A DNA stretch of 64,000 nucleotides, from contig LN717261.1 of NCBI GenBank assembly GCA_001244265.2, positions 1,627,591-1,691,590 on the forward strand, given 5' to 3'. The notes beneath the pieces were generated by a model. That model made no database searches, was not told where the DNA came from, and was given only the letters and a program-made list of their open reading frames with translations. This DNA is from Microbotryum violaceum. Taxonomy: Eukaryota. Below, piece by piece: positions 1 through 64,000 of this stretch; position 1 is the stretch's first letter; every line of letters starts with the position of its first letter. Both the position numbers and the translations under genes were made by a program.

Positions 1-414
1 TACTGCTGTGGCAACGTCGCGAGCGTGATGCAAGTACGTGAGGGCACAGTCGTCGACAGGGATAGCTTCAAGATCTTTGAAGCAGGTGCGCATTTTCCTG
101 TCAAAGCCAAGACCCGAAACCAAGGGCTTTTCTTGTGTAGAGACTTAGCCTCCCGCTAATGTCGGTCTCCCTCTGGCCGCCACTAAATTTCGCTTTTTCG
201 CGTCATGCCGTACAATACCGTATCCACCGATCCTCACCCACCTGTCTCACTGCACTCTCGTATCACTATGCTGCTTTTCTGGCCACAGTGCCCAATCAGG
301 ACAAAAGTAATCCAAATCGGTCTGCAGCCTCGGTAAGTGGGAGCTTCGAAAAGCACAGCTGCAATAGTGGCTGACGACCTTCCACATGCTGTGAATCAGA
401 GCTATTTCTTGTGA
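1..414 (+). CDS. 3' end of PP2A-family Ser/Thr phosphatase catalytic subunit (PPG1/PPH3/SIT4-like), partial
   Basis: Exons ~1-85 (YCCGNVASVMQVREG..FKIFEA), 289-331 (VPNQDK..) and 400-414 (SYFL*). The C-terminal YFL and CGNxAS are PP2A-family hallmarks; GT/AG introns. Confidence 0.8.
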
Positions 415-470
415 TTCGAGAATGTGCACATCATCCCGTTGCGGAAACAGAACACATCTGCGGAACCACA

Positions 471-1279
471 CTACGCAAATGGATTGGCGATCTCTTCGGA
501 CCTGTGATGATAGAGTGCAAGGACGTCAAGAACCCGGGTGATCATGCAGTAAAGAGACTTGATAACCGCAGCAGAACTTACCCGTCAAGTGGGTTTAGAA
601 CAATCAGGCTGGTGCCGCGGATGACGGCGAGCCCGAGTGAGCGTGTTCTCCTCGGTGCGAGCAGGAGACCGGTGGTGGGATCTGCGAGATCCGACAGAAG
701 CCAGTGGTCAGATTCGAACAAGAGCGTAATAAAGTCGGCTGTGCACTTCGCGAGAGCAGTCCCGATGCATTCGATCCGACGGGCCTCGTACCTCGTAGTG
801 CTTCTTCGATATCGTCCATGACGAGATTGAGCAATTGATCGTACCCTTTCAGCGTGCCAGTGACTGCAGAGTGGAGATCATGCACGAGGCGTCCTCGGCG
901 AAGGCGAGGAGCACAGGGTCAGATCCGAACCGACCACACTGCAAAAAAGGGAGTAGGGCCGCACCCTCGCGACCTCCTGTGAACTTAACACGGATCTGCT
1001 TGTCAATGAACTTGCTCAGATCCAGTATCGCTTCGCGGCGAGGTTTGTCGTCGCGAGACCCGGGCGTGGACCGTGCGCCTCGGGCCGCACCACTGCCACG
1101 GCCCCGACCACCTCGACCCTGCAATTGCACCGAGAAGGGTGGTCATCGTCAGTACAAGAAGCGAGTCAGCCAGCCCAAGAGCTTTGCGAGGCGCGCGGGT
1201 CGGGGGCGTCGAGAGGAGCTCAGCGCTCAGGGCCGAGGAAGAGACTTGCTGGACCATCACGTACTAGATTGTCGCTCAT
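471..1279 (-). CDS. LSM7: U6 snRNA-associated Sm-like protein LSm7 (multi-exon)
   Basis: Spliced reading MSDNL|GRGGRG..REAILDLSKFIDKQIRVKFTGGRE|VTGTLKGYDQLLNLVMDD..|TRSLGLAVIRGTSLIVLNPLDG|SEEIANPFA*. ATG at 1279, TAG at 471-473. Confidence 0.93.
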
Positions 1280-1929
1280 TCGAAAGGAAGATGGTCTCGA
1301 CAAGAGCGAAAGCGGTCGTCTCCTCTCGTTTCGTCTAATCTTGCCCCGCTCGTTTGTTCGAATCGGGCCTGTCTGTGATGAAGGCGGGGTGCCTGCCGCT
1401 GACGTGGACGAGGTAAGGCAGCGAAGAACGTGGCTTACTGCATACTACTGCATCTGGCGCCTCCACCTGGCTCCGCGCGCGCTACTCGCGCGCTCACCCA
1501 TGATTAGGAACTACTACCGGAGGTGGATTAGTCAGCACCTAGTCATCGATTAAGCGGTTCATAATAATCTGCACACCACTGGCGCATCCTTCCCAACTCT
1601 GCTCGATCGAGCTGTATCGCGGCGCGTATTGCTCCTTTGCCCTCGTTCGCCGGTTTGCCCTCTCTCCCTAGTCTCATCGTACCTGCTTACCTAGCACTTG
1701 CTTCGCCGCAGCGCCTGTCGACTGTCAGCAGCCGTTTGCCTGTTTGCGCGCAGTTTGCCTCGCATAGCTAGGCCCGCCCGCATCGCCTGCCCTTTTCACG
1801 GTGCACGCGCTCGCGCTTCTCCGACCACTCAACACGACTACGACGCGCTAGCGCTCATCAGTCGGCCCACGGCGCCGCTCACCTCGCCTCGCCTCACCTC
1901 GCCTCGCCTCACCTCGCCTCGCCTCCGCC

Positions 1930-4900
1930 ATGGACGCCTCGACACTCTTGGCTGCGACCTTGTCGCCGAATGCGCAGGAACGCGAGAATGCGACCGTTCA
2001 ACTGGCGCAGTCCCTCAGCTCGAGTCCGACACAGTATCTCGTCTCGCTGTCCAACTCGCTGGCGGACGTCAACTTGCCTTCCCACCTGCGCAATGCGGCC
2101 GGCCTCGCGATCAAGAACGCGCTCTCGGCGCGCGACACGAGCCGCTCCGACGAGTATGCCCAGCGCTGGAAGTCGCTCGACCCCGCGACACGTACCCAGC
2201 TCAAGCATGCCGTGCTGTCGACCCTCGCCGCGGCCGATCGCGGAGCTCGCAACGTCGCGGGCCAAGTCGTGGCCGCCATCGCCGCCATCGAGGTGCCCGC
2301 GGCCATGTGGCCCACCCTGATCGCGCAGCTGCTCGAGCTCGTCGCCAACGGTGACAACCCAGGTCTGCGGCAGGCTACACTGCAGGCGATCGGTTACATC
2401 TGCGAGTCGATGGTGAGTCGCGCCCGCGCTGTGGCGCGCTTCAGCTTTCCCCGTCCGGCAGCCCCTGGCCGCGCTCCGGAAGCAGATCGCGGCCCCGGTA
2501 CCTCGAGCACTCGCTCCAGGCGCCAGTTCATTTTCGGCGCCATCTTTTACGTCTCATTGAAGTATCCGTGTAGCGGGACGTGGCTGTGACGATATGGGCA
2601 CCCGCGCTCCTGGGCAGAGGCGATGCAATGCTTGGCGGGACTAGACCCCTTCGACACGCGCGCCGAAAACTGACTAAATGTGACCGTTTATACTGTCCAC
2701 CCACAGAAACCCGAGCTGTTGGCGAGTCAATCAAATGAGATCCTGACCGCGGTCGTGCAAGGCGCTCGAAAGGAAGAGTCAAGGTGTGTCACCCGAGTCT
2801 CGCAGGCCATGCACGTCGAGAGTTCTGACTCCATAACCTCGTTCGCCGGCAATTTGCTAGCCCGGAGGTGCAGCTAGCGGCTGTCCACGCCCTTTACAAT
2901 TCTCTTGAATTCGTCAAAGACAATTTTGAGCGCGAGGTGGGTTGCGAGCCTTCTTTGTACCTACACGTGGCTCGTGCCTCCGGCGTGACTGATCCGTGAT
3001 TTTGTGATCCGCGGTGTTACCGATAGGGAGAACGAAACTACATCATGCAAGTGGTCTGTGAGGCGACACAGTCACCGTCGTCCGACGTTCAGGTTGCCGC
3101 ATTCGAATGTCTCGTTCGTATCATGAGCCTGTACTACGACTATATGAAGCACTACATGGAGCGAGCGCTCTTTGGCGTGAGTCAAGTGCCCGCATCCTTG
3201 GCCGCAGGCTGTCCCCCCTGAAGTCTCTGGGTCGCCACTAATGTCTACGCCGAGCCGAACTCCACCAGTTGACCGTACTGGGTATGAAGCACGCTGACGA
3301 GCAAGTGGCTTTGCAAGCCGTCGAATTCTGGTCGACCGTCTGCGACGAGGAGATCGAGCTCGCGCTGGAAGCCGAGGATGCAGCCGAGTATGGTGACCAG
3401 TCGGAACGTGACTCGTCGCATTTTGCTCGCATTGCGCTACCAGAAATCCTGCCCGTCTTGTTGCAGCTGCTTCTCAAGCAGGAAGAGGATACGACCGAGG
3501 ACGAGTGGAGTGTCTCCATGGCGGCAGGGACTTGCTTGGCACTTCTCGCGCAATGCGTTGGCGATGGTATCGTGCCCCCCATCATCCCCTTCGTCGAGAC
3601 AAATATTAAGGACGCGGATTGGCGCAAACGGGAAGCCGCGGTAATGGCGTTTGGATCGATTCTGGATGGACCCGAGGAGAAAACCCTGATGCCCCTCGTT
3701 TCGCAAGCCCTTCCGATGCTGATCGAGATGATGCAGGACCCCTCGATGCACGTCCGCGACACCACTGCATGGACGCTCGGACGAATTACCGATGTACTAA
3801 TCAAGACCATCAACTTGGATGCCCAGCTGCAACCGCTGGTTACAGCCTTGGTCCGCGGTCTCGAAGAATCACCGCGCATCGTCAGTAACTGTTGCTGGAG
3901 CATCATGAACTTAGCGGAACAACTGGGCGATGCCCAAGCTGAGTCTACGGAGATGAGTCCATACTACGACGGCTTCGTTTCCGCGTTGCTTCGGCTTGCC
4001 GAGAAGTGAGTTGCTTGTCCCTTTGCCGTGAATGGGAACTTCTGCTTATGCTTGCTTCACAGGAGCATGAATGAGGCAAGTGCTCGAACTTCAGCCTACG
4101 AGGCCTTGTCGACACTCGTAACGCACGCCTCGAAAGACACCCTACCTACGATTTCCAAGCTCGTGCTTGCTTTGCTTGATCGTTCCGAGAGTCTTCTGGC
4201 ACTGCAGGTAAGCTCCATCCTGTCGTGGAACAAGTCCGCTCTCTGCTCAAGCGACCTTCTCTTGGACAGAGCCAATTGGTTGGCGCGGATGACCGGAACA
4301 ACTACAACGAACTTCAGGTCAACATCTGTACGGTTCTCACGGTTCGTTACCCCTCCCATGCGAGTCTTATTCGCAGACCACTGACCTAGGGATAATGCGC
4401 CATACATACAGAGCGTCACACGGCGACTCTCTCGCACTATTCAGCCTCTTGCCGATCGGATGATGACTCTGCTCCTCCAGCTCGTCAGCTCAGCCGGGAA
4501 GCAGTCCCCAATCCTCGAGGACGCTTTCCTTGCAATCGGCGCTATCACGGCTGCACTCGATGAGAACTTCCATCCCTATCTTCAGGCCTTTCTCCCTTTT
4601 CTCGTCAATGCTCTCAACTCCCACGAAGAGTACCAGTTGTGCTCGATCGCGGTTGGGCTCATCGGCGACCTCTGTCGGGCACTGGGTGAAGCCAGCCTCC
4701 CGTACTGTCAAGTCTTTATGGAGCTTCTGCTCACCGATCTACAGAGCACGGTTCTGCATCGAAGCGTGAAGCCTCCCATCATCAGCTGCTTCGGTGACAT
4801 TGCCTTGGCGGTCGGACCTGGATTCGAGCCATTCCTTGAAACAACGATGTCGGTGCTGCAACAGGCTGGAACAGTCCAAGTAGACACGGTCAGTACTGCC

Positions 4901-5409
4901 GGCTGCGGCCCGCTTCGACGACTACACCATGAAGACTTACTGGACTTTGCCTGTGCGCACCATTTTACAGAGCAATTACGATCTCATCGACTACGTGATG
5001 ACCTTGCGCGAGGCGTTGCTCGAAGCCTATACCGGCATCGTCAGCGGTCTCAAGACGGTTAGCAAGTCGGATATACTCCTCCCATATCTCAATTCAATTT
5101 TCGCCTTCGTCCATCTGGCCCTCTCTGATCCAGACCGTACCGAAACCCTGTTACGTTCAGCAATTGGGCTTATCGGGGATATCGCCGAAGCCTTTCCGGA
5201 GGGTCAACTCAGGGAGGCCCTCACCTCACCTTGGGTTGCCGACATGCTCAAGGCTGGCCGCACCAAGCTTGGTGGTTCAGAGACCAAAAAAGTTTCGAAA
5301 TGGGCTAAGGAGGTCAGTGGACGTGCTTATGGTGGTTCACTATCTTGCCCTTCTGCTGACCGGGTCATCCGCTTGATCTCGGCAGATGGTTCGTCGCGCA
5401 ACCCAATAA
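1930..5409 (+). CDS. KAP95: Importin beta-1 / karyopherin beta (multi-exon)
   Basis: HEAT-repeat importin-beta motifs [57 protein letters not shown]. Last exon MVRRATQ* ends at 5409. Confidence 0.95.
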
Positions 5410-5835
5410 TCTGGGCGAGTGCTTCTTCGCGGTGCCTTATCCCATCATCATGCCACGTCCACCCCCTCCTTCTGTGCCGCGCACTCCATCTTTTCCGGCG
5501 CCGCATACTTACAACACTGCACACGTCGGAGATACATCGTTCCTGCATTCAGAATTCCCAGGGTCACCATTTTCGACGGGTAGTGGATGGCCTACCGCCT
5601 CTTCATTATAGATTTGGAAGTTCCAAAGGAACATCATCATGGCCCATCCCCATACTTCTCGCATGCAATGCAGCCAGCATCTCGTTTTTCCCTGACATCG
5701 TGGTAGCCCAACGATACAGTCTCTGCAGAACTCGCCCAGTGCCACTGCCTCGCACACGGAAAGCGCCGGGAGCCGGCAATTTGAAGTTCATTCCAACAAC
5801 GTTCCCTGGCAACCCACGACAGTCCAAGATTCGCT

Positions 5836-9143
<3,308 letters not shown>

Positions 9144-9579
9144 AGCCCTGGTGGCGTGGCGGAGGGTTGACGTAGAAGTGGCTCGGCCAGAGGATGGCAA
9201 GCTTTGAGGTGAGGCGGTCTATCCGGAAGTCGTGTCAGAGTGTCTGTGATTGTCAGTCGGTTTCTAGTGATGGTTCCGGAAGACCCTGGACGACCTTGGC
9301 CGGTTGCCAACGGCGACCAACGGGCGCGCCGAGCGAGTCGAAAGGCGAGTGCGGCGTGAATCACTCCCTCTCGTTAGAACCAACTGTTTTCGCTCGCAAC
9401 ATCGCCTGTTGCTCGCTCGAAACTCCAGAATGTTTTGCTTTCCACACCTTTCCGCGCCAACAAACCTCTTTCTCCCCGCACTCTCGTTCCAACTCGAGCA
9501 GGTGTCCCACTCGCGGCGATCTCCATACCCATTTCGGACATCAATCTCGGAGGCGGCGAGAACGTCGGCCCACCCCCCA

Positions 9580-9680
9580 GTGGTGCTGGTGGTGCTGGTG
9601 GTGCTGGTGGTACTGTTGGTCGTGTTGGTGCTGGTACTGGCGGTCTTGGTGCTGGTGGTAGCGGTCTTGGTGCCGCTGAT
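9580..9680. repeat. (GGTGCTGGT)n low-complexity tract
   Basis: Imperfect GGT/GCT trinucleotide-periodic repeat ~440 bp upstream of the STE20 start. Confidence 0.8.
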
Positions 9681-9896
9681 GCGGGTGCGAACGCGTCTGG
9701 GGGTGGGGCGGCCCCGCAGGACCTATAGCCTCATCAGCAAAATGGCCAAACGCGCGTAAGCGCGCGAAACCTCGTAAAGCAGTCATTAAGCGGCCTAGAG
9801 CTGCTCTTAAGCGCCCTTAACAACTCGTTAAGCCGCGCGCGTGTTAAGTGTCGCTTAAGTGTATCCTAGATAAGGGACTCTTACCGCGCACTTAGG

Positions 9897-9968
9897 TTTC
9901 CGTAGGCCGAAACAGGGGGAACAGGAATTGCGGGCAATATGATGAACGTTTTCTACCAAAAAAAAAAA
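9897..9968 (+). mobile_element. ~70-bp 5'-truncated copy of the LINE-A 3' end with poly(A)
   Basis: TTCCGTAGGCCGAAACAGGGGGAACAGGAATTGCGGGCAATATGATGAACGTTTTCTAC-A(n) nearly matches 33430-33500. Confidence 0.8.
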
Positions 9969-10899
9969 GACGCGCTTACGGCACGCTTAAGACTCCTCGC
10001 GCGCTTTGTTTGCATATGTCTGTTCAGCTTTAGCGGTAAAGAGTTCCACGCTCATTGTTCAAGCGCGCATCCGTGCATTCTAGTCCTGACTCAGCGTCAG
10101 CCAATCCTAGCCTCTCAGGAGCGCTCAGCGGATTTCCTAGCCTCTCCGGAGCGCTCAGCGTCCTAGGTCTCTCCGTGAGTTCCTCAGAGCCCTCAGCCTC
10201 TCTGCGAGTGCCTCGCGTCCGCGCCGCTTACCCTCTCCTCGGTTCCGCACCGTGGACACGTTCTGGGACCAGCTCGCTGCTCCAGCACTGCCACCCTCTG
10301 CCAAGGGTCAGTTGGTCCTCCAACATTGGATCCTCATCCAAGCGATCCGTTGCTCACTCGGCAGTCTCCTTCATCAGGACCTATCACGAAGGACAAAGAT
10401 AGGAGGAACGAGCCGGACGAAGGGGCTCGAGACGAGGGGCGGGGGACGAGGGACAAGTCGAGAGAGGTTCTAGGGACTTCTCAAGAGAGACGAGGACGAG
10501 GGACGAGTGCAAGGATGTGACCTTTGACGAGATTCGAGTTGCAGAAGGGAAAGAGAGAAGTAAGCTACGGAAAGGGGGAACTAGACCAGAGGAGTCGGGG
10601 ACGAGGTGACGAGCTTGAGGAGGCGAGGCACGAGGATCACGTAATAGTGTTGAGGCTGAGGATCACGTAATAGAGCTTGGTTGATGATCACGTAAGAGTC
10701 GGGGGCGAGAGGGTTGTGAGTGTGTAGTTGGAGGAGAAGAAAGCAGTGCAGGTGCCGAAGCAGGGAGAGGAGGTCCGAGGCGCGGGAAGGCCGAGGTCAC
10801 GCGGATGACGAGAGTGCTGAGAGGCCGAACTCGGAGTGGCGAGCTTCCATTCGTGACAGGACCTTACAGCAGCCCGCTGCTCTCCAGAAACCCTCGACG

Positions 10900-12147
10900 C
10901 ATGCAAGCCTGCCACGCGCTCGAGGTAAGTGTTTAGAATATGCTCGGCTAGTTGCACGACGTACTCATATCTCCGCAACCTCTCTGCTACCTCCCACGGA
11001 GTCTTTCCGGACGCTCGTTCAATCGTGTTGAACGCCTGCGCTATGCCTCGCAAAGCGATCTCTTGGTCCTTTAAGCTTCAAACAGCCCGCCTTGCGCGCC
11101 ATCAAGGATCATGTCGTTGCCTCCCCTAGAAAAGGATAATCCGATCCCATGCTCGCTCAAGCGAACAGTCAACGCGATCAAGCTAGTCGACGCGGCGCTT
11201 TCTGCCGAGATCCTAACGGAAGACGCGCGCAGGGATCTTATCACTAAGCTCTCTCTTGAGGCGGGTTCGACCAGGAACCACCCCTCTGGGTGCACCCTCT
11301 GGGGACATCAAACTGGTTTTTTGGGTTGGGCAGTTGCGAGCCATCCCGACGGATACTCCGCTAGCCATCAATAATCTCAGCGAGCTCCACCCTGTCATTG
11401 CTCATGCCCTGGTTTCCGGAGACGTCGAAGGCTTCTTCGAAGCAAACGGCTCTTGATACTGGACAAACGAGGGCTATTACTGCAAGCGCGCAACTTCGGC
11501 GGCACTAACGACCCCCAATGCCCCTCTTGCGGAGGGTGCCTTCCATGTCGCGCAGGCTGCGCCCGTGGCCGCTGTGGTTCCCGGGCCCCCTAGTATCATG
11601 ACAATAGAAGGCGTAGGCGAAGTTTTCTCTTACCACCTCAACGCTCTTCCTTGGGGTACGGATGGGATTGTCATTGTGGAGAAGTGTCTTTTCGTGTTTT
11701 CCACGCAATTTGATGCCACTCAGTTCCCAGTTGGCTGGCTGTCTTGCTCAACTCGTAACCTCTCCCAGAGGGATGCTTGTCTCTACCCAAGACGCCATCG
11801 ACAATGAAGAGCAGAACTGGGCAGACATCGAATCCGAGAGGATGGAGCAACTCATGCATCTGGCCGGGTCCCCAGCTCCAGCTCCAGCTCCGGCTCGCCC
11901 GCCCATCCACCGAGTGCAAACGGCGCCATTGCAAGCCCACTTGGCACCCCCAACGCAACAGTACCCTTCAGTGTACCAGCCCACATCCCCCACTATCCAT
12001 GTACCCACTGCAGAGCCCGCCAATGACAAGGACCGCTGCTACCGCCTTGAATGCCTCAATGCAGCTTGTGCAACGCCGGCCTACTCCGCGGATCCCAAAG
12101 TGATTGGACGACTCAGCCAAGAAGCGTCTTGGGATAAGGCCCGCACG
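10900..12147 (+). pseudogene. Broken Cys-rich coding remnant, possibly a DNA-transposon protein, cut off by the Gypsy-B LTR
   Basis: Fragmentary ORFs (QCPSCGG; GPPSIMTIEGVGEVFSYHL; CYRLECLNAACATPAYSADPKVIGRL) ending exactly at the LTR edge at 12148. Family not confidently recognised. Confidence 0.3.
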
Positions 12148-12385
12148 TGAAAGGCACGAGATTCCTCTCAAGCTTCACTGGTGACCTAAGCTGACAGGTG
12201 CAAGTTATATGGATTGCAACTAGCTTCTGGTGTCAGCCTGATCATCTACAAGAGTGCTGAGATATGGAACACCAGTACTCACCTAGCTTCTGGTGTCAGC
12301 CCAATGAGGAGGGAAATGAAGAAGCTAGGTGCGCGCAATCTCTATTTCTAGTGCCTGTGGCCCATAGTAAAGCGTGCACCTTACA
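12148..12385 (-). repeat. 3' LTR of Gypsy-B (238 bp)
   Basis: Minus strand TGTAAGG...CCTTTCA, preceded by polypurine tract CGGGGAGAG just after the chromodomain stop at 12429. Confidence 0.8.
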
Positions 12386-12906
12386 CTCTCCCCGCCTTGA
12401 AACAAATCCCTTCCTCCGGTCGAAAATCCTACTCCTTGTTCCGACGCTCCCACATATCCAATGCCTCGGCAGGCTCCCATGAATCGCTGTCTGATGGCCA
12501 CGAGACCCACGAGATGAGGTATTGCTGCTTGCCAGCACGGATCCTCTCGTCGACAATGTCTTCAATGATGTATTCTGGCTCGCCACATACATCCACTGGG
12601 CCCAGTTGCGCAGGTTCACGGTTGGGGGACAGGGCTGTGTCGTTCTTGCAGTAGGTCTTGAGCTTGCCTGTGTGAAAAAATGGTACCGCTGCATCGTCCC
12701 CGTTCAGCTGCAGGGTGTAGGACAAGATTTCCGGTTGGGCCTTGACAATGCAATAGGGTGGAAGCACCACGTGCAGTGGTGCTCCAGAACGATAGACAGG
12801 ATCAAACAATAGTAATTCACTAGAACCTCGGGTCAGTGAGCTGGCAAAAGCCAAGGGAGGTTCTAGGCGTGCGCAAGCTATTCAACTAAGCCAAAAGTTC
12901 TATTGC

Positions 12907-15900
12907 TATTGAAACTGAACAGCGATGTGCTGAACGAGTTGGCGGCAGGGACAAGCCAATGAGTTTGTAATCAAGTGAAGATTGCAATAAAGGAGTTCTT
13001 CACATACCTGAACGAGTTGGCGGCAGGGACGAGCCAATGAGTTCGTAATCAAGTGAAGAAGAGGAGACAAAGACGCGAATTGCGCGCGCGACTAATATAA
13101 AGTGGAGACGCGCGTGGTGCGGATTTAAGGCAAGAGTAATTTACTTCAACACCCCCCCTTGCTCTTGGCCTGAAATTTGCCGAAGGCCAATAGCGTCGCA
13201 ATGACGCTGGAAAATCGCTCGAGGCAGCGGCTTGGTGAAGATATTGGCTACCATGTCATGGGTAGGGATGTAGGTGACCAAGATCTCTCCATTTCGAATG
13301 TGCTCCTGAACAAAGTGCTCCAACATGCGAAGGTGTTTGGTGCAAGCATGGAAGACCGGGTTCTGGTGAGCACGATAGCACCTTGATTGTCTCCAAGCAG
13401 ACGAAGGGGCAACAATGTGTCAAGGCTGAGCTCGGTGAGGAGCGAGCAAAGGAAGACTGCCTCCTTGGCAGCGTGCAAAAGGCCCAGATACTCGGCTTCC
13501 GTAGACGAACACGCCACTTGGGGTTGGAGACGGGATGACCACAATATCGCGCCACCAGCCAGTTTGAACAAGTAGCCCATTGTTGACCTCGACGTGTTCA
13601 CGTCGGATCCCCAGTCCGAGTCAGAATACCCCTCGTATCCCAGCAAGGGTTCGTTGTTAGCCACGTAATGGATGCCCAGATCGAGCGAGCCTTTGATGTA
13701 CCGAAGGACGCGTTTGACGGCCTCGAGATGCGCTGCCCCCGCTTTGCCAACAAACCGAGAGAGATACCCCACAGCGTGTGCAAGATTGGGTCGGGTGGCA
13801 ACATCGGCGTACATGAGGGAGCCGATCATAGAATGATACGTCGAGTTGTCGGCTTCATTGGGGTCGATCTCGGGCAACAACTGGAGGTTGGCCTCCATTG
13901 GCGATTTGCAGGGATTGCAATCGGACATGCCAAAACGAGCCAACACGTCGACAAGGTATTGGCGCTGCAGGAGGGTGATCCCGCCATCATCATGCCGGAC
14001 GACCTGAACCCCTAGAATCCAGTCAGCCGGGCTGAGATGTTTTACGCCATAAAGGGTGTCGAGTTGATCCAGGACTCGATCGATCTTCCCAAGGTTGGGA
14101 CCAAAGAAGAGGAGGTTGTCTACATAGAGCGCAATGTAGTGATCACCCAAAACGTCGGCGCGCCTATAAATGCATTCATCGCAGGCGAGACGGCGGTAGC
14201 CGAGATTCGCTAAAGTGGCGTTGATTGTGTCGTTCCAGACTCAACCGGCTTGCTTGAGCCCGTAGATGGAACGGTGAAGACGGAGGCACTTGCCGTCATA
14301 GCCTTCGATGCCAGTGGGGACGTGCATGTAGATCTCTTCCTCCAGGACGCTGTGGAGGTAGGCCTTGTCCACGTCAGCTTGTATGATGTGGTGGCCCCTG
14401 GAGGCTGCGTGCGCAACGAGAGCGCAAATGGAGGTGAACTTCGCCGTTGCTGCAAACATCTCGTCAAAATCACCTGCCCGCTGTGCGCATCCCTGAGCTA
14501 CAATGCGGCTCTTTAACGACACCATTTTGCCCGCCTTATCGCGTTTGGTCCGAAGCACGTGGCGACTCGGCAAGATAGTGGCTGCCCTGGGAACGGAGGC
14601 AAGGTCGACCACGCTGAACACCTTGAAGTCGTCCTTCATCGAGCGGAACTCCTCAATGGCACCAGCTTTCCAACCTTCCGCATGAGGGTGGCGCATGGCT
14701 TCCTTCCAAGTACTGGGATCGCTGGTGGGAAGCGTGAAAGGATCTTCAGGCTCGGAGAGAGGATGGTCCGCCTTTGAGACATCGATGCCTGCCTCCGCGA
14801 GATTGGCAACCAGCGCAACAACCTCGTCGCCGAGTGAGAATGCAAAGGCAGAAGGTGTCAAGCGCAAGGATGCGAGGGCTCCGTACCGAGCCGGCGGATT
14901 GCGCGCACGTGGGCCTGCGGGTGGCTGCCAGGCCGGGCCAGGGGAATCGAAACGCAAGGCAGCCGGTGGGTCAACGTGCTCGGGGGGAATAATGATGACC
15001 CCGCTGTCATCGTCCCCCGCGGCCGGAAGCGGGGGCGCTCGGATGCCCGTTGCTCAAGCAGGGAAGTCGTCCTCAAAGAATGTAACACTGCGGGACTTGA
15101 AGACCTGTCTTGTGTTGGGGTCCAGCAGTCTGTACCCCTTGGACTCGAGTTCGTAGCCGACGAAGACGAGTGGGATGCCTCGCGGATCGAGCTTGCTGCG
15201 CGGCTTGATGGTAGCGGCCTTCCACGCTCGACAGCCGAACACGCGTAGATGGCCAGCTGAAGGTTTGGAACCGTACCAACGTGTGTGAGGCGTGGTGCCC
15301 GAGTTTGCAGAGTGCGGCGAGCGATTTTTGACGTAGACGTACGTTGCCAATGCCTCGGCCCACAAAGCGTGAGGTAGGCCCGACTGGTGGAGCATTGAGC
15401 GGACACCCTCGGTGATCAAACAATTTGCACGTTCGGCAACTCCATTCTGTTGAGGCGTGTCAGGGATAGAGAGCTGACGAGTAATGCCTTGCTCCTCCAG
15501 GAATCTGGAGAACTCGTTCGACATGAATTTGCCCCCATTATCCGAGCGGACAGCAAGGACTTTGCGTGACGTGGAGCGCTCCACCTTCGCGAGCCAGGAT
15601 TTGAAGGCCGCAAAGGTGTCGGACTTGTGTGACATCGGAATCGCCCACAAATACCAAGAATGGTCGTCCACGATGACGAGAGCGTATCTCGCACCCCCTA
15701 ATGACATGGCACTGTCGAACGTGAGGAGGTCCATGTGGACTCGTTTGAGCGGCTGAGCAGAGCGATTCAATGCGACGGCAGGGAACGGGCGATGCGTAAT
15801 TTTGCCAGCTTGGCAAGTGTCACATTTCAAATCCTCATTTGAATCTACCTCCATGTTGACTCCCGACACGGCTTCAGTCGAAATCAACTGTCGGAGGGCG

Positions 15901-17436
15901 CGTGGGTGGAGGTGAGCGAAGCGTCCGTGCAAGACCGACATGGGAACGGCCACAAGCGCACGCAGGAACGCACCCACTTGATGAACGAGAGCAGCGACGT
16001 CGACGAGCGAGGCCTGCATGTGGTAAAGTCCGTTCTTGAGCTCGCCAGTGTGACACACCATGTCGGCGATGGAGACCATTGCCTTGGCCCGAGTCAGACG
16101 GATGTCGTAACCCCCGATGTCGGCACGACTGGCGGAGAACAGGTTGACCGGAGCGGTGGGCACGAACAAGGCGTCGTTGAGTTGGCGGATGCTGCCGTCG
16201 AAGGAACGAACGATTGCGGAGCCGACGCCTTCGATGGAGTTGACAACTTCACCAGTGATGCCTTTGCGCGGAGCTGGCTTGCACTTGCGGAAGGACGTGA
16301 AACATGCGTGATCGTTGACGATATGGTGCGTCGCCCCGCTGTCCAGGATGATGGAGGGCCTGGCCAAGGTGGACATCGTGGCTGTGAGGTAGCCAAGCAC
16401 AGGACCGTCAACCAGCGTCGAGATATCAGGCGCAGTGACGAGCAAGGCGGAAGGCGCTGAAGGAGCCTTCGTCTTCTTCCCCTTGGACCCAGCCTTGTTG
16501 TCCGGGCACTTGCGATTCCAGTGCGGACCTCCGCAGTGGTGGCACGGTAGACTTGTCCGCTGTCGCAATCGGGCTTGCCACCATGGCGACGGGTTTGGGA
16601 GCTGGCGTCTGATCCGCCTGCGTGTGGAGCGACTGGAGGACCTCCGTCGGGCTCGGTAGCCTATCCAATCCTTGCCGAAGTGTTTGCGTGTAGTATTCAC
16701 GGTACAGATTCTTGCCAAAGTGGACAAGGCGGAACGACACAATCTGCTCGAAAGTAAGCTCGTGTCCCGAGAGCGTGTTAAATAGTTCAATGGTTGTTGC
16801 TTGGTACTTTGCGAAGGCGTCCATGCCGGTGGGAGGGGGTCCCACGTCGAGCAACATTTGGAGACGGATGAGAATGTCAGCCACCATGCCGGTACTGGCC
16901 GCCTTCTTGATCATCTGTAAGACTTCCGCAGGAGTGTGGTCGTAACCATCCTTTATGTGTTCTCGGATGTCCGGTGAAACAGAACGCATCAGCAGCGCGA
17001 CCGCTTGGAAATTGGCGTGATCGAGATCCGTGCGCGTGTTGGGTGATTGGACGGGTGTCGCGAGGGTGCAGTTCCAATAGTTGCCGCCAAGGGCGCCTCG
17101 CACGTCGTCGATCCATTGCGACCAGCCCCCAGCGTTTCGCAGATGGCATGATAGGTCAACATCGCGTGGTTTGACGAGGACAATAGGGGTTGTTCCCCCT
17201 GTGACCATGAGAGGAGTGCTCATGTCTTGATGACTCGAATTGGCTGGCCGCTCGGTTGGGCTTGTAACCTATTGAAACTGAACAGCGATGTGCTGAACGA
17301 TTTGGCGGCAGGGACGAGCCAATGAGTTCGTAATCAAGTGAAGAAGAGGAGACAAAGACGCGAATCGCGCGCGCGACTGATATAAAGTGGAGACGTGCAT
17401 AGTGCGGATTTAAGGCAAGAGTAATTTACTTCAACA
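12907..17436 (-). mobile_element. Copia-1: full-length Ty1/Copia LTR retrotransposon (degenerate) inserted in the Gypsy-A 3' LTR
   Basis: TSD ATTGC at 12902-12906 and 17437-17441. LTRs 12907-13151 and 17270-17436 (TGTTG..CAATA). gag ATG 17223, CHHCGGPHWNRKC knuckle, ILDSGAT protease, integrase (VRSDNGG, QQNGVAERAN), RT (IYGLKQAG, YVDN), RNase H (YSDSDW). PPT GAGCAAGGGGGGG. Confidence 0.96.
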
Positions 17437-18264
17437 ATTGCCTTCCATTGTACCTCGGGCAAAGGCCTCAGGCCTTGCACCCTCCCCTCCATCCTCTTCT
17501 TCAACTCCCAATGCCAAAGCGCCTCTGTCCCCACCAAGTTTTCACGCGCTTCCATGGTGGCTTCGTGCTGCGGATAGCCCTCCCACCAAACACGATAGCG
17601 TTTCCCCCCCCCCCCCCCCCCCCTTGTTGTCTCCTCCAATATCTCTTGCACAACCCATTCTTCATGTCCATCGACTATAACTGGTTTGGGTCTGGCGGGT
17701 TCTCGATTCGGAAGAGGTTGGGGTCGTTGGCTCGGTAAGGACGGAGCTTGCTTACATGAAACGTAGGATGTGATTGGTCACCTTCGCTAAGCTGCAGTGT
17801 GTAGTTGGAGGTGGCAACATTTGCGGCAATAACCTTGTAGGGTCCCTCAAAGCGATCGAAGAGCTTGGCCGACTTGCGGTGTCCCGTTTTAAATCGAAGA
17901 CGACGGTCACGGGTGTCCACCATGACGAAATCGCCCACCGCAATGTCCGGTTCTGGCCGTCGATGTCGGTTGACCTGCTCCGCTTGCCGCACCTTGGCTG
18001 CAGCCAATGCATCCCGGACCTCCGCCAACACCGCCTTCCGCTCGGCAATCAGGTCCTTTGCTGCAGGCACATCGGGCAAGTCAGGTCGATTGAGAGACGT
18101 TGGCAATAGGCTGAGTGAACGACCTAGGACCACCTCAAACAACGATTTGTTCGTTGAGGCATTGACGCTTGCGTTGATCACAAACTCAATGTTGACCAGA
18201 TGTCGGACCCAATTGTTCTGCCGCTTGTTGACCACGGCTCGCAAGGCTTGAATGGCGGTCTTGT

Positions 18265-18384
18265 TGGTCCGTTCGCTACGGCCGTCGGTTTCCGGGTGGA
18301 ACGATGTAGACATGGCGAGTCGAGTGGTCCGTTCGCTACGGCCGTCGGTTTCCGGGTGGAACGATGTAGACATGGCGAGTCGAG
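18265..18384. repeat. Perfect 60-bp tandem duplication inside the Gypsy-A integrase
   Basis: [20 protein letters not shown] is encoded twice in frame. Confidence 0.95.
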
Positions 18385-21300
18385 TGCCCATCAGATTGTG
18401 ATACGCGCGCCAGAAATGCGATGTAAATAGCTTATCCCGATCGGACACTATCCTTGTTGGCGGTCCGAAGAAGCGGTGCCATCCCTCATGAAAACGTTCG
18501 GCTATGTCCTTGGCGGTGTCCGCGGCCAGGCTAGGTATCAAGCGCGTGTAGCCCGATAAACAATTGGTGATCGTGAGGAGCATGTCGAACCCCTGGCTCT
18601 TGGGCAGGGGGCCCACAAAATCGAGAGCCACCTCCTGCATCAGCCCATCCGGCACAGCCAACGCATGCAATACCCCCAACGCACCCGTGCTTGTTGCTTT
18701 GGTACGTTGACATACATGACACCTGATGGAAGGTCTTGCGCCAGCGCGTCGTGAGCGTCGTGTAAGATGACCTCCCGAAGCTGTGGCACCACAGGTACAA
18801 CCATCCTACCCTCGAAATACAGCACCCCATCCACACAAGAGAACCCTGGCGACGAGTCGAGATTGCGCTTGACCTGCTGGCAAAAGGGATCAGAGTCATA
18901 GCCCTCCACAAGGCGGCCCCGCAGCTGTGTGTCGACGTCCATCTCCGAAACCGCCTGTACGGAATCAGGCTCCCCCTGCGGGAAAGAGTACCGGCTCACC
19001 GCGTCTGCCACGGTGTTCTCGCCTCCCGGAATGTAGGTGATGTCGAAATCGTAGTCGGCTAGACGTTCGACCCAGCGGGCCTGACGCTTTGATAGATTTT
19101 CCTGCGTCTTGAGGTACTTCAGCGATTCGTGGTCAGAAAGGACATGGAAGTGGACACCCATCAAGTTGACTCGCCACTGACGCAGGGCGTCCACGACCGC
19201 CAAAAGCTCCTGTTCATGGGTCGGGTAGTTGACCTCCGCACTGATGTACTGACGAGACCAATACGCCACCGGGTGTGCCTTGCGCCAATCCTGCCCCTGA
19301 AGCAACACGGCGCCTATCCCAACGTTACTTGCGTCCGTCATAACCCAGAGGGGATCAGCGGAATCCGTGTGGTCGATTGGCTTGAGACATGGCAGCAAGG
19401 TGACGATGGCCTTTATGGCGTTGAAGTGTCGCTCTTGCTTGGCACCCCACATGAGTCGGACATTGGCGTTCTTTGACGTTAAATCCGCCAGAGGTTTGGT
19501 ATGTTGGGCCAGACCATTGATGAACTTGCGCAAGTATTGAACGAGGCCTAGAAACCCCCAAAGCTCTGTGACAGTCCGCGGACGCGGCCACCCCACGATT
19601 CGCTCCACCTTCGACTGATCTGCTGCAATCCTGTTTCGCGAAATGACATGCCCCAAAAAGTCGCAAGACGTTCGAAAAAGTTCGGTCTTCTTTGGCAAAC
19701 AATACAGATTGGTCCGCCACGGCGCCTCGAGTACCTCCTTGACGTGGGTTTGATGATCCTCCATGGTATCCGAGAAGATAGTGATGTCGTCAAGGTAGGT
19801 GAAGCAGCTCTTGCCAATGAGACTAGACAGGGCCTTGTTGACCCGGCGTTGATGCGTCGCCGGCGCGTTCAACAGGCCCATCGGCATGACGACCCACTCG
19901 AAGAGCCCCCAGGGGGTTGCCACCGCGGTCTTTGGTATGTCCTCCTCGGCCATCTTCGTCTGGAAAAAGCTGTTCGTCATATTGATCTTGGACCAGAAGC
20001 GCGCCCGAGCTGCGACGGCCAAAATCTCGTCCGGCAGGGGAAGCGGTGTGCGATCTGGTACCGTCGCTGCATTGAGGATCCGATAGTCGTTGACCCAATG
20101 CGGCATAATCGACGGGTCGGTGTCCATACCCTTCTTGGGAATGATGAAGGCCGGCGAGGAGTATTCCGACGATGATGGGCGAAGACGACCGGCCGCGAGA
20201 TGTTCATCCAGTAAGCGTTGCCACACCGCACGCCAGCGCATCGGAGTGCCGTAGGTTGGTTGCTGCGGAGTCTTCATACCAGGTTTCAGCGCGATACGAT
20301 CGCGGACCTTTGACTCGTACTGTGAGACCGGCGGGATGTCTGCCGGAAATCGGTCCGAGAACTCCTTGCGAAATGCGACTTCAAGTGCTCGCAATTGCGA
20401 CTCTTCCGCTTGCCGCTCTTCAAGATGAGCGAGACAGGCCCGAATGCTCGCCTGAACCGCACTCTCTGACCATTTCCCCTTTTCCCCCCGGTGCATCAGA
20501 TCGATACGCTTGCCGGGTAGGGTTGGATCGGGGGCCAGCACTCGACGCCTTTTGCAGTCGACCAGGATATTGTGTCGCTTTAAGAACGGTTGCCCCAACA
20601 CCACTTTCAACGGCGTCAATGGCGCAATCTTCAGAACGACGTCACGGTGCTGGGTAGACCATTGGCCGTTCAGGGTACAAAGTGGCACACACACAAATTC
20701 AGTGCCGGGATGCGAGACCCTGTGACTTTGGATTGCAACACTAACAGATGTGGGTACCTGAAGCTTCCTCTGTGTCAACCGTAGTTTCTCCACTTCCCTA
20801 TCTGCGATGAAGGAAGCGGAAGCACCCGTGTCAACTAGAGCTCGCAAGGCAGGTCCATCCTCTGTTGTGAGCTTCACAGAAAGGGAAATGGGTTCACACC
20901 TCTCGTCATCCGTGCCATTGTCGTATTCGTCATCGCACAGGCAGTGTAGCTCTTCACCCTTGTCGTCAATTTCGTCTACGGCGTCGGATAGGGATGCAAC
21001 TTGTTCTGGGGATACGGGACCTTGTCGCCAACCCGCTGGGACTTTACAAGCCGAAGTTGCCCAGGTAGTGCACGTGTCCTTGAAGTGGCCAGCATTGATC
21101 TTGCGACATTTGAAGCAGCCCTGATTGCTCCTGAGGAAAGCACGCCTACGGTCGGTCATCGGCGGCGCTCTGGTTTGGGAAGACAACGGCGGCAGCGTAG
21201 ATGGCGAGGCGGTAGTGCGCAGCGTAGGCGTGGAGCGGACGGTTCTCGCTGAGGCTTGAGCTGTCGCCTTCACGGAGGCGCGGGTGGCACTGATGACTTG

Positions 21301-22116
21301 CCAGAGTCGCCTAGCTTCTGCGTCGAACATCTGGTAATCGAAGACTGCGGAGCTGGTGGTCGAGTCGGCTTTGACTATGGAGGCGTCGAGTTCGTTGGGC
21401 GACAATCCCGTCCCCTTGATCACCTCCGAGAGTCGGAGTCGCTGGGAGAGCTCCTCGTCCATGTGGAGCAGGAGCATGCGGACCAGTTGGGTGTCGCTGA
21501 CAAGACTGACACCCAGTTCCAGTTGCAGATCGCAAGCAGCCGTTGAAAATTCTCGGTAATCACCCGTCTGTCACAAGTTGTTGAGGTGTTGATAGTGTTG
21601 CCACATGTAATCGGACGGCAATGCGCGAAGTGTCAAATCGCGTTGGAATACACCGTACTTCTTGTTGACATGTGACGCGGCATCACTGGAATACCACACC
21701 TTCAGCTCTGGGTCGAGGAGCAGCTGGCCGATTATATCGATCTTGTCAACATCTGTCTTGACCTTCTCTTTTTTGAAGTATTGATCGTTGCGAGACCAGA
21801 AGAATCGAAGTCCCAATAAAGTGCGGTCGGTGCGGCAAAGGTAAGACGGGGCGTGCAATTTCCAGTGAGGGGGTGCGTCCTTGTGCGGTTCGCTCATCCT
21901 GCATGCGGCAGGACAGCGGCGGTCGTTGTCTGAGTCGGAGTCGGTCACGGTAACGGCGGAGGCGGGGTCGGAGGCTCCCGAGTGGATGCTCTCCGAGTCG
22001 CTTAGCGGCAGAGGTATGAGCAGTGGATCGGGTATGGCAAAGGCTCTAGCCAACCTGGCAGCGGCGCGAGTGACGGTGGGAATGCTGACGTGTCTTGATC
22101 ATTGTCAAAAAAAAAT

Positions 22117-22302
22117 TGGAAGCACCGCGTACAGCGGTGCTCCAGAACAATAGACAGGATCAAACAATAGTAATTCACTAGAACCTCGGGTTAGTGAGCT
22201 GGCAAAAGCCAAGGGAGGTTCTAGGCGTGCGCAAGCTATTCAACTAAGCCAAAAGTTCTATTGCCTTCCATTGTACCTCGGGCAAAGGCCTCAGGCCTTG
22301 CA
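22117..22302 (-). repeat. 5' LTR of Gypsy-A; the 3' LTR is split into 12759-12906 and 17442-17479
   Basis: Direct repeat of the split copy with ~5 transitions; contains the empty ATTGC site at 22260-22264. Confidence 0.95.
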
Positions 22303-25300
22303 TAGGGACCATCGAAGCGGTCCATGAGCTTGGCTGCACGGCGCTTGTGGGTGTGGAGCCGCTTTCAGCAATCACTCAAGTCGAGAAGTACAAGATCCCC
22401 AACAGCCCAAGAGAGTTCATCCCGACACTTCTTGTTGGACTGTGCTGCCTGCTGAACCTTGGAAATGGCAAGCTGGTCCCGGGCATCTTCGCAGGCTTGG
22501 AATCGAAGGGCAAGCAACTCCTCAACGGACGGCAAGTTGTCATAACCGTCGACACGGGCAAGTGGGGCAAGGGAGGGTGTGTAGCCAAGCACAAGCTCGA
22601 AGGGGGTTTTCCTGGTAGCGACATTGAGAGACGAGTTGATGGCATACTCACAGACAGCAAGGCACTCCGCCCAGTTGGATTGCTCCTTGTTGACGAGCGC
22701 TCGAAGAATTTGGAAGGCAGTCTTGTTTGTTTTCTTGCTGCAACCGTCCGTCTCCGGGTGAAACGCCAAAGAGAGCTGGAGCTTGACGTTCAGGCGCTTG
22801 TGTAGGGCAGTCCAGAACTTGCTTGTAAACAGCTTGTCCCGGTCCGAGACAATGCTTTGAGGAAGGCCAAAGAGGCGGTGCCATCCTTCATGGAAGCGCG
22901 CAGCAACCTCCACTGCAGTGTCAGGTTCGTGTGCAGGGAGCAAACGGACGTACCCCAACAGGCGGTCGGTGATTGTTAACACACGGTCAAAGCCTCTGTT
23001 GGCAGGCAGCAGTCTGACAAAATCAATGGCAATGTCGGCTATGGGTCGTGCCGGGACAGGTAGCGAGTGGAGTTTGCCAGCAATGCGAGTGGTATGAGCT
23101 TTCATCCGTTGACAAGAATCACATTGTTGGACGTAGTCTTTGACATCCCAGGACATGTTTGGCCAGAAGTATGCCTGCTGAACAGTCCGGTACGTTTTCA
23201 TATCACCTAGGTGCCCCTGCGCATCATGAGCATTGTGAAGGATGGACTCACGGAGCGGGGCTAGTGATGGAATGATAAGCTGGCCCCGTAAATACAGCAA
23301 TGCATCAACAATCTTGAAGTCCAATGTGACCAAGCCAATGTTAGTCATGGCTTGCTGGCAGTATGGTTTGGTCTTGTACGCGTCAAGGATATGCTGCTTG
23401 ACAGCATCCGAAAGCTTGACATGGGAGACAGAGGCCACTAGGGTGGGCAGTGGAACGGTGAAGGAGTATCGACTCATGGCATCGGCTACGATGTTGTCCT
23501 TGCCGGGCAGGTACCAAAGGTCATAATCACATTTGGCCAGGGTGTCCAGCCAACGGGCTTGTTGGCAAGAGAGAATGGTGCACTGGGTCTGGAAGTGCTC
23601 GAGTGTGGAGTGATCAGTGAGGATGTGGAAATGACCACCAAGCAAGTCAATGCGCCATTCCTTGAGTGCTTTGACAATGGCAAGGAGTTCCTGCTCGTGA
23701 GTGGGGTAGTTGCGTTCAGTGGGTATGTATTGCCTGGACCAGTACACAATGGGGCAAGCCATCTTCCACTCCTGACCCTGGAGGAGGACACCACCCATTC
23801 CGTGATTGCTTGCATCAGTCATCACCCAGAACGGAGCGGCGTCGGCGGAGTGGTTGGGCGGCCGAAGGCAGTCAAGTGAGGTGACGATGGCCTTGATGGG
23901 TGGCGGACCTCGTTGGGTGTCCAGAGCGTGGCAATAGATGAGAGTCCTTGGCGTGTCAAGGGAGTCAGCGCGGCGGTGTGCTCAGCAAGGCCAGGGATGA
24001 ACTTGCAAAGATACGGCACTAGCCCGAGGAAACCCCTGAGTTCCTTGACCGTCTTGGGTAGGGCCCAGTCTTCAATGCACTGGATCTTCTTGGGATCAGC
24101 ATGCACACTGGCACGGTTGATGATGTGGCCAAGGAACAAGCACTCTGCGGTGGCAAGGTTGGTTTTGGTTGGAGAGCAGTAGAGTTTGGCACAGCGCAGC
24201 GCTTCCATGACTTGGCAAACACGGGCCTTGTGCTCCTCCAGTGTGTCCGCAAAGATAGTGATGTCGTCGAGGTAGACAAAGCAGATGGTGCCAAGCAAGC
24301 CTTGGAGTGCCTTGTTGACACATTGTTGGTGGGTGGCAGGGCATTGCAGAGGCCCATGGGCATGATGGTCCACTCATACAAACCCCAAGGTGTGGACACA
24401 GCTGTCTTAGGGATGTCCTCTTCCGCCATCTTGGTCTGAAAGAAGGAGTTGGTCATGTCGATCTTGGCCCAGAATTGCGCATTGGAGCACGTCAAGAGAA
24501 TGTCATCAGGCAAGGGCAGAGGCATGCGGTCTTTGATGGTGTGCTTGTTGAGCTTGCGGTAGTCATTCACCCAGCACGGTGCGATTGTGGGATCCACGTC
24601 GCAGCCCTTCTTTGGGATGATGAACAAGGGTGATGAGTATGACAACCAAGAGGGGCGGAGGCGACCGGCCGCAAGATGTTCCTGTAGCAGTAAGTGCCAT
24701 GCCTTGCGATACTTCTTTGGGAGGGGGTATCTCCAAAAGTTGACAACAGTGGCCAGATTGTCAAGCTCATTGCGGTGTTGCACCGGGGATTGGTACGAGT
24801 GTAAAGGCGGGATATCCGTGGGAAAACGGTCGGCAAACTCCGCTCGGAGGCAATGGTCAAGCGTGGCAAGGCAGAGCCGTTCCTTGGTGTCAACAACCGG
24901 AGCAATTGCGGCAACCCGCGCGGTAACGCACAGCTGGGACAACAGCGCCAGCAGGTTGATAGAGTGTATGGGGTTGGCTTTGCAGGTGAGGTGTGGCTGA
25001 GGGAAAAGGCTGAGCTCCATCTTGTGCCAATAGATGAAGTTGCCTCCCAGGATAATCACGAGGTCCTTCCCAAGGGGCGCTACCTTGGCGTACGTTGGTC
25101 CTGCGGTCCAGAGCCCGTTGGCCAGCTCAAGCGGGACTCGAACAAAATGCGTGCAGGTGAAGACAGTGGGCCCTTGGTTTTGCATTGCAAGGGTGTACTT
25201 TGAGTGCGGTTCCAGGGCGCGCCTTTCCAAACCCAATCGCTGAACAAGCTCCTCACTGACAAACATTTGTAGTGATCCCGAATTGACTAGGGCGGAGGCA

Positions 25301-25327
25301 AGGAGAGGGCCATGAGCGCCAAGTAGG

Positions 25328-25793
25328 TGTAATACCCCAGGCCCTTCACGACTAGGTTACACAGTCCAAAAGACTGACAATTTCAATAGATGCATATTGA
25401 AATCAGAAGGGTAGTTAAATAGCGTAAGGCAACCGAGCCTTACACCCGCCACCACCAGACTTAGAGATACTCTAAGCATGATTAGACGAATCTCTAATGG
25501 CCCCACCGTTCATTCATTCATTCGTCACGGCCATTAGAGATCAAATAACTAGGTCGGCCCAAGGGCTAAACCTTGCGCCGGTCCTGCTCGGGCTTTTCTC
25601 CGCGGCGGGCGAAAATAGCATCCTTCAAAAATGCCCCACCGGGATCCGAACTGCCGACCTTTATCTATTGAAATAGTGTAATACCCCAGGCCCTTCACGA
25701 CTAGGTTACACAGTCCAAAAGACTGACAATTTCAATAGATGCATATTGAAATCAGAAGGGTAGATAAATAGCGTAAGGCAACCGAGTCTTATC
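25328..25793 (-). mobile_element. Non-autonomous miniature LTR element (TRIM-like), 466 bp
   Basis: 117-bp direct repeats at 25328-25444 and 25677-25793 (TGTAA..TTACA; last 2 nt of the right copy altered). 232-bp non-coding core; G-rich PPT-like GGTGGTGGCGGG next to the 3' LTR. No TSD visible. Confidence 0.85.
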
Positions 25794-26477
25794 CCCCCGG
25801 ATGGATCGGCAAGCCAGGTCGATTGTCTTTGCGTTCCGTGTGTTGGATTCCGTTGAATGGTTCATTCGTTCGCGTTGGTCAAGATCTACGGCATGGCTCG
25901 GGAAGGAAGGTCGCTCGTTTCTGGTCAATATCCTCGCGTCAAGGCGAGGCTCGTTTCGTTGTACTGGATCGCTTTTCTCTCGGCCCCGACGGCTCAACAG
26001 CCAGCACTCGAGATTCAGCCAAGGGAGGACATCAGGCGCTGTCGGGGTGACGAGTAGCTGGGGCTTGGCTGCGGCCTGTTAGTCCCTGGGGACCTCTACC
26101 TCCGGCTTCGACCCCTACCTTGGCCCCTCGGGTGTGTTCCCCTCCTCTCTGTCTTAGTATTCCTGGTTCTCCGTATCCCCAGTCGTGACTTTCTGTAGAC
26201 TCTCCCCCTTCTTTCTCTAGGCGCTCTTGCCTGGTTTTCGAGTATCTTTGCTCCCGCTCTTGGGATGTGAAGCGGCAGCAGTACTCACCGCCCGTTGGAG
26301 TCCGCGTTAGGTGCTCGGCGAGTTTTGATCTGCGCAGCGCTCTTTGCGCGCAGGGGTTTGACTTTCACCCAACTGCTTGCCGTCGTTGCTTTATAACCTC
26401 CTTTAGCTCTTTTTGTAGCGGTCCCAGCCAACCCGAAGGATTGCAATTTATGAGCCCCAGTCAAAACAAAAAAAAAA
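25794..26477 (+). mobile_element. Diverged LINE 3' UTR fragment ending in poly(A)
   Basis: Shares motifs with the LINE-A 3' UTR (CAAGGGAGG..ATCAG) and with the 33720-33784 terminus (CTTTAG..GTAG..TTGCAA..ATGAG..A-run). Confidence 0.55.
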
Positions 26478-26561
26478 CCCCCCTTACTTCACTTCACTTC
26501 ACTTCGAAATCGCCCTACCGCAGTCTTTGATACTCGAGTTAACAAGTGATACACCGACAAG

Positions 26562-28827
26562 ATGTCTACAGGAGACCCTGGGTCCCCACCGCCGGCACCG
26601 CCACCACCGGTGTCCGCCACCAGCGTCCAGCCACCCCGCGACCAGATCCCGATAAGCTCGAAGAAGACGCAAGCCACGGGCCCCGCCACCGCCGCACCCA
26701 ACTATGCCGCCGCTGCGAGTCAGGCGACTCAGTCACCTGAACAACAGCAACAACAACAACAGCGTGCCAAGGCTCTGGGCAGCCTCCTACAAGCCATGGG
26801 TGCTGTACCCGGAAACCGCAGTCCAGGCCATCTACTTCGCCGAACTCTACCCCGTCGCCACCGCCACATCGCTGAAATTCTCGGCCTCGAACGCGAACCG
26901 GTCTGTCGAGAACATCTTTGATTACGCCCTTGAAGTGACTCTGTCTCACCAGAGCGCCTCGCGAGCGTCTCATGCCGACAAGACCGATCTCGTGGCCTGC
27001 GTCACGAGGCTGTTATCGCCGATCTCTCCTATCTGCTTTGAGCCTGGAGTTCCTCTGCCGGACCACCTTGCAGCCTATCGACCACAGATCCTAGGCGTAC
27101 AACATTCATCAATCCTGCGTAATGGGGCGGCTCACCATCGCGTTACGGTTGGGTTCGTCACCGGCGAGGCCCGTGACGCTGCGCTTACGACGCCCCCTGC
27201 TCTCACTTGGCGATCGGCGAAGGCCCGCTTCGCGAAATCTCACAGGTTCCACCATAACATGGTCGAGCTTCGAATCAACGTCGGTGTTCAAGGAGTGCCT
27301 TCCATGGATGCCATCATCAAATCGTTCCAATTACTAGTGCAGGACTTGTCAGGCAAGGGACATTCGTGCCAACTTGTGCAGGTTCTGCGCATCATCAGCG
27401 TGGACAACGCCTCGGCCTTTGCCCACGTTGCCGGAGACTACTCAGCTTTCCTACACTTCGATGACGACTCCCTGTTCAAACGCCCTAACACGACCTTGAA
27501 AGAGATCCTACCTTCGAGAATCGGCCTTCCCACTCGAGGCATCCCGGTCACCGCCCTTCGCCATGACTATGAGAAGGAGGCGGCTTGCGGTAGGTGCCAC
27601 TTCGTTGGTCACGTGGGAACCTGCGGACTGGATCAGGAGAGCAAGCGAAAGGAGGCTCACAACGGCAACGGCAACGGCAACACTAACGCCAACAAGAACA
27701 CCATCACCAACGACACCAACATTGCGGAGGCCGAGGCCCCCATTCCTGTGCCGGTTGTTAACAGGATCGCATCACAGAATCGCTTCGCCGGGCTCGAGGT
27801 TGAGGAGGGACAGGAGGAAGCGATAACTGGCCAGAGCGGACAGGGGCCAGAGGAATCGGGGGAGGAGGACGCTGGTGATAAGGCGGATGACGAGGACTCG
27901 GAGGACTCGGAGATGGAATCAGAGGCGACCGTGAAAACGGAGGCCATCATACTTAAGAGCGAGGACGAGTCGGTTTTAGAGGACTGCGGAGGATCCGATG
28001 GAGAGGTGATTGATGAGGATGAGGTGATGGCGGATGGAAGGGGCGAAACAGAAGGCAAGGTGGCGACGGAGATGGAGGAAAGGGAGGTGGCGACGGAGAT
28101 GGAGGAAGAGGAGGTGGCGACGGAGGTGGACGATGTGGACGAGGCAGGGGGAGCGACGAAAGCGGAGAACGCGGAAGCGACGGACTTAGGGGAGACGAAC
28201 AGGCTGGGCAATGACGACGACAGCGACGCAACAGCAACCGCCGCCACCGCTTCCCGCGAATCGACACCCCACGAACCAACCCCACCTTTGTCACCCGAAA
28301 CTCTTGCCAAGTCGCTTCGCGAGGGGGAGGAGTGGGACAGGATCAGAGCTAACTGGGTTGAGCAGGCACGACTCGAGCCGGACCAAAGCATCGAGAGGAG
28401 GCTCGACGCTGAAACCCCTTTGGTGCGTCACAACTTTGCCACGTGGGATGAGGACGGTGAGATACGTTCCATCAATATCAGGGGGACCGCTTCGAAGTTC
28501 AAAAAGCCGGTAATGAAGAGGTCGCAGACTGCGGCGGACCTCAGTGACCCGAGTGACGAACCGACCGACGCCAAGCGAGTGATCATCAAAGGGAAGAGCC
28601 GCGTCGTTGTCAAGGATGGAACAGAGGGGCGGAGGGTGACGAGGTCGATGTCAGCGGCGGCGGCGATGCCGGTTGGCGTGACGAAAGTGGACCGAGGGAA
28701 AGCAAAGGGGGTAGCCGAGGAGAAAAGATGGTCCGACCACGAGCCCGAGGACGATGTCCTGCCCGCCCTCCCCCTCTTTGAGGACGTCACCACCGCCAAG
28801 AGCGCTTCGACCTCAACTACCCATTAA
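26562..28827 (+). CDS. LINE-A ORF1 (gag-like, single Cys/His knuckle, acidic tail); one frameshift near 26800
   Basis: Homologous to LINE-B ORF1 ([15 protein letters not shown] vs [34 protein letters not shown] vs LRHDYEAEASCRRCGFVGH). Confidence 0.8.
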
Positions 28828-31800
28828 TGATTAAGCACACCATCATCACCTGGAACGTGAGGAGGGGCATGGGGGTCCCGGAGAAACGACGTGACATTTA
28901 CAACTACCTATCCCTTTTCAAAGCATCGGCCATTCTCATACAAGAGCACTTCATCAGACCGCACCTCTGGCAACTCATCAAGGACGAGTACGAGGGCAAG
29001 CTCTTCATCAACCAACATTGTCTGACTCTAATTCCGGCTGACTCCCCCTGATCGACGCCGAGCTCTTGCGCACCCACTCGGCACTCGACGGCCGGCTCCT
29101 CGTCACGTCCTTTCGTCTGCGGGGCGACATCAAAATTCTAGAAATCAACAACGTTTACGCGCCCGTTGACCCAAAGCAACGAGCGAAATTCTTTGACAAA
29201 CTCTTATTTCACAAAACACAGAAATCCCACCTCCGACTCCTTGGCGGTGATCTCAACGACTGCCCGCGCCCAGAAGTCGATCGGCGGAACCAAAGTCGGC
29301 GCGGCCACCACTGGCCAATCCTGATCGGCAAGCTCGACTCGGCCTACACGGACTGCATCCGCTACAAACACCCCATCACCCCATCCTTCACTCGACCTAA
29401 TCCCAATCGCAAGCGACCCAACTCCTTCTCCCGGCTTGACTACTTTCTCCTGCAACGGACACACCAAAAAAGACTCGATCAGGCCTCGACGATCTACGAC
29501 TATCCCAAGGAGCTTTCCGATCACCGACCGGTCTTGATTGTGCTGGCTCTCTCAGACGATCCTGATGCGACCCTCCCACAGCTCAGCCTACCTACCACAT
29601 CAAACCAACTACATCGAATCAACACCACAACCTTTAAGACGGTGAAATTCCAGCGGATGATGGAAGGATGGTTGGAAGGGGCAAGCGGGGAGGAACCGGT
29701 GGGGGAGCTCGAGGTCATTCTGAAGGCGTGCAGGGATAGGGGTGGGGAGATGGCGAGGAGGTTGCATCGGGAGCGGACGGAACGGATGGAGTATTTGGTG
29801 GGGAGGGTGCAGGATCTGGAGGCGATACCGGAATGGGGGGAGGCGGAAACGGCAGAATGGACAAGGACGTCCGAGGAACTCAAGCGGGCGGTCGAGGAGC
29901 GCGCGCGCCTACTCCGGATCCAAGCCCACGTACCCGAGATCGCCTCCGAGGAACGACTGTCGCGGCCGGTCCACGCCAAGCTCGCGGCGCGAAACTCGGA
30001 CTCCAAGATCACAGCACTGCGCTTGAGCAACGGAGAGCTAACGCATGACATTGATGTCGCTCTTGACCACACGCAGGCGCATTTCCAGCGCCTCTACCAC
30101 ATCGAGCCTCGTGACCCGGACCGCGTCGACCGACTTCGGGACGATTTCCTCGCGCCGATCAGGGCGGCGCGGACTTGCGACGACCCGCGCTCGGATCCTC
30201 TCTTTCTGCGCCGACTCTCGGAATCCCAGATCGACTTACTCCAGCGACCAATCACCGAGGACGAGGTCGTGGCCGCGATCGGGACGACGCACCCGGGGCG
30301 ATCGCCGGGACCGTCGGGCGTGCCCTACGAACTCTACCAGACCGCACCCAAGGCGTGGGCCAAGGTGCTGACCAAGGCCTACAACGCGATGATAGAGCGA
30401 GGCTCACTCTCTCCCAAGCAGGGCCAAGGACTCGTGCGCCTCATCTTCAAGCGACACAAGAAGAATGCTGATCGCGCCGAACTTTCGGCGTACCGGCCGA
30501 TCACCCTGCGCGAGTGCGATTACAAGATCTTTACCAAGGTCTATGTCGCCCGTTTGAACCAAATTCTACCGGATCTCCTCCCGCCGCAGCAGCACGGATT
30601 CGTCAAGGACCGCCGATCGGCTGACGCTGCACTACACCTTCGTCTCCTGATCGAGGAAGTTGGCGCGCGCAGGACCGAGTTCCCCGCGGCCGCACTCTTA
30701 TCTCTTGACCAATCGTCCGCCTACGACCTCGTCGAGCATGACTGGATCTTTGCCATCTTTGACGCTCTGGGCGCTCCTGCCACCTTTCTTCGCGTGCTGA
30801 GGATGCTCTACTCGGGTGACTCGACCTCGGCCCGCTACATCATCAATGGGTTCTTGACGGCGCCGGTACGACTGACGTGTGGGCTCGGCCAAGGGGACCC
30901 GGCGTCGTCGTCGGTCTGGGACATCGTGTTTCAGCCGTTTCTGGATGCTCTACACCGTCGAAACATCGCGCTGAATCTCTCCATACCTGCACTTCATCCG
31001 TACCCACAGAGCCGCGCCATTACATCGCTTGCTTTTGCCGATGACGTTGTCGTCGCCGTCGCGGGCTTGGGGTCACTCAACTTGCTCGATGACCTGGCGC
31101 TCGACTGGAGGCATGCAACGAATGGCCGGCTCAACACGGACAAGACGGTCGTCCTACCGATCGGACGCCGCTGGGACCCGGGGCAACGCCCGCTCGTCGT
31201 CAAGGCCGCAGGCGAGTCGCTCGAGTGGATCGGCCTCCCCTTCGACCCGAGCGGCGACACCGAACTCGCCTACGCGAATCTCATCGAACGCCTCGAGGCG
31301 ACGCTGGAAGGGGTTCAGCATCGCTGGCTCACACACCACACCCGTGCCTTTTACGTCAATCGGTACGCCATCCCCAAGATCCTGCACTTCCTTGCAGCCG
31401 ACATCCCGCCGCCCGAAGTCGTCAAGAAGCTCGATGACATGCTCGTCGATTTCGTCCGTGGGGGCAAGGGCAGGACCAGCTACGGCAGAGATATCGTGTT
31501 CACAGCCAAGCTCAAGGGGGGACTCGGGGTGATCAGGATGCAGGACGTCGTGGACGCGGTTGCGGCACGGATCTGGGACGTTCTTCTCGGCGGTTCGGGC
31601 GCGATCTGGCAAGGACTTGCGCGCGTGGCACTCCAGCGAGCTCAGTCCGACCTCGACCTGGCCACCGATCTCTGGCCACATCCTCCACTCCCATCCCCAG
31701 CGACCTCCATCCCCGATGGCGAGCAGCATTGGGGGTTCCGAAACAGCAAGACGCGCAGGTCAACCCGAGGACCTTGACCACCGCGAACCTGCTCGCGCTT

Positions 31801-32924
31801 CCCACCTTGCTCGGCAGCCTCCACACCCCCATCAGAGGGAGACAGACCATCGACGCGGTTCATATACCTGACTACCTTCGTCTCCAGGGCTACCCGAAGG
31901 TGGCGGATCTCTACCGGCGCGAGTTGTATGCGGGTGGGGGGTTTCACCTTTGGACGCCGCCGGCGGATGTGCTCGGCGACAACAGCGAGTACGATCGACG
32001 CGGGCTCCCGCAGCGACTGGCAATCGCGGCCTGGTACCGGTTCACTGTCGATCGACACAAGAACACGCCCTTGGCGGTGGCGGTGGCGGCAGGACGGCTC
32101 AACGTGCCTCCCCGGATCGGCACCAGCGCACCGCTCGAGGCGATTATCCCCAAGCCCGTGGCCCGCTTCGCAATGGAGCAGCGCCTTCCGGACCCGGTGC
32201 TTCCACAGCAGGCGAGCCAGTACAAGCTGCTGAACATGGCTCGACCGTACACCATCCGTCGCATCCGCCGGGTCCTGAACGCGAAGGCCTTTACCAACAC
32301 GCTCGGCTCAAGGGACCACCGCAGCCGGACGACCTCAGGAGCTTTTGGAAGGCGGTCAACTCGAAGGCACTGACGGCGAGGGAGAGGGAAGTTTGGTTCA
32401 AGCTGATTCTCCGCTTCACCCCGACGCGCAAGCTGCAACACCAACAGAATCACGACACTTCTCCCGCGTGCCTCGTCTGCGAGGCGCCGGTGGACGACAC
32501 CGACCACTACTTTTTCGACTGCGTTGACTCTGGGAACGTTTGGATCGCGGCAAGGAGCGTGCTCTGCGACGCACTGGGGCTCGACACGATCGACAACACG
32601 CATTACACGGCTGTTCAACGCATGTTCGGACTTCCGAAGCTCAAGGCCAGTCTACGCGATCAAGAAGGAGCGGGGAGGACGATCGAAATATTCACCGGGC
32701 TGGTCTTGGAGATGATCAGCAGCGGGAGGTGGGGGATGCAGAAGTGGGGGACGAAGATGGAGGGTGTTGTGAGGAGGAGGATCATCTTGGAGGAGAGGTT
32801 GAAGCTGAGGGCGGGAGGAGCTTGGGGAGGAGAGGGCAGTAGAGGCTGGGTTCGACTTTCCCCCACCACCACCACACACACACACCAAATTCTCGTGACA
32901 TCATTTTCTCCTACTGTACACTAA
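28827..32924 (+). CDS. LINE-A ORF2: APE endonuclease, reverse transcriptase and C-terminal zinc finger; frameshifts near 29045, 31690 and 32320
   Basis: TWNVR, IQEH, NVYAP, GGDLND, SRLDY, SDHRPV; YRPITL, QHGF, QGDP, FADD; CLVC..HYFFDC. Confidence 0.93.
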
Positions 32925-33500
32925 ACAGATCGCTTTCATCTTTCATTTGTTACAGGTTCACCGTTGCGGATCATGGACCATCTCGCGATTTGGCGTCGAC
33001 TTGGTGTGGCTCGCGCTCTTCGGCTTCGGGGTTCTGAGTCAAGGGAGGGATCAGCGGACACAGGCAGAAAGTCGGCTTTGAGGGGCCAGGGACTGCCGAT
33101 GGGGGAGGTTTTGAGGGACCTTCACCGCGTCTTGTTGTGACTGAGCAGAGACTTGGAGCGTCGAGGGTCGTGGTGGTTGCGCAGTCGTGCTCTTGTCTTC
33201 GTCTCGACCGAGTGGGAAGTGGCTGTGGGGTGGGCCTTCTGTCGTTAGTACATTTCTTTTCTTTCTTTTTTTCTCTTCATCTCTCTTTCTCTCTCTCATT
33301 AGTCTCCTGGGGGGGAGCAACCGCTTGGCTAGGGCATTTGAATCCGAATCTCGGATTGGTGGACTTGGCTCGTTTCTCGCACTTTTGCGGGCGGTTTGTG
33401 TTATCATCGTAGTCTTCCATCTAGTTTTTTTCCGTAGGCCAAAACAGGGGGAACAGGAACTGGGGGCAATATGATGAACGTTTTCTACAAAAAAAAAAAA

Positions 33501-33784
33501 TCGGATTCGCCTGTACAACACATGTACCATCACCAACGACTCATCCATCTTTTCCCGATTCCTTGTGTATAATCTTCAACCTTCCTTTCATTCGTCTCTG
33601 GGAGGGAGCAACCGTGGGTGGGGGGACTTGAACTCGGATGTATCGGGTTGGTCTGTTCTGCTAGTTACAACGCATCAAGCGGCGGTTGTGGTCATCATCG
33701 TGCATGCTGGGTAGCATCTCCTTTAGTTCCGTAGGGGGTTTTCTCGTCTTGCAAATTAGCGATGAGTTTCATACAAAAAAAAAA
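33501..33784 (+). mobile_element. 5'-truncated 3' end of a related LINE with poly(A)
   Basis: 33587-33784 is a diverged copy of 33295-33500 (GGGAGCAACCG..TCATCGT..TCCGTAGG..ATGA..TAC-A10). Confidence 0.7.
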
Positions 33785-35663
33785 CACGCGGCGGGCATTG
33801 ACACCTCGACGGCGAATCGACCGCTCTCGGAACCAGAGGACCCGTTCTCGCTCCCGAGCAGTGATCCCACCACGTGGAATGAGGCCATGCGCCATCCTCA
33901 CGCCGCGGCATGGAAAGCGGGAGCCATTGAGGAATTCCGCTCGATGAAAGACGATCTCAAGGTGTTCAGCGTCGTCGGACTGTCCTCCGTGCCCAAAGGA
34001 GCTACGATCTTACCAAGTCGTCACGTCTTTCGAACCAAACGCGACAAAGCCGGGAAGATGGTTTCACTGAAGAACCGCATTGTTGCACAGGGCTGCGCAC
34101 AAGGCCCAAACAGCTTCAACAACACCTTCTCACCCACGGCTAAGTACACCTCCATCCGCACGCTCATCGCGCACTCGGCCTCGAAGGGCCACCACATCAT
34201 TCAAGCCGACGTTGACAAGGCCTATCTTCACGGTGTGCTGGAGGAGGAGATCTACATGCGGGTTCCAACTGGCATCGAAGGCTACGAAGGCAAATGCCTC
34301 CGCCTTCATCGATCGATCTACGGTCTCAAGCAGGCAGGTCGAGTGTGGAACGACACGATCAACACCATGCTCGCGAGTCTCGGCTATCGTCGCCTCGCCT
34401 GCGACGAATGCATCTATCGTCATGAGGACGCTGGGGGTGATCACTACATTGCACTCTACGTCGACGATCTACTCTTCTTTGGGCCGGATCTCGGGGAAAT
34501 CGATCGAGTCCTTGACCAACTCGACACCCTCTACGGAGTCAAACGCCTCGGCCCGGCCGAATGGGTACTCGGGTTCAGGTCGTACGACACGACGATGGCG
34601 GGATCTCCCTTCTCCAGCGTCAATACCTCCTTGACGTCTTGGATCGCTTCAACATGTCCGACTGCAACCCCTGCAAGTCACCCATGGAAGCCAACCTACA
34701 GCTTTCGCCGGAACCCGATACAGACTCCGCCGACAATGCCATCTACCGTTCCATGATCGGCTCACTCATGTACGCTGTTGTTGCCACTCGCCCTGATCTA
34801 GCCCACTCCGTCGGATATCTGTCACGTTTCGTCGGCAAGGCTGGCGACACTCACCTCGAGGCGGCCAAGCGCGTCCTTCGTTACATCAAAGGATCGCTCG
34901 ATCTTGGCATACACTACACGCGCACCAGTTCGCCTCTGCTGGGGTACGAGGGGTACTCTGACTCGGACTGGGGATCGGACATACAGACGTCGAGGTCCAC
35001 TATGGGTTACTTGTTCAAACTGGCGGGTGGGGCCATCTCATGGTCATCTCGTCTCCAACCTCGCGTAGCTTGTTCATCCACGGAAGCGGAGTACCTGGGC
35101 CTCTCGCATGCAGCCAAGGAGGCTGTCTTCCTTCGCTCGCTCCTCACCGAACTCGGTCTCGATACGTCGTCCCCTTTACGTCTTCTCGGGGATAACCAGG
35201 GAGCTATAGCGCTCACCCAGAATCCGGTCTTCCACGCTCGCACCAAACATTTGCGCATGTTGGAGCATTTCGTTCGGGAGCATGTTCGGAATGGAGAGAT
35301 CTCGGTCACCTACATCCCAACCCACGATATGGTTGCCAACATTTTCACCAAGCCGCTGCCGCGAGTAGTCTTCCAGCGTCATTGTGACGCCATCGGTCTG
35401 CGCCGCATTTCAGGCCAAGAGCAAGGGGGGTGTTGAGGTAGATTACTCTTGCCTTAAATCTGCCTAGCGCGCGTCTCTATTTGTATTAGCCGCGCGGTCC
35501 AATCGCGTCTTTCCTTCTTCTTCTCCACTTGATTACAAACTCATTGGCTTGCCACTGCCGCCAACTCGTTCAGGTGTGTGAAGAACTCCTTTATTGCAAT
35601 CCCACTTGATTACGAACTCATTGGCTTGCCACTGCCGCCAACTCGTTCAGCACATCGCTGTTC
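33785..35663 (+). mobile_element. Copia-2: 3' half of a Copia of the same family as Copia-1 (RT, RNase H, PPT, 3' LTR from 35431)
   Basis: Colinear with Copia-1 pol (LSEPEDPF..IYGLKQAGRVWN..YVDDLL..YSDSDW..QEQGG). LTR TGTTGAGG.. is truncated at ~35663 by LINE-B. Confidence 0.93.
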
Positions 35664-38600
35664 GATTTCTACTCATCTTTCATCTTTCATCTTTCATCTT
35701 TATCGCACTACCCTACCTCGGCAAACGTCAATACATCGAATACATCAACCGCTACATCAGCTATCGACCCAATGTCCGACCAGGCACCGCCTGATCCGGG
35801 CCGCGGCCCTCCGGGGCCGGCAGCGACGGGGCAACCACGTGGTGACGCCGGGGCGGAGGCCGATGCCGCCGAGGGACCAGGGAACCCCGGCCTAGCGCTG
35901 TACCAGGAAAAGCGTGATGAAGAGAAGAAGAGGAAGGAGGATGTCGCGAGGATCCTGAAGATGATCAGTGTCGAAGATGGCACACGCCAGGGCACCCGCA
36001 TCCTTGTGCTCAAAGAAGCACTCGGCTTCGGCAAGGACCGGGCCACCTCCCTGCGCTTTAGCGCACTCAATGCAACGAAACCAATCGCCGACACGTCTGG
36101 TGCCGTTCTTGAAGTCACGTTCGAACACACCGGTGTAGCCACTGAACGCGAGAAGTCCGAGTTGTACTCGAAGGTGCTCCGTACCCTGTCGCCCGACACG
36201 TTGTTGTGTTTTAACCTGCCCGCAGGAGTTGTCCTCCCCCCGAGCTCCAGAAATACGCTCCAGTCATCCATGGAGTCGCACCGGAGTCGATCATCCAAAA
36301 CGGCAACACCCGGTTCAAGTTCGTGGTGCGCTGCGCTAGCGCAGCGGCGCTCGACCAAGTCCACGACGCGGCGACCAAGATCGAGTGGAAACGCTCCTTT
36401 GCCCAAGTCCGCAAGCGCTTGGCGTTCGTCAAGAACGTCGTCGAACTGCGTTTCATCATCAGTCCTGAGGCTGAATACACGAGTGACGACCTCTGGAGCA
36501 AACTGCAAGGCGTCGTCGCCAAGCTTACCGGGGACGGCCACAAATGCGACTTGCTCCAACTCCAGCAGCCTCTAACAGTCGTTCAAGGCTCGTATCTCGT
36601 TGCTCGAGGAAACTACGCGGCCATCGTCCAGTTCGACGACGACGATCTGTTCAAAAACAACGGTGCTCAACTTCGACAGGTTCTACCGACGAGGATCGAC
36701 CTTCGAGGACGACTCGCAACTCTCACCCCCCTTCGCCACGACTACGAGGCCGAAGCCTCCTGCCGCCGATGCGGTTTTGTAGGCCACTCCGACAACTGCG
36801 TTCAAAAGCCGGTCCAGCGTCAGCAGGCCGCCCAGAAAAATAACAACAACCAAAGGCCCCAGGCCGAGCCCCAAAGCAGCATCGAGCAAACCTCGACCCC
36901 CCAAAAACAACGCAGAGGTGATGTAGCCTCTCCCTCTCCCCCAATGTCCCCTGTTGCGTCCAAGCGTTCAAAGAAGAACGCATCTCCCACAAGGGCCACT
37001 AACAACTCACCACGAGTCTACCCCACTCGTTCACAAAGCTCTACACCCACAGCATCCGCCCTCGCGGTTTCATCGTCGCCGCGAACCCATTCGCAAGTCT
37101 GGCCGGCGACGTGGCCGAAGAGGCGCAGGGGGAGCCCGCTCAGGCTCTCGAGGACGACGAGGACGCGATGAGCGTAGTCGAGGCACAGCTGGAACCACAG
37201 CAGGAGGTGCCGCCGTTGGAGCCTTCGGATCTGTCGGATCTACAGGACCGCGGAGCGGAGGGGAACCAGGAGGAACACACGGAGACGAGTGACGCGGAAG
37301 AAGGGGAATCGCAGTCGGCCGAGACGGGGTCTATGCCTGAGGTTGTCTCGACGACCCCTGAGCTGACGCGGTTCCGATCGGCCAGTCACCATCAGCTTGA
37401 TATGGACGGCCTTCCTGACGACTGGATGAATCGTGTGTCGGACCGCGAGCGCAAACAGGATGCTGGTCTGTACGATGAGATCACCGAGTTGGACCGCACC
37501 CCGTCTGTGACCGGTTGGATGCCTTCGCCGTCTCCAGGTCCAGTGTGTGATCCCGAGCCCGAGCCCAAGCAGGAGGTGGAAGAAGGAACTTCCCAGGGTC
37601 TTCGCCGGTCCGAGCGTATCCAGCGTCTCACCAGCGTTGCGCGCACATCGGACTGGAACGAATCGACTGCTGCGGACCCTCTCCCGTCACCCACATTCGG
37701 ACCTATGTTGTCCATCAAGGGAGCTGCTGCTGCAACGAAGGCGCGATCGTAATGATTGACTTCATCATCATGACCTGGAACGTCAACAGGGGCTTCAATA
37801 CCCCTGAACGACGTCGTCTGCTTCTTTCGTATCTCACTTCGCTCACACCTCCCCCTTCTGCTATCCTTCTCCAGGAACATAATGTTCCTAAAGCACGACA
37901 ATCTCACATACGCCACGAGTACGCCCAGTCCCACCAGGGCGAGGCCTACTTTTCTCAACACTGCCTCACTTTGATTCCAAGCTCTTCTCCTCTTCTCGGT
38001 GGTCATCGTCGCACGCGTCAGTCTCTTGGCGGGCGCTTACTCGTGACCACCTTCGATGTGCGGGGTTCGACGGACGTCGTCGAACTCAACAATATCTACG
38101 CTCCGGTTCAACCCGCCGAGCGCCTCCTCTTCTTCACCTCCCTTCACTTTCGGGCGACCGTCTCCTCTCACATTCGGTTCATCGCGGGCGATCTGAACGA
38201 CTGCCCTATTCCCGCGGTGGATCGAGCGCAACAGGTGGACCGCCCGAACACCCACCACTGGCCTGTGCTTATGTCTCGGCTCGACGGGGCGTACACGGAT
38301 GCCATTCGGCTCATGCACCCACTGTCGCCGGCGACCACGCGCCCGCATCTCAGCAAGGATGGCCAGCTCATTTCGCGCGCGCGCATCGACTTTGTTCTGG
38401 TGCAGCGGCGACACGAGCGACGGATCGTTTCTGCTTCTACTCTGTACAATATCTCTCGACCCATGTCGGATCATCGACCGGTTATGATCACATTTAGGCT
38501 GTGCGCAAGTGGTGCCGAGGTCGAAGAGGAGCTCTGCCTTCCCCAGGCGGCGCATTTTCTGACCCGCATCAACTCGTCGACCTTCAAACACGCCGAGTTT

Positions 38601-41440
38601 AAGGAGTTCGTCACTCCTCTCCTTGAGCAGGCGCCGTCTGGGGATCCGGTCACGGACCTTCAGCGCGTACTCTCGGAGTCTCGGGTCCAAGCTCTCGAGC
38701 TGTCTCGGCGTCTGTTTCGGGAGCGCAACGCCCTCGAGATGATGCTGGTATCTCGACTGCAGGACATTGAGTCTCGTCGGGTGCTGAGCCCCTTCGATAT
38801 TATCGACTGGACGAACACCCACGACGCTCTCACCAAACTTGTGAACGAGCGAGCAAGGCAGTCCCGGATCAGGGCGCACGTGCCCGAGATTGCATCGAGG
38901 AACGTCTCAGTCGTCCGGTACATGCCAAACTGGCTGCTCGGTCCCGGGATGTGAAGTTTCAGAGTATCCGGCTCGCTGATGGCGAGCTCACCACTGACAT
39001 TGAGCGCGCGCTCGAACACACCCATTCTCATTTCCAGCAGCACTACCTTGTCGAAGCGAAGGATCCGGAACAGGTCGTGACGATGCGGGATGAGCTCTTG
39101 GGACCCATCAGATCAGCAAGACCTTGTGACGACCCGCTTTCCGACGCTCGCTTCCTTCGGCGGTTCTCGAATTCGCACGTCGACATTCTGGCCGAGCCCA
39201 TCAGCGAGGCCGAGGTGCTCGCAGCGATTCGAACCACGCACGAAGGTCGATCTCCGGGTCCTTCAGGGGTCCCCTATGAGATGTATCGAGCCTGCCCCCT
39301 GCTTTGGGCCCCTCTCTTGACTCGAGCCTACAACGAGCTGATTACTCGAGGCTCCCTTACTCCACAACAGAGCCAGGCCAATGTGCGCCTCTTGTTCAAA
39401 CACAACAAACCTGGTGCAGCGCGGTGCGACCTCAAATCGTATCGTCCGATCACCTTGCGGGAATGCGACTACAAGATCTTCACCAAGGTCTACGTGGCTC
39501 GTCTGAACCGGATCCTCCCCGATGTTCTTCCGGCCGGACAGCATGGGTTCGTCAAGGGGCGAAGACCAGCGGACGCGGCTTTGCATCTGCGGCTCCTGAT
39601 CGATGAGATTAGGGGTCGTGGGGCAGAGTTCCCGACAGCAGCGCTCCTCTCCCTGGATCAGAGCTCGGCTTACGACATGGTCGAGCACGATTGGGTCTTT
39701 GCGGTGTTTGAGGCTCTCGGCGCGCCGGAACCTTTCCAGCGCGTCTTGCGGATGCTCTACAACGGCGAGACGTCCACAGCGCGGTACATTGTCAACGGTT
39801 TCCTCACCGAGACGGTGCGACTCCTGTGCGGTCTTGGCCAGGGCGATCCTCTCTCTTCTTCTGTCTGGGATGTGGTATTCCAACCCTTCCTTGATTCTCT
39901 CAGTCGACGCAACATTGCGCTGACTATCACTCTTCCGGAGCTGGCTCATCGTCCGCAGACTCGATGCATCACCAATTTGGCGTTCGCGGATGACGCCGTC
40001 GTCGCTGTTGCTGGGCCGGAAGCTATTGCTTCGCTCGAGGCGTTAGCTCGGGATTGGCGACTCGCGACGAACGGACGTCTAAACACCGACAAAACTGTGG
40101 TGATGCCATTGGGCGCGACGTTGTGGGATCGCGCGGACTTGTCCAAACTGTCGTTCGTGGCACCGGACGAGTCTCTTCCCTGGATCGGTCTCCAGTTTGC
40201 GCCTGACGGCAACAACAGGCTGGGATTCCATGATCTTGAGCGAAGGGTTGATCGAGTGATTCTATCGGTGCGCGACCGATGGATGACGCACCATACCCGG
40301 GCTTTCTATCTTAACCGCTACGGCATCTCCAAGGTGCTGCACTCTCTCTCCGCCGACATCCCGCCATCCGACGTGATCAAGTCGATCGAGCGCAAGCTTG
40401 CTGACTTTGTGAAGGGAGGCCCGCGGCGCAGCGACTACAAGCAATCGGTCGTCTTCACGGCACGGGCGCGAGGTGGTCTCAGCGTCGTGAGCATCCAAGA
40501 TGTGGTGGATTCAGTCTCGGTACGGATTTGGGACGTGCTGGCCGGCGGGTCAACTGCGATTTGGGGCGAGCTGGCTCGGAGTTCCATCCGGCGAGCGCTT
40601 CCAACCTTTGACTTTGCTACGGATCTGTGGACGTGGAGGAACGCCGACGCACCCCGGGAGCTACATCCCCGCTGGCGAGCGGTGCTCTCGGTCGCTGAAC
40701 GCTACCCTGCCGTCGTCGATCCTGCCAAACTTTCGGTCTCCAATTTTCTCTCTCTTTCTCCCCTCCAACCTGGTCTGCATGACTCGCGGGTGTTCTCGGA
40801 GCAGGATAAGCGTTTGGCGAAGCTTTTCAGTTTCGAACGCACCATCGCTGACATCTATGCGCGAGCCCAATACCCCGCAGCTCCAACGGTGCCCTGGACC
40901 CCTGAGAAGCATCCCCAAGGCGACGGCTCGGAGCTGTCCAACCTGTGGCAATGGAAGCGCGATCAAGTCCAGGCGTGGATCCAGGTCGCAGGCGATCGCT
41001 TCATCCCGCCGCTTCCGCCTCCTGTTCCCGTCCTCGCACGTCGACCACCCGTCATTCGTGTCGTTGGAGCACCTGGAGCCCGGGCCGGCGGTCCCCTCGA
41101 GCACATCTTGCCCAGAGCGACTCCGGTCGGCATGCCTGATCAAAGACTTCCTCTCCCCTCCGCCCCCTTGCTTGCTAATCAGTGGAGAATGTTGAGCTTG
41201 GACAGACCCTACACCATTGCGCGACTTCGACGCGTCATCAACCATCGACGTTTCGACGACACACAACGCCCTGGATCACTCGCCACACCCAAAGAAAGGC
41301 GACTCTTCTGGGGGTGGTTCCACACCGGGCCCGCCACGGCCCGCGAGCGCGAGGTGCACTTCAAGCTGGCGTACCACTTCACGCCAACGCGGAAGCGCCA
41401 GTTTGTGCAGCGGCATGGCGACTCGGCCTGCTGCCTTGTG
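35664..41440 (+). mobile_element. LINE-B: L1/Tx1-like non-LTR retrotransposon, 3'-truncated at the zinc finger. ORF1 35772-37752, ORF2 37752-~41440, with frameshifts.
   Basis: 5' UTR with (TCATCTT)n; APE motifs [54 protein letters not shown]. Paralogous to LINE-A. Confidence 0.92.
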
Positions 41441-41628
41441 CAGGGTACGGCGCTATCCTCGCGCCCAAGACTTGGCGAGGTTGCGATGGCCCTCCCTGGC
41501 GACCTTGGGACCGGGGCATAGTAGCGAAGGTTTGTTCTTGAATGAGTGTCACTAAAATTGGATGAGAGTGGGAGGGAGAAAGGAAGGGTTCGAGGGAGTG
41601 GCGCAGGATTATTTACGTGGTTTGATTT

Positions 41629-41703
41629 GTTGTTCAGCCCCTAATGCCGCTGGTCGAATGCCATACGGGCAAATTGGTTGTTCAGCCCCTAATGCCGCTG
41701 GTC
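41629..41703. repeat. 27-bp direct repeat GTTGTTCAGCCCCTAATGCCGCTGGTC x2
   Basis: Exact copies at 41629-41655 and 41677-41703. Confidence 0.9.
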
Positions 41704-42026
41704 AACTGCCGGAATGACACTCCACCGCCGGCGCACCGCATCACGTGACAAACGCCAGCCCTCGCGTCGCGCGTCAGGCGGAGCTCTGCTGTAGAAGCAA
41801 TATCATGCAAAGCCACGCGCTTGCGGTTCATTAAATGCAATATGAGTGGAAGCATTGGTTTATGTCAGCGAAGAAAAGAAAGGAAATACTGGGAGCGCTG
41901 TAGCTTCGTTGGAACGGCGCGGAAAATACAAAAGTCAACATAGGGCTTGTACATGACTTCTGATCGGAACCCCAACACCACAGGCAGGTGCGGCAGACAC
42001 AACAGTATGCTGGTACATCCACCACA

Positions 42027-42052
42027 GGCGGCCCTCCGGGCCGCCACCTAGT
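42027..42052 (+). mobile_element. Possible Helitron 3' terminus
   Basis: GC hairpin GGCGGCCC-TCC-GGGCCGCC followed by AC-CTAG|T. Confidence 0.45.
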
Positions 42053-42693
42053 TAAAAACAGCGATTTTAGGTACATTCCTTAACTCACACTTTTTTTTTA
42101 CTAGTTAGGGTAACAGGCGCTCCCACAAAGGCCCCCAAGAGTCGACCACCCGCATGTTGGCGATGTTGGTGCACGTTGGAGCCTGAGCGAGACCCTATCA
42201 CTGCAGCTGCGTATCGACGGCCAACATTGAGCACAACAACCGTCACGTTCCTTCCTCTGCAGCGCTTCGTTAGCCGATCAGTGCCCTCCATCGCGCTCAT
42301 ACTAGTATCAAAACCAACACCAAGTTTTAGTACCCCGGATCGCTTGCTCGCCCTGCCGGCCCGCCCGCCCAGTGGCCGACGAACGAGCCAAGCGCACTCG
42401 TCGCTCGAGCCTTCCCCCTCCACTCGAGGACGACCACGGCTACGACCACCGCATCTTGCAAGATTGGGCTTGTTTGTACAGATTAGCATACCATACACGC
42501 CCGCTTACCTTACCTCCGTACCCTACCTCTTGATACCTCCCGAGCGACGCGACCGCTACATTTGAGCTGATCTCGTCACGTGTGCCTGCGAACGCTTTTG
42601 ACCCACCCCGCGCTTGGTGCCTGGGCTGGCGATTGCCGTTGAACAACAACAAGCCACCACGACGCATCGGAGTGTACACCACCCCATCCAGCA

Positions 42694-45600
42694 ATGGCAA
42701 GGACCGAGCATGATCTAGGCGTCGCTCTGGACGGCTCGTTCGTCGAAACCACCTCGCGATCGGCTGCGCAGGCTTTAGCACAACACTACGCGAGCCAGGA
42801 CGGAGGACAGACCGTCTATTACGTCCAGGCGCGCGTCGAACCGAATGGCAAGACCATTTACCGTATCAGGTCAGTTAAGAACACGAACGCACAGTCGAAT
42901 GGGCCACTGGCGGCATCATTACACTACCCCCACGTCGGCGTTGGCCGAGGTGGTCGCCACAGCGCACGGACTGACTCTAGATTGTCTCACCTTTCGGGAC
43001 ATTTACTAGACCACGATCCCAGCCTACGCCGGCTCTTGCATCGACCTCGGAAGCAAGTAGCGGCTCTGCAACAGCTTCAACCTCCCAAGTCCCTGCAAAA
43101 TGCTCCGCTTCCTCCGAAGCACCAGCTCCAATGATCGCCCTTCATACCCCATCGCCTCGCAAGCCGACACCTCGCTCCGGGCCTACACAACGACTGGAAC
43201 GGTACCCACAACAAACCGCATCGGACAACGAAGGTCTCTCGCCTTATTTCAAGTCCTCCACCGTCATGGCTCTCCAGCGCTCGGGAAGTCAACCAACCCT
43301 CGGCGCCGCACGATCGCAAAGTCACGGCTGGAAGTCCACGACGATTCGAACTGCATCGCGGGAGCAGAGCGATGTACTGGGGAGGATACTGGGATGGAGC
43401 ACGAGCGGCACGGCTCATCTTGGGTTCACCCCTGGGACCGAGACGAGGTCCAACGTGAATGACGAGGACAAGAGTGATCTGCCGCAAGATTGTAAGTGGA
43501 GAAGCGCGCTTGTCATCTCACGGCACGGGGAATGTCAGCTTAGCGATTTGATTCGTTGTCGTGCATGGCTTGTCCCAGTAGTCGATGAACTTGAAGGCCG
43601 TGCACCACCAGCGACGCCGCAATACCGTGAGCCAAGTCCGTCTTCGAGCACCCCTTTCGGCGCCGGCGTGCGACTGGCCGAAGGTTCGCTCCATCCTCGA
43701 AGCCCAGCATCTGATACCGCCTCGCCTCTCCCTGTTCTTCTCCTTGCCGACCCGCCTCGGCGCCGCGAGATGCGAGAAGTGGCTTCGAGCGATTCGATTC
43801 GAACCGCCAAAGCCGTGGACGACCGGCTCCCAATGCCTTCACCGCATCAGTCGCGCTACAAGGACTGGACGGCCTACGATCTGCTTCAGAACCTAGATAC
43901 CCTCGATCATCATTCACTGCCCCGAGAACCAATCTTCCGGTTTGGTCGTCACCCTGCCGCCTCGTCGGCCTCTGTAGGCTCCTCGGCCTCGGACATCTCG
44001 AGAACGACGGGGCAAGATATCACGGTGCTCTCGACTCCTGGAGATGATCCGCGCTTCGTTATTTGGGGAGTCAAAGATCAAAGAGGACATGCACGAGTCG
44101 CGTCCAAGCCGTCTGAAGACAGTCGGGTCAATGTTGCAAGTTCCGACGGGGGTCAACGCCGAGGTAGCATTGCTCCCGCGCCGGCCGTCGCGAGCCCCGT
44201 CATGAGCAGCCCTGCTACAGCCTCGTCGTCGAGTCGGTGGAGCCTCAGTCAACCCCACCACCAGAGCGAGTCGCCCGGCACCTCGGTTCGAAACTCAGTC
44301 GGCTCACAGTCCTCGATTCAATCCCCTCTCTCGTCGTCCATGACGGGCCGCTCCGCGCCCGGCAGTTTCGCCCCTCCCCAGCGTGTGCTCATGGCCGCGA
44401 CTGTCGAACGCCTCGTCGCCGAACTGACGAGCAAGATCGAGGTCGAACTGCTGGCCAGCTTCTTCCTCACTTACCGCACATACCTTCAACCCGTTCACCT
44501 TCTTCAAGCTTTTACTACTCGTTTTGATTGGGCAATGCAACCGCCCTCATCGCCCGCTGACGATGCAGCACGACGAATTGTTCGCGTACGCACCTTTGTC
44601 GTCATTCGCTATTGGCTCCTGAACCACTTTGTGCTCGATTTCTACCCCGATCGAGAATTGAGAACGACGTTGACGGTGTGGCTGAATAAAAGAGGTCGAG
44701 ACGAAGCGATCAGGAACAATCCGAAAGATCAACGTTTGATCAAAGGACTCAAGAAGCTCGTGCGACGGCTCAAGGACATGCACGCCGTACTTGGGCCGAC
44801 AGACACGATTGAAGCTCGCGCCGCGATCGCTAGACAATCAACTGACCTGCCGCCCATGCCCAAGTCGCCCGCCCTGTCAGATGAAGATGTTGATCTCGAT
44901 GTCGTCCCCGCCATGGGGTCTGGCCCAACCGCTCCCAAGGAGTTTGGAGGAGCGCCTCGTGATCGATCTCGGTTGCCCACCTCCTCGGCCAAGGACAAGC
45001 TCACGACGAGACCGACATCGCTGATCCCTCTACCTGGAGGGCAATCTGCCGTAGCACGATCCATCAACAATGCCTTGGGGACGATCGGCCGCTTCAAGCG
45101 CATGCTCGGCAATCGTGCCCACGTTGCCCAAGCCTCATCCAGTTCCTTGAATCCATCAGCGAGCGCAGAGGCGGTCGAGGTGGTCGAATACGAGCAGCAT
45201 GACACAGGTGATCTGTTGTGGATCAAGGACGGCCTCGATCGGTACCTTGATTTTTACAACATACCCCGTGACGTTGCTGATCCAGAGGATATATCAAGTG
45301 GAGAGGTGCAATCGCAGCACGTCGAGGCGGGCTCGTTACAGCCGGTCGCAGAGCTCGAAGGTGATCAGCTCGACGCTTCAGAGTCGGATCAAGCACCTTC
45401 GGTCACCGCACCTCACGAATCGCTACCCGTCGAAAGCGCACCCGCGACCCACGTCATCGGTTGCGCAGGACCTGACGAATCTGCATCTCAGGGCCGCTGG
45501 CCGAGTTCAGTCTCTTCGACTGATCCGGACTTTCCTCACAAACCACCAAATACCCTTTTCTTCCCACCTTCGTCGATTCCGATCTTTGAACCTGCTTCCT

Positions 45601-47587
45601 ACAACGAGTACGACTCCTCTCGATCCGGTTGTCTCGAACTCGACGACGTCGATCTGTCAGATGAGGATGACGATGTCGTCGAAGTCAAGAGGACGCTCAA
45701 ACGGTTGCCCGGAGCGGCGAATCTGCGCCTCGCTACGAGTGTACCTCGAAAACCGACCGCCCACCATCGTTTGTCGACTGAGACGGTCTCTTCGTATGGC
45801 TCACCATGCCGACCATCGTTCGAGGGCCACGATCGAGAATCGATGATGGTCTCGTGGGTCGATGACGAAGTCAGTGGTGCTGAACCAGGGGTTTTGCCTG
45901 GCCTCGAAGGTTTCTTGCTCGATGGTTTAGTCGAGTCGGACGAGGAGGAACCCGGGGATATCGAAGCCGCTCTGAGACGACTGGAAGGTATCGTCGACGA
46001 TTCCCGCGAGCGGAAGAAGGCGGAAAGGGTCGAGGAACAGATGGTCAAAAGCGAGCGGAAGAAGCAAGGTCTACCCTGGCTCGCGACTGCAAGTCAGGAC
46101 GGGCCGTCCGCCAACGGGGAACCTCGCGACTCTGTTTCGACGTCAGCTTCTCTTTCGGTGTCGGTCGAGCAGCCGGTGTCTCCGACCTCAACTAATCTCG
46201 AAGCTTGCGAGATTGCTATTGTGGCTTCAGATGTGGTATCTCTCAACTCCTCGAACCCTTCACAACCCTCTGACGATCATCCCGTAGCGGCCAGCCCTAA
46301 TCGCACCGTATCACGCCAACTCCGTGCTGTGCCGCGCAAAGCTTCGATCGGCAATCTTCTGGCCAGGACTCCTGCTCGTGCCTCGACCCGTGCTGCTGCT
46401 GGTCCCCGTGGTCCCCAAGCCTCCGCAGGGCCTGCACCGCCACGACATCGTTCGTTCCTGTTGCACTGCCGCACCGAAGTAATTGCCCAACAATTCTACC
46501 TCATCGAACGCGACATGCTCCGAGTACTCGCTTGGCCCGAATTGGTTAGTGGGGCTTGGCGAGATCGCTCGCAGCCTCAAATCGAGGTGCTGGACTGGGA
46601 GGCGCATGTGAAGGAACGTCGTCGGGTTGAGATACTCGCCAAGGAGAGTGGAGAGAGCAAATCGTCTTCGGCGGTACAAGCCGTGATTGCTAGGTTCAAC
46701 CTGACTGCTAATTGGGTTGCTTCCGAGGTACGTTCAATTCGATTCGAGCGATTCGCAGAGCTGTGCTCATTCCCAATTCTCTCATTCTACAGATTTTGCT
46801 CACGGCCAACCCAGACGAGCGAGTCGCGCTCATCGCCAAATTCATCCGACTCGCCTTCAAGTGCTACTGCCAGTCAAACTTTCAAACTCTGACCCAGATC
46901 ATCCATGGGCTGCAGCTGCATGACGTCGAGCGACTCAACAAAACGTGGGCTCGCGTGCCCTCGTGGGAGATGCGCAAGTTCCGCGGCATGCAAGTCTTTG
47001 TTTCGCACCTCAAGAACTTCAAGCACTTGCGCGAAGTGACCAAAGCCCTCATATCCGAGTATGGTCCCCCTGGTCAACGGAGACCCTTGTCGGCCAACGA
47101 TCCTTACCGAAGCGTCAAAGGCACCGAGGGAGCCCCTGTGCCTCTCGGGTGTATCCCTTTCCTCGGTGAGTCGCTGGTCATTGTTCATGGTGCTTGGGAT
47201 CTCTGAAAGGGACTGACATGGGCCTGTTTGGGTACAGGCCTCTTCCTTCGCGACTTGACGATGAACGCCGAACTGCCCACTTTCCTCGACCCGTCCTCGA
47301 CCGATACACCTGCTGAAGTTGATGCCGAAGGGACGCTGGTCTCGCTCGCCGACCCGAACGCCTTCAATTCGCTTGCACCTCTCCCACCCTCCTTACGCAT
47401 GCGACCCCTGGTGAACGTGCACAAGTTCCGAGTGCAAGCGCGCATCGTTCAAGACGTGCTCGCGGCGATGGAGTTCGCCGAGAGTTACCCTTACGACCCC
47501 GATGCCCGTTGGTACCTCAAGTGCTTGAAGCTTCGGGCTTTGTCCTCCGATGTGATGAGCGAACTGTCGCGTCGACTCGAGCCCTGA
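42694..47587 (+). CDS. Ras guanine-nucleotide exchange factor (REM plus CDC25 domain, LTE1-like architecture), multi-exon
   Basis: REM: MAATVERLVAELT..FFLTYRTYL..VRTFVVIRYWLLNHF. CDC25: IAQQFYLIE..ARFNLTANWVASE|IL..IAKFIRLA..NFQTL..CIPFLG|LFLRDL..LVNVHKFR. First intron 42870-43009 keeps frame. Confidence 0.9.
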
Positions 47588-48246
47588 GCTGCACGGCGGA
47601 ATCGAGTTCGAGCTTGAGCTTGAGCTTCTGAGCTTGATCAAGCTTCGGGACGATACCGCTCCCTGTCCCGTCTGTACAACATTGTCCGTCTTTTTGCATC
47701 CAGTCTTGAAGTATGTACGTATATCTACGCTTGCTTTGTGCATATTTTCGGCTCCTGCTTCTCTTGTTGCTCGATTTGTAGCAGCACGTTTCTCACTCGT
47801 TTCACAAGGGTCAGCACAGTCGTGACGCGTTCGTTTCTCCCACAAACACTAGCTTCGTTCGTTCGTTTAGTTCTGACGCCTGTGATGGCCCGCTCTCCTT
47901 GGATCTTCTGGGCTACTTGTTAATGATGTTGGTGGCGAAGCTACGAGCCGGGAGCATGCATGATTCTTATGAGAGAGGAGCTTGAACAGCGGATATATGC
48001 GGGTCTCGCGCGCGTCCGTTTCGTCTTGAAACACCCCCCCCTTGTGTGACATTTCCGGCGCCAGCGTGTAGGGAATTGGCGGTCGCTTGACCTTTCGGCG
48101 AGATTTCCTTCCTTGGGGATCAATAAAATCGGTGGCAAAGGTCGCTCCAATTTCAGCTGTTGCCCAGGCATCCGAAGACCGCCTTGTTTGCCCACCCTGA
48201 AACCGACGTCGTCCTAATCCCACGCACTGCCACCTGCAGAGGGTCT

Positions 48247-49133
48247 ATGAGTCACTTGAACGTGGCGATGGCCGTGCTTATAGGGCTAGGTATGGTCGTA
48301 GTCGGTTCTTTCCTACTCTGCAGCATCATGTTCGTCACGACTAGGCACCATTCGGCGATCGATCGTCGCCTCGTGGCCGTTGAGAACGGTCTGTCCGTCC
48401 CTAGCCACTTATCCTCTGTACGTTCCTTGGCGTGTGGGCCTGAGCGTGCTTTACCTCCCTCTGACTCCACCCTTTCCATCATCCACACAATATCGGAATA
48501 AACTCTTCATTTCATCATCCAACTCAGGACGACCCCTCTGACCCAACACTGCCTCATCTGCGACCGCCCGTCGACAACATGGATGCCGCCCCTGAGGTGG
48601 ACGCCCCATCGTCGACCCCCTATCGGCAAGCCGAGCCCGAACATCCTTTCCAGCCTCAACTCCCTTCCGAATACCTCTTCGCCCGTTCCCGACTATACCC
48701 ATCCCTTTCCTCCTCCCCCTCTGTACTATTTCAAGGCTGCATCCCTATCCCACCGAGTTACGACCCGAATAGGAGGCGATTGCCCAGCTACGAAGACGTG
48801 ATGGGTGCCTCCGCCCCGGCAGAGGTGGTCGTCATCTCGGAGACGGTCGTGACGACTCGACAACGATCGGCGGTGATGCTCACGGGGAATCGAGACGAGG
48901 TGACGACGACGAGAAGGACGACGATGGTTGAACAAACGGGGGCGGGAGAATCAGGTCGCACCAGTGGAGAGCTGAGTACGGACGATTATGGGCAGGCGAC
49001 GGATGATGATGCCGAGTCGGTGAAAAGTGCCGATGCGCCTCCGGGGGTCGACGACGAGGACGACGACGACGAGGACCCGATTGGCGAGCTCATCCGCCGA
49101 GGGGCTGCGACGGTGATACATCTGGGCTCGTGA
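48247..49133 (+). CDS. Small single-pass membrane protein with PY-like motifs (PPSY, LPSY)
   Basis: N-terminal hydrophobic helix; phase-0 intron 48418-48527 joins it in frame to the 48579 ORF. Confidence 0.7.
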
Positions 49134-49553
49134 GATTGGGTGAAAAGGAGTCCACTTTGTACCTAGTATCACCATTACAAGAGCATACCAATATATGGAC
49201 CCGTTGTCTATTAAATTTCTTGAGCCCCAGCTTTCGGGGTATGCTACGAGGCAATTGCGGTAAAATCTTGCTGCTCACATCATGCCTGACTAGAAGTTGT
49301 ACCTGCGAGAGACGCTTTTCGCTGATGTAGCTCGGTTTTACGAGTCGAATTTCGGTGACATGGAAACAAAAATCCGGAACACGAGTCACCCCGAGCAAAA
49401 GCTGTGCAGTGAGCGATCGTCGCGAGACTGCTGGGTGGAGCTCCCCTTGCCTTCTAACCCCATCCTCCCCATCCCGACCACCCCGACTGGACCGCTTTCC
49501 ATCGGAGAAAGCTTGCGCCGCTCCTCTCTTCTGCGAACCAAACGCGACAAACG

Positions 49554-50928
49554 ATGCGAGTCGCTCGAACGCTGCTGCAACAGCGACAGCACGGCTCCCC
49601 CTTGGCGTATGCGACGCAGCTGGTGCGCAAGACGGACCTCGACTCGCTGTGGTCGGTGCTCGCGTACCCCCAGAGCGTGCGGCCGGCGTATCTGTGTCTG
49701 CGCGCCTTCAACGTCGAGCTTGCGAAGATCGACGACCAGGTCTCGAATCCAATCGTAGGCAGGATGAGGTATCAGTGGTGGAGGGACACGATCAAGCAGA
49801 CCTTCGAGGTCAGTTCGACTCGTGATCCGATACGATGCGATGCGATGCGATGCGTGGATGCTGCGAAGGCGCGATCACGGCGTCAGCGTCAGTAGGGTCG
49901 ATCACTTATCTGCACCCCTTCACCGATAGCATCGACCACCCAACCATCCCATCGCCCAGCTATTGCATTCACTGCCCCAGTTCGACCAGCTGTCGGCGTA
50001 TCACTTGCTACGCATCATCAATGCGCGCGAGCAGCACTTTCTCAACCCCCACTTCCACTCGCTCCAGGACCTCGCAGAGTACTCGGCCTCGACCCAGTCC
50101 TCGTTGCTGTACCTTCTCCTCCAAGCCACGGCCACATCCACAAGCTCACCCCATCCCTCTTCACCAGGCGCTTTGTTGACGGGGAAGCGACACGAGAAGC
50201 TATTTGAGCACGTCGGCCATGAACACGACCATGACCACGACCCCACTTCTTCCTCCGCTCGGACGTCATCCGGCACGAGTACGAAACAGGTCGACGACTT
50301 GACCTTGGACCATGCAGCGAGTCACATTGCCGTGACGAACACCATCGCTACTTTACTCCGGTCGATCCCACACCATGCGCAAAAGAGAATAAATGTCATT
50401 CCCACCGAGATTGGTCAGTCGATGAAGAAAGGAGTGCCCACCGTTCGTGACATGGACTTCCGCCATTTGTCTGACCGCTCTCATTTCGTGATCCCCTCAG
50501 CCTCGAGATACGATGTCAAAGAAGAAGCTCTATTTCGGCAAGGCCCCTCCACACCGGGGTTGAAAGAAGCCGTCGCGACCATGGTCGGAATCGCTTATGC
50601 CGAGCTGAGGACCGCGAGGAGTTGTTTCAACGACACAACTGGAATACCCAAAAGGGCCAGACCTGTATTCCTGTCTCTTGTAAGTGCTAACTCGTAGAAC
50701 GCAACAGATGTATCCCGTGCACCGATGATACGCTGCATCGGCGTGCCCGCGTGCTGATCTTCTCGCTGTCTTGAAATTTCACACCAGACTCCCGCACGCT
50801 CGTGGCTCGATCGACTTGCCAAGGAAGATGGTGACAAAGCCTTTGAGGTCTTCAATCCTCGCGTCTTGCGCACAGATTGGAAGCTACCTGTCCAAATTTG
50901 GCGAGATTCGAGGAGGGCCCTTTTCTGA
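49554..50928 (+). CDS. NDUFAF6: NDUFAF6-like complex I assembly factor (squalene/phytoene synthase fold)
   Basis: LRAFNVELAKI..GRMRYQWWRD, HPTI, LAEYSASTQSSLLYL, HAASHIAV..LLRSIP, C-terminus DWKLPVQIW..; stop at 50926-50928. Confidence 0.85.
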
Positions 50929-51248
50929 TCGATTTTCTACACGCGACGTGATGCCGAAACAGCCCTACTAGAGGCGGCGTGATGGTCGTTCGAGTGAGCG
51001 AACGTGTAACGATGTTATGTTGTTCCGGTTTCGCATGCATTGCAACAGAGATGTAATCGAGTATGAAATTCCGCTTGAGGCAGTGAAGACCCACGGAGAG
51101 ATGGGTGATGAGCAGTGCCTACAGTAGCATTCTAGATATGGAAATAAGACAACGGGGGTTCGTGAGTAAGAACGCGATTACAAACTGAATGGATAGCACA
51201 GCGTGGTTAAGGGAGAAGGGATCGGCCGACAAGTGGAGTCGAGAAGAC

Positions 51249-53335
51249 TCAGTAGCCTGACGAGATTAGACCTTCAATCTCACTCAAGAAGAGAGGCGAG
51301 TAGCGAGTCTGATGCATGAGACCTGCGCCAAACGATAGCGTGGAGAATCAGCTATCGCGTTCACGTGTTATTTTCCTAACACGAGGGACGAGGTACTCAC
51401 TGCACAATGACCCAACATGGGTCAAGTCTCTATACAGCTTGAGGTGGACTTCGGGCACGCCGGCACCTTCGAGCAGAGACCTCAACAGTATTGACTGGGT
51501 ATAATGCACCGCGGTGTCCTTGCCTCCCGCGATGATGAGGAATCGGGGTGGTAGACGAGCAGGGTCGACGATCTCCTTCGCGCCGTAGATCAGGTGAGAG
51601 GGACTTTTAGTGCGGGGAAGGGAAGCAGGAGCTTTAGTCAGCGTACCAAGGGTCCGACCCCAAGTGGCGTGCTCCACACCTCAACGTACCAAGAGAGTAA
51701 AGAAGTGCTTGTCGACGGTCCACACACCCTCCTCAACGCCGAGATATCCTCAACACCTTGCTTGGCCTCGAACCTCAACTGCTTGATCACGTCAAACACC
51801 CCCGCGACGAGGATCATGCCTGCGATGGGAGGCAACCGCGCATGTTCTCCCCAGATAGAACACCTTCGGATCCCGGCCGAAATTTGGATCGGGCCCGAAC
51901 CGTCTGGGGTGGAGAGCTTGCCCGGGGAAGCAGGCGTGCGATGGAGGGCGGTGTACTTGTCGCGGGAGCGTACGACGGCGTCTTGCACGACGGTGAGCGA
52001 TGCGAGGTGAGCGCCTGACCCGTAGCCCTTAGAGAGGCAGGATTTGGGTGACGGGTCAGCTCACGTTATAGCAAGGGGGATGTTGCGAGGGTGGACTGAC
52101 CAGGATGTACAAGGCATCACTATCCCCGCCAAAGCCCTTGATGAAGTCTCCAACCCATTCCAATGCGAGCCGCAGATCCGTGACCTGTCAAAAGAAAGGA
52201 CGTCAATAAGATACTCTTGACCAGGCTCGGCCTTCAGAGGAAATGCCCCTGCGTGCGGCGTGAACTGACCATCTCGGGTGTTTTGGCTGGAGACTGCCTC
52301 AAGTCAGGAACGACTACGCAGTACCCCAACCGCCTCAGCCTGAGCGCGATCTGAGCCCCGAGAGTCTTGTTCCACAGCGTCCAGTTGGCGCCGCCGACGA
52401 GCACGATGACAGGAGCCTCGACATTGCTGGTAACAGGGTCGTAGCCCTCTGGTCGGTAGATGTCGAGCTTGTTCGCGGTGAACCCCTCGGCGTAGGGAAT
52501 GTTCCGCTGGACGTATACACTGCCGTCTTTTCCCGAGAACACAGCGAAGCGCTTGATCTGGAGGTCGAACCAGAGCGCGATGTAACCCGACCCGATCAAG
52601 TCCCGCAGGAACTGGAACGAGGCCGATGTGATTTTGAGACACTTGTAGGGCGAGTAGGGGAGGTACGGCAATGGCACCGATGGGGGTGGGTCATCCTGTG
52701 CAAATATGAGATAGAGGATCCAAGGCAGGGCATAGACTATATGTGGTGCAGATTTTCGTCAGCTCGGAACCCGGGTGGGGGGTTTGGTGACGTGACATGA
52801 TTGCGCTCGACGACGCAGCCTGGAGCTGTCTCGGAGTTGGAACTGACGCGAGAAGACGGCAATCGAGAGCACGGAGGGCAGTGCGATGAAACCGAGGATG
52901 GGGACCTGTAGGTGCCATAGTATGGCACGGATCAGATCAATGGGTTCAGTATCACTGCTGGGAGAGTGAGAAGCCAGGCTGAATGGACTCAGGGGCCAGA
53001 CTGAGACCGAGCTGAGCCTGGCGTGGCCGACGCCGACGGGGAGGGGTGACATGGTGACACGTGAAATGGGCGTGCGCCTCACGGCCTGTGACGGCTGAAC
53101 GAAAGCTGCCAGCCTGCGCATTGAATAGGTCTCGCGAGTCCAAGCATCTTGCATCGTATGACTCGTCCGTCAACGAAAAACTGCAGGCACTCACGAATGA
53201 GAAGACAGCGAGGAATGGCAGGGCCAAGATGGCGGCGACGAGGGTCGGGATCAGCACCACCAGCAGCGGCGTCGCGAGCCACGATCGAGCGCGTGTGTAA
53301 GGCGCTCGGGTGCCGACCGCAGCAGCAGACGCCAT
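51249..53335 (-). CDS. Alpha/beta-hydrolase with N-terminal membrane anchor, isoprenylcysteine methylesterase (ICME)-like
   Basis: NIPY..NKLDIYRP..PVIVLVGGANW, VVVPDLR, DLRLALEWV..FGGD..LYIL|GYGSGAHL, GVFD, IIAGGKDTAV, LTH; multi-exon. Confidence 0.75.
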
Positions 53336-53849
53336 CACACTACCAGCGAAGACGTGACCACGCAAGGCAGTCGTCGCACGATGGCGAGGAGGACGTTTGA
53401 GAGAGGCACTGTAGGTTGCTGTCCGGAGCGGACGACGCATGAGCGTGGATTTCGAGCCTGTGGGCCTTTCGATCTTTTTTTATTTCTAATTTGATAGACT
53501 TCATTAACAGCATAATCATATTAATACCTAGGAATCTTCGGAAAATTCGGAGGGAATGCTGTTACGCACACTGGCAGGAGCCAGTAGTGTAGGACTCATT
53601 GACCCTGAACCAGGATCAATCGGGGCCAGTCTCGAGAAAGCCGGGTTAGGTGGTAGCTCAATTGCGCATTAGGCGCAGCTCCGTCGGCGCTCACTTCCAA
53701 TTAACCCAAGTCCTGACAGGTCCCCACCCTCCCGTGGGCCAATTGCTCATGTGAACGCGCGCTGCTGCCGGCCTGGACCCCACGTGCTAGGATTCAACTG
53801 ATTACCCCGCCCCACATCTGTGCCACCCTTGGATCGCGAGTAGACGGCA

Positions 53850-55221
53850 TCATCATCCCCATTACGCTCATATCACAGCTTGTTTCGTATGCTTATGGTC
53901 GAGCCTCGACTTCCTTGGGCATGCCATCGCATTTTGTCGTGAGCTGCCCACCTTGGTTCAAATCTTTCGCTCGACGACGTTTTGACCCTTGCTCTTTCGT
54001 TTGTATCTCGTGCGTAAGCCGTTGTTAATCTTCAATAATGTACGCTCATCGAAGAGACCCGTTCATTAGAGCTTTAGCGCTCATGGCTGACTCATACGTT
54101 CGACTCCATCTCCTCCGAGTCCTGAGTCAGGTTACATCTCCCCCTTTGCTCCTTCTGCACGCCTTGTTGCAAACACGCGCCCTCGACTCACTCGTCCGTC
54201 CGGGAGAGCCGCTGTTCCTGGTCCTTTCGAGAGGTCGAGTCTACATCCTCATCAATGCCCTGGTTGGAAATCTGACTCGCTTCACCTTCGGTTTTTGTGA
54301 GTTCACGGCTGGACTTATGAATTCCCGAAAAGGGGTCAACTGAAGCCAAGCTCCCCAATCGACCCTCCGCCCCAGATCTGCTGAGGGGTGATCCGAAAGT
54401 CGAAGGTCAAATCAGGCTACCCAGCGATCATCACCCCGGCGCCTTCCTCATAACACGTTCCACGGGCGATGAAGAACGAGCCCCACCACCAGTTTGGACG
54501 CGTGTCACCCATCGTCTCGGCAAATCACTGCGCAAGGCCTCGACCGCATTGACCGGTTTCTTGAATCCACCTTTGCTGGGCGGTGTGGCGGCGTGCTTCT
54601 TCGGCCTAATTTCTTGGTTTCACCATCACTTATTCGACAAAGGTGGCTTGCTGACACCGCTATCCGACACGATCAATAACGTCGGCAATCTCTACACTGT
54701 TCTCCAAATGTTCATTCGTACGTGCACTACTGGGTCCCGACGAACACTCGGCCGCCCCGCTGACCCGGATCCATGTCGTCGCAGTGGGTGGCCATCTCTA
54801 CAGCAAGCAGGGATCCAAAACGTCCTACTTGGCGCTCGTGTGGTTGTTCTCTTTCCGTTTCTTAGTCATGCCCGGCATCTCTATTTCGACCATCTATCTC
54901 AGCCGGGTCCACCTGCCCACTCTCCTCGTTCGTTGCACCTCAGATCAGCGCCAGCGAGTTTCCTCCGCTAACTTGTTCTTCACTCCCTGCAACGCCCGTC
55001 ATCCAAAACAGCGCAATGACCCCGTCCTCGGCTTTGTGCTCATGCTCTCAAATGTGGGGCAGCCGGCGCTCATCCTATCTGCCATTGCCGAGATGGCCGA
55101 TCTGGGTCCTCGTATCGAAGGCCAGATCGCAAGGACTCTGACGGCGAGCTACGTCGTCACGCCGCTGATTGCGTTGACCGTTACGGCTGCCTTGGAAGTC
55201 GTGGAAAGCTCGTATCGATAG
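53850..55221 (+). CDS. Auxin-efflux-carrier / PILS-like membrane transporter; 5' end not found, possibly truncated
   Basis: IFNN|VTSPPLLL, RVYILINALVGNLTRFTFG, FLNPPLLGG, RFLVMPGISI, DPVLGFVLML..PA. Confidence 0.65.
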
Positions 55222-55562
55222 GCCCCCGAGGGCAACCGGAGGACTCGCGTCGCCAATATCAATTCTGGTGTATACCTTTACTATGACTCTTTTTGATTAT
55301 CAAATACCCTCGTGAAAGTTTCTCTCGTGTCAGTTGTTAAGAAGAGCCCCCTGAGCTAGCTGTTTACAACAGGATTGAGACGAAGTCGAATCAGGAATGG
55401 GACGTAATCGAAAACTGCGAAACGTTGCCGAAAAAGAGAAGCACAGCATGTCACAACAGATACAAGTGTTATACAAAAATATCTGCGTCGACCCAGCAAG
55501 CATATCAGGGAATGAAAGAAGGTGAACGGAAACGCGCCCTTGACCACGTGGCCCCTCGACAT

Positions 55563-57080
55563 TTATGTGTGCGCATCGTCCTCCTCCCTTCTGTGCACTT
55601 CCTTCATCTCGATCCCCTCCGTGCTCTCGCCGTGCACATCCTCTTTCGAACTCGATCCATCCGTCTTTTGAGGGTGGTCAAACTCTTCGAGCTTGGCCGA
55701 ACTCAAGCTCGCAATCGTCGAGCGCAACGAGTCACGGTCCTCCGACGGTCCGGTGGGGACCACCCCTGTCGAATGCGGCAAGTGCGAGGCAGCGGACCTC
55801 GCTGATTTCGACGACGACAAGCGAGCGATCGGAGGTGTAATGAGCGGCGAAGGAGGATAGTTCATCGATGGTGAATCGATGCCGTCGCTAAACGAGTCAT
55901 TGTCTTCGTTCGCGGAATCGGGTGATCGCACTTCTCTGGCTGCGTCCGACGTTGCAGGTAGCGAGCGATCTTCGTCAGCCGTTGCACCACCATCCGTGCC
56001 CGCGCGATGTCTTGTTGCCATCTCGTACTCTTGCACGGTCGGCATCTCGACAACGTCGCTCGACATGTCCGTTTGGCCCTCTGGTGCATTGACCGATGCC
56101 TCGACCCCGCATTCGGCTGTTGTCGCATCAGCGGCAGCGGCCCCGCTTGAATGGCTCTGCTCGACGAGGGTCGCATACTGAGGCAGCTCTCGATCAACGT
56201 GGTACCCCGGCAAGCCCTCGCCGACCAAGTCAGCCTCGCCTTCGAGCCGATCATCCTCGTCTCTTTCGCCGACTCGAGCACCCGAGGCCGAGATGCCTTG
56301 TCCCGCCGTTCGACGATCGCGCCGCCGCTGGCGTCGACTCGAGGGCCCATATCCATAGGTTGCATAATGATATGTCGGAGGAGGTTCCAAGGGGTCTCGA
56401 AGCGGGGGCCCGTTGATACGGAGAAAGGCGCTTTCCAAACCGGTCCGGGGGATGAAGAAAGACTGGTCATTAGATGCAAATGACGCCGCAGCGCTCGTGT
56501 CAGTGGTCACAGCTGCAATGGAGGCAACCCTGACTGAACACCAAGTGGTCCGAGAGAAATGACGCGGACTGACCCGCACTGTGATGTGGGCGTATCTTCT
56601 GACGCAGAACCACCTGGCAAAAAGAAGCGAGAAAACAATTCCGCCGGCGGTGACAACAGCGATCCACTTTAGCCATGACGAGGTGAGCCCTGCGCCGAAC
56701 AAGCCCGAGATGGGAGTCGGATTATTCGGATTGGAGCTCGGCGTCGAATTCGGGGCGGGCGAGATCGAGGTCGAGTTGGCACCCAATGCGATGGGAAATG
56801 AGGTGGACGATCGATCGATCGTAAAGTCCGTATCATTCTTAGGCACGGATACGCTGTTGCGTCGGTAGAGCGGGGGGATAGGGGCCCCGGTGACGATGGG
56901 CGCGAGGCCCTCAGCGAGCGAGGGGCAGGTGCGCATCGGCAATGGCGACGCCGAGACGTTGAGTGGGGACAGCGAGGTGCGTTGCAATGAGCATAGTGTA
57001 AAGGCCCAAGCCAAGATGGTGATACAGTGTCGAAGATCTAGACGGTGGCGAACTCCAGGTGGACGCCGAGGTCGGGCCAT
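55563..57080 (-). CDS. Hypothetical type-I membrane protein with cytoplasmic PY motifs
   Basis: N-terminal hydrophobic segment, TM helix WIAVVTAGGIVFSLLF, PPPTY / LPGY / LPQY motifs; probable intron ~56466-56577. Confidence 0.65.
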   Translation of the reverse strand: MARPRRPPGVRHRLDLRHCITILAWAFTLCSLQRTSLSPLNVSASPLPMRTCPSLAEGLAPIVTGAPIPPLYRRNSVSVPKNDTDFTIDRSSTSFPIALGANSTSISPAPNSTPSSNPNNPTPISGLFGAGLTSSWLKWIAVVTAGGIVFSLLFARWFCVRRYAHITVRVSPRHFSRTTWCSVRVASIAAVTTDTSAAASFASNDQSFFIPRTGLESAFLRINGPPLRDPLEPPPTYHYATYGYGPSSRRQRRRDRRTAGQGISASGARVGERDEDDRLEGEADLVGEGLPGYHVDRELPQYATLVEQSHSSGAAAADATTAECGVEASVNAPEGQTDMSSDVVEMPTVQEYEMATRHRAGTDGGATADEDRSLPATSDAAREVRSPDSANEDNDSFSDGIDSPSMNYPPSPLITPPIARLSSSKSARSAASHLPHSTGVVPTGPSEDRDSLRSTIASLSSAKLEEFDHPQKTDGSSSKEDVHGESTEGIEMKEVHRREEDDAHT

Positions 57081-58149
57081 GGTCGAGGCTATCCAAACGT
57101 CGCCGGGTGGAGTGCAGTGGGCGCTGTCGGCCGCGCAGGACACTGTGGGCACTCGTTCGACGCGGATCGCAACGACGAGAGGCTCGCACCGAGGGGTATT
57201 GCACTCGCAGCCAGCGACCGTCGACGTCGAGCGATCGAGAAGTCGAGAAGTCGAGGATTGATCTGAAGCAGGAGGACGTCGACGGAGGATGGGGCTTTCG
57301 GGGTCGGCCTGTGCTGGAAGGTGGAGCGTCGGGTCGGCCGGAAGTCTTGCGGTGGAGCTATTCGGCGGCTCGTCAGACGTCAGACCCCAGAGTGCAACTA
57401 AAGCAAGTGCTGGCAGCCACCGATTCGGCTTGCTGGTGCATACACGCTCGTCGTTGGGGAGACTGGCTTGGCAAATGATCCTTGATGGAGCCAAGAGGAG
57501 AAGAGAGGAGGAGAAGAAAAAGCAGAAGAGAGGAGAAGAGAGGGGTCACAAAGAGGGCACAAGCGAGGCGACGGTCTCGGGTATCGGGGACAGAGTGCTG
57601 CTGCTTTAATAAGTGCTTAAGGTGCTCCAGGTTCCCCGACGGCGATCGGAGCTTTGAGCGCGGGCATCGAACGAAACCGTACTGGTCAGGTATCGCGACG
57701 CCTTGCTCGCCCCCGCGCGCCCAAATGCCGCCGACTCGCCCGCGCCGCGCATGGCCGTCGGGCGCAAGGGCGAGCGCCGTTGGCGCGCGAGGGCGAGTCG
57801 ACGGCGAGCCGCGCGAATCCCGCAGGGCGAGCGAGATCGTGAGCGCGCGGCTCGAGGGCGAGCGAGAAGTGCAGCTTTTCGACGGTTTAAGCGCAAAAGC
57901 TCACGATTTCGCTTCGCACGCTCTCCTTCTCGCTTGCCCTCACGCCTTTCCGCTTCTATGCGGCTGCACCGCCCTAGAGTGGGTGCGGGTCGAAGGCACG
58001 TGACTGGTCGGCCGAGTGGGCAGGGCTACTCAAGCCCCAGTTCACAAAAGGATTTTATTAGCCCGTTAGGAACCCATGCCAAAAGCATAACAGGGCAACT
58101 GTGCTAGTAGTAGAAGAACTCGATTGATGCTATTGATTCAATGATGTTT

Positions 58150-58210
58150 TATTATGTCAGTGTGTTTGCTACATTACTATTATGTCACAGTGTGTTTGCT
58201 ACATTACTAT
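58150..58210. repeat. 28-30-bp tandem duplication downstream of the Crypton ORF
   Basis: TATTATGTCA(CA)GTGTGTTTGCTACATTAC x2. Confidence 0.85.
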
Positions 58211-58354
58211 AGGGATATGTCTGCTACAGCAAGTCGCTAGCTACCAAAGCCCGTGCCCGTGTGTTTGTTAGTATTACAAAGCCGAGGCAGACGAAAGAAG
58301 AACTCAGGCGACTTAGGGCAGGGACGGAGCGCCTGAACCAACCGTGAGTGGAGC

Positions 58355-61300
58355 TCAGACGTCGGCCTCCGAGCTCTTGCGCTTCTTTGTATTGGGCCGT
58401 TTTGGGGCATCTGCATCGTTCGTTAACACCTTCGTCACGAACTGATTGATCGACATCTTTGCGTTTTGAAATTGAAGTTCTAGCTGTTGCTGAGCTTCGG
58501 AGCGAGCGACTGCGTTAACTTCAGGTCGACCAGCTCGCTGCGCGATTTCATGGGCCTTGTACTCACGCGCGCGGATGATTGTGATAAACTTCGCCCACAA
58601 CTTTGTTGAACCTCCCAATACGATGTCGGACTCCTACATGGGTGGAGATGGAGCCATAGGACAGCAATAAGCAGGGGGATCTGTTGGGGGTAGCATGACC
58701 CGACCGACCGAAGCATCAAGAGGAAACTGACCTTCCTCTAACTCTCCTTCACAACGGCCTCTTGTGATGAGCGTGTACTTCTTGGTGGCGATGGGGGAAC
58801 GAGATTGTTCTTGACCTTGTAGTAGTTTACTACGACTCGCATCTCTGTCTCGAATTGCGGGAACAGTTCGTCAATCATCGAAAGCGGTGGCAGCTTCTCG
58901 TTCCCGATCAAGCGCTCCGCTTCCCAATCGTCCACGATTTCTTGAATCGTCTTGTACGCCGCCATATCCTTGGGTCGATAAACGAGCCACAGTTTATTCG
59001 GATAAACGACGTTGTTCAATAACTTTCGCCAATCAAAAGAACCTGAGGGGGCCTTTGCAAGTTCCATGATCTCTGGGACACTGATCGCCCGGCCACTGAT
59101 GTGCCTGCGAAATGCGTCGGGCGGGGGGAGTCGATACTCTTGACTCACTGAGGGTGCTTCGACACCGTCTGCGCCCGCGAGTGTTGAAGGTATCGTGATC
59201 GAAGCGCCTGGGGTGGGCTGCACAACACCTGCCAAGGGACCCGACGTAGAAGCGGCTTCCGCGCTTGACGACGATCGGCCTGAGAATGGGCCCCCGGTCA
59301 GTGCTTTAAGCACCGCGTCGAGCTTCGTATCGATGGAGTCCGTGTGCATGTCCATGTGCATCTTGACATCGGCCTTGATTCCCTCCCGATCAGCACGACG
59401 TTCAACAGCTGCGTGATATTGAGTCTCTTGCAGTTGTGTAGCGACATCCCGGCGGAGCTTGGCCTCCTTTTGATCTGCGGCGTGCTTGAGCACTTGAGGA
59501 TCTTTTTTTACCAGACTGAGAGCTTCCTTAATTAAAGTCGGATATTCGTCGCAGATCCATGCGAGCGCCTCCGTGCCGCCCTCGTTCCTAAAGAGCGGGA
59601 GCTCCACGAACAGGGGGGACTCAGGTGCGTGGCGGTAAACCTCGGCGAGATGCTGCGCGTGCGGGATAGCGAAAGGATGCGTGATGTAGTGAGTTTTTGT
59701 CCACGCGAGGGGCTCAACCACTTCGAGACACGAACTGACCAGTAGAAGGAATGATCTGAGCTTGCGAAGTCCAAGAAGGTGCGCTGCTGTGTCTTTCGAC
59801 ATTGTGCGACCATCCGGTGCGACGTGCCTCTCGTGATCTAGCGCGGCGGCGAGGTTGGGCTCATCGAGCCACGGAAAAATAATACGCTGCAAATCTTCGG
59901 GAGGGCGAATGCTTAAACGAGGAACGATGTAAGGTTCCCCCTGGGCTGAACCCCGCAATAGCTAGTACGGCGTGGGAAATCATTTCACGCGGGCTCTTGA
60001 GTCAGCGCCACTTGGACTTGTGTCATCAAGAAGCTGAGCCACTGGAGGGGGAACTTACTTTGGCGGGAGTTTTGCACAGGTAAACCACGTCGCAGGTCTT
60101 GACGACCCAATGGCCGATTCGTTTGACGTCGGCGGCCGGGCAACTAAAGTTAAGGTCGGAAAGGCGCGGGAAAAGAATTTAGTCAAATTTAAAATTCGAG
60201 CGAGTGAATGAACCCGGAACGAACCCCAATTCTTGCTCCAGGATTCGTGTCTGAGCGGAACGGGCGTAGTGCATTACTTTCGACGAGAATAGTCGCCCAA
60301 CCCACTTGTAAACGACGAAGCCTGCACGAGCGACCGCGTGTGAAGGGGGCACGATGGTGTTGCTCTCGCCTGACGAACAGAGCCGAGTCTACGCGAGACC
60401 AAACGCCCACGAGACATCAGTACATGTTATGGGCGATGAGATCCTTTGACGCAACATGGATGGCTCCAACATAAGACTCACTTGGCGTAGCGTGGAATCG
60501 TCAAACCAGTCAATAGGCTGAACCCCCGCCTCCCTGCCAAGCTTGGTGTTCATCTCGGCGATCGCTCGAGTGAAGAACGTCGGCTTGACGTGCGAGTTCC
60601 TTCGCTGGTCGTATTCGTCATATTGCCAGTGTATGTAGATGGCCAAAGCACCAATAGTACACTGTCCAGCATATTTATGAGGTGATATGCCATTCACATC
60701 CTTGCCTCCCTGTGACAAAAAAGATTCCAATTATAATTAATCGGAAATTCGGGAAAGATCAATGACCCAACCCAGCTCGATGGACTAACCTCCTTCCTGT
60801 CTGTCCCACTCAACACCTTGCCTGCCGTCGCAATTACCATGATGCCCCATTGCTCACGAGCAGTCGGAGCCGCAGTTGGGTTGAGATCGTCGTAGACGGT
60901 CTCCGTGAACAGCGGTGGCATGCTCAAACTCCACAGAATAACGTGACATAGTCGAATATTGACCACCGTGTTCCCTCGTGCCAGAGTTCCGAAACACAAA
61001 AGAACGATAGCGTATTGCCTCAGCCAAGATCCGATTGTCATAGAAATAAAGCGCGGCACCTCGTCAGTGGTGAATGACTCGCTCCGGCGCGGCGCAACTG
61101 AAAGCGATCATCGGAGCAAGTCGACTCACAGCACCACCTGTTGGGTTGAGTTTCGTCCACCTCAACCGCTCTTTCTCCGACCTTTTCTCCACCTGTTCCC
61201 TTTCCTCTAACCATTGCCTTTTCGTACATCACCTTCCGCCTCAAAAACTTGTAGGTGGCTTTGTTATGGTCCCAAGCATGGTGGGAACCTTCGTCCAATC

Positions 61301-63018
61301 CAGTGTTCGCAAGGACGCCGTAACTCGGATTACTAAGAGAGGAAGGCATGCGAAGTCAGCAGCTGGAACGTGCAGATTATCCAAGAGAGGTGAAGCACGG
61401 CGCGACTAACTCGTGTCCTGCCTGCGCAGCCCCCCTGTAAAGGCCGCTGACATATTTTTGTACGCGGGCGAGCGTCATGCCGCGATCGTTGGACTTGCCA
61501 CGCGCGGCCTCTTGACAAAGCTTGAATCGGTTGGCCATCGTCCATTGGCCCTTGAGCGTGTTCTGTTCAGGGGCGTTGTTGATCTTGGTCAGCATCTCTC
61601 GGTGTTTGAGACCATGTGTGCAATTAACGGAAACTAACAGCGGATAAGAGTGTGCCTTTGCCTTTGACCTTCAACAGGGCGACCCATTGCATGTACTCAA
61701 ACAAGCGGCCCAGATCGATCGTGTCGGCCCGATCAGGATCGTCCAACGGTTGAGTTGCCATCCAAAACTGAAGTGAGGTAGCAAGGCGTGGGGCTGGTTC
61801 AGTAATAAGGGGTTCCTTTGCTGCTTGCTGCAAATTCGGTGGGGATCGAGCTAGTCACACTCACACAAAACCTTTCGTACGCGGTAGTCTCTGTTCCCCG
61901 GGCGGCTTTGCTCCTCGAGTTGAAAGTGTCGCGCTCGGCTTTGATTCTCACATTGCGCATCCCGTCATGGTCGACAGCTGAATGTCGCGGCGCAAACAAC
62001 CCAAAGAGGACCGAGCCATGTTTTAGCATAGCAGGCACGTGCGCAGAGACACGTTCATACGAGGAAACGCGGTACTCACAGCCCGGTATCGGTTCAAAGA
62101 GGGTGTCATGAAGACCACGGGCGATCTCGAGCAATCGCAATCGCTCTTCGTCCGAGACAGGCGTCCCGTCCGGACCTGGCTCGTTGATGTTCTCGAGGTC
62201 CGGGTCGTCGGCGTTCTCATCGAAGTCGGGATCAACATTGAGCTCGGCGCTAAGCTCGTTCGGCTCCGCTCCTCCTCCTTCTGTGACAGAGGATCCTGGA
62301 GATCCTTGCGTAATACATTTTTGCTGTCGAGCAGTACGAGGGTGGAGCAATTTGAGAGTGTCAGTGCTTGAGCTGGGGCTTAAACTCTGACGCGACGCGA
62401 CGAATGCGATCAGTACCTGCTCGACTGATCCGATTGACCTTGTTCGGCCGCTCCTTTCGCGCTCGCGCCGAGGTGGACCCATCCTTCTTCTTCACCTCGC
62501 ACATCCTCCAGATACAGTCGATCATTGATTTACGGGTATCTGCACACCACTTCTCCTGTTCCCAGACCAACTTCTTGTCCGTTGGCAGCCTCCGCGACGC
62601 CGCCTCGACGTCCAAATTCGTCGCCAGGTGCCGAACGTCCGCATTCGACAGTTTGGAGATAGTTCTGCGCTTGCCTCCGTGGTCCTTCATACGCTGCACC
62701 CACGCAAGCGCATCTCCTCTTGTCGTTCCCATCATCGATAACCGGTGGGGATCCTTCTCCAAGAACGTCTCGGCGGCGGCCCTTTGTTGCGCAAAGGATG
62801 CGCCCTGATGAACGTGGCTGGACCGCAACTCGCCCCGATGGCTCAAGGATGGGAGCCTGCTGGAGTCGCAAAAGAGACCACGCAGAGTGGGATCGAGATT
62901 GGCTTCGGCTCCTCGATACACCCGTCCGCCAGCAGAATTGGCGGCGAGGCTTCCGACAGCGCCAAAGACTTCCTCGTCGTCGCCTATGGCGGCGCTTCCC
63001 CTTGGGCGTATCAGCCAT
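58355..63018 (-). mobile_element. Crypton (CryptonF-type) tyrosine recombinase gene with NDC10-II-like and GCR1_C-like domains, intron-containing
   Basis: TLARGNT, GKV, CTIGALAIYIHW, KVMHYARS..IGHWVVKTCDVVYL, YIVPRLSIRPPEDLQRIIFPWL, C-terminal KTIQEIVDDW..LPPLSMIDELF. A frameshift lies in a G-run near 63000. Confidence 0.8.
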
Positions 63019-64000
63019 CGTAATCGCTGAGATGCGTGCTTGGTGCTTGCTTTGCTGGGTAGACGGGGCGACGGCGAATGCTAAGGGTTCGAATCGAAGG
63101 TGGTTGAAGTTGAGGAAAGTCCACGGATAGAGAAGAAGACCACGAGAGGCGCGTGGGTGGGGTGCCGGCGAAGCTCCGTGCATGCGCCTACTCTGTCTGT
63201 GCCATTCTGCCCTGAGGCGACTCGCGCGGAGCGAAAAACATCGAAATTCATAGGTATGACCTCGTGCGCACAGCCGAGCTGGAACAAGTTGGTGCGACGG
63301 AGTAGGCAGCGAGATGGCGGTGGTGACGACGACGCGACGTTCTTCAAAGTGGGACTTGTGTGCTACATGCAGACTTCGGTGACCTGGTGATCAACGAACG
63401 TGTGTCGCGCGCAAGTCCGAGTGAGAGGTCCAACTCGAGCGAGCGGCGAGTGATTGGTCAAAGGAGAAGAGCGGACCGACGACAAGGTGCCTATTTATAG
63501 TCCCCGCAGTCGAATTTCCGCAGACAGATGAACTACCCCTAAGCTTCACGATCACACTCCCAAGCGAAGTCTCTCTCTTATCAACAGGTGGCATCGAGAG
63601 AAAAAAATGCATTGACGAGGTTGGAGCAAGGTTGCTGCATCGATTTCATCGAAGTGTCCGTGCCTCCGACAAGGCCGACGGCAGGAAGAGCACTTTGAAG
63701 ACTGGAGCAATTTTCATGCGACGTCATTGCAAGTGACCCTAGATCACATGAACACTCCATCAGATTGTCGAAACTTGGCAAGGGACTATGGTGTGCAGTC
63801 CCAGCTCTGTGTAATCCCTCAGAATCGGTACACCTTGCTCGCTCAAGATGGCATCGAGCCCGATGACTCTCGGTCGCTCCGCAGTCCCCGCGTGGAAAGG
63901 CTCGAGCACTCTAACCTGGCCAAGGTAGCCTAGTTTACGCGTCTGACTCTCGTCCATCCAGGTAACGAGGAGCAAGGTGAACTTCTCGTCTCGTCCGACG

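Follow-up and report, generated by a model that had tools for sequence, protein, structure and literature searches.

The window, by which we mean the whole 64,000-nt stretch of Microbotryum violaceum DNA that was analysed (contig LN717261.1), carries a nest of transposons that spans about 9.7 kb to 42 kb. One member of this nest, element B, is a chromodomain Ty3/Gypsy element on the minus strand, whose pol runs from 25356 to 22303 and is then interrupted by a second Gypsy element, C (22302-12759, minus strand), which has 186-bp LTRs and a flanking duplication, CCCTA, and is inserted in the part of B that encodes the SH3-like domain of the integrase. When the two parts of B are joined across C, both this domain and the reading frame are restored, and the joined pol ends with a chromodomain. 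The last open frame of pol (12881-12429, minus strand; PF00385, E 1e-10), of which the part 12881-12759 is LTR of the inserted element C, closes with the stop at 12431-12429. A polypurine run (12417-12407) follows on the same strand and, just downstream of it, a 257-bp stretch that begins with TG and ends with CA (12404-12148, minus strand). Lying directly after the polypurine tract and a pol that ends with a chromodomain, this stretch fits the LTR of a Ty3/Gypsy chromovirus, and it represents the 3' LTR of B.

The downstream end of the LTR was set from four public genome runs, in all of which loose ends of mixed consensus pile up at 12147/12148, just after the CA; a search for terminal inverted repeats gave no help in placing it. 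Summed contig depth is several-fold higher between about 12148 and 12404, also in 4 of 4 runs. The first-pass annotation had assigned the stretch to a Gypsy LTR, an assignment with which the chromodomain of the B pol, the polypurine run and the LTR borders from the runs all agree. No second copy of the B LTR was found in the window by blastn with word size 7, and neither a matching 5' LTR nor a target-site duplication was found; element B is truncated, its 5' part being absent upstream of about 25356. At this upstream end of the remnant, where the protease region breaks off, there is a 121-nt direct repeat (25327-25447 and 25676-25796; 97% identical, 349 nt apart).

The 5' LTR of C (22302-22117, minus strand) belongs to a sister family of B. 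A Copia element, Copia-1 (17436-12907, minus strand; flanking duplication GCAAT), is itself inserted in the 3' LTR of C, and with C inserted in B the region 12759-25356 forms a nest three elements deep. The pol region of C contains a perfect 60-nt tandem duplication (18265-18384; 2 x 60 nt, 100% identical). On the plus strand, the remnant of a second, truncated Copia element, Copia-2 (33665-35663), is flanked by two non-LTR, LINE-like elements that are related to each other and encode endonuclease and reverse-transcriptase domains (29042-32924 and 37551-41521; about 72% alike over 490 nt). A 723-codon open frame (26656-28827) without a Pfam match includes a 27-nt tandem repeat in 3 copies (28051-28145). 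Next to the end of the B LTR, the flank 11400-12147 is repeated in the public runs, where several contigs carry 9-20 differences. Element B therefore lies within an older repeat. The plus-strand frame 11617-12150 has no Pfam match. Further loose ends, at 12180/12182 in 4 of 4 runs, belong to another LTR family or subfamily, which has only the last ~33 nt in common with the B LTR and is quite different upstream.

A repeated 19-mer and an intron-like segment in the B LTR

Read on the minus strand, the central part of the B LTR contains two identical copies of a 19-mer. The upstream copy, R1 (12301-12283), reads GGCTGACACCAGAAGCTAG and contains a branch-like CTGAC and a terminal TAG. It is directly followed by GTGAGT, a consensus donor-like hexamer (12282-12277), with which a unique 44-nt spacer, N (12282-12239), begins; 38 further nucleotides lead to the downstream copy, R2 (12238-12220). 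The two copies have a period of 63 nt from start to start, and the whole feature R1-N-R2 measures 82 nt (LTR positions 104-185 of 257). A candidate intron of 63 nt can thus be read from GTGAGT at 12282 to the TAG of R2 at 12220, with CTGAC at 12236-12232 (GCTGAC at 12237-12232) and a branch A placed 13 nt before the final TAG (12222-12220). Three AGs are found downstream of this A in R2, namely CAG at 6 nt, AAG at 9 nt and TAG at 13 nt (ending at 12227, 12224 and 12220), and the motif scan chose a 56-nt form ending at the CAG and not the 63-nt form. The letters on the minus strand hence agree with the first-pass annotation in that a segment with GTGAGT, CTGAC and TAG occupies 12282-12220 and is preceded by a copy of the 19-mer; the statement that the repeat covers precisely branch point to AG holds only loosely, as the repeat begins 2 nt before CTGAC and three AGs follow.

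By rough arithmetic, an exact 19-mer recurring within 200 nt is expected by chance about 4e-5 times per window. The R1/R2 pair is one of 14 exact direct-repeat pairs of at least 14 nt lying 20-200 nt apart in the whole window, which make up 11 loci. The spacer resembles neither of its flanks: against the 72 nt after R2 the local score was 7, matched by 51% of 1000 shuffles, and against the sequence before R1 it was 5, matched by 96% of 1000 shuffles. N is therefore not a decayed copy of either flank, and the structure is R-N-R and does not consist of two complete tandem units. The minus strand has a third, degenerate motif, CACCAGTGAAGCT, at 12186-12174. TATA-like candidates are present on both sides of the repeats (AAATAG at LTR positions 58-63 before them, CATATAAC at 194-201 after them), and GTAAGG is found at LTR positions 21-26, about 100 nt upstream of the repeat. 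A search of Rfam gave nothing at E <= 1 across 11900-13300, and the fold of the whole LTR RNA is not distinctive (z -1.84 sense, -1.44 antisense). Self-priming, considered as pairing of the leader start with the primer-binding site in the loose ends after the LTR, was rejected, the matches being only 8 nt long with 2 mismatches.

For comparison with splice signals of the host, introns were mapped in a Cla4/PAK-like frame (6955-8385), whose product shares 90% identity with a protein named for M. saponariae, the next matches being other Microbotryomycetes; the host consensus thus rests on 5 introns of one Cla4-like gene, mapped with the M. saponariae-named protein. CTGAC occurs in all 5 of these introns. 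Their lengths are 49 to about 100 nt in four cases and about 440 nt in the fifth; branch and AG are 9 to about 38 nt apart, one intron using a distance of 9, and the donors are GTACGT (twice), GTAAGC, GTCAGT and GTACAG. The 63-nt segment has a host-type donor (GTRNGT at the exon border), branch site and length, and its 3' splice site offers several choices, CAG, AAG and TAG at 6, 9 and 13 nt. The consensus-type splice signals that the first-pass annotation had read in the segment accordingly find their counterparts in the five mapped introns as regards donor, CTGAC and length. Over the window, both strands taken together, candidates combining GTRNGT, CTGAC and YAG number 14, against 7.5 +/- 2.6 in 30 second-order Markov sequences, and a chance intron-like match is expected, by rough arithmetic, in about 0.015 of 257-nt LTR strands.

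The distribution of the feature within the LTR family was followed in the same four public genome runs, which carry four organism labels and gave, at 80% likeness, 120, 87, 83 and 30 contigs. The B LTR is multi-copy in 4 of 4 runs. At least four pieces among the 32 listed (records 7, 18, 19 and 31, under three organism labels) cover N and R2 and extend into R1; each differs at 7-19 letters and has 0-9 gap letters. The small number of gap letters indicates that copies diverged by up to about 13% have retained the R-N-R spacing. No variant in R1, the hexamer or R2 appears among the 40 variant rows listed. In minus-strand letters, position 12303 is C and position 12239 is G in most of the contig depth of the four runs. 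If both letters are on the same copies, the repeat would measure 23 nt (ATCG plus the 19-mer), the copy in the window lacking the two CpGs; the repeat length of 19 that had been reported for this locus therefore stands for this copy, while most copies may, judging from the contig-depth letters, have 23 nt. Run X10 contains two contigs with joints, one between 12206 and 12283 and the other between 12237 and 12379, as well as a loose end directly after R1 that leads into sequence like that from 12190 onward. These joints indicate that copies without the pair exist, and their borders differ from the splice sites. No contig joint skipping exactly 63 nt was found among the pieces listed from the four runs, where contigs show presence and not absence. 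In the bin containing N (12228-12273), summed depth, which is not copy number, lies below that of the neighbouring bins in 3 of 4 runs. A scan of metagenomes for the 19-mer gave a single match (L001), which is unrelated beyond the 19 nt. Overall, the 82 nt form a family-wide, standing component of the B LTR and not a private duplication of this copy; as a direct repeat within an LTR that is common to the copies of the family, the feature also has one trait of an LTR enhancer or promoter repeat.

The sister Gypsy LTR and the Copia parallel

The LTRs of B and C have a core in common (local score 15, matched by 4 of 300 shuffles). In C, the core CTCACTAACCCGAGGTTCTAG occurs once and is followed by TGAATTACTATTGTT, where B has GGCTGACACCAGAAGCTAG followed by GTGAGTACTGGTGTT. 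The single R-like core of C, with CTAAC ... CTAG, continues into TGAATTAC, without a consensus donor and without a second copy; the donor of B differs from the corresponding letters of C by one extra G and one A-to-G change, and the B LTR is about 63-71 nt longer than that of C. The presence of the R-N junction in the single-copy LTR of C indicates that this junction is older than the duplication, and C, in keeping the branch-like and CTAG letters with neither donor nor second copy, must keep them for another reason. GTAAGG of B, at LTR positions 21-26, aligns with GGAAGG in C.

In B, an inverted copy of 12 nt, CACCTAGCTTCT (12331-12320, minus strand), pairs with AGAAGCTAGGTG (12291-12280), which spans the junction of R1 and the donor; the 3' arm consists of AGAAGCTAG, that is, the last 9 nt of R1, plus the GTG of the donor. 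The counterpart in C pairs 22224-22214 with 22187-22178. In B as in C, an inverted copy situated some 28 nt upstream is the pairing partner of the final 9-10 nt of the R core. Comparison of B and C over the 9 shared pairs showed 6 invariant pairs, 3 changed on both sides and none broken. When the partner was slid by 1-3 columns, pairing dropped to 28-61%; the shuffle control is weak with only two sequences (52/500). The inverted repeat of the B/C core may accordingly represent a structured LTR element, and a conserved stem could be a second, non-splicing reason for part of the splice-like letters.

Both strands of the window were scanned for a word of at least 8 nt ending in AG, followed directly by GTNNGT and then by a copy of the word ending 35-160 nt downstream. 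Exactly 3 matches were obtained, the B LTR and two LTRs of one Copia family, whereas 100 dinucleotide shuffles gave on average 0.04, 0.01 and 0 matches at word lengths k of 8, 10 and 12. Shuffled sequences contain no repeats, and a fairer count is 2 families among the 11 real short-range repeat loci; of these loci, it is only in the B LTR and the Copia family that the first copy, read in the sense of the element, closes with AG and runs directly into GTNNGT. YAG/GTRNGT at a random repeat border is expected by chance at about 6e-5 per strand (rough arithmetic). The p-values are rough, since the pattern was defined after the sighting and many windows had been scanned in the first pass. Even so, the occurrence of the layout in two unrelated families within 1 kb is hard to put down to chance.

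In the 3' LTR of Copia-1 (13151-12907, minus strand), a 52-nt repeat ending in CAG (r1, 13059-13008) is followed by a spacer made of GTATGT and 20 further nucleotides (13007-12982), a second 52-nt copy (r2, 12981-12930) and 23 nt to the end of the LTR. The 5' LTR of the same element (17436-17269, minus strand) is without exactly 78 nt, namely the spacer and one repeat copy. In Copia-2, which is about 80% like Copia-1 in its internal parts, the LTR (35431-35663, plus strand) has repeats at 35525-35573 and 35602-35650, with GTGTGT after the first copy. Repeat copy number in the three LTRs is thus 2, 1 and 2. Between Copia-1 and Copia-2, the spacer is identical at 25 of 26 positions, the repeats at 90-91% and the first 91 nt of the LTR at 79%, and the donor is kept, as GTATGT in Copia-1 and GTGTGT in Copia-2. 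Both repeat copies of Copia-1 have TTCAC and GTCCC, and both of Copia-2 have (T)CCAC and GCCAC, which makes three lineage-specific changes common to both copies, from which pattern two CpG-type differences depart; the shared changes indicate that the copies were homogenised within lineages. The Copia segment is without CTRAY, its best branch candidate being TTGAT, 41 nt before the AG, and the 52 nt of r2 contain no AG before the final CAG. An upstream complement that would mask the Copia donor was searched for and none was found; an 8-nt pairing of the repeat start with the spacer is lost in Copia-2. Both LTRs of one element are copied from one template. The 78-nt loss in the 5' LTR of Copia-1 therefore fits slippage at plus-strand strong-stop synthesis or a later deletion, and it is no demonstration of splicing.

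The B and Copia LTRs themselves are not alike (local score 13 against 11.1 +/- 1.6 in 300 shuffles, 17.7% of which score as high), in line with the lack of similarity already noted in the first pass. The architecture in Copia, then described as the same, is the same in the succession of repeat, AG and GTNNGT, but not in the repeat, which is 52 nt long, nor in the branch site, CTRAY being absent.

Possible readings: splicing, plain repetition and strand transfer

The reading that we tentatively place ahead of the others, while giving it somewhat less than an even chance, is that in sense LTR RNA the 63 nt from GTGAGT to the TAG of R2 would behave as a short, host-type spliceosomal intron. Several observations converge on it: (i) GTGAGT directly follows an AG, the segment is 63 nt long and has GCTGAC 13 nt ahead of its TAG, and CTGAC is common to 5 of 5 host introns; (ii) intron-like candidates exceed their base rate in the window and are rare per LTR strand; (iii) the layout, found 3 times against 0.04, is on the sense strand of the element; (iv) in the Copia parallel, the donor and 25 of 26 spacer positions are kept, three changes are joint, and no AG precedes the final CAG; and (v) the family is multi-copy, with its spacing kept and with R1, hexamer and R2 free of listed variants. 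Transcription would start near R1, about 43 nt after AAATAG and just after a CT-rich run, so that R1 would form exon 1, and the identity of exon 1 with the tail of the intron would then matter for reverse transcription. Several points count against this reading. The LTR of C has the core once and without a donor, the three AGs after the branch leave the acceptor ambiguous in B, and Copia is without CTRAY; the copies in X10 lack the pair and their borders are not splice sites; the pattern was chosen post hoc, and the host consensus comes from 5 introns of one gene. In addition, the inverted repeat, which includes the GTG of the donor, could explain the letters without any splicing.

Close behind the intron reading, and also with a real though lesser chance of being right, comes an ordinary direct repeat internal to the LTR, whose splice-like letters would have no role in splicing. 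The B lineage would have undergone an expansion of about 63 nt, through reverse transcriptase slipping on its template or misaligning at a strand transfer, that duplicated the 3' half of a conserved LTR core, either a loop and hairpin arm or a protein-binding site. Repeats within LTRs are common, the enhancer repeats of retroviruses being one example, and the common core of B and C, with B the longer by about 63-71 nt, agrees with such an expansion, as do the hairpin arms conserved with compensatory changes and the degenerate third motif at 12186-12174. The Copia copy number of 2, 1 and 2 is what slippage is expected to give, and contraction followed by re-expansion can also make copies change together. 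A plain repeat nevertheless leaves unexplained why AG is followed by GTRNGT, and why the copy ends in YAG, in two unrelated families, and why a host-consensus GCTGAC stands at the right distance; nor is the feature a simple two-unit tandem duplication, N not being a decayed second unit. The remaining explanations have far less in their favour. The first-pass annotation had proposed a recursive AG/GT site, that is, a zero-length exon at which R1 serves as acceptor and the regenerated GTGAGT splices onward, so that the element leaves host transcripts. CTGAC...TAG/GTGAGT does have the form of a ratchet point, and GTAAGG lies about 100 nt upstream, but the regenerated donor would meet R2 as its nearest acceptor 63 nt on, which joins the upstream exon to the rest of the LTR and does not remove the element, and GTAAGG, the one donor-like hexamer of B upstream of the repeat, is GGAAGG in C, which leaves no positionally conserved upstream donor; we regard this proposal as very improbable. 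Slightly less credible again is the birth of an intron by tandem duplication of an AGGT segment (Rogers model), in which splicing from the first GT to the second AG restores the original RNA. The tail of the intron does equal the end of the upstream exon, as the model predicts. It further requires the beginning of the downstream exon to resemble that of the intron, whereas TTGCAATCC... is unlike GTGAGTACT..., the score of N against the 72 nt after R2 being reached by half of the shuffles, and the sister LTR, with its single copy, already has the R-N junction. An introner was rejected, as the 63 nt are enclosed by a 257-bp LTR that is itself part of a transposon nest and the borders of the element are not splice sites of a host gene.

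Returning to the intron reading, retroelements are copied from RNA, and once spliced RNA serves as template, any intron within the portion that derives from the 5' end should vanish; intron loss is indeed a standard marker of retrotransposition. We consider it unlikely, though worth setting out, that the arrangement of repeat and donor would let an intron in the LTR leader survive retrotransposition of spliced RNA. In each of the two families the repeat begins 42-43 nt after a TATA-like motif and comes just after a CT-rich run, a kind of sequence at which fungal transcription often starts. Were transcription to start at the first copy, splicing would join exon 1, made of the repeat, to the sequence after the second copy, and the spliced leader R/b would equal, letter for letter, the junction R2/b of the unspliced 3' LTR. 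With the spliced leader as template, minus-strand strong-stop DNA would then find its best match in R2/b at the 3' end. Its extension from there would take in the spacer, the first repeat copy and U3, whereby the whole intron-bearing LTR would be rebuilt and the second copy overwritten with the first in every cycle. Such overwriting would explain why the copies are identical and change jointly, as well as why repeat length differs between the families (about 23 vs 52 nt).

Among known systems, direct repeats occur in the LTRs of retroviruses and retrotransposons and are gained or lost by template switching of reverse transcriptase. The present repeats resemble them in being short, within the LTR and family-wide, and one of the three Copia LTRs has lost exactly one unit; they differ in the AG/GTRNGT border of the unit, in the YAG end of the repeat and in their occurrence in two unrelated families, to which the Gypsy LTR adds a host-type branch site. 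In ratchet points, too, a 3' splice region directly adjoins a 5' splice site of consensus type, but here there is no long host intron and no conserved upstream donor, and a second identical acceptor follows 63 nt downstream. Tandem duplication of AGGT segments shares with our case an upstream exon end equal to the intron end and differs in that the downstream exon start is here unlike the intron start. In maize LTR retrotransposons, spliced transcripts within LTRs have been described and called the first evidence of introns in LTRs (bioRxiv 10.64898/2026.05.08.723830). These introns, with a mean of 1303 bp, have RNA support and lie in LTR-contained non-coding transcripts; they are alike in having canonical splice sites within the LTR, but they are long and RNA-backed and, in the portion of that report consulted, come with no description of an intron-tail copy before the donor, whereas the present candidate is 63 nt long and known from sequence (bioRxiv 10.64898/2026.05.08.723830). 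Introners, including solo-LTR introners that are spliced as whole elements from host genes, also draw splice sites from transposable-element sequence; there a whole element or solo LTR forms the intron of a host gene, and here 63 nt inside a 257-bp LTR are concerned (PMC12130899). In the literature covered by our search, no description was found of an intron-tail copy placed before its donor in an LTR.

If the structure is only an LTR repeat, it is ordinary, and it serves as a useful warning that hairpin arms and repeats of LTRs can mimic splice signals. If, on the other hand, exon 1 is a copy of the intron tail in two unrelated LTR families of one fungus, this would amount to a new design rule for LTRs and to a new role for the first strand transfer. 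The element could then keep an expression-boosting intron without losing it, and splicing would be harmless to its inheritance.

Follow-up and report, generated by a model that had tools for sequence, protein, structure and literature searches.

How could an LTR retrotransposon keep an intron inside its own terminal repeat? Intron loss has its textbook example in retroelements, since their replication runs through processed RNA. The question is raised by a Copia element, Copia-1, in the 64-kb window analysed here (the whole 64,000-nt stretch of Microbotryum violaceum contig LN717261.1), in whose 3′ LTR a 78-nt GT..AG segment (13007-12930, minus strand) ends in 52 nt that also stand directly before it in a near-identical copy.

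Copia-1 has two direct-orientation LTRs and a short target-site duplication, as expected of a Ty1/copia LTR retrotransposon, and lies in the integrase/chromodomain region of a Gypsy element, Gypsy-B. Its domain order is likewise of the Ty1/copia type, with rve, gag_pre-integrs and SH3_retrovirus (15054-16910) upstream of RVT_2 (13248-14240) on the minus strand; the integrase-before-RVT_2 order is also found in the ORF of an intact metagenomic Copia locus, L003. The element comprises the following features.

12907-17436, minus strand: Copia-1, a degenerate Ty1/copia LTR retrotransposon with an LTR pair and an empty-site paralog, its frame broken into several ORFs
17437-17441, minus strand: target-site duplication, 5′ side, 5 bp, GCAAT in element sense
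17269-17436, minus strand: 5′ LTR, 168 bp, with a single copy of the repeat (X) at 17293-17344 and without the 78-nt segment
17257-17268, minus strand: primer-binding-site-like GGTTACAAGCCC, adjoining the 5′ LTR, with GGTTATGGGCCC or GGTTATGAGCC at the corresponding place in relatives
13152-13165, minus strand: polypurine tract preceding the 3′ LTR, read from the sequence
12907-13151, minus strand: 3′ LTR, 245 bp, beginning TGTTGAAG right behind the purine tract
12902-12906, minus strand: target-site duplication, 3′ side, 5 bp, GCAAT in element sense
22117-22302, no strand assigned: empty site, a paralogous Gypsy fragment that matches both Copia-1 flanks and runs uninterrupted without the insertion

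A PBS-like GGTTAYRRGCC abuts an LTR at 8 places in 7 sources and would match the anticodon stem-loop of the initiator tRNA; no tRNA gene was found in the 64-kb window. Copia-1 is old, its LTRs differing at 6 of 144 aligned positions and its ORFs being broken. A scan of viral contigs with the C-terminus of its pol found no relative.

The 3′ LTR contains two direct 52-nt copies (12930-12981 and 13008-13059) that are identical at 50 of 52 positions and lie 78 nt apart, start to start. We refer to them, in element sense, as X1 and X2, and to the unique sequence between them as u.

13094-13099, minus strand: TATA-like TATATT, starting 40 nt ahead of X1
13008-13059, minus strand: X1, the 52-nt copy ending ..GTTCAG (AG), candidate exon 1 and R
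12930-13007, minus strand: intron-like segment, 78 nt, GTATGT...CAG, made up of u (26 unique nt, 13007-12982) and X2
12930-12981, minus strand: X2, the second 52-nt copy, likewise ending ..GTTCAG
12907-12929, minus strand: LTR tail, 23 nt past the acceptor-like CAG, candidate start of exon 2 and U5

The segment combines an extended donor with a YAG acceptor, the mark of a U2-type intron. X-u-X amounts to 1.67 periods, and the tail does not repeat u. At both sites at which X1 and X2 differ, X1 has CpG where X2 has CpA or TpG. The initial annotation had described a 78-nt GT..CAG segment behind a copy of its own tail, downstream of a TATA-like motif; that description holds in both respects, except that the repeat measures 52 nt rather than 51. 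It is by exactly these 78 nt that the 5′ LTR of Copia-1 differs from the 3′ LTR. That the 5′ LTR holds only one X had escaped the earlier description.

The same architecture had been claimed for Copia-2 and for the unrelated Gypsy-B LTR, and both cases could be located.

35431-35673 (end approximate), plus strand: Copia-2 3′ LTR, with X1 at 35525-35573 and a 77-nt GTGTGT...CAG segment at 35574-35650; RVT_2 lies upstream
12182-12412 (ends inferred), minus strand: Gypsy-B 3′ LTR, with X1 at 12301-12283, X2 at 12238-12220 and the tail at 12219-12182

Copia-2 is internally ~80% identical to Copia-1 and shares its layout, with a u homologous to that of Copia-1. The two-copy form is therefore older than Copia-1, whose 5′ LTR lost a copy. 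The Gypsy-B segment (12282-12220, minus strand) is 63 nt long and reads GTGAGT...CTGAC...TAG, and the ORF immediately upstream of this LTR carries a Chromo domain. The end of the Gypsy-B LTR was placed by its TG..CA termini and by the divergence of contigs at 12182; no second copy of this LTR was found within the window.

Five of 16 metagenomic Copia loci (L001, L003, L004, L007 and L008), at only 31-43% protein identity, also have the layout, which we write X-AG/GT-u-X-AG with the slash at the junction. The anatomy that regeneration of an LTR intron would need, as proposed in the initial annotation, thus spans three deep lineages of Copia and a single Gypsy element, in a small sample of one window and 16 metagenomic loci. 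L003 and L004 are separate insertions, with target duplications GAAAT and ATTCG. Their LTRs are 379 bp long, with 1 and 4 differing sites within the pairs, and each locus has a 1472-codon stop-free stretch, from which L003 yields a 1471-aa gag-pol ORF counted from the first ATG. All four LTRs of these intact elements have the two-copy form, and since the insertions are independent, the layout passes through retrotransposition. It is not obligatory: the LTR of L013 is a one-X LTR, like the Copia-1 5′ LTR, which indicates that the segment is sometimes lost. The complete LTRs of L005 and L011 do not have the layout, and none was seen in the partial LTRs of L002 and L006.

Splice-type signals recur with the layout. 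The junction is AG/GT in every two-copy LTR, the acceptors are CAG or TAG, and the donors are GTATGT, GTGTGT, GTGAGT, GTATGC, GTATAG and GTGTGT. Five of the six segments scored fit the donor GTRNGY, and all end in YAG; the GTATAG of L008, shared by L001, deviates from the host-like GTRNGY at positions 5-6, which counts against the intron reading. The LTR segments are 46-78 nt long; five host-like introns of the window, which join ORFs and are predicted from sequence, measure 57-72 nt. CTNAC, with its A exactly 14 nt before the AG, occurs in Gypsy-B, L003 and L008, the last of which shares its X with L001. The only branch-type motif in Copia-1 and Copia-2 is CTCAT, 31 nt before the AG, and no CTNAY was found in the L007 segment.

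The AG/GT repeat layout exceeds chance within the window. AGGT occurs at a fraction of 0.0038 of positions in the window and the loci together. An exact search of both strands of the window for X of at least 10 nt followed by AG/GT and a second X..AG, at periods of 40-119, returned only the three LTR cases. These are also the only 3 of 26 maximal exact repeats of at least 12 nt in the same period range to end in AG/GT. Three further repeats were inspected and set aside: one downstream of a LINE ORF (41625-41705), without AG/GT; a 121-nt pair 349 nt apart (25327-25796), whose end is not AG/GT; and a perfect 60-nt tandem inside an ORF (18265-18386), in which the layout is absent.

X1 also occupies a regular position. 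In Copia-1, Gypsy-B, L003/L004 and L007, a TATA-like motif precedes its first base by 31-40 nt, the distance at which a transcription start is expected, and X1 opens at TCA-type initiator-like bases; no TATA-like motif before X1 was scored in Copia-2, L001 or L008. U3 enhancer-type tandem repeats, which lie upstream of the TATA box and the transcription start, are a poor description of X, since X1 lies downstream of the motif in these four lineages.

X ranges from 19 to 52 nt and u from 15 to 38 nt, and neither can be aligned between deep lineages. Within an element, the copies are nearly the same: X1 and X2 match at 36/36 positions in the L003 5′ LTR, 29/32 in L007, 50/52 in Copia-1 and 48/52 in Copia-2. 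Between L003 and L007, X matches at just 21-22/36 positions, with a 4-nt indel common to both L007 copies, and the promoter-proximal region and u can still be aligned. Likewise, X of Copia-1 and X of Copia-2 differ at 3 sites at which both copies agree inside each element. These alignments indicate that X1 and X2 evolve in concert, as a regeneration model predicts. The self-regeneration put forward in the initial annotation is thus partly supported, through two predictions of such a model at the sequence level, namely concerted evolution of the copies and the position of X1 after the TATA-like motif.

We give roughly an even chance to the reading that the 78-nt segment is a spliceosomal intron in a transcribed LTR, that X is a functional R, and that strong-stop cDNA rebuilds the intron. 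Position relative to the TATA-like motif and concerted evolution are the two lines that suggest that X acts as R. The anatomy, its recurrence, the conserved splice-type motifs, the concerted evolution of X and transmission by transposition can be read from the sequences, whereas the splicing event, the transcription start, the poly(A) site and the X copy hit by the cDNA are inferred. Specifically, transcription from the 5′ LTR would begin at the first bases of X1 or close to them, and the intron (u plus X2) would be spliced out, giving an RNA with the 5′ end X-tail-PBS. In the 3′ LTR, the RNA would end inside X2 or just past it, and the intron would be kept there, with cleavage and polyadenylation pre-empting the acceptor or leaving no usable 3′ exon. 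Minus-strand strong-stop cDNA made off the spliced 5′ end would be complementary to X and would anneal to X2 at the RNA 3′ end; extension through u, X1 and U3 would rebuild the full X1-u-X2-tail LTR, with X2 overwritten by X1 sequence. For this cycle, annealing of the cDNA to X2 instead of X1 would have to be frequent enough; annealing to X1, or slipping of reverse transcriptase between the copies, would give a one-X LTR such as those of the Copia-1 5′ LTR and L013.

The sequence past the acceptor bears on where such an RNA could end. The tail measures 7 nt in L003/L004, 23 nt in Copia-1, 77 nt in L001 and 58 nt in L008. With the short tails of L003/L004 and Copia-1, an RNA 3′ end must lie in X2, in the short tail itself or outside the LTR. 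The long tails of L001 and L008 speak against the cycle, since a poly(A) site could follow the acceptor there, in which case the 3′ copy could be spliced too. In some fungi, mRNA accumulation depends on introns. The likely benefit to the element is a cap-proximal intron in an intron-dependent host, and splicing would possibly also clear the 5′ leader of poly(A) signals and upstream ATGs.

Contigs from sequencing runs were compared with these expectations. Twenty of 24 runs contain part of the window, none of them half of its words, and contigs from four runs were mapped, two guessed to be DNA (runs X1 and X4) and two guessed to be RNA (runs X17 and X18). In run X17, one contig skips 12930-13007, with a depth of 3.6, a side of 24 and 2 other letters at the joint. 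This contig is not counted as splicing, since the DNA of the window itself has the one-X form, in the 5′ LTR of Copia-1, and the type of the run is a guess. In run X18, one contig covers 12151-12330 unspliced, and a contig running from gag through a canonical PBS ends at the first base of X; as evidence for a start site this end was set aside, an assembly-graph branch at the start of the repeat explaining it equally well. No joint across the 63-nt Gypsy-B segment was listed in the contigs of the four runs.

The segment may also be a real intron that is kept because unspliced RNA is the template for reverse transcriptase, with a duplication of X that regenerates nothing and copies that stay alike through template switching. 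In retroviruses, introns are retained through unspliced genomic RNA as a rule, the splice-type motifs are conserved as such an intron would have them, and one-X LTRs are expected from slippage of reverse transcriptase or from occasional use of spliced RNA. We nevertheless regard this account as unlikely, since it offers no reason for a copy of the intron 3′ end exactly before the donor in four unrelated contexts, and since a switch from X2 to X1 deletes u and does not homogenise the copies. With the identity of X kept over a divergence to 21-22/36, it needs a rebuilding step, and becomes in effect the strong-stop cycle set out above.

Splicing may, on the other hand, play no part at all. X-u-X would then be an R/U5 duplication with a role in strand transfer, in promoter or leader function or in the choice of poly(A) site, and AG/GT would be kept for a non-spliceosomal reason. 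Direct repeats are common in LTRs, and X sits at the position expected of R. X of Copia-1 and Copia-2 contains ATTGG, the complement of CCAAT, and u is AT-rich in L003, L007, L001 and L008, with TATATA- or TATGTA-like motifs that could be 3′-end signals. Several features make this explanation improbable in our view: AG/GT, a donor-like hexamer, YAG and a host-like length recur where X and u cannot be aligned, and CTNAC with its A at -14 is found in three unrelated X sequences. In addition, ordinary aligned strand transfer would let the copies drift apart rather than co-evolve.

An ordinary tandem duplication in one old LTR after insertion, with splice-like ends by chance, would suit an old element whose LTRs differ by exactly 78 nt, but was rejected as very hard to credit given a Copia-2 that shares the layout with a homologous u, an array of just 1.67 periods with a tail that lacks a u repeat, and the layout in both LTRs of two young insertions (L003 and L004). 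The model reportedly due to Rogers, in which an AGGT-containing segment is tandemly duplicated to give a new intron, resembles the LTR layout in having a GT..AG unit of one repeat period whose removal restores the unduplicated sequence. That model requires two full periods, whereas in the fungal LTRs only X is repeated, the tails are unlike u (bar 4 nt in L007) and X1 and X2 have been kept the same through long divergence.

An LTR intron renewed by strong-stop transfer would share single elements with several known systems. In deltaretroviruses and foamy viruses, the major splice donor lies inside R, so that, as in the fungal LTRs, it is in the transcribed part of the LTR and hence at both ends of the genomic RNA; their acceptors, in contrast, lie far downstream, no copy of the intron 3′ end is known to precede the donor, and unspliced genomic RNA sustains the intron. 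Ogre/Tat plant LTR retrotransposons and Penelope-like elements also keep introns, and thus likewise carry a spliceosomal intron over many generations. In Ogre, the intron sits between coding regions and persists by partial splicing, Penelope-like elements replicate by another mechanism, and neither is known to have an LTR intron with a duplicated acceptor end. DIRS1-type elements use an internal complementary region for template jumps that restore their complete termini, so that an internal copy of terminal sequence regenerates what the RNA template lacks; these elements differ in class, in enzymes (tyrosine recombinase) and in geometry, and no intron is involved.

An engineered case is that of split-intron retroviral vectors (Ismail et al. 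2000), which, according to a passage in PMC3182074, have their donor placed in the 3′ LTR and their acceptor beyond the packaging signal. As that passage presents them, LTR copying during reverse transcription yields an integrated working intron that the packaged RNA lacks in that form, a likeness to the cycle proposed here. The vectors are engineered and their intron is created once, in the target cell (same passage), whereas the candidate fungal intron is natural, falls entirely within each LTR and would arise anew every cycle by means of the exon-1 repeat within it. A passage in a preprint (bioRxiv 10.1101/2023.01.28.526022) states of the HTLV-1 LTR fragment in EF1a/HTLV vectors that it 'contains an intron'. 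Searches limited to PMC and bioRxiv papers turned up no account of an intron inside an LTR whose acceptor end is duplicated.

Beyond the individual segments, we tentatively consider it possible that a class of fungal LTR elements, comprising several Copia lineages and a convergent chromovirus, keeps a cap-proximal LTR intron through such a repair loop, perhaps with 3′-end signals housed in it. Exon 1 would be R, duplicated as the 3′ end of the intron, and first-strand transfer off spliced RNA would rewrite the intron in each generation. If the intron houses the 3′-end signals of the LTR, splicing in the 5′ LTR would remove the poly(A) site together with upstream ATGs, and in the 3′ LTR polyadenylation would pre-empt splicing. 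One device would then provide intron-dependent expression, suppression of the 5′ poly(A) site and inheritance of the intron.

If the strong-stop cycle is correct, an element that is spliced and yet transmits its intron would be a new answer to the constraint of intron loss and a new use of R-mediated strand transfer, and the engineered split-intron vectors would have a natural equivalent. In LTR libraries, the signature X-AG/GT-u-X-AG, with X1 equal to X2, would point to transcription starts and to active families. The cycle would also explain how LTR elements stay expressed in fungi whose mRNA accumulation depends on introns.

The 3′ LTR of Copia-1 contains two direct copies (X1 and X2) of a repeat, X, separated by a short unique stretch, u, and u plus X2 form a unit that begins with GT and ends with AG. 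The LTR is ordered as a U3-like segment of 92 nt, X1 (52 nt), u (26 nt), X2 (52 nt) and a tail, the nucleotides after the acceptor-like AG, of 23 nt. The initial annotation had described a GT..CAG segment with its end duplicated just upstream and lying downstream of a TATA-like motif, and both points are borne out: the unit spans 78 nt at 13007-12930 (minus strand), its final 52 nt are duplicated directly before it, and a TATATT begins 40 nt before X1. The repeat itself is present, at 52 nt by sequence and not the 51 nt claimed. The same architecture, also claimed for the related Copia-2 and for an unrelated chromodomain Gypsy element, Gypsy-B, is confirmed at 35525-35650 and 12301-12220, the Gypsy-B 3′ LTR sitting just past the chromodomain stop codon.

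Features of the Copia-1, Copia-2 and Gypsy-B LTRs in the window
12907-13151, minus strand: Copia-1 3′ LTR
17269-17436, minus strand: Copia-1 5′ LTR
13059-13008, minus strand: Copia-1 X1, 52 nt, 3′ end GTTCAG
13007-12982, minus strand: Copia-1 u, 26 unique nt, first hexamer GTATGT
12981-12930, minus strand: Copia-1 X2, 52 nt, 50/52 identical to X1, 3′ end GTTCAG
35525-35573, plus strand: Copia-2 X1, followed by GTGTGT
35574-35650, plus strand: Copia-2 unit, 77 nt
12301-12283, minus strand: Gypsy-B 3′ LTR X1, followed by GTGAGT
12282-12220, minus strand: Gypsy-B unit, 63 nt, ending CTGAC-N9-TAG, tail 38 nt

When both strands of the window were searched for exact instances of the layout (X of at least 10, AG/GT boundary, period 40-119), only these three cases came up, and the 3/26 maximal exact repeats of at least 12 nt (period 40-119) that end in AG/GT are the same three LTRs. 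No second Gypsy-B LTR was found within the window. As a contrast case, a 33-nt direct repeat of period 48 at 41625-41705, just downstream of a LINE ORF (38771-41521, RVT_1), has no AG/GT boundary.

In a self-BLAST of the window, 12759-12906 matches 22117-22264 and 17437-17479 matches 22260-22302; because these flank matches overlap by 5 bp within one uninterrupted paralog, Copia-1 is bounded at 12907-17436, and its target duplication is 5 bp long, reading GCAAT in element sense. Copia-1 has integrase-type domains upstream of RVT_2 (Pfam), a PBS-like (primer binding site) motif after its 5′ LTR and a purine tract directly before its 3′ LTR. Its frame is split into several ORFs, its LTRs differ at 6/144 aligned positions, and its sequence marks it as old and dead. 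Copia-1 is inserted inside Gypsy-B, whose RT, RNase H and integrase domains lie in 17675-21570 and whose Chromo domain lies in 12429-12854. Between window 11900-17268 and related contigs of sequencing runs X1, X4, X17 and X18 (names distinct from the repeat copies), differences are almost all transitions (for run X1, A>G 56, T>C 54, G>A 41, C>T 31, each transversion type at most 6), the window copy mostly having A or T where the contigs have G or C, a bias that fits deamination-type decay of this old copy.

The first ~42 kb of the window is taken up by nested Copia, Gypsy and LINE copies, next to which lies a RasGEF host gene (42981-46892). Two related non-LTR (LINE) elements lie at 29042-31777 and 38771-41521, with RVT_1 in both ORFs and an endonuclease domain in the first. 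The Gypsy-B integrase-region ORF contains a perfect, in-frame 60-nt (20-codon) tandem duplication at 18265-18386 (2.0 copies, 100%), which looks recent. A 121-nt direct repeat pair (25327-25447 and 25676-25796; 97-98%, 349 nt apart) lies where Gypsy-A is truncated, on its 5′ side; the sequence separating the two copies appeared tRNA-like by eye, but ARAGORN predicts no tRNA anywhere in the window.

A search with the Copia-1 pol C-terminus gave 16 metagenomic Copia loci (31-43% identity). The LTR or a large part of it is readable in 10/16 (L001-L008, L011 and L013), while the other six stop short of the LTR or are degenerate. Five loci show the two-copy layout, in differing sequences.

Two-copy layouts in metagenomic loci
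L003 and L004: X 36 nt, u 21, unit 57, donor GTATGC, tail 7 nt
L007: X 31 nt, u 15, unit 46, donor GTGTGT
L001: X 22 nt, u 33, unit 55, donor GTATAG, tail 77 nt
L008: X 27 nt, u 28, unit 55, donor GTATAG, tail 58 nt

The layout is absent from the complete LTRs of L005 and L011 and was not seen in the partial LTRs of L002 and L006. In a pol-segment tree, carriers fall into three deep lineages (Copia-1 with Copia-2; L001 with L008; L007 with L003/L004, among which L013 is nested), with L005 and L011/L012 outside them. The duplicated-acceptor LTR is confirmed and extended. The L001 ends (1-1606 and 4522-6127) are 100% identical over 1606 nt, so its two 'LTRs' are one assembled sequence; in L008 and L011 a PBS directly follows an LTR. 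Rather than simple insertions, the contigs of L001, L008 and L011 seem to be circular or tandem assemblies, or else circles with one LTR.

All units begin with GT, end with CAG or TAG and measure 46-78 nt. The donor fits GTRNGY in 5/6 listed LTR units, L008 having GTATAG, as does L001. Five predicted ORF-joining, host-like introns in the window measure 57-72 nt, with donor GTGAGT or GTACGT, acceptor CAG and a CTNAY motif (CTGAC, CTCAT or CTTAT). Gypsy-B, L003 and L008 have CTNAC with its A at exactly −14 from the AG, with the same X in L001; Copia-1 and Copia-2 have CTCAT at −31 as their sole CTNAY, and none was found in the L007 unit. With AGGT at 0.0038 of positions, the chance of AG/GT in four further lineages beyond the discovery case is ~2e-5, even if 9 registers on either strand are permitted (0.068 per case). 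The unit is probably a spliced intron. Elsewhere in Gypsy-B, taking out a 50-nt GTGCGT..CAG segment (18635-18684, minus strand) fuses the element's two long ORFs, 18640-21570 and 17675-18805, into one frame; the segment may be an internal intron or simply a frameshifted region.

A post-insertion accident as the origin of the layout is ruled out by L003 and L004, two insertions of one family with different flanks and target duplications (GAAAT and ATTCG). All four of their LTRs are two-copy, so the layout survives reverse transcription intact. The 379-bp LTR pairs differ at 1 site in L003 and 4 in L004, and in each element 1472 consecutive codons are free of stops; counted from its first ATG, the L003 ORF is 1471 aa long and encodes a zinc knuckle, a protease-type barrel, an integrase domain and RVT_2. 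This gag-pol ATG falls within GGTTATGAGCC, a PBS-like motif abutting the downstream end of the LTR (L003 667-680), and L004 has GGTTATGAGCC at the same place. The L003 u contains two upstream ATGs, which splicing would remove.

Single-X LTRs also occur. The Copia-1 5′ LTR, a feature absent from the initial annotation, is 168 bp with a single X, and the L003-X homologue is present only once in L013. Because of the repeat, the Copia-1 form is equally expected from splicing, RT slippage or deletion between the repeats. Copia-2 (~80% internal identity to Copia-1) has the two-copy form with u 25/26 identical, indicating that this form predates Copia-1 and that the Copia-1 5′ LTR lost a copy.

X1 and X2 are alike within elements (36/36 in the L003 5′ LTR, 29/32 in L007, 50/52 in Copia-1, 48/52 in Copia-2), whereas X matches at 21-22/36 between L003 and L007, both L007 copies having a 4-nt deletion; the TATA-proximal region is still alignable between these two, and u aligns more weakly. 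Three X sites differ between Copia-1 and Copia-2, with both copies agreeing within each element. Such likeness despite divergence between elements indicates that X copies are repeatedly re-templated from one another, something that unspliced RNA would not bring about by ordinary aligned strand transfer. At the two sites where the Copia-1 copies differ, X1 has CpG against CpA or TpG for X2, which is read as post-insertion decay; the L003 and L004 LTRs show single differences, C-to-T or G-to-A, each confined to one copy.

X1 begins at TCA-type bases in Copia-1, Gypsy-B, L003/L004 and L007, lying 40 nt (Copia-1, Gypsy-B), 35 nt (L003/L004) or 31 nt (L007) downstream of a TATA-like motif; no such motif was scored before X1 in Copia-2, L001 or L008. 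These positions fit transcription starting at the 5′ edge of X, which would make X exon 1 and, functionally, R. 5′-LTR RNA would start at X1 and be spliced to X-tail-PBS, while the RNA 3′ end would be unspliced and lie within X2 or just beyond. Strong-stop cDNA of the spliced end would pair with X2 and rebuild X1-u-X2-tail, with X2 now X1-templated. Such a cycle would account for the duplicated acceptor end, the repeat edges at transcription start and donor, the concerted evolution and the one-X by-products. Tails as short as 7 and 23 nt leave little room inside the LTR for a poly(A) site past X2, and u is AT-rich, with TATATA- or TATGTA-like motifs in L003, L007, L001 and L008 that we take, from yeast 3′-end signals, as possible poly(A) elements and a lead only. 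We place the full intron-regeneration cycle at about even chances; this interpretation in the initial annotation is partly supported by the comparative evidence.

In deltaretroviruses and foamy viruses the major splice donor lies in R, Ogre and Penelope-like elements keep introns by other means, and DIRS1 uses an internal copy to restore its termini. Split-intron retroviral vectors, an intron device using LTR copying (PMC3182074), are an engineered analogue of the layout, and an HTLV-1 LTR fragment serves as an intron in vectors (bioRxiv 10.1101/2023.01.28.526022). Neither the split-intron vectors nor these natural systems are known to carry, inside the LTR, an intron whose 3′ end repeats exon 1. 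No description of such an intron was found in searches of PMC and bioRxiv papers, and the passages of PMC7175516 containing 'intron' or 'spliced' do not mention one. The layout would represent a variant replication strategy of LTR retrotransposons.
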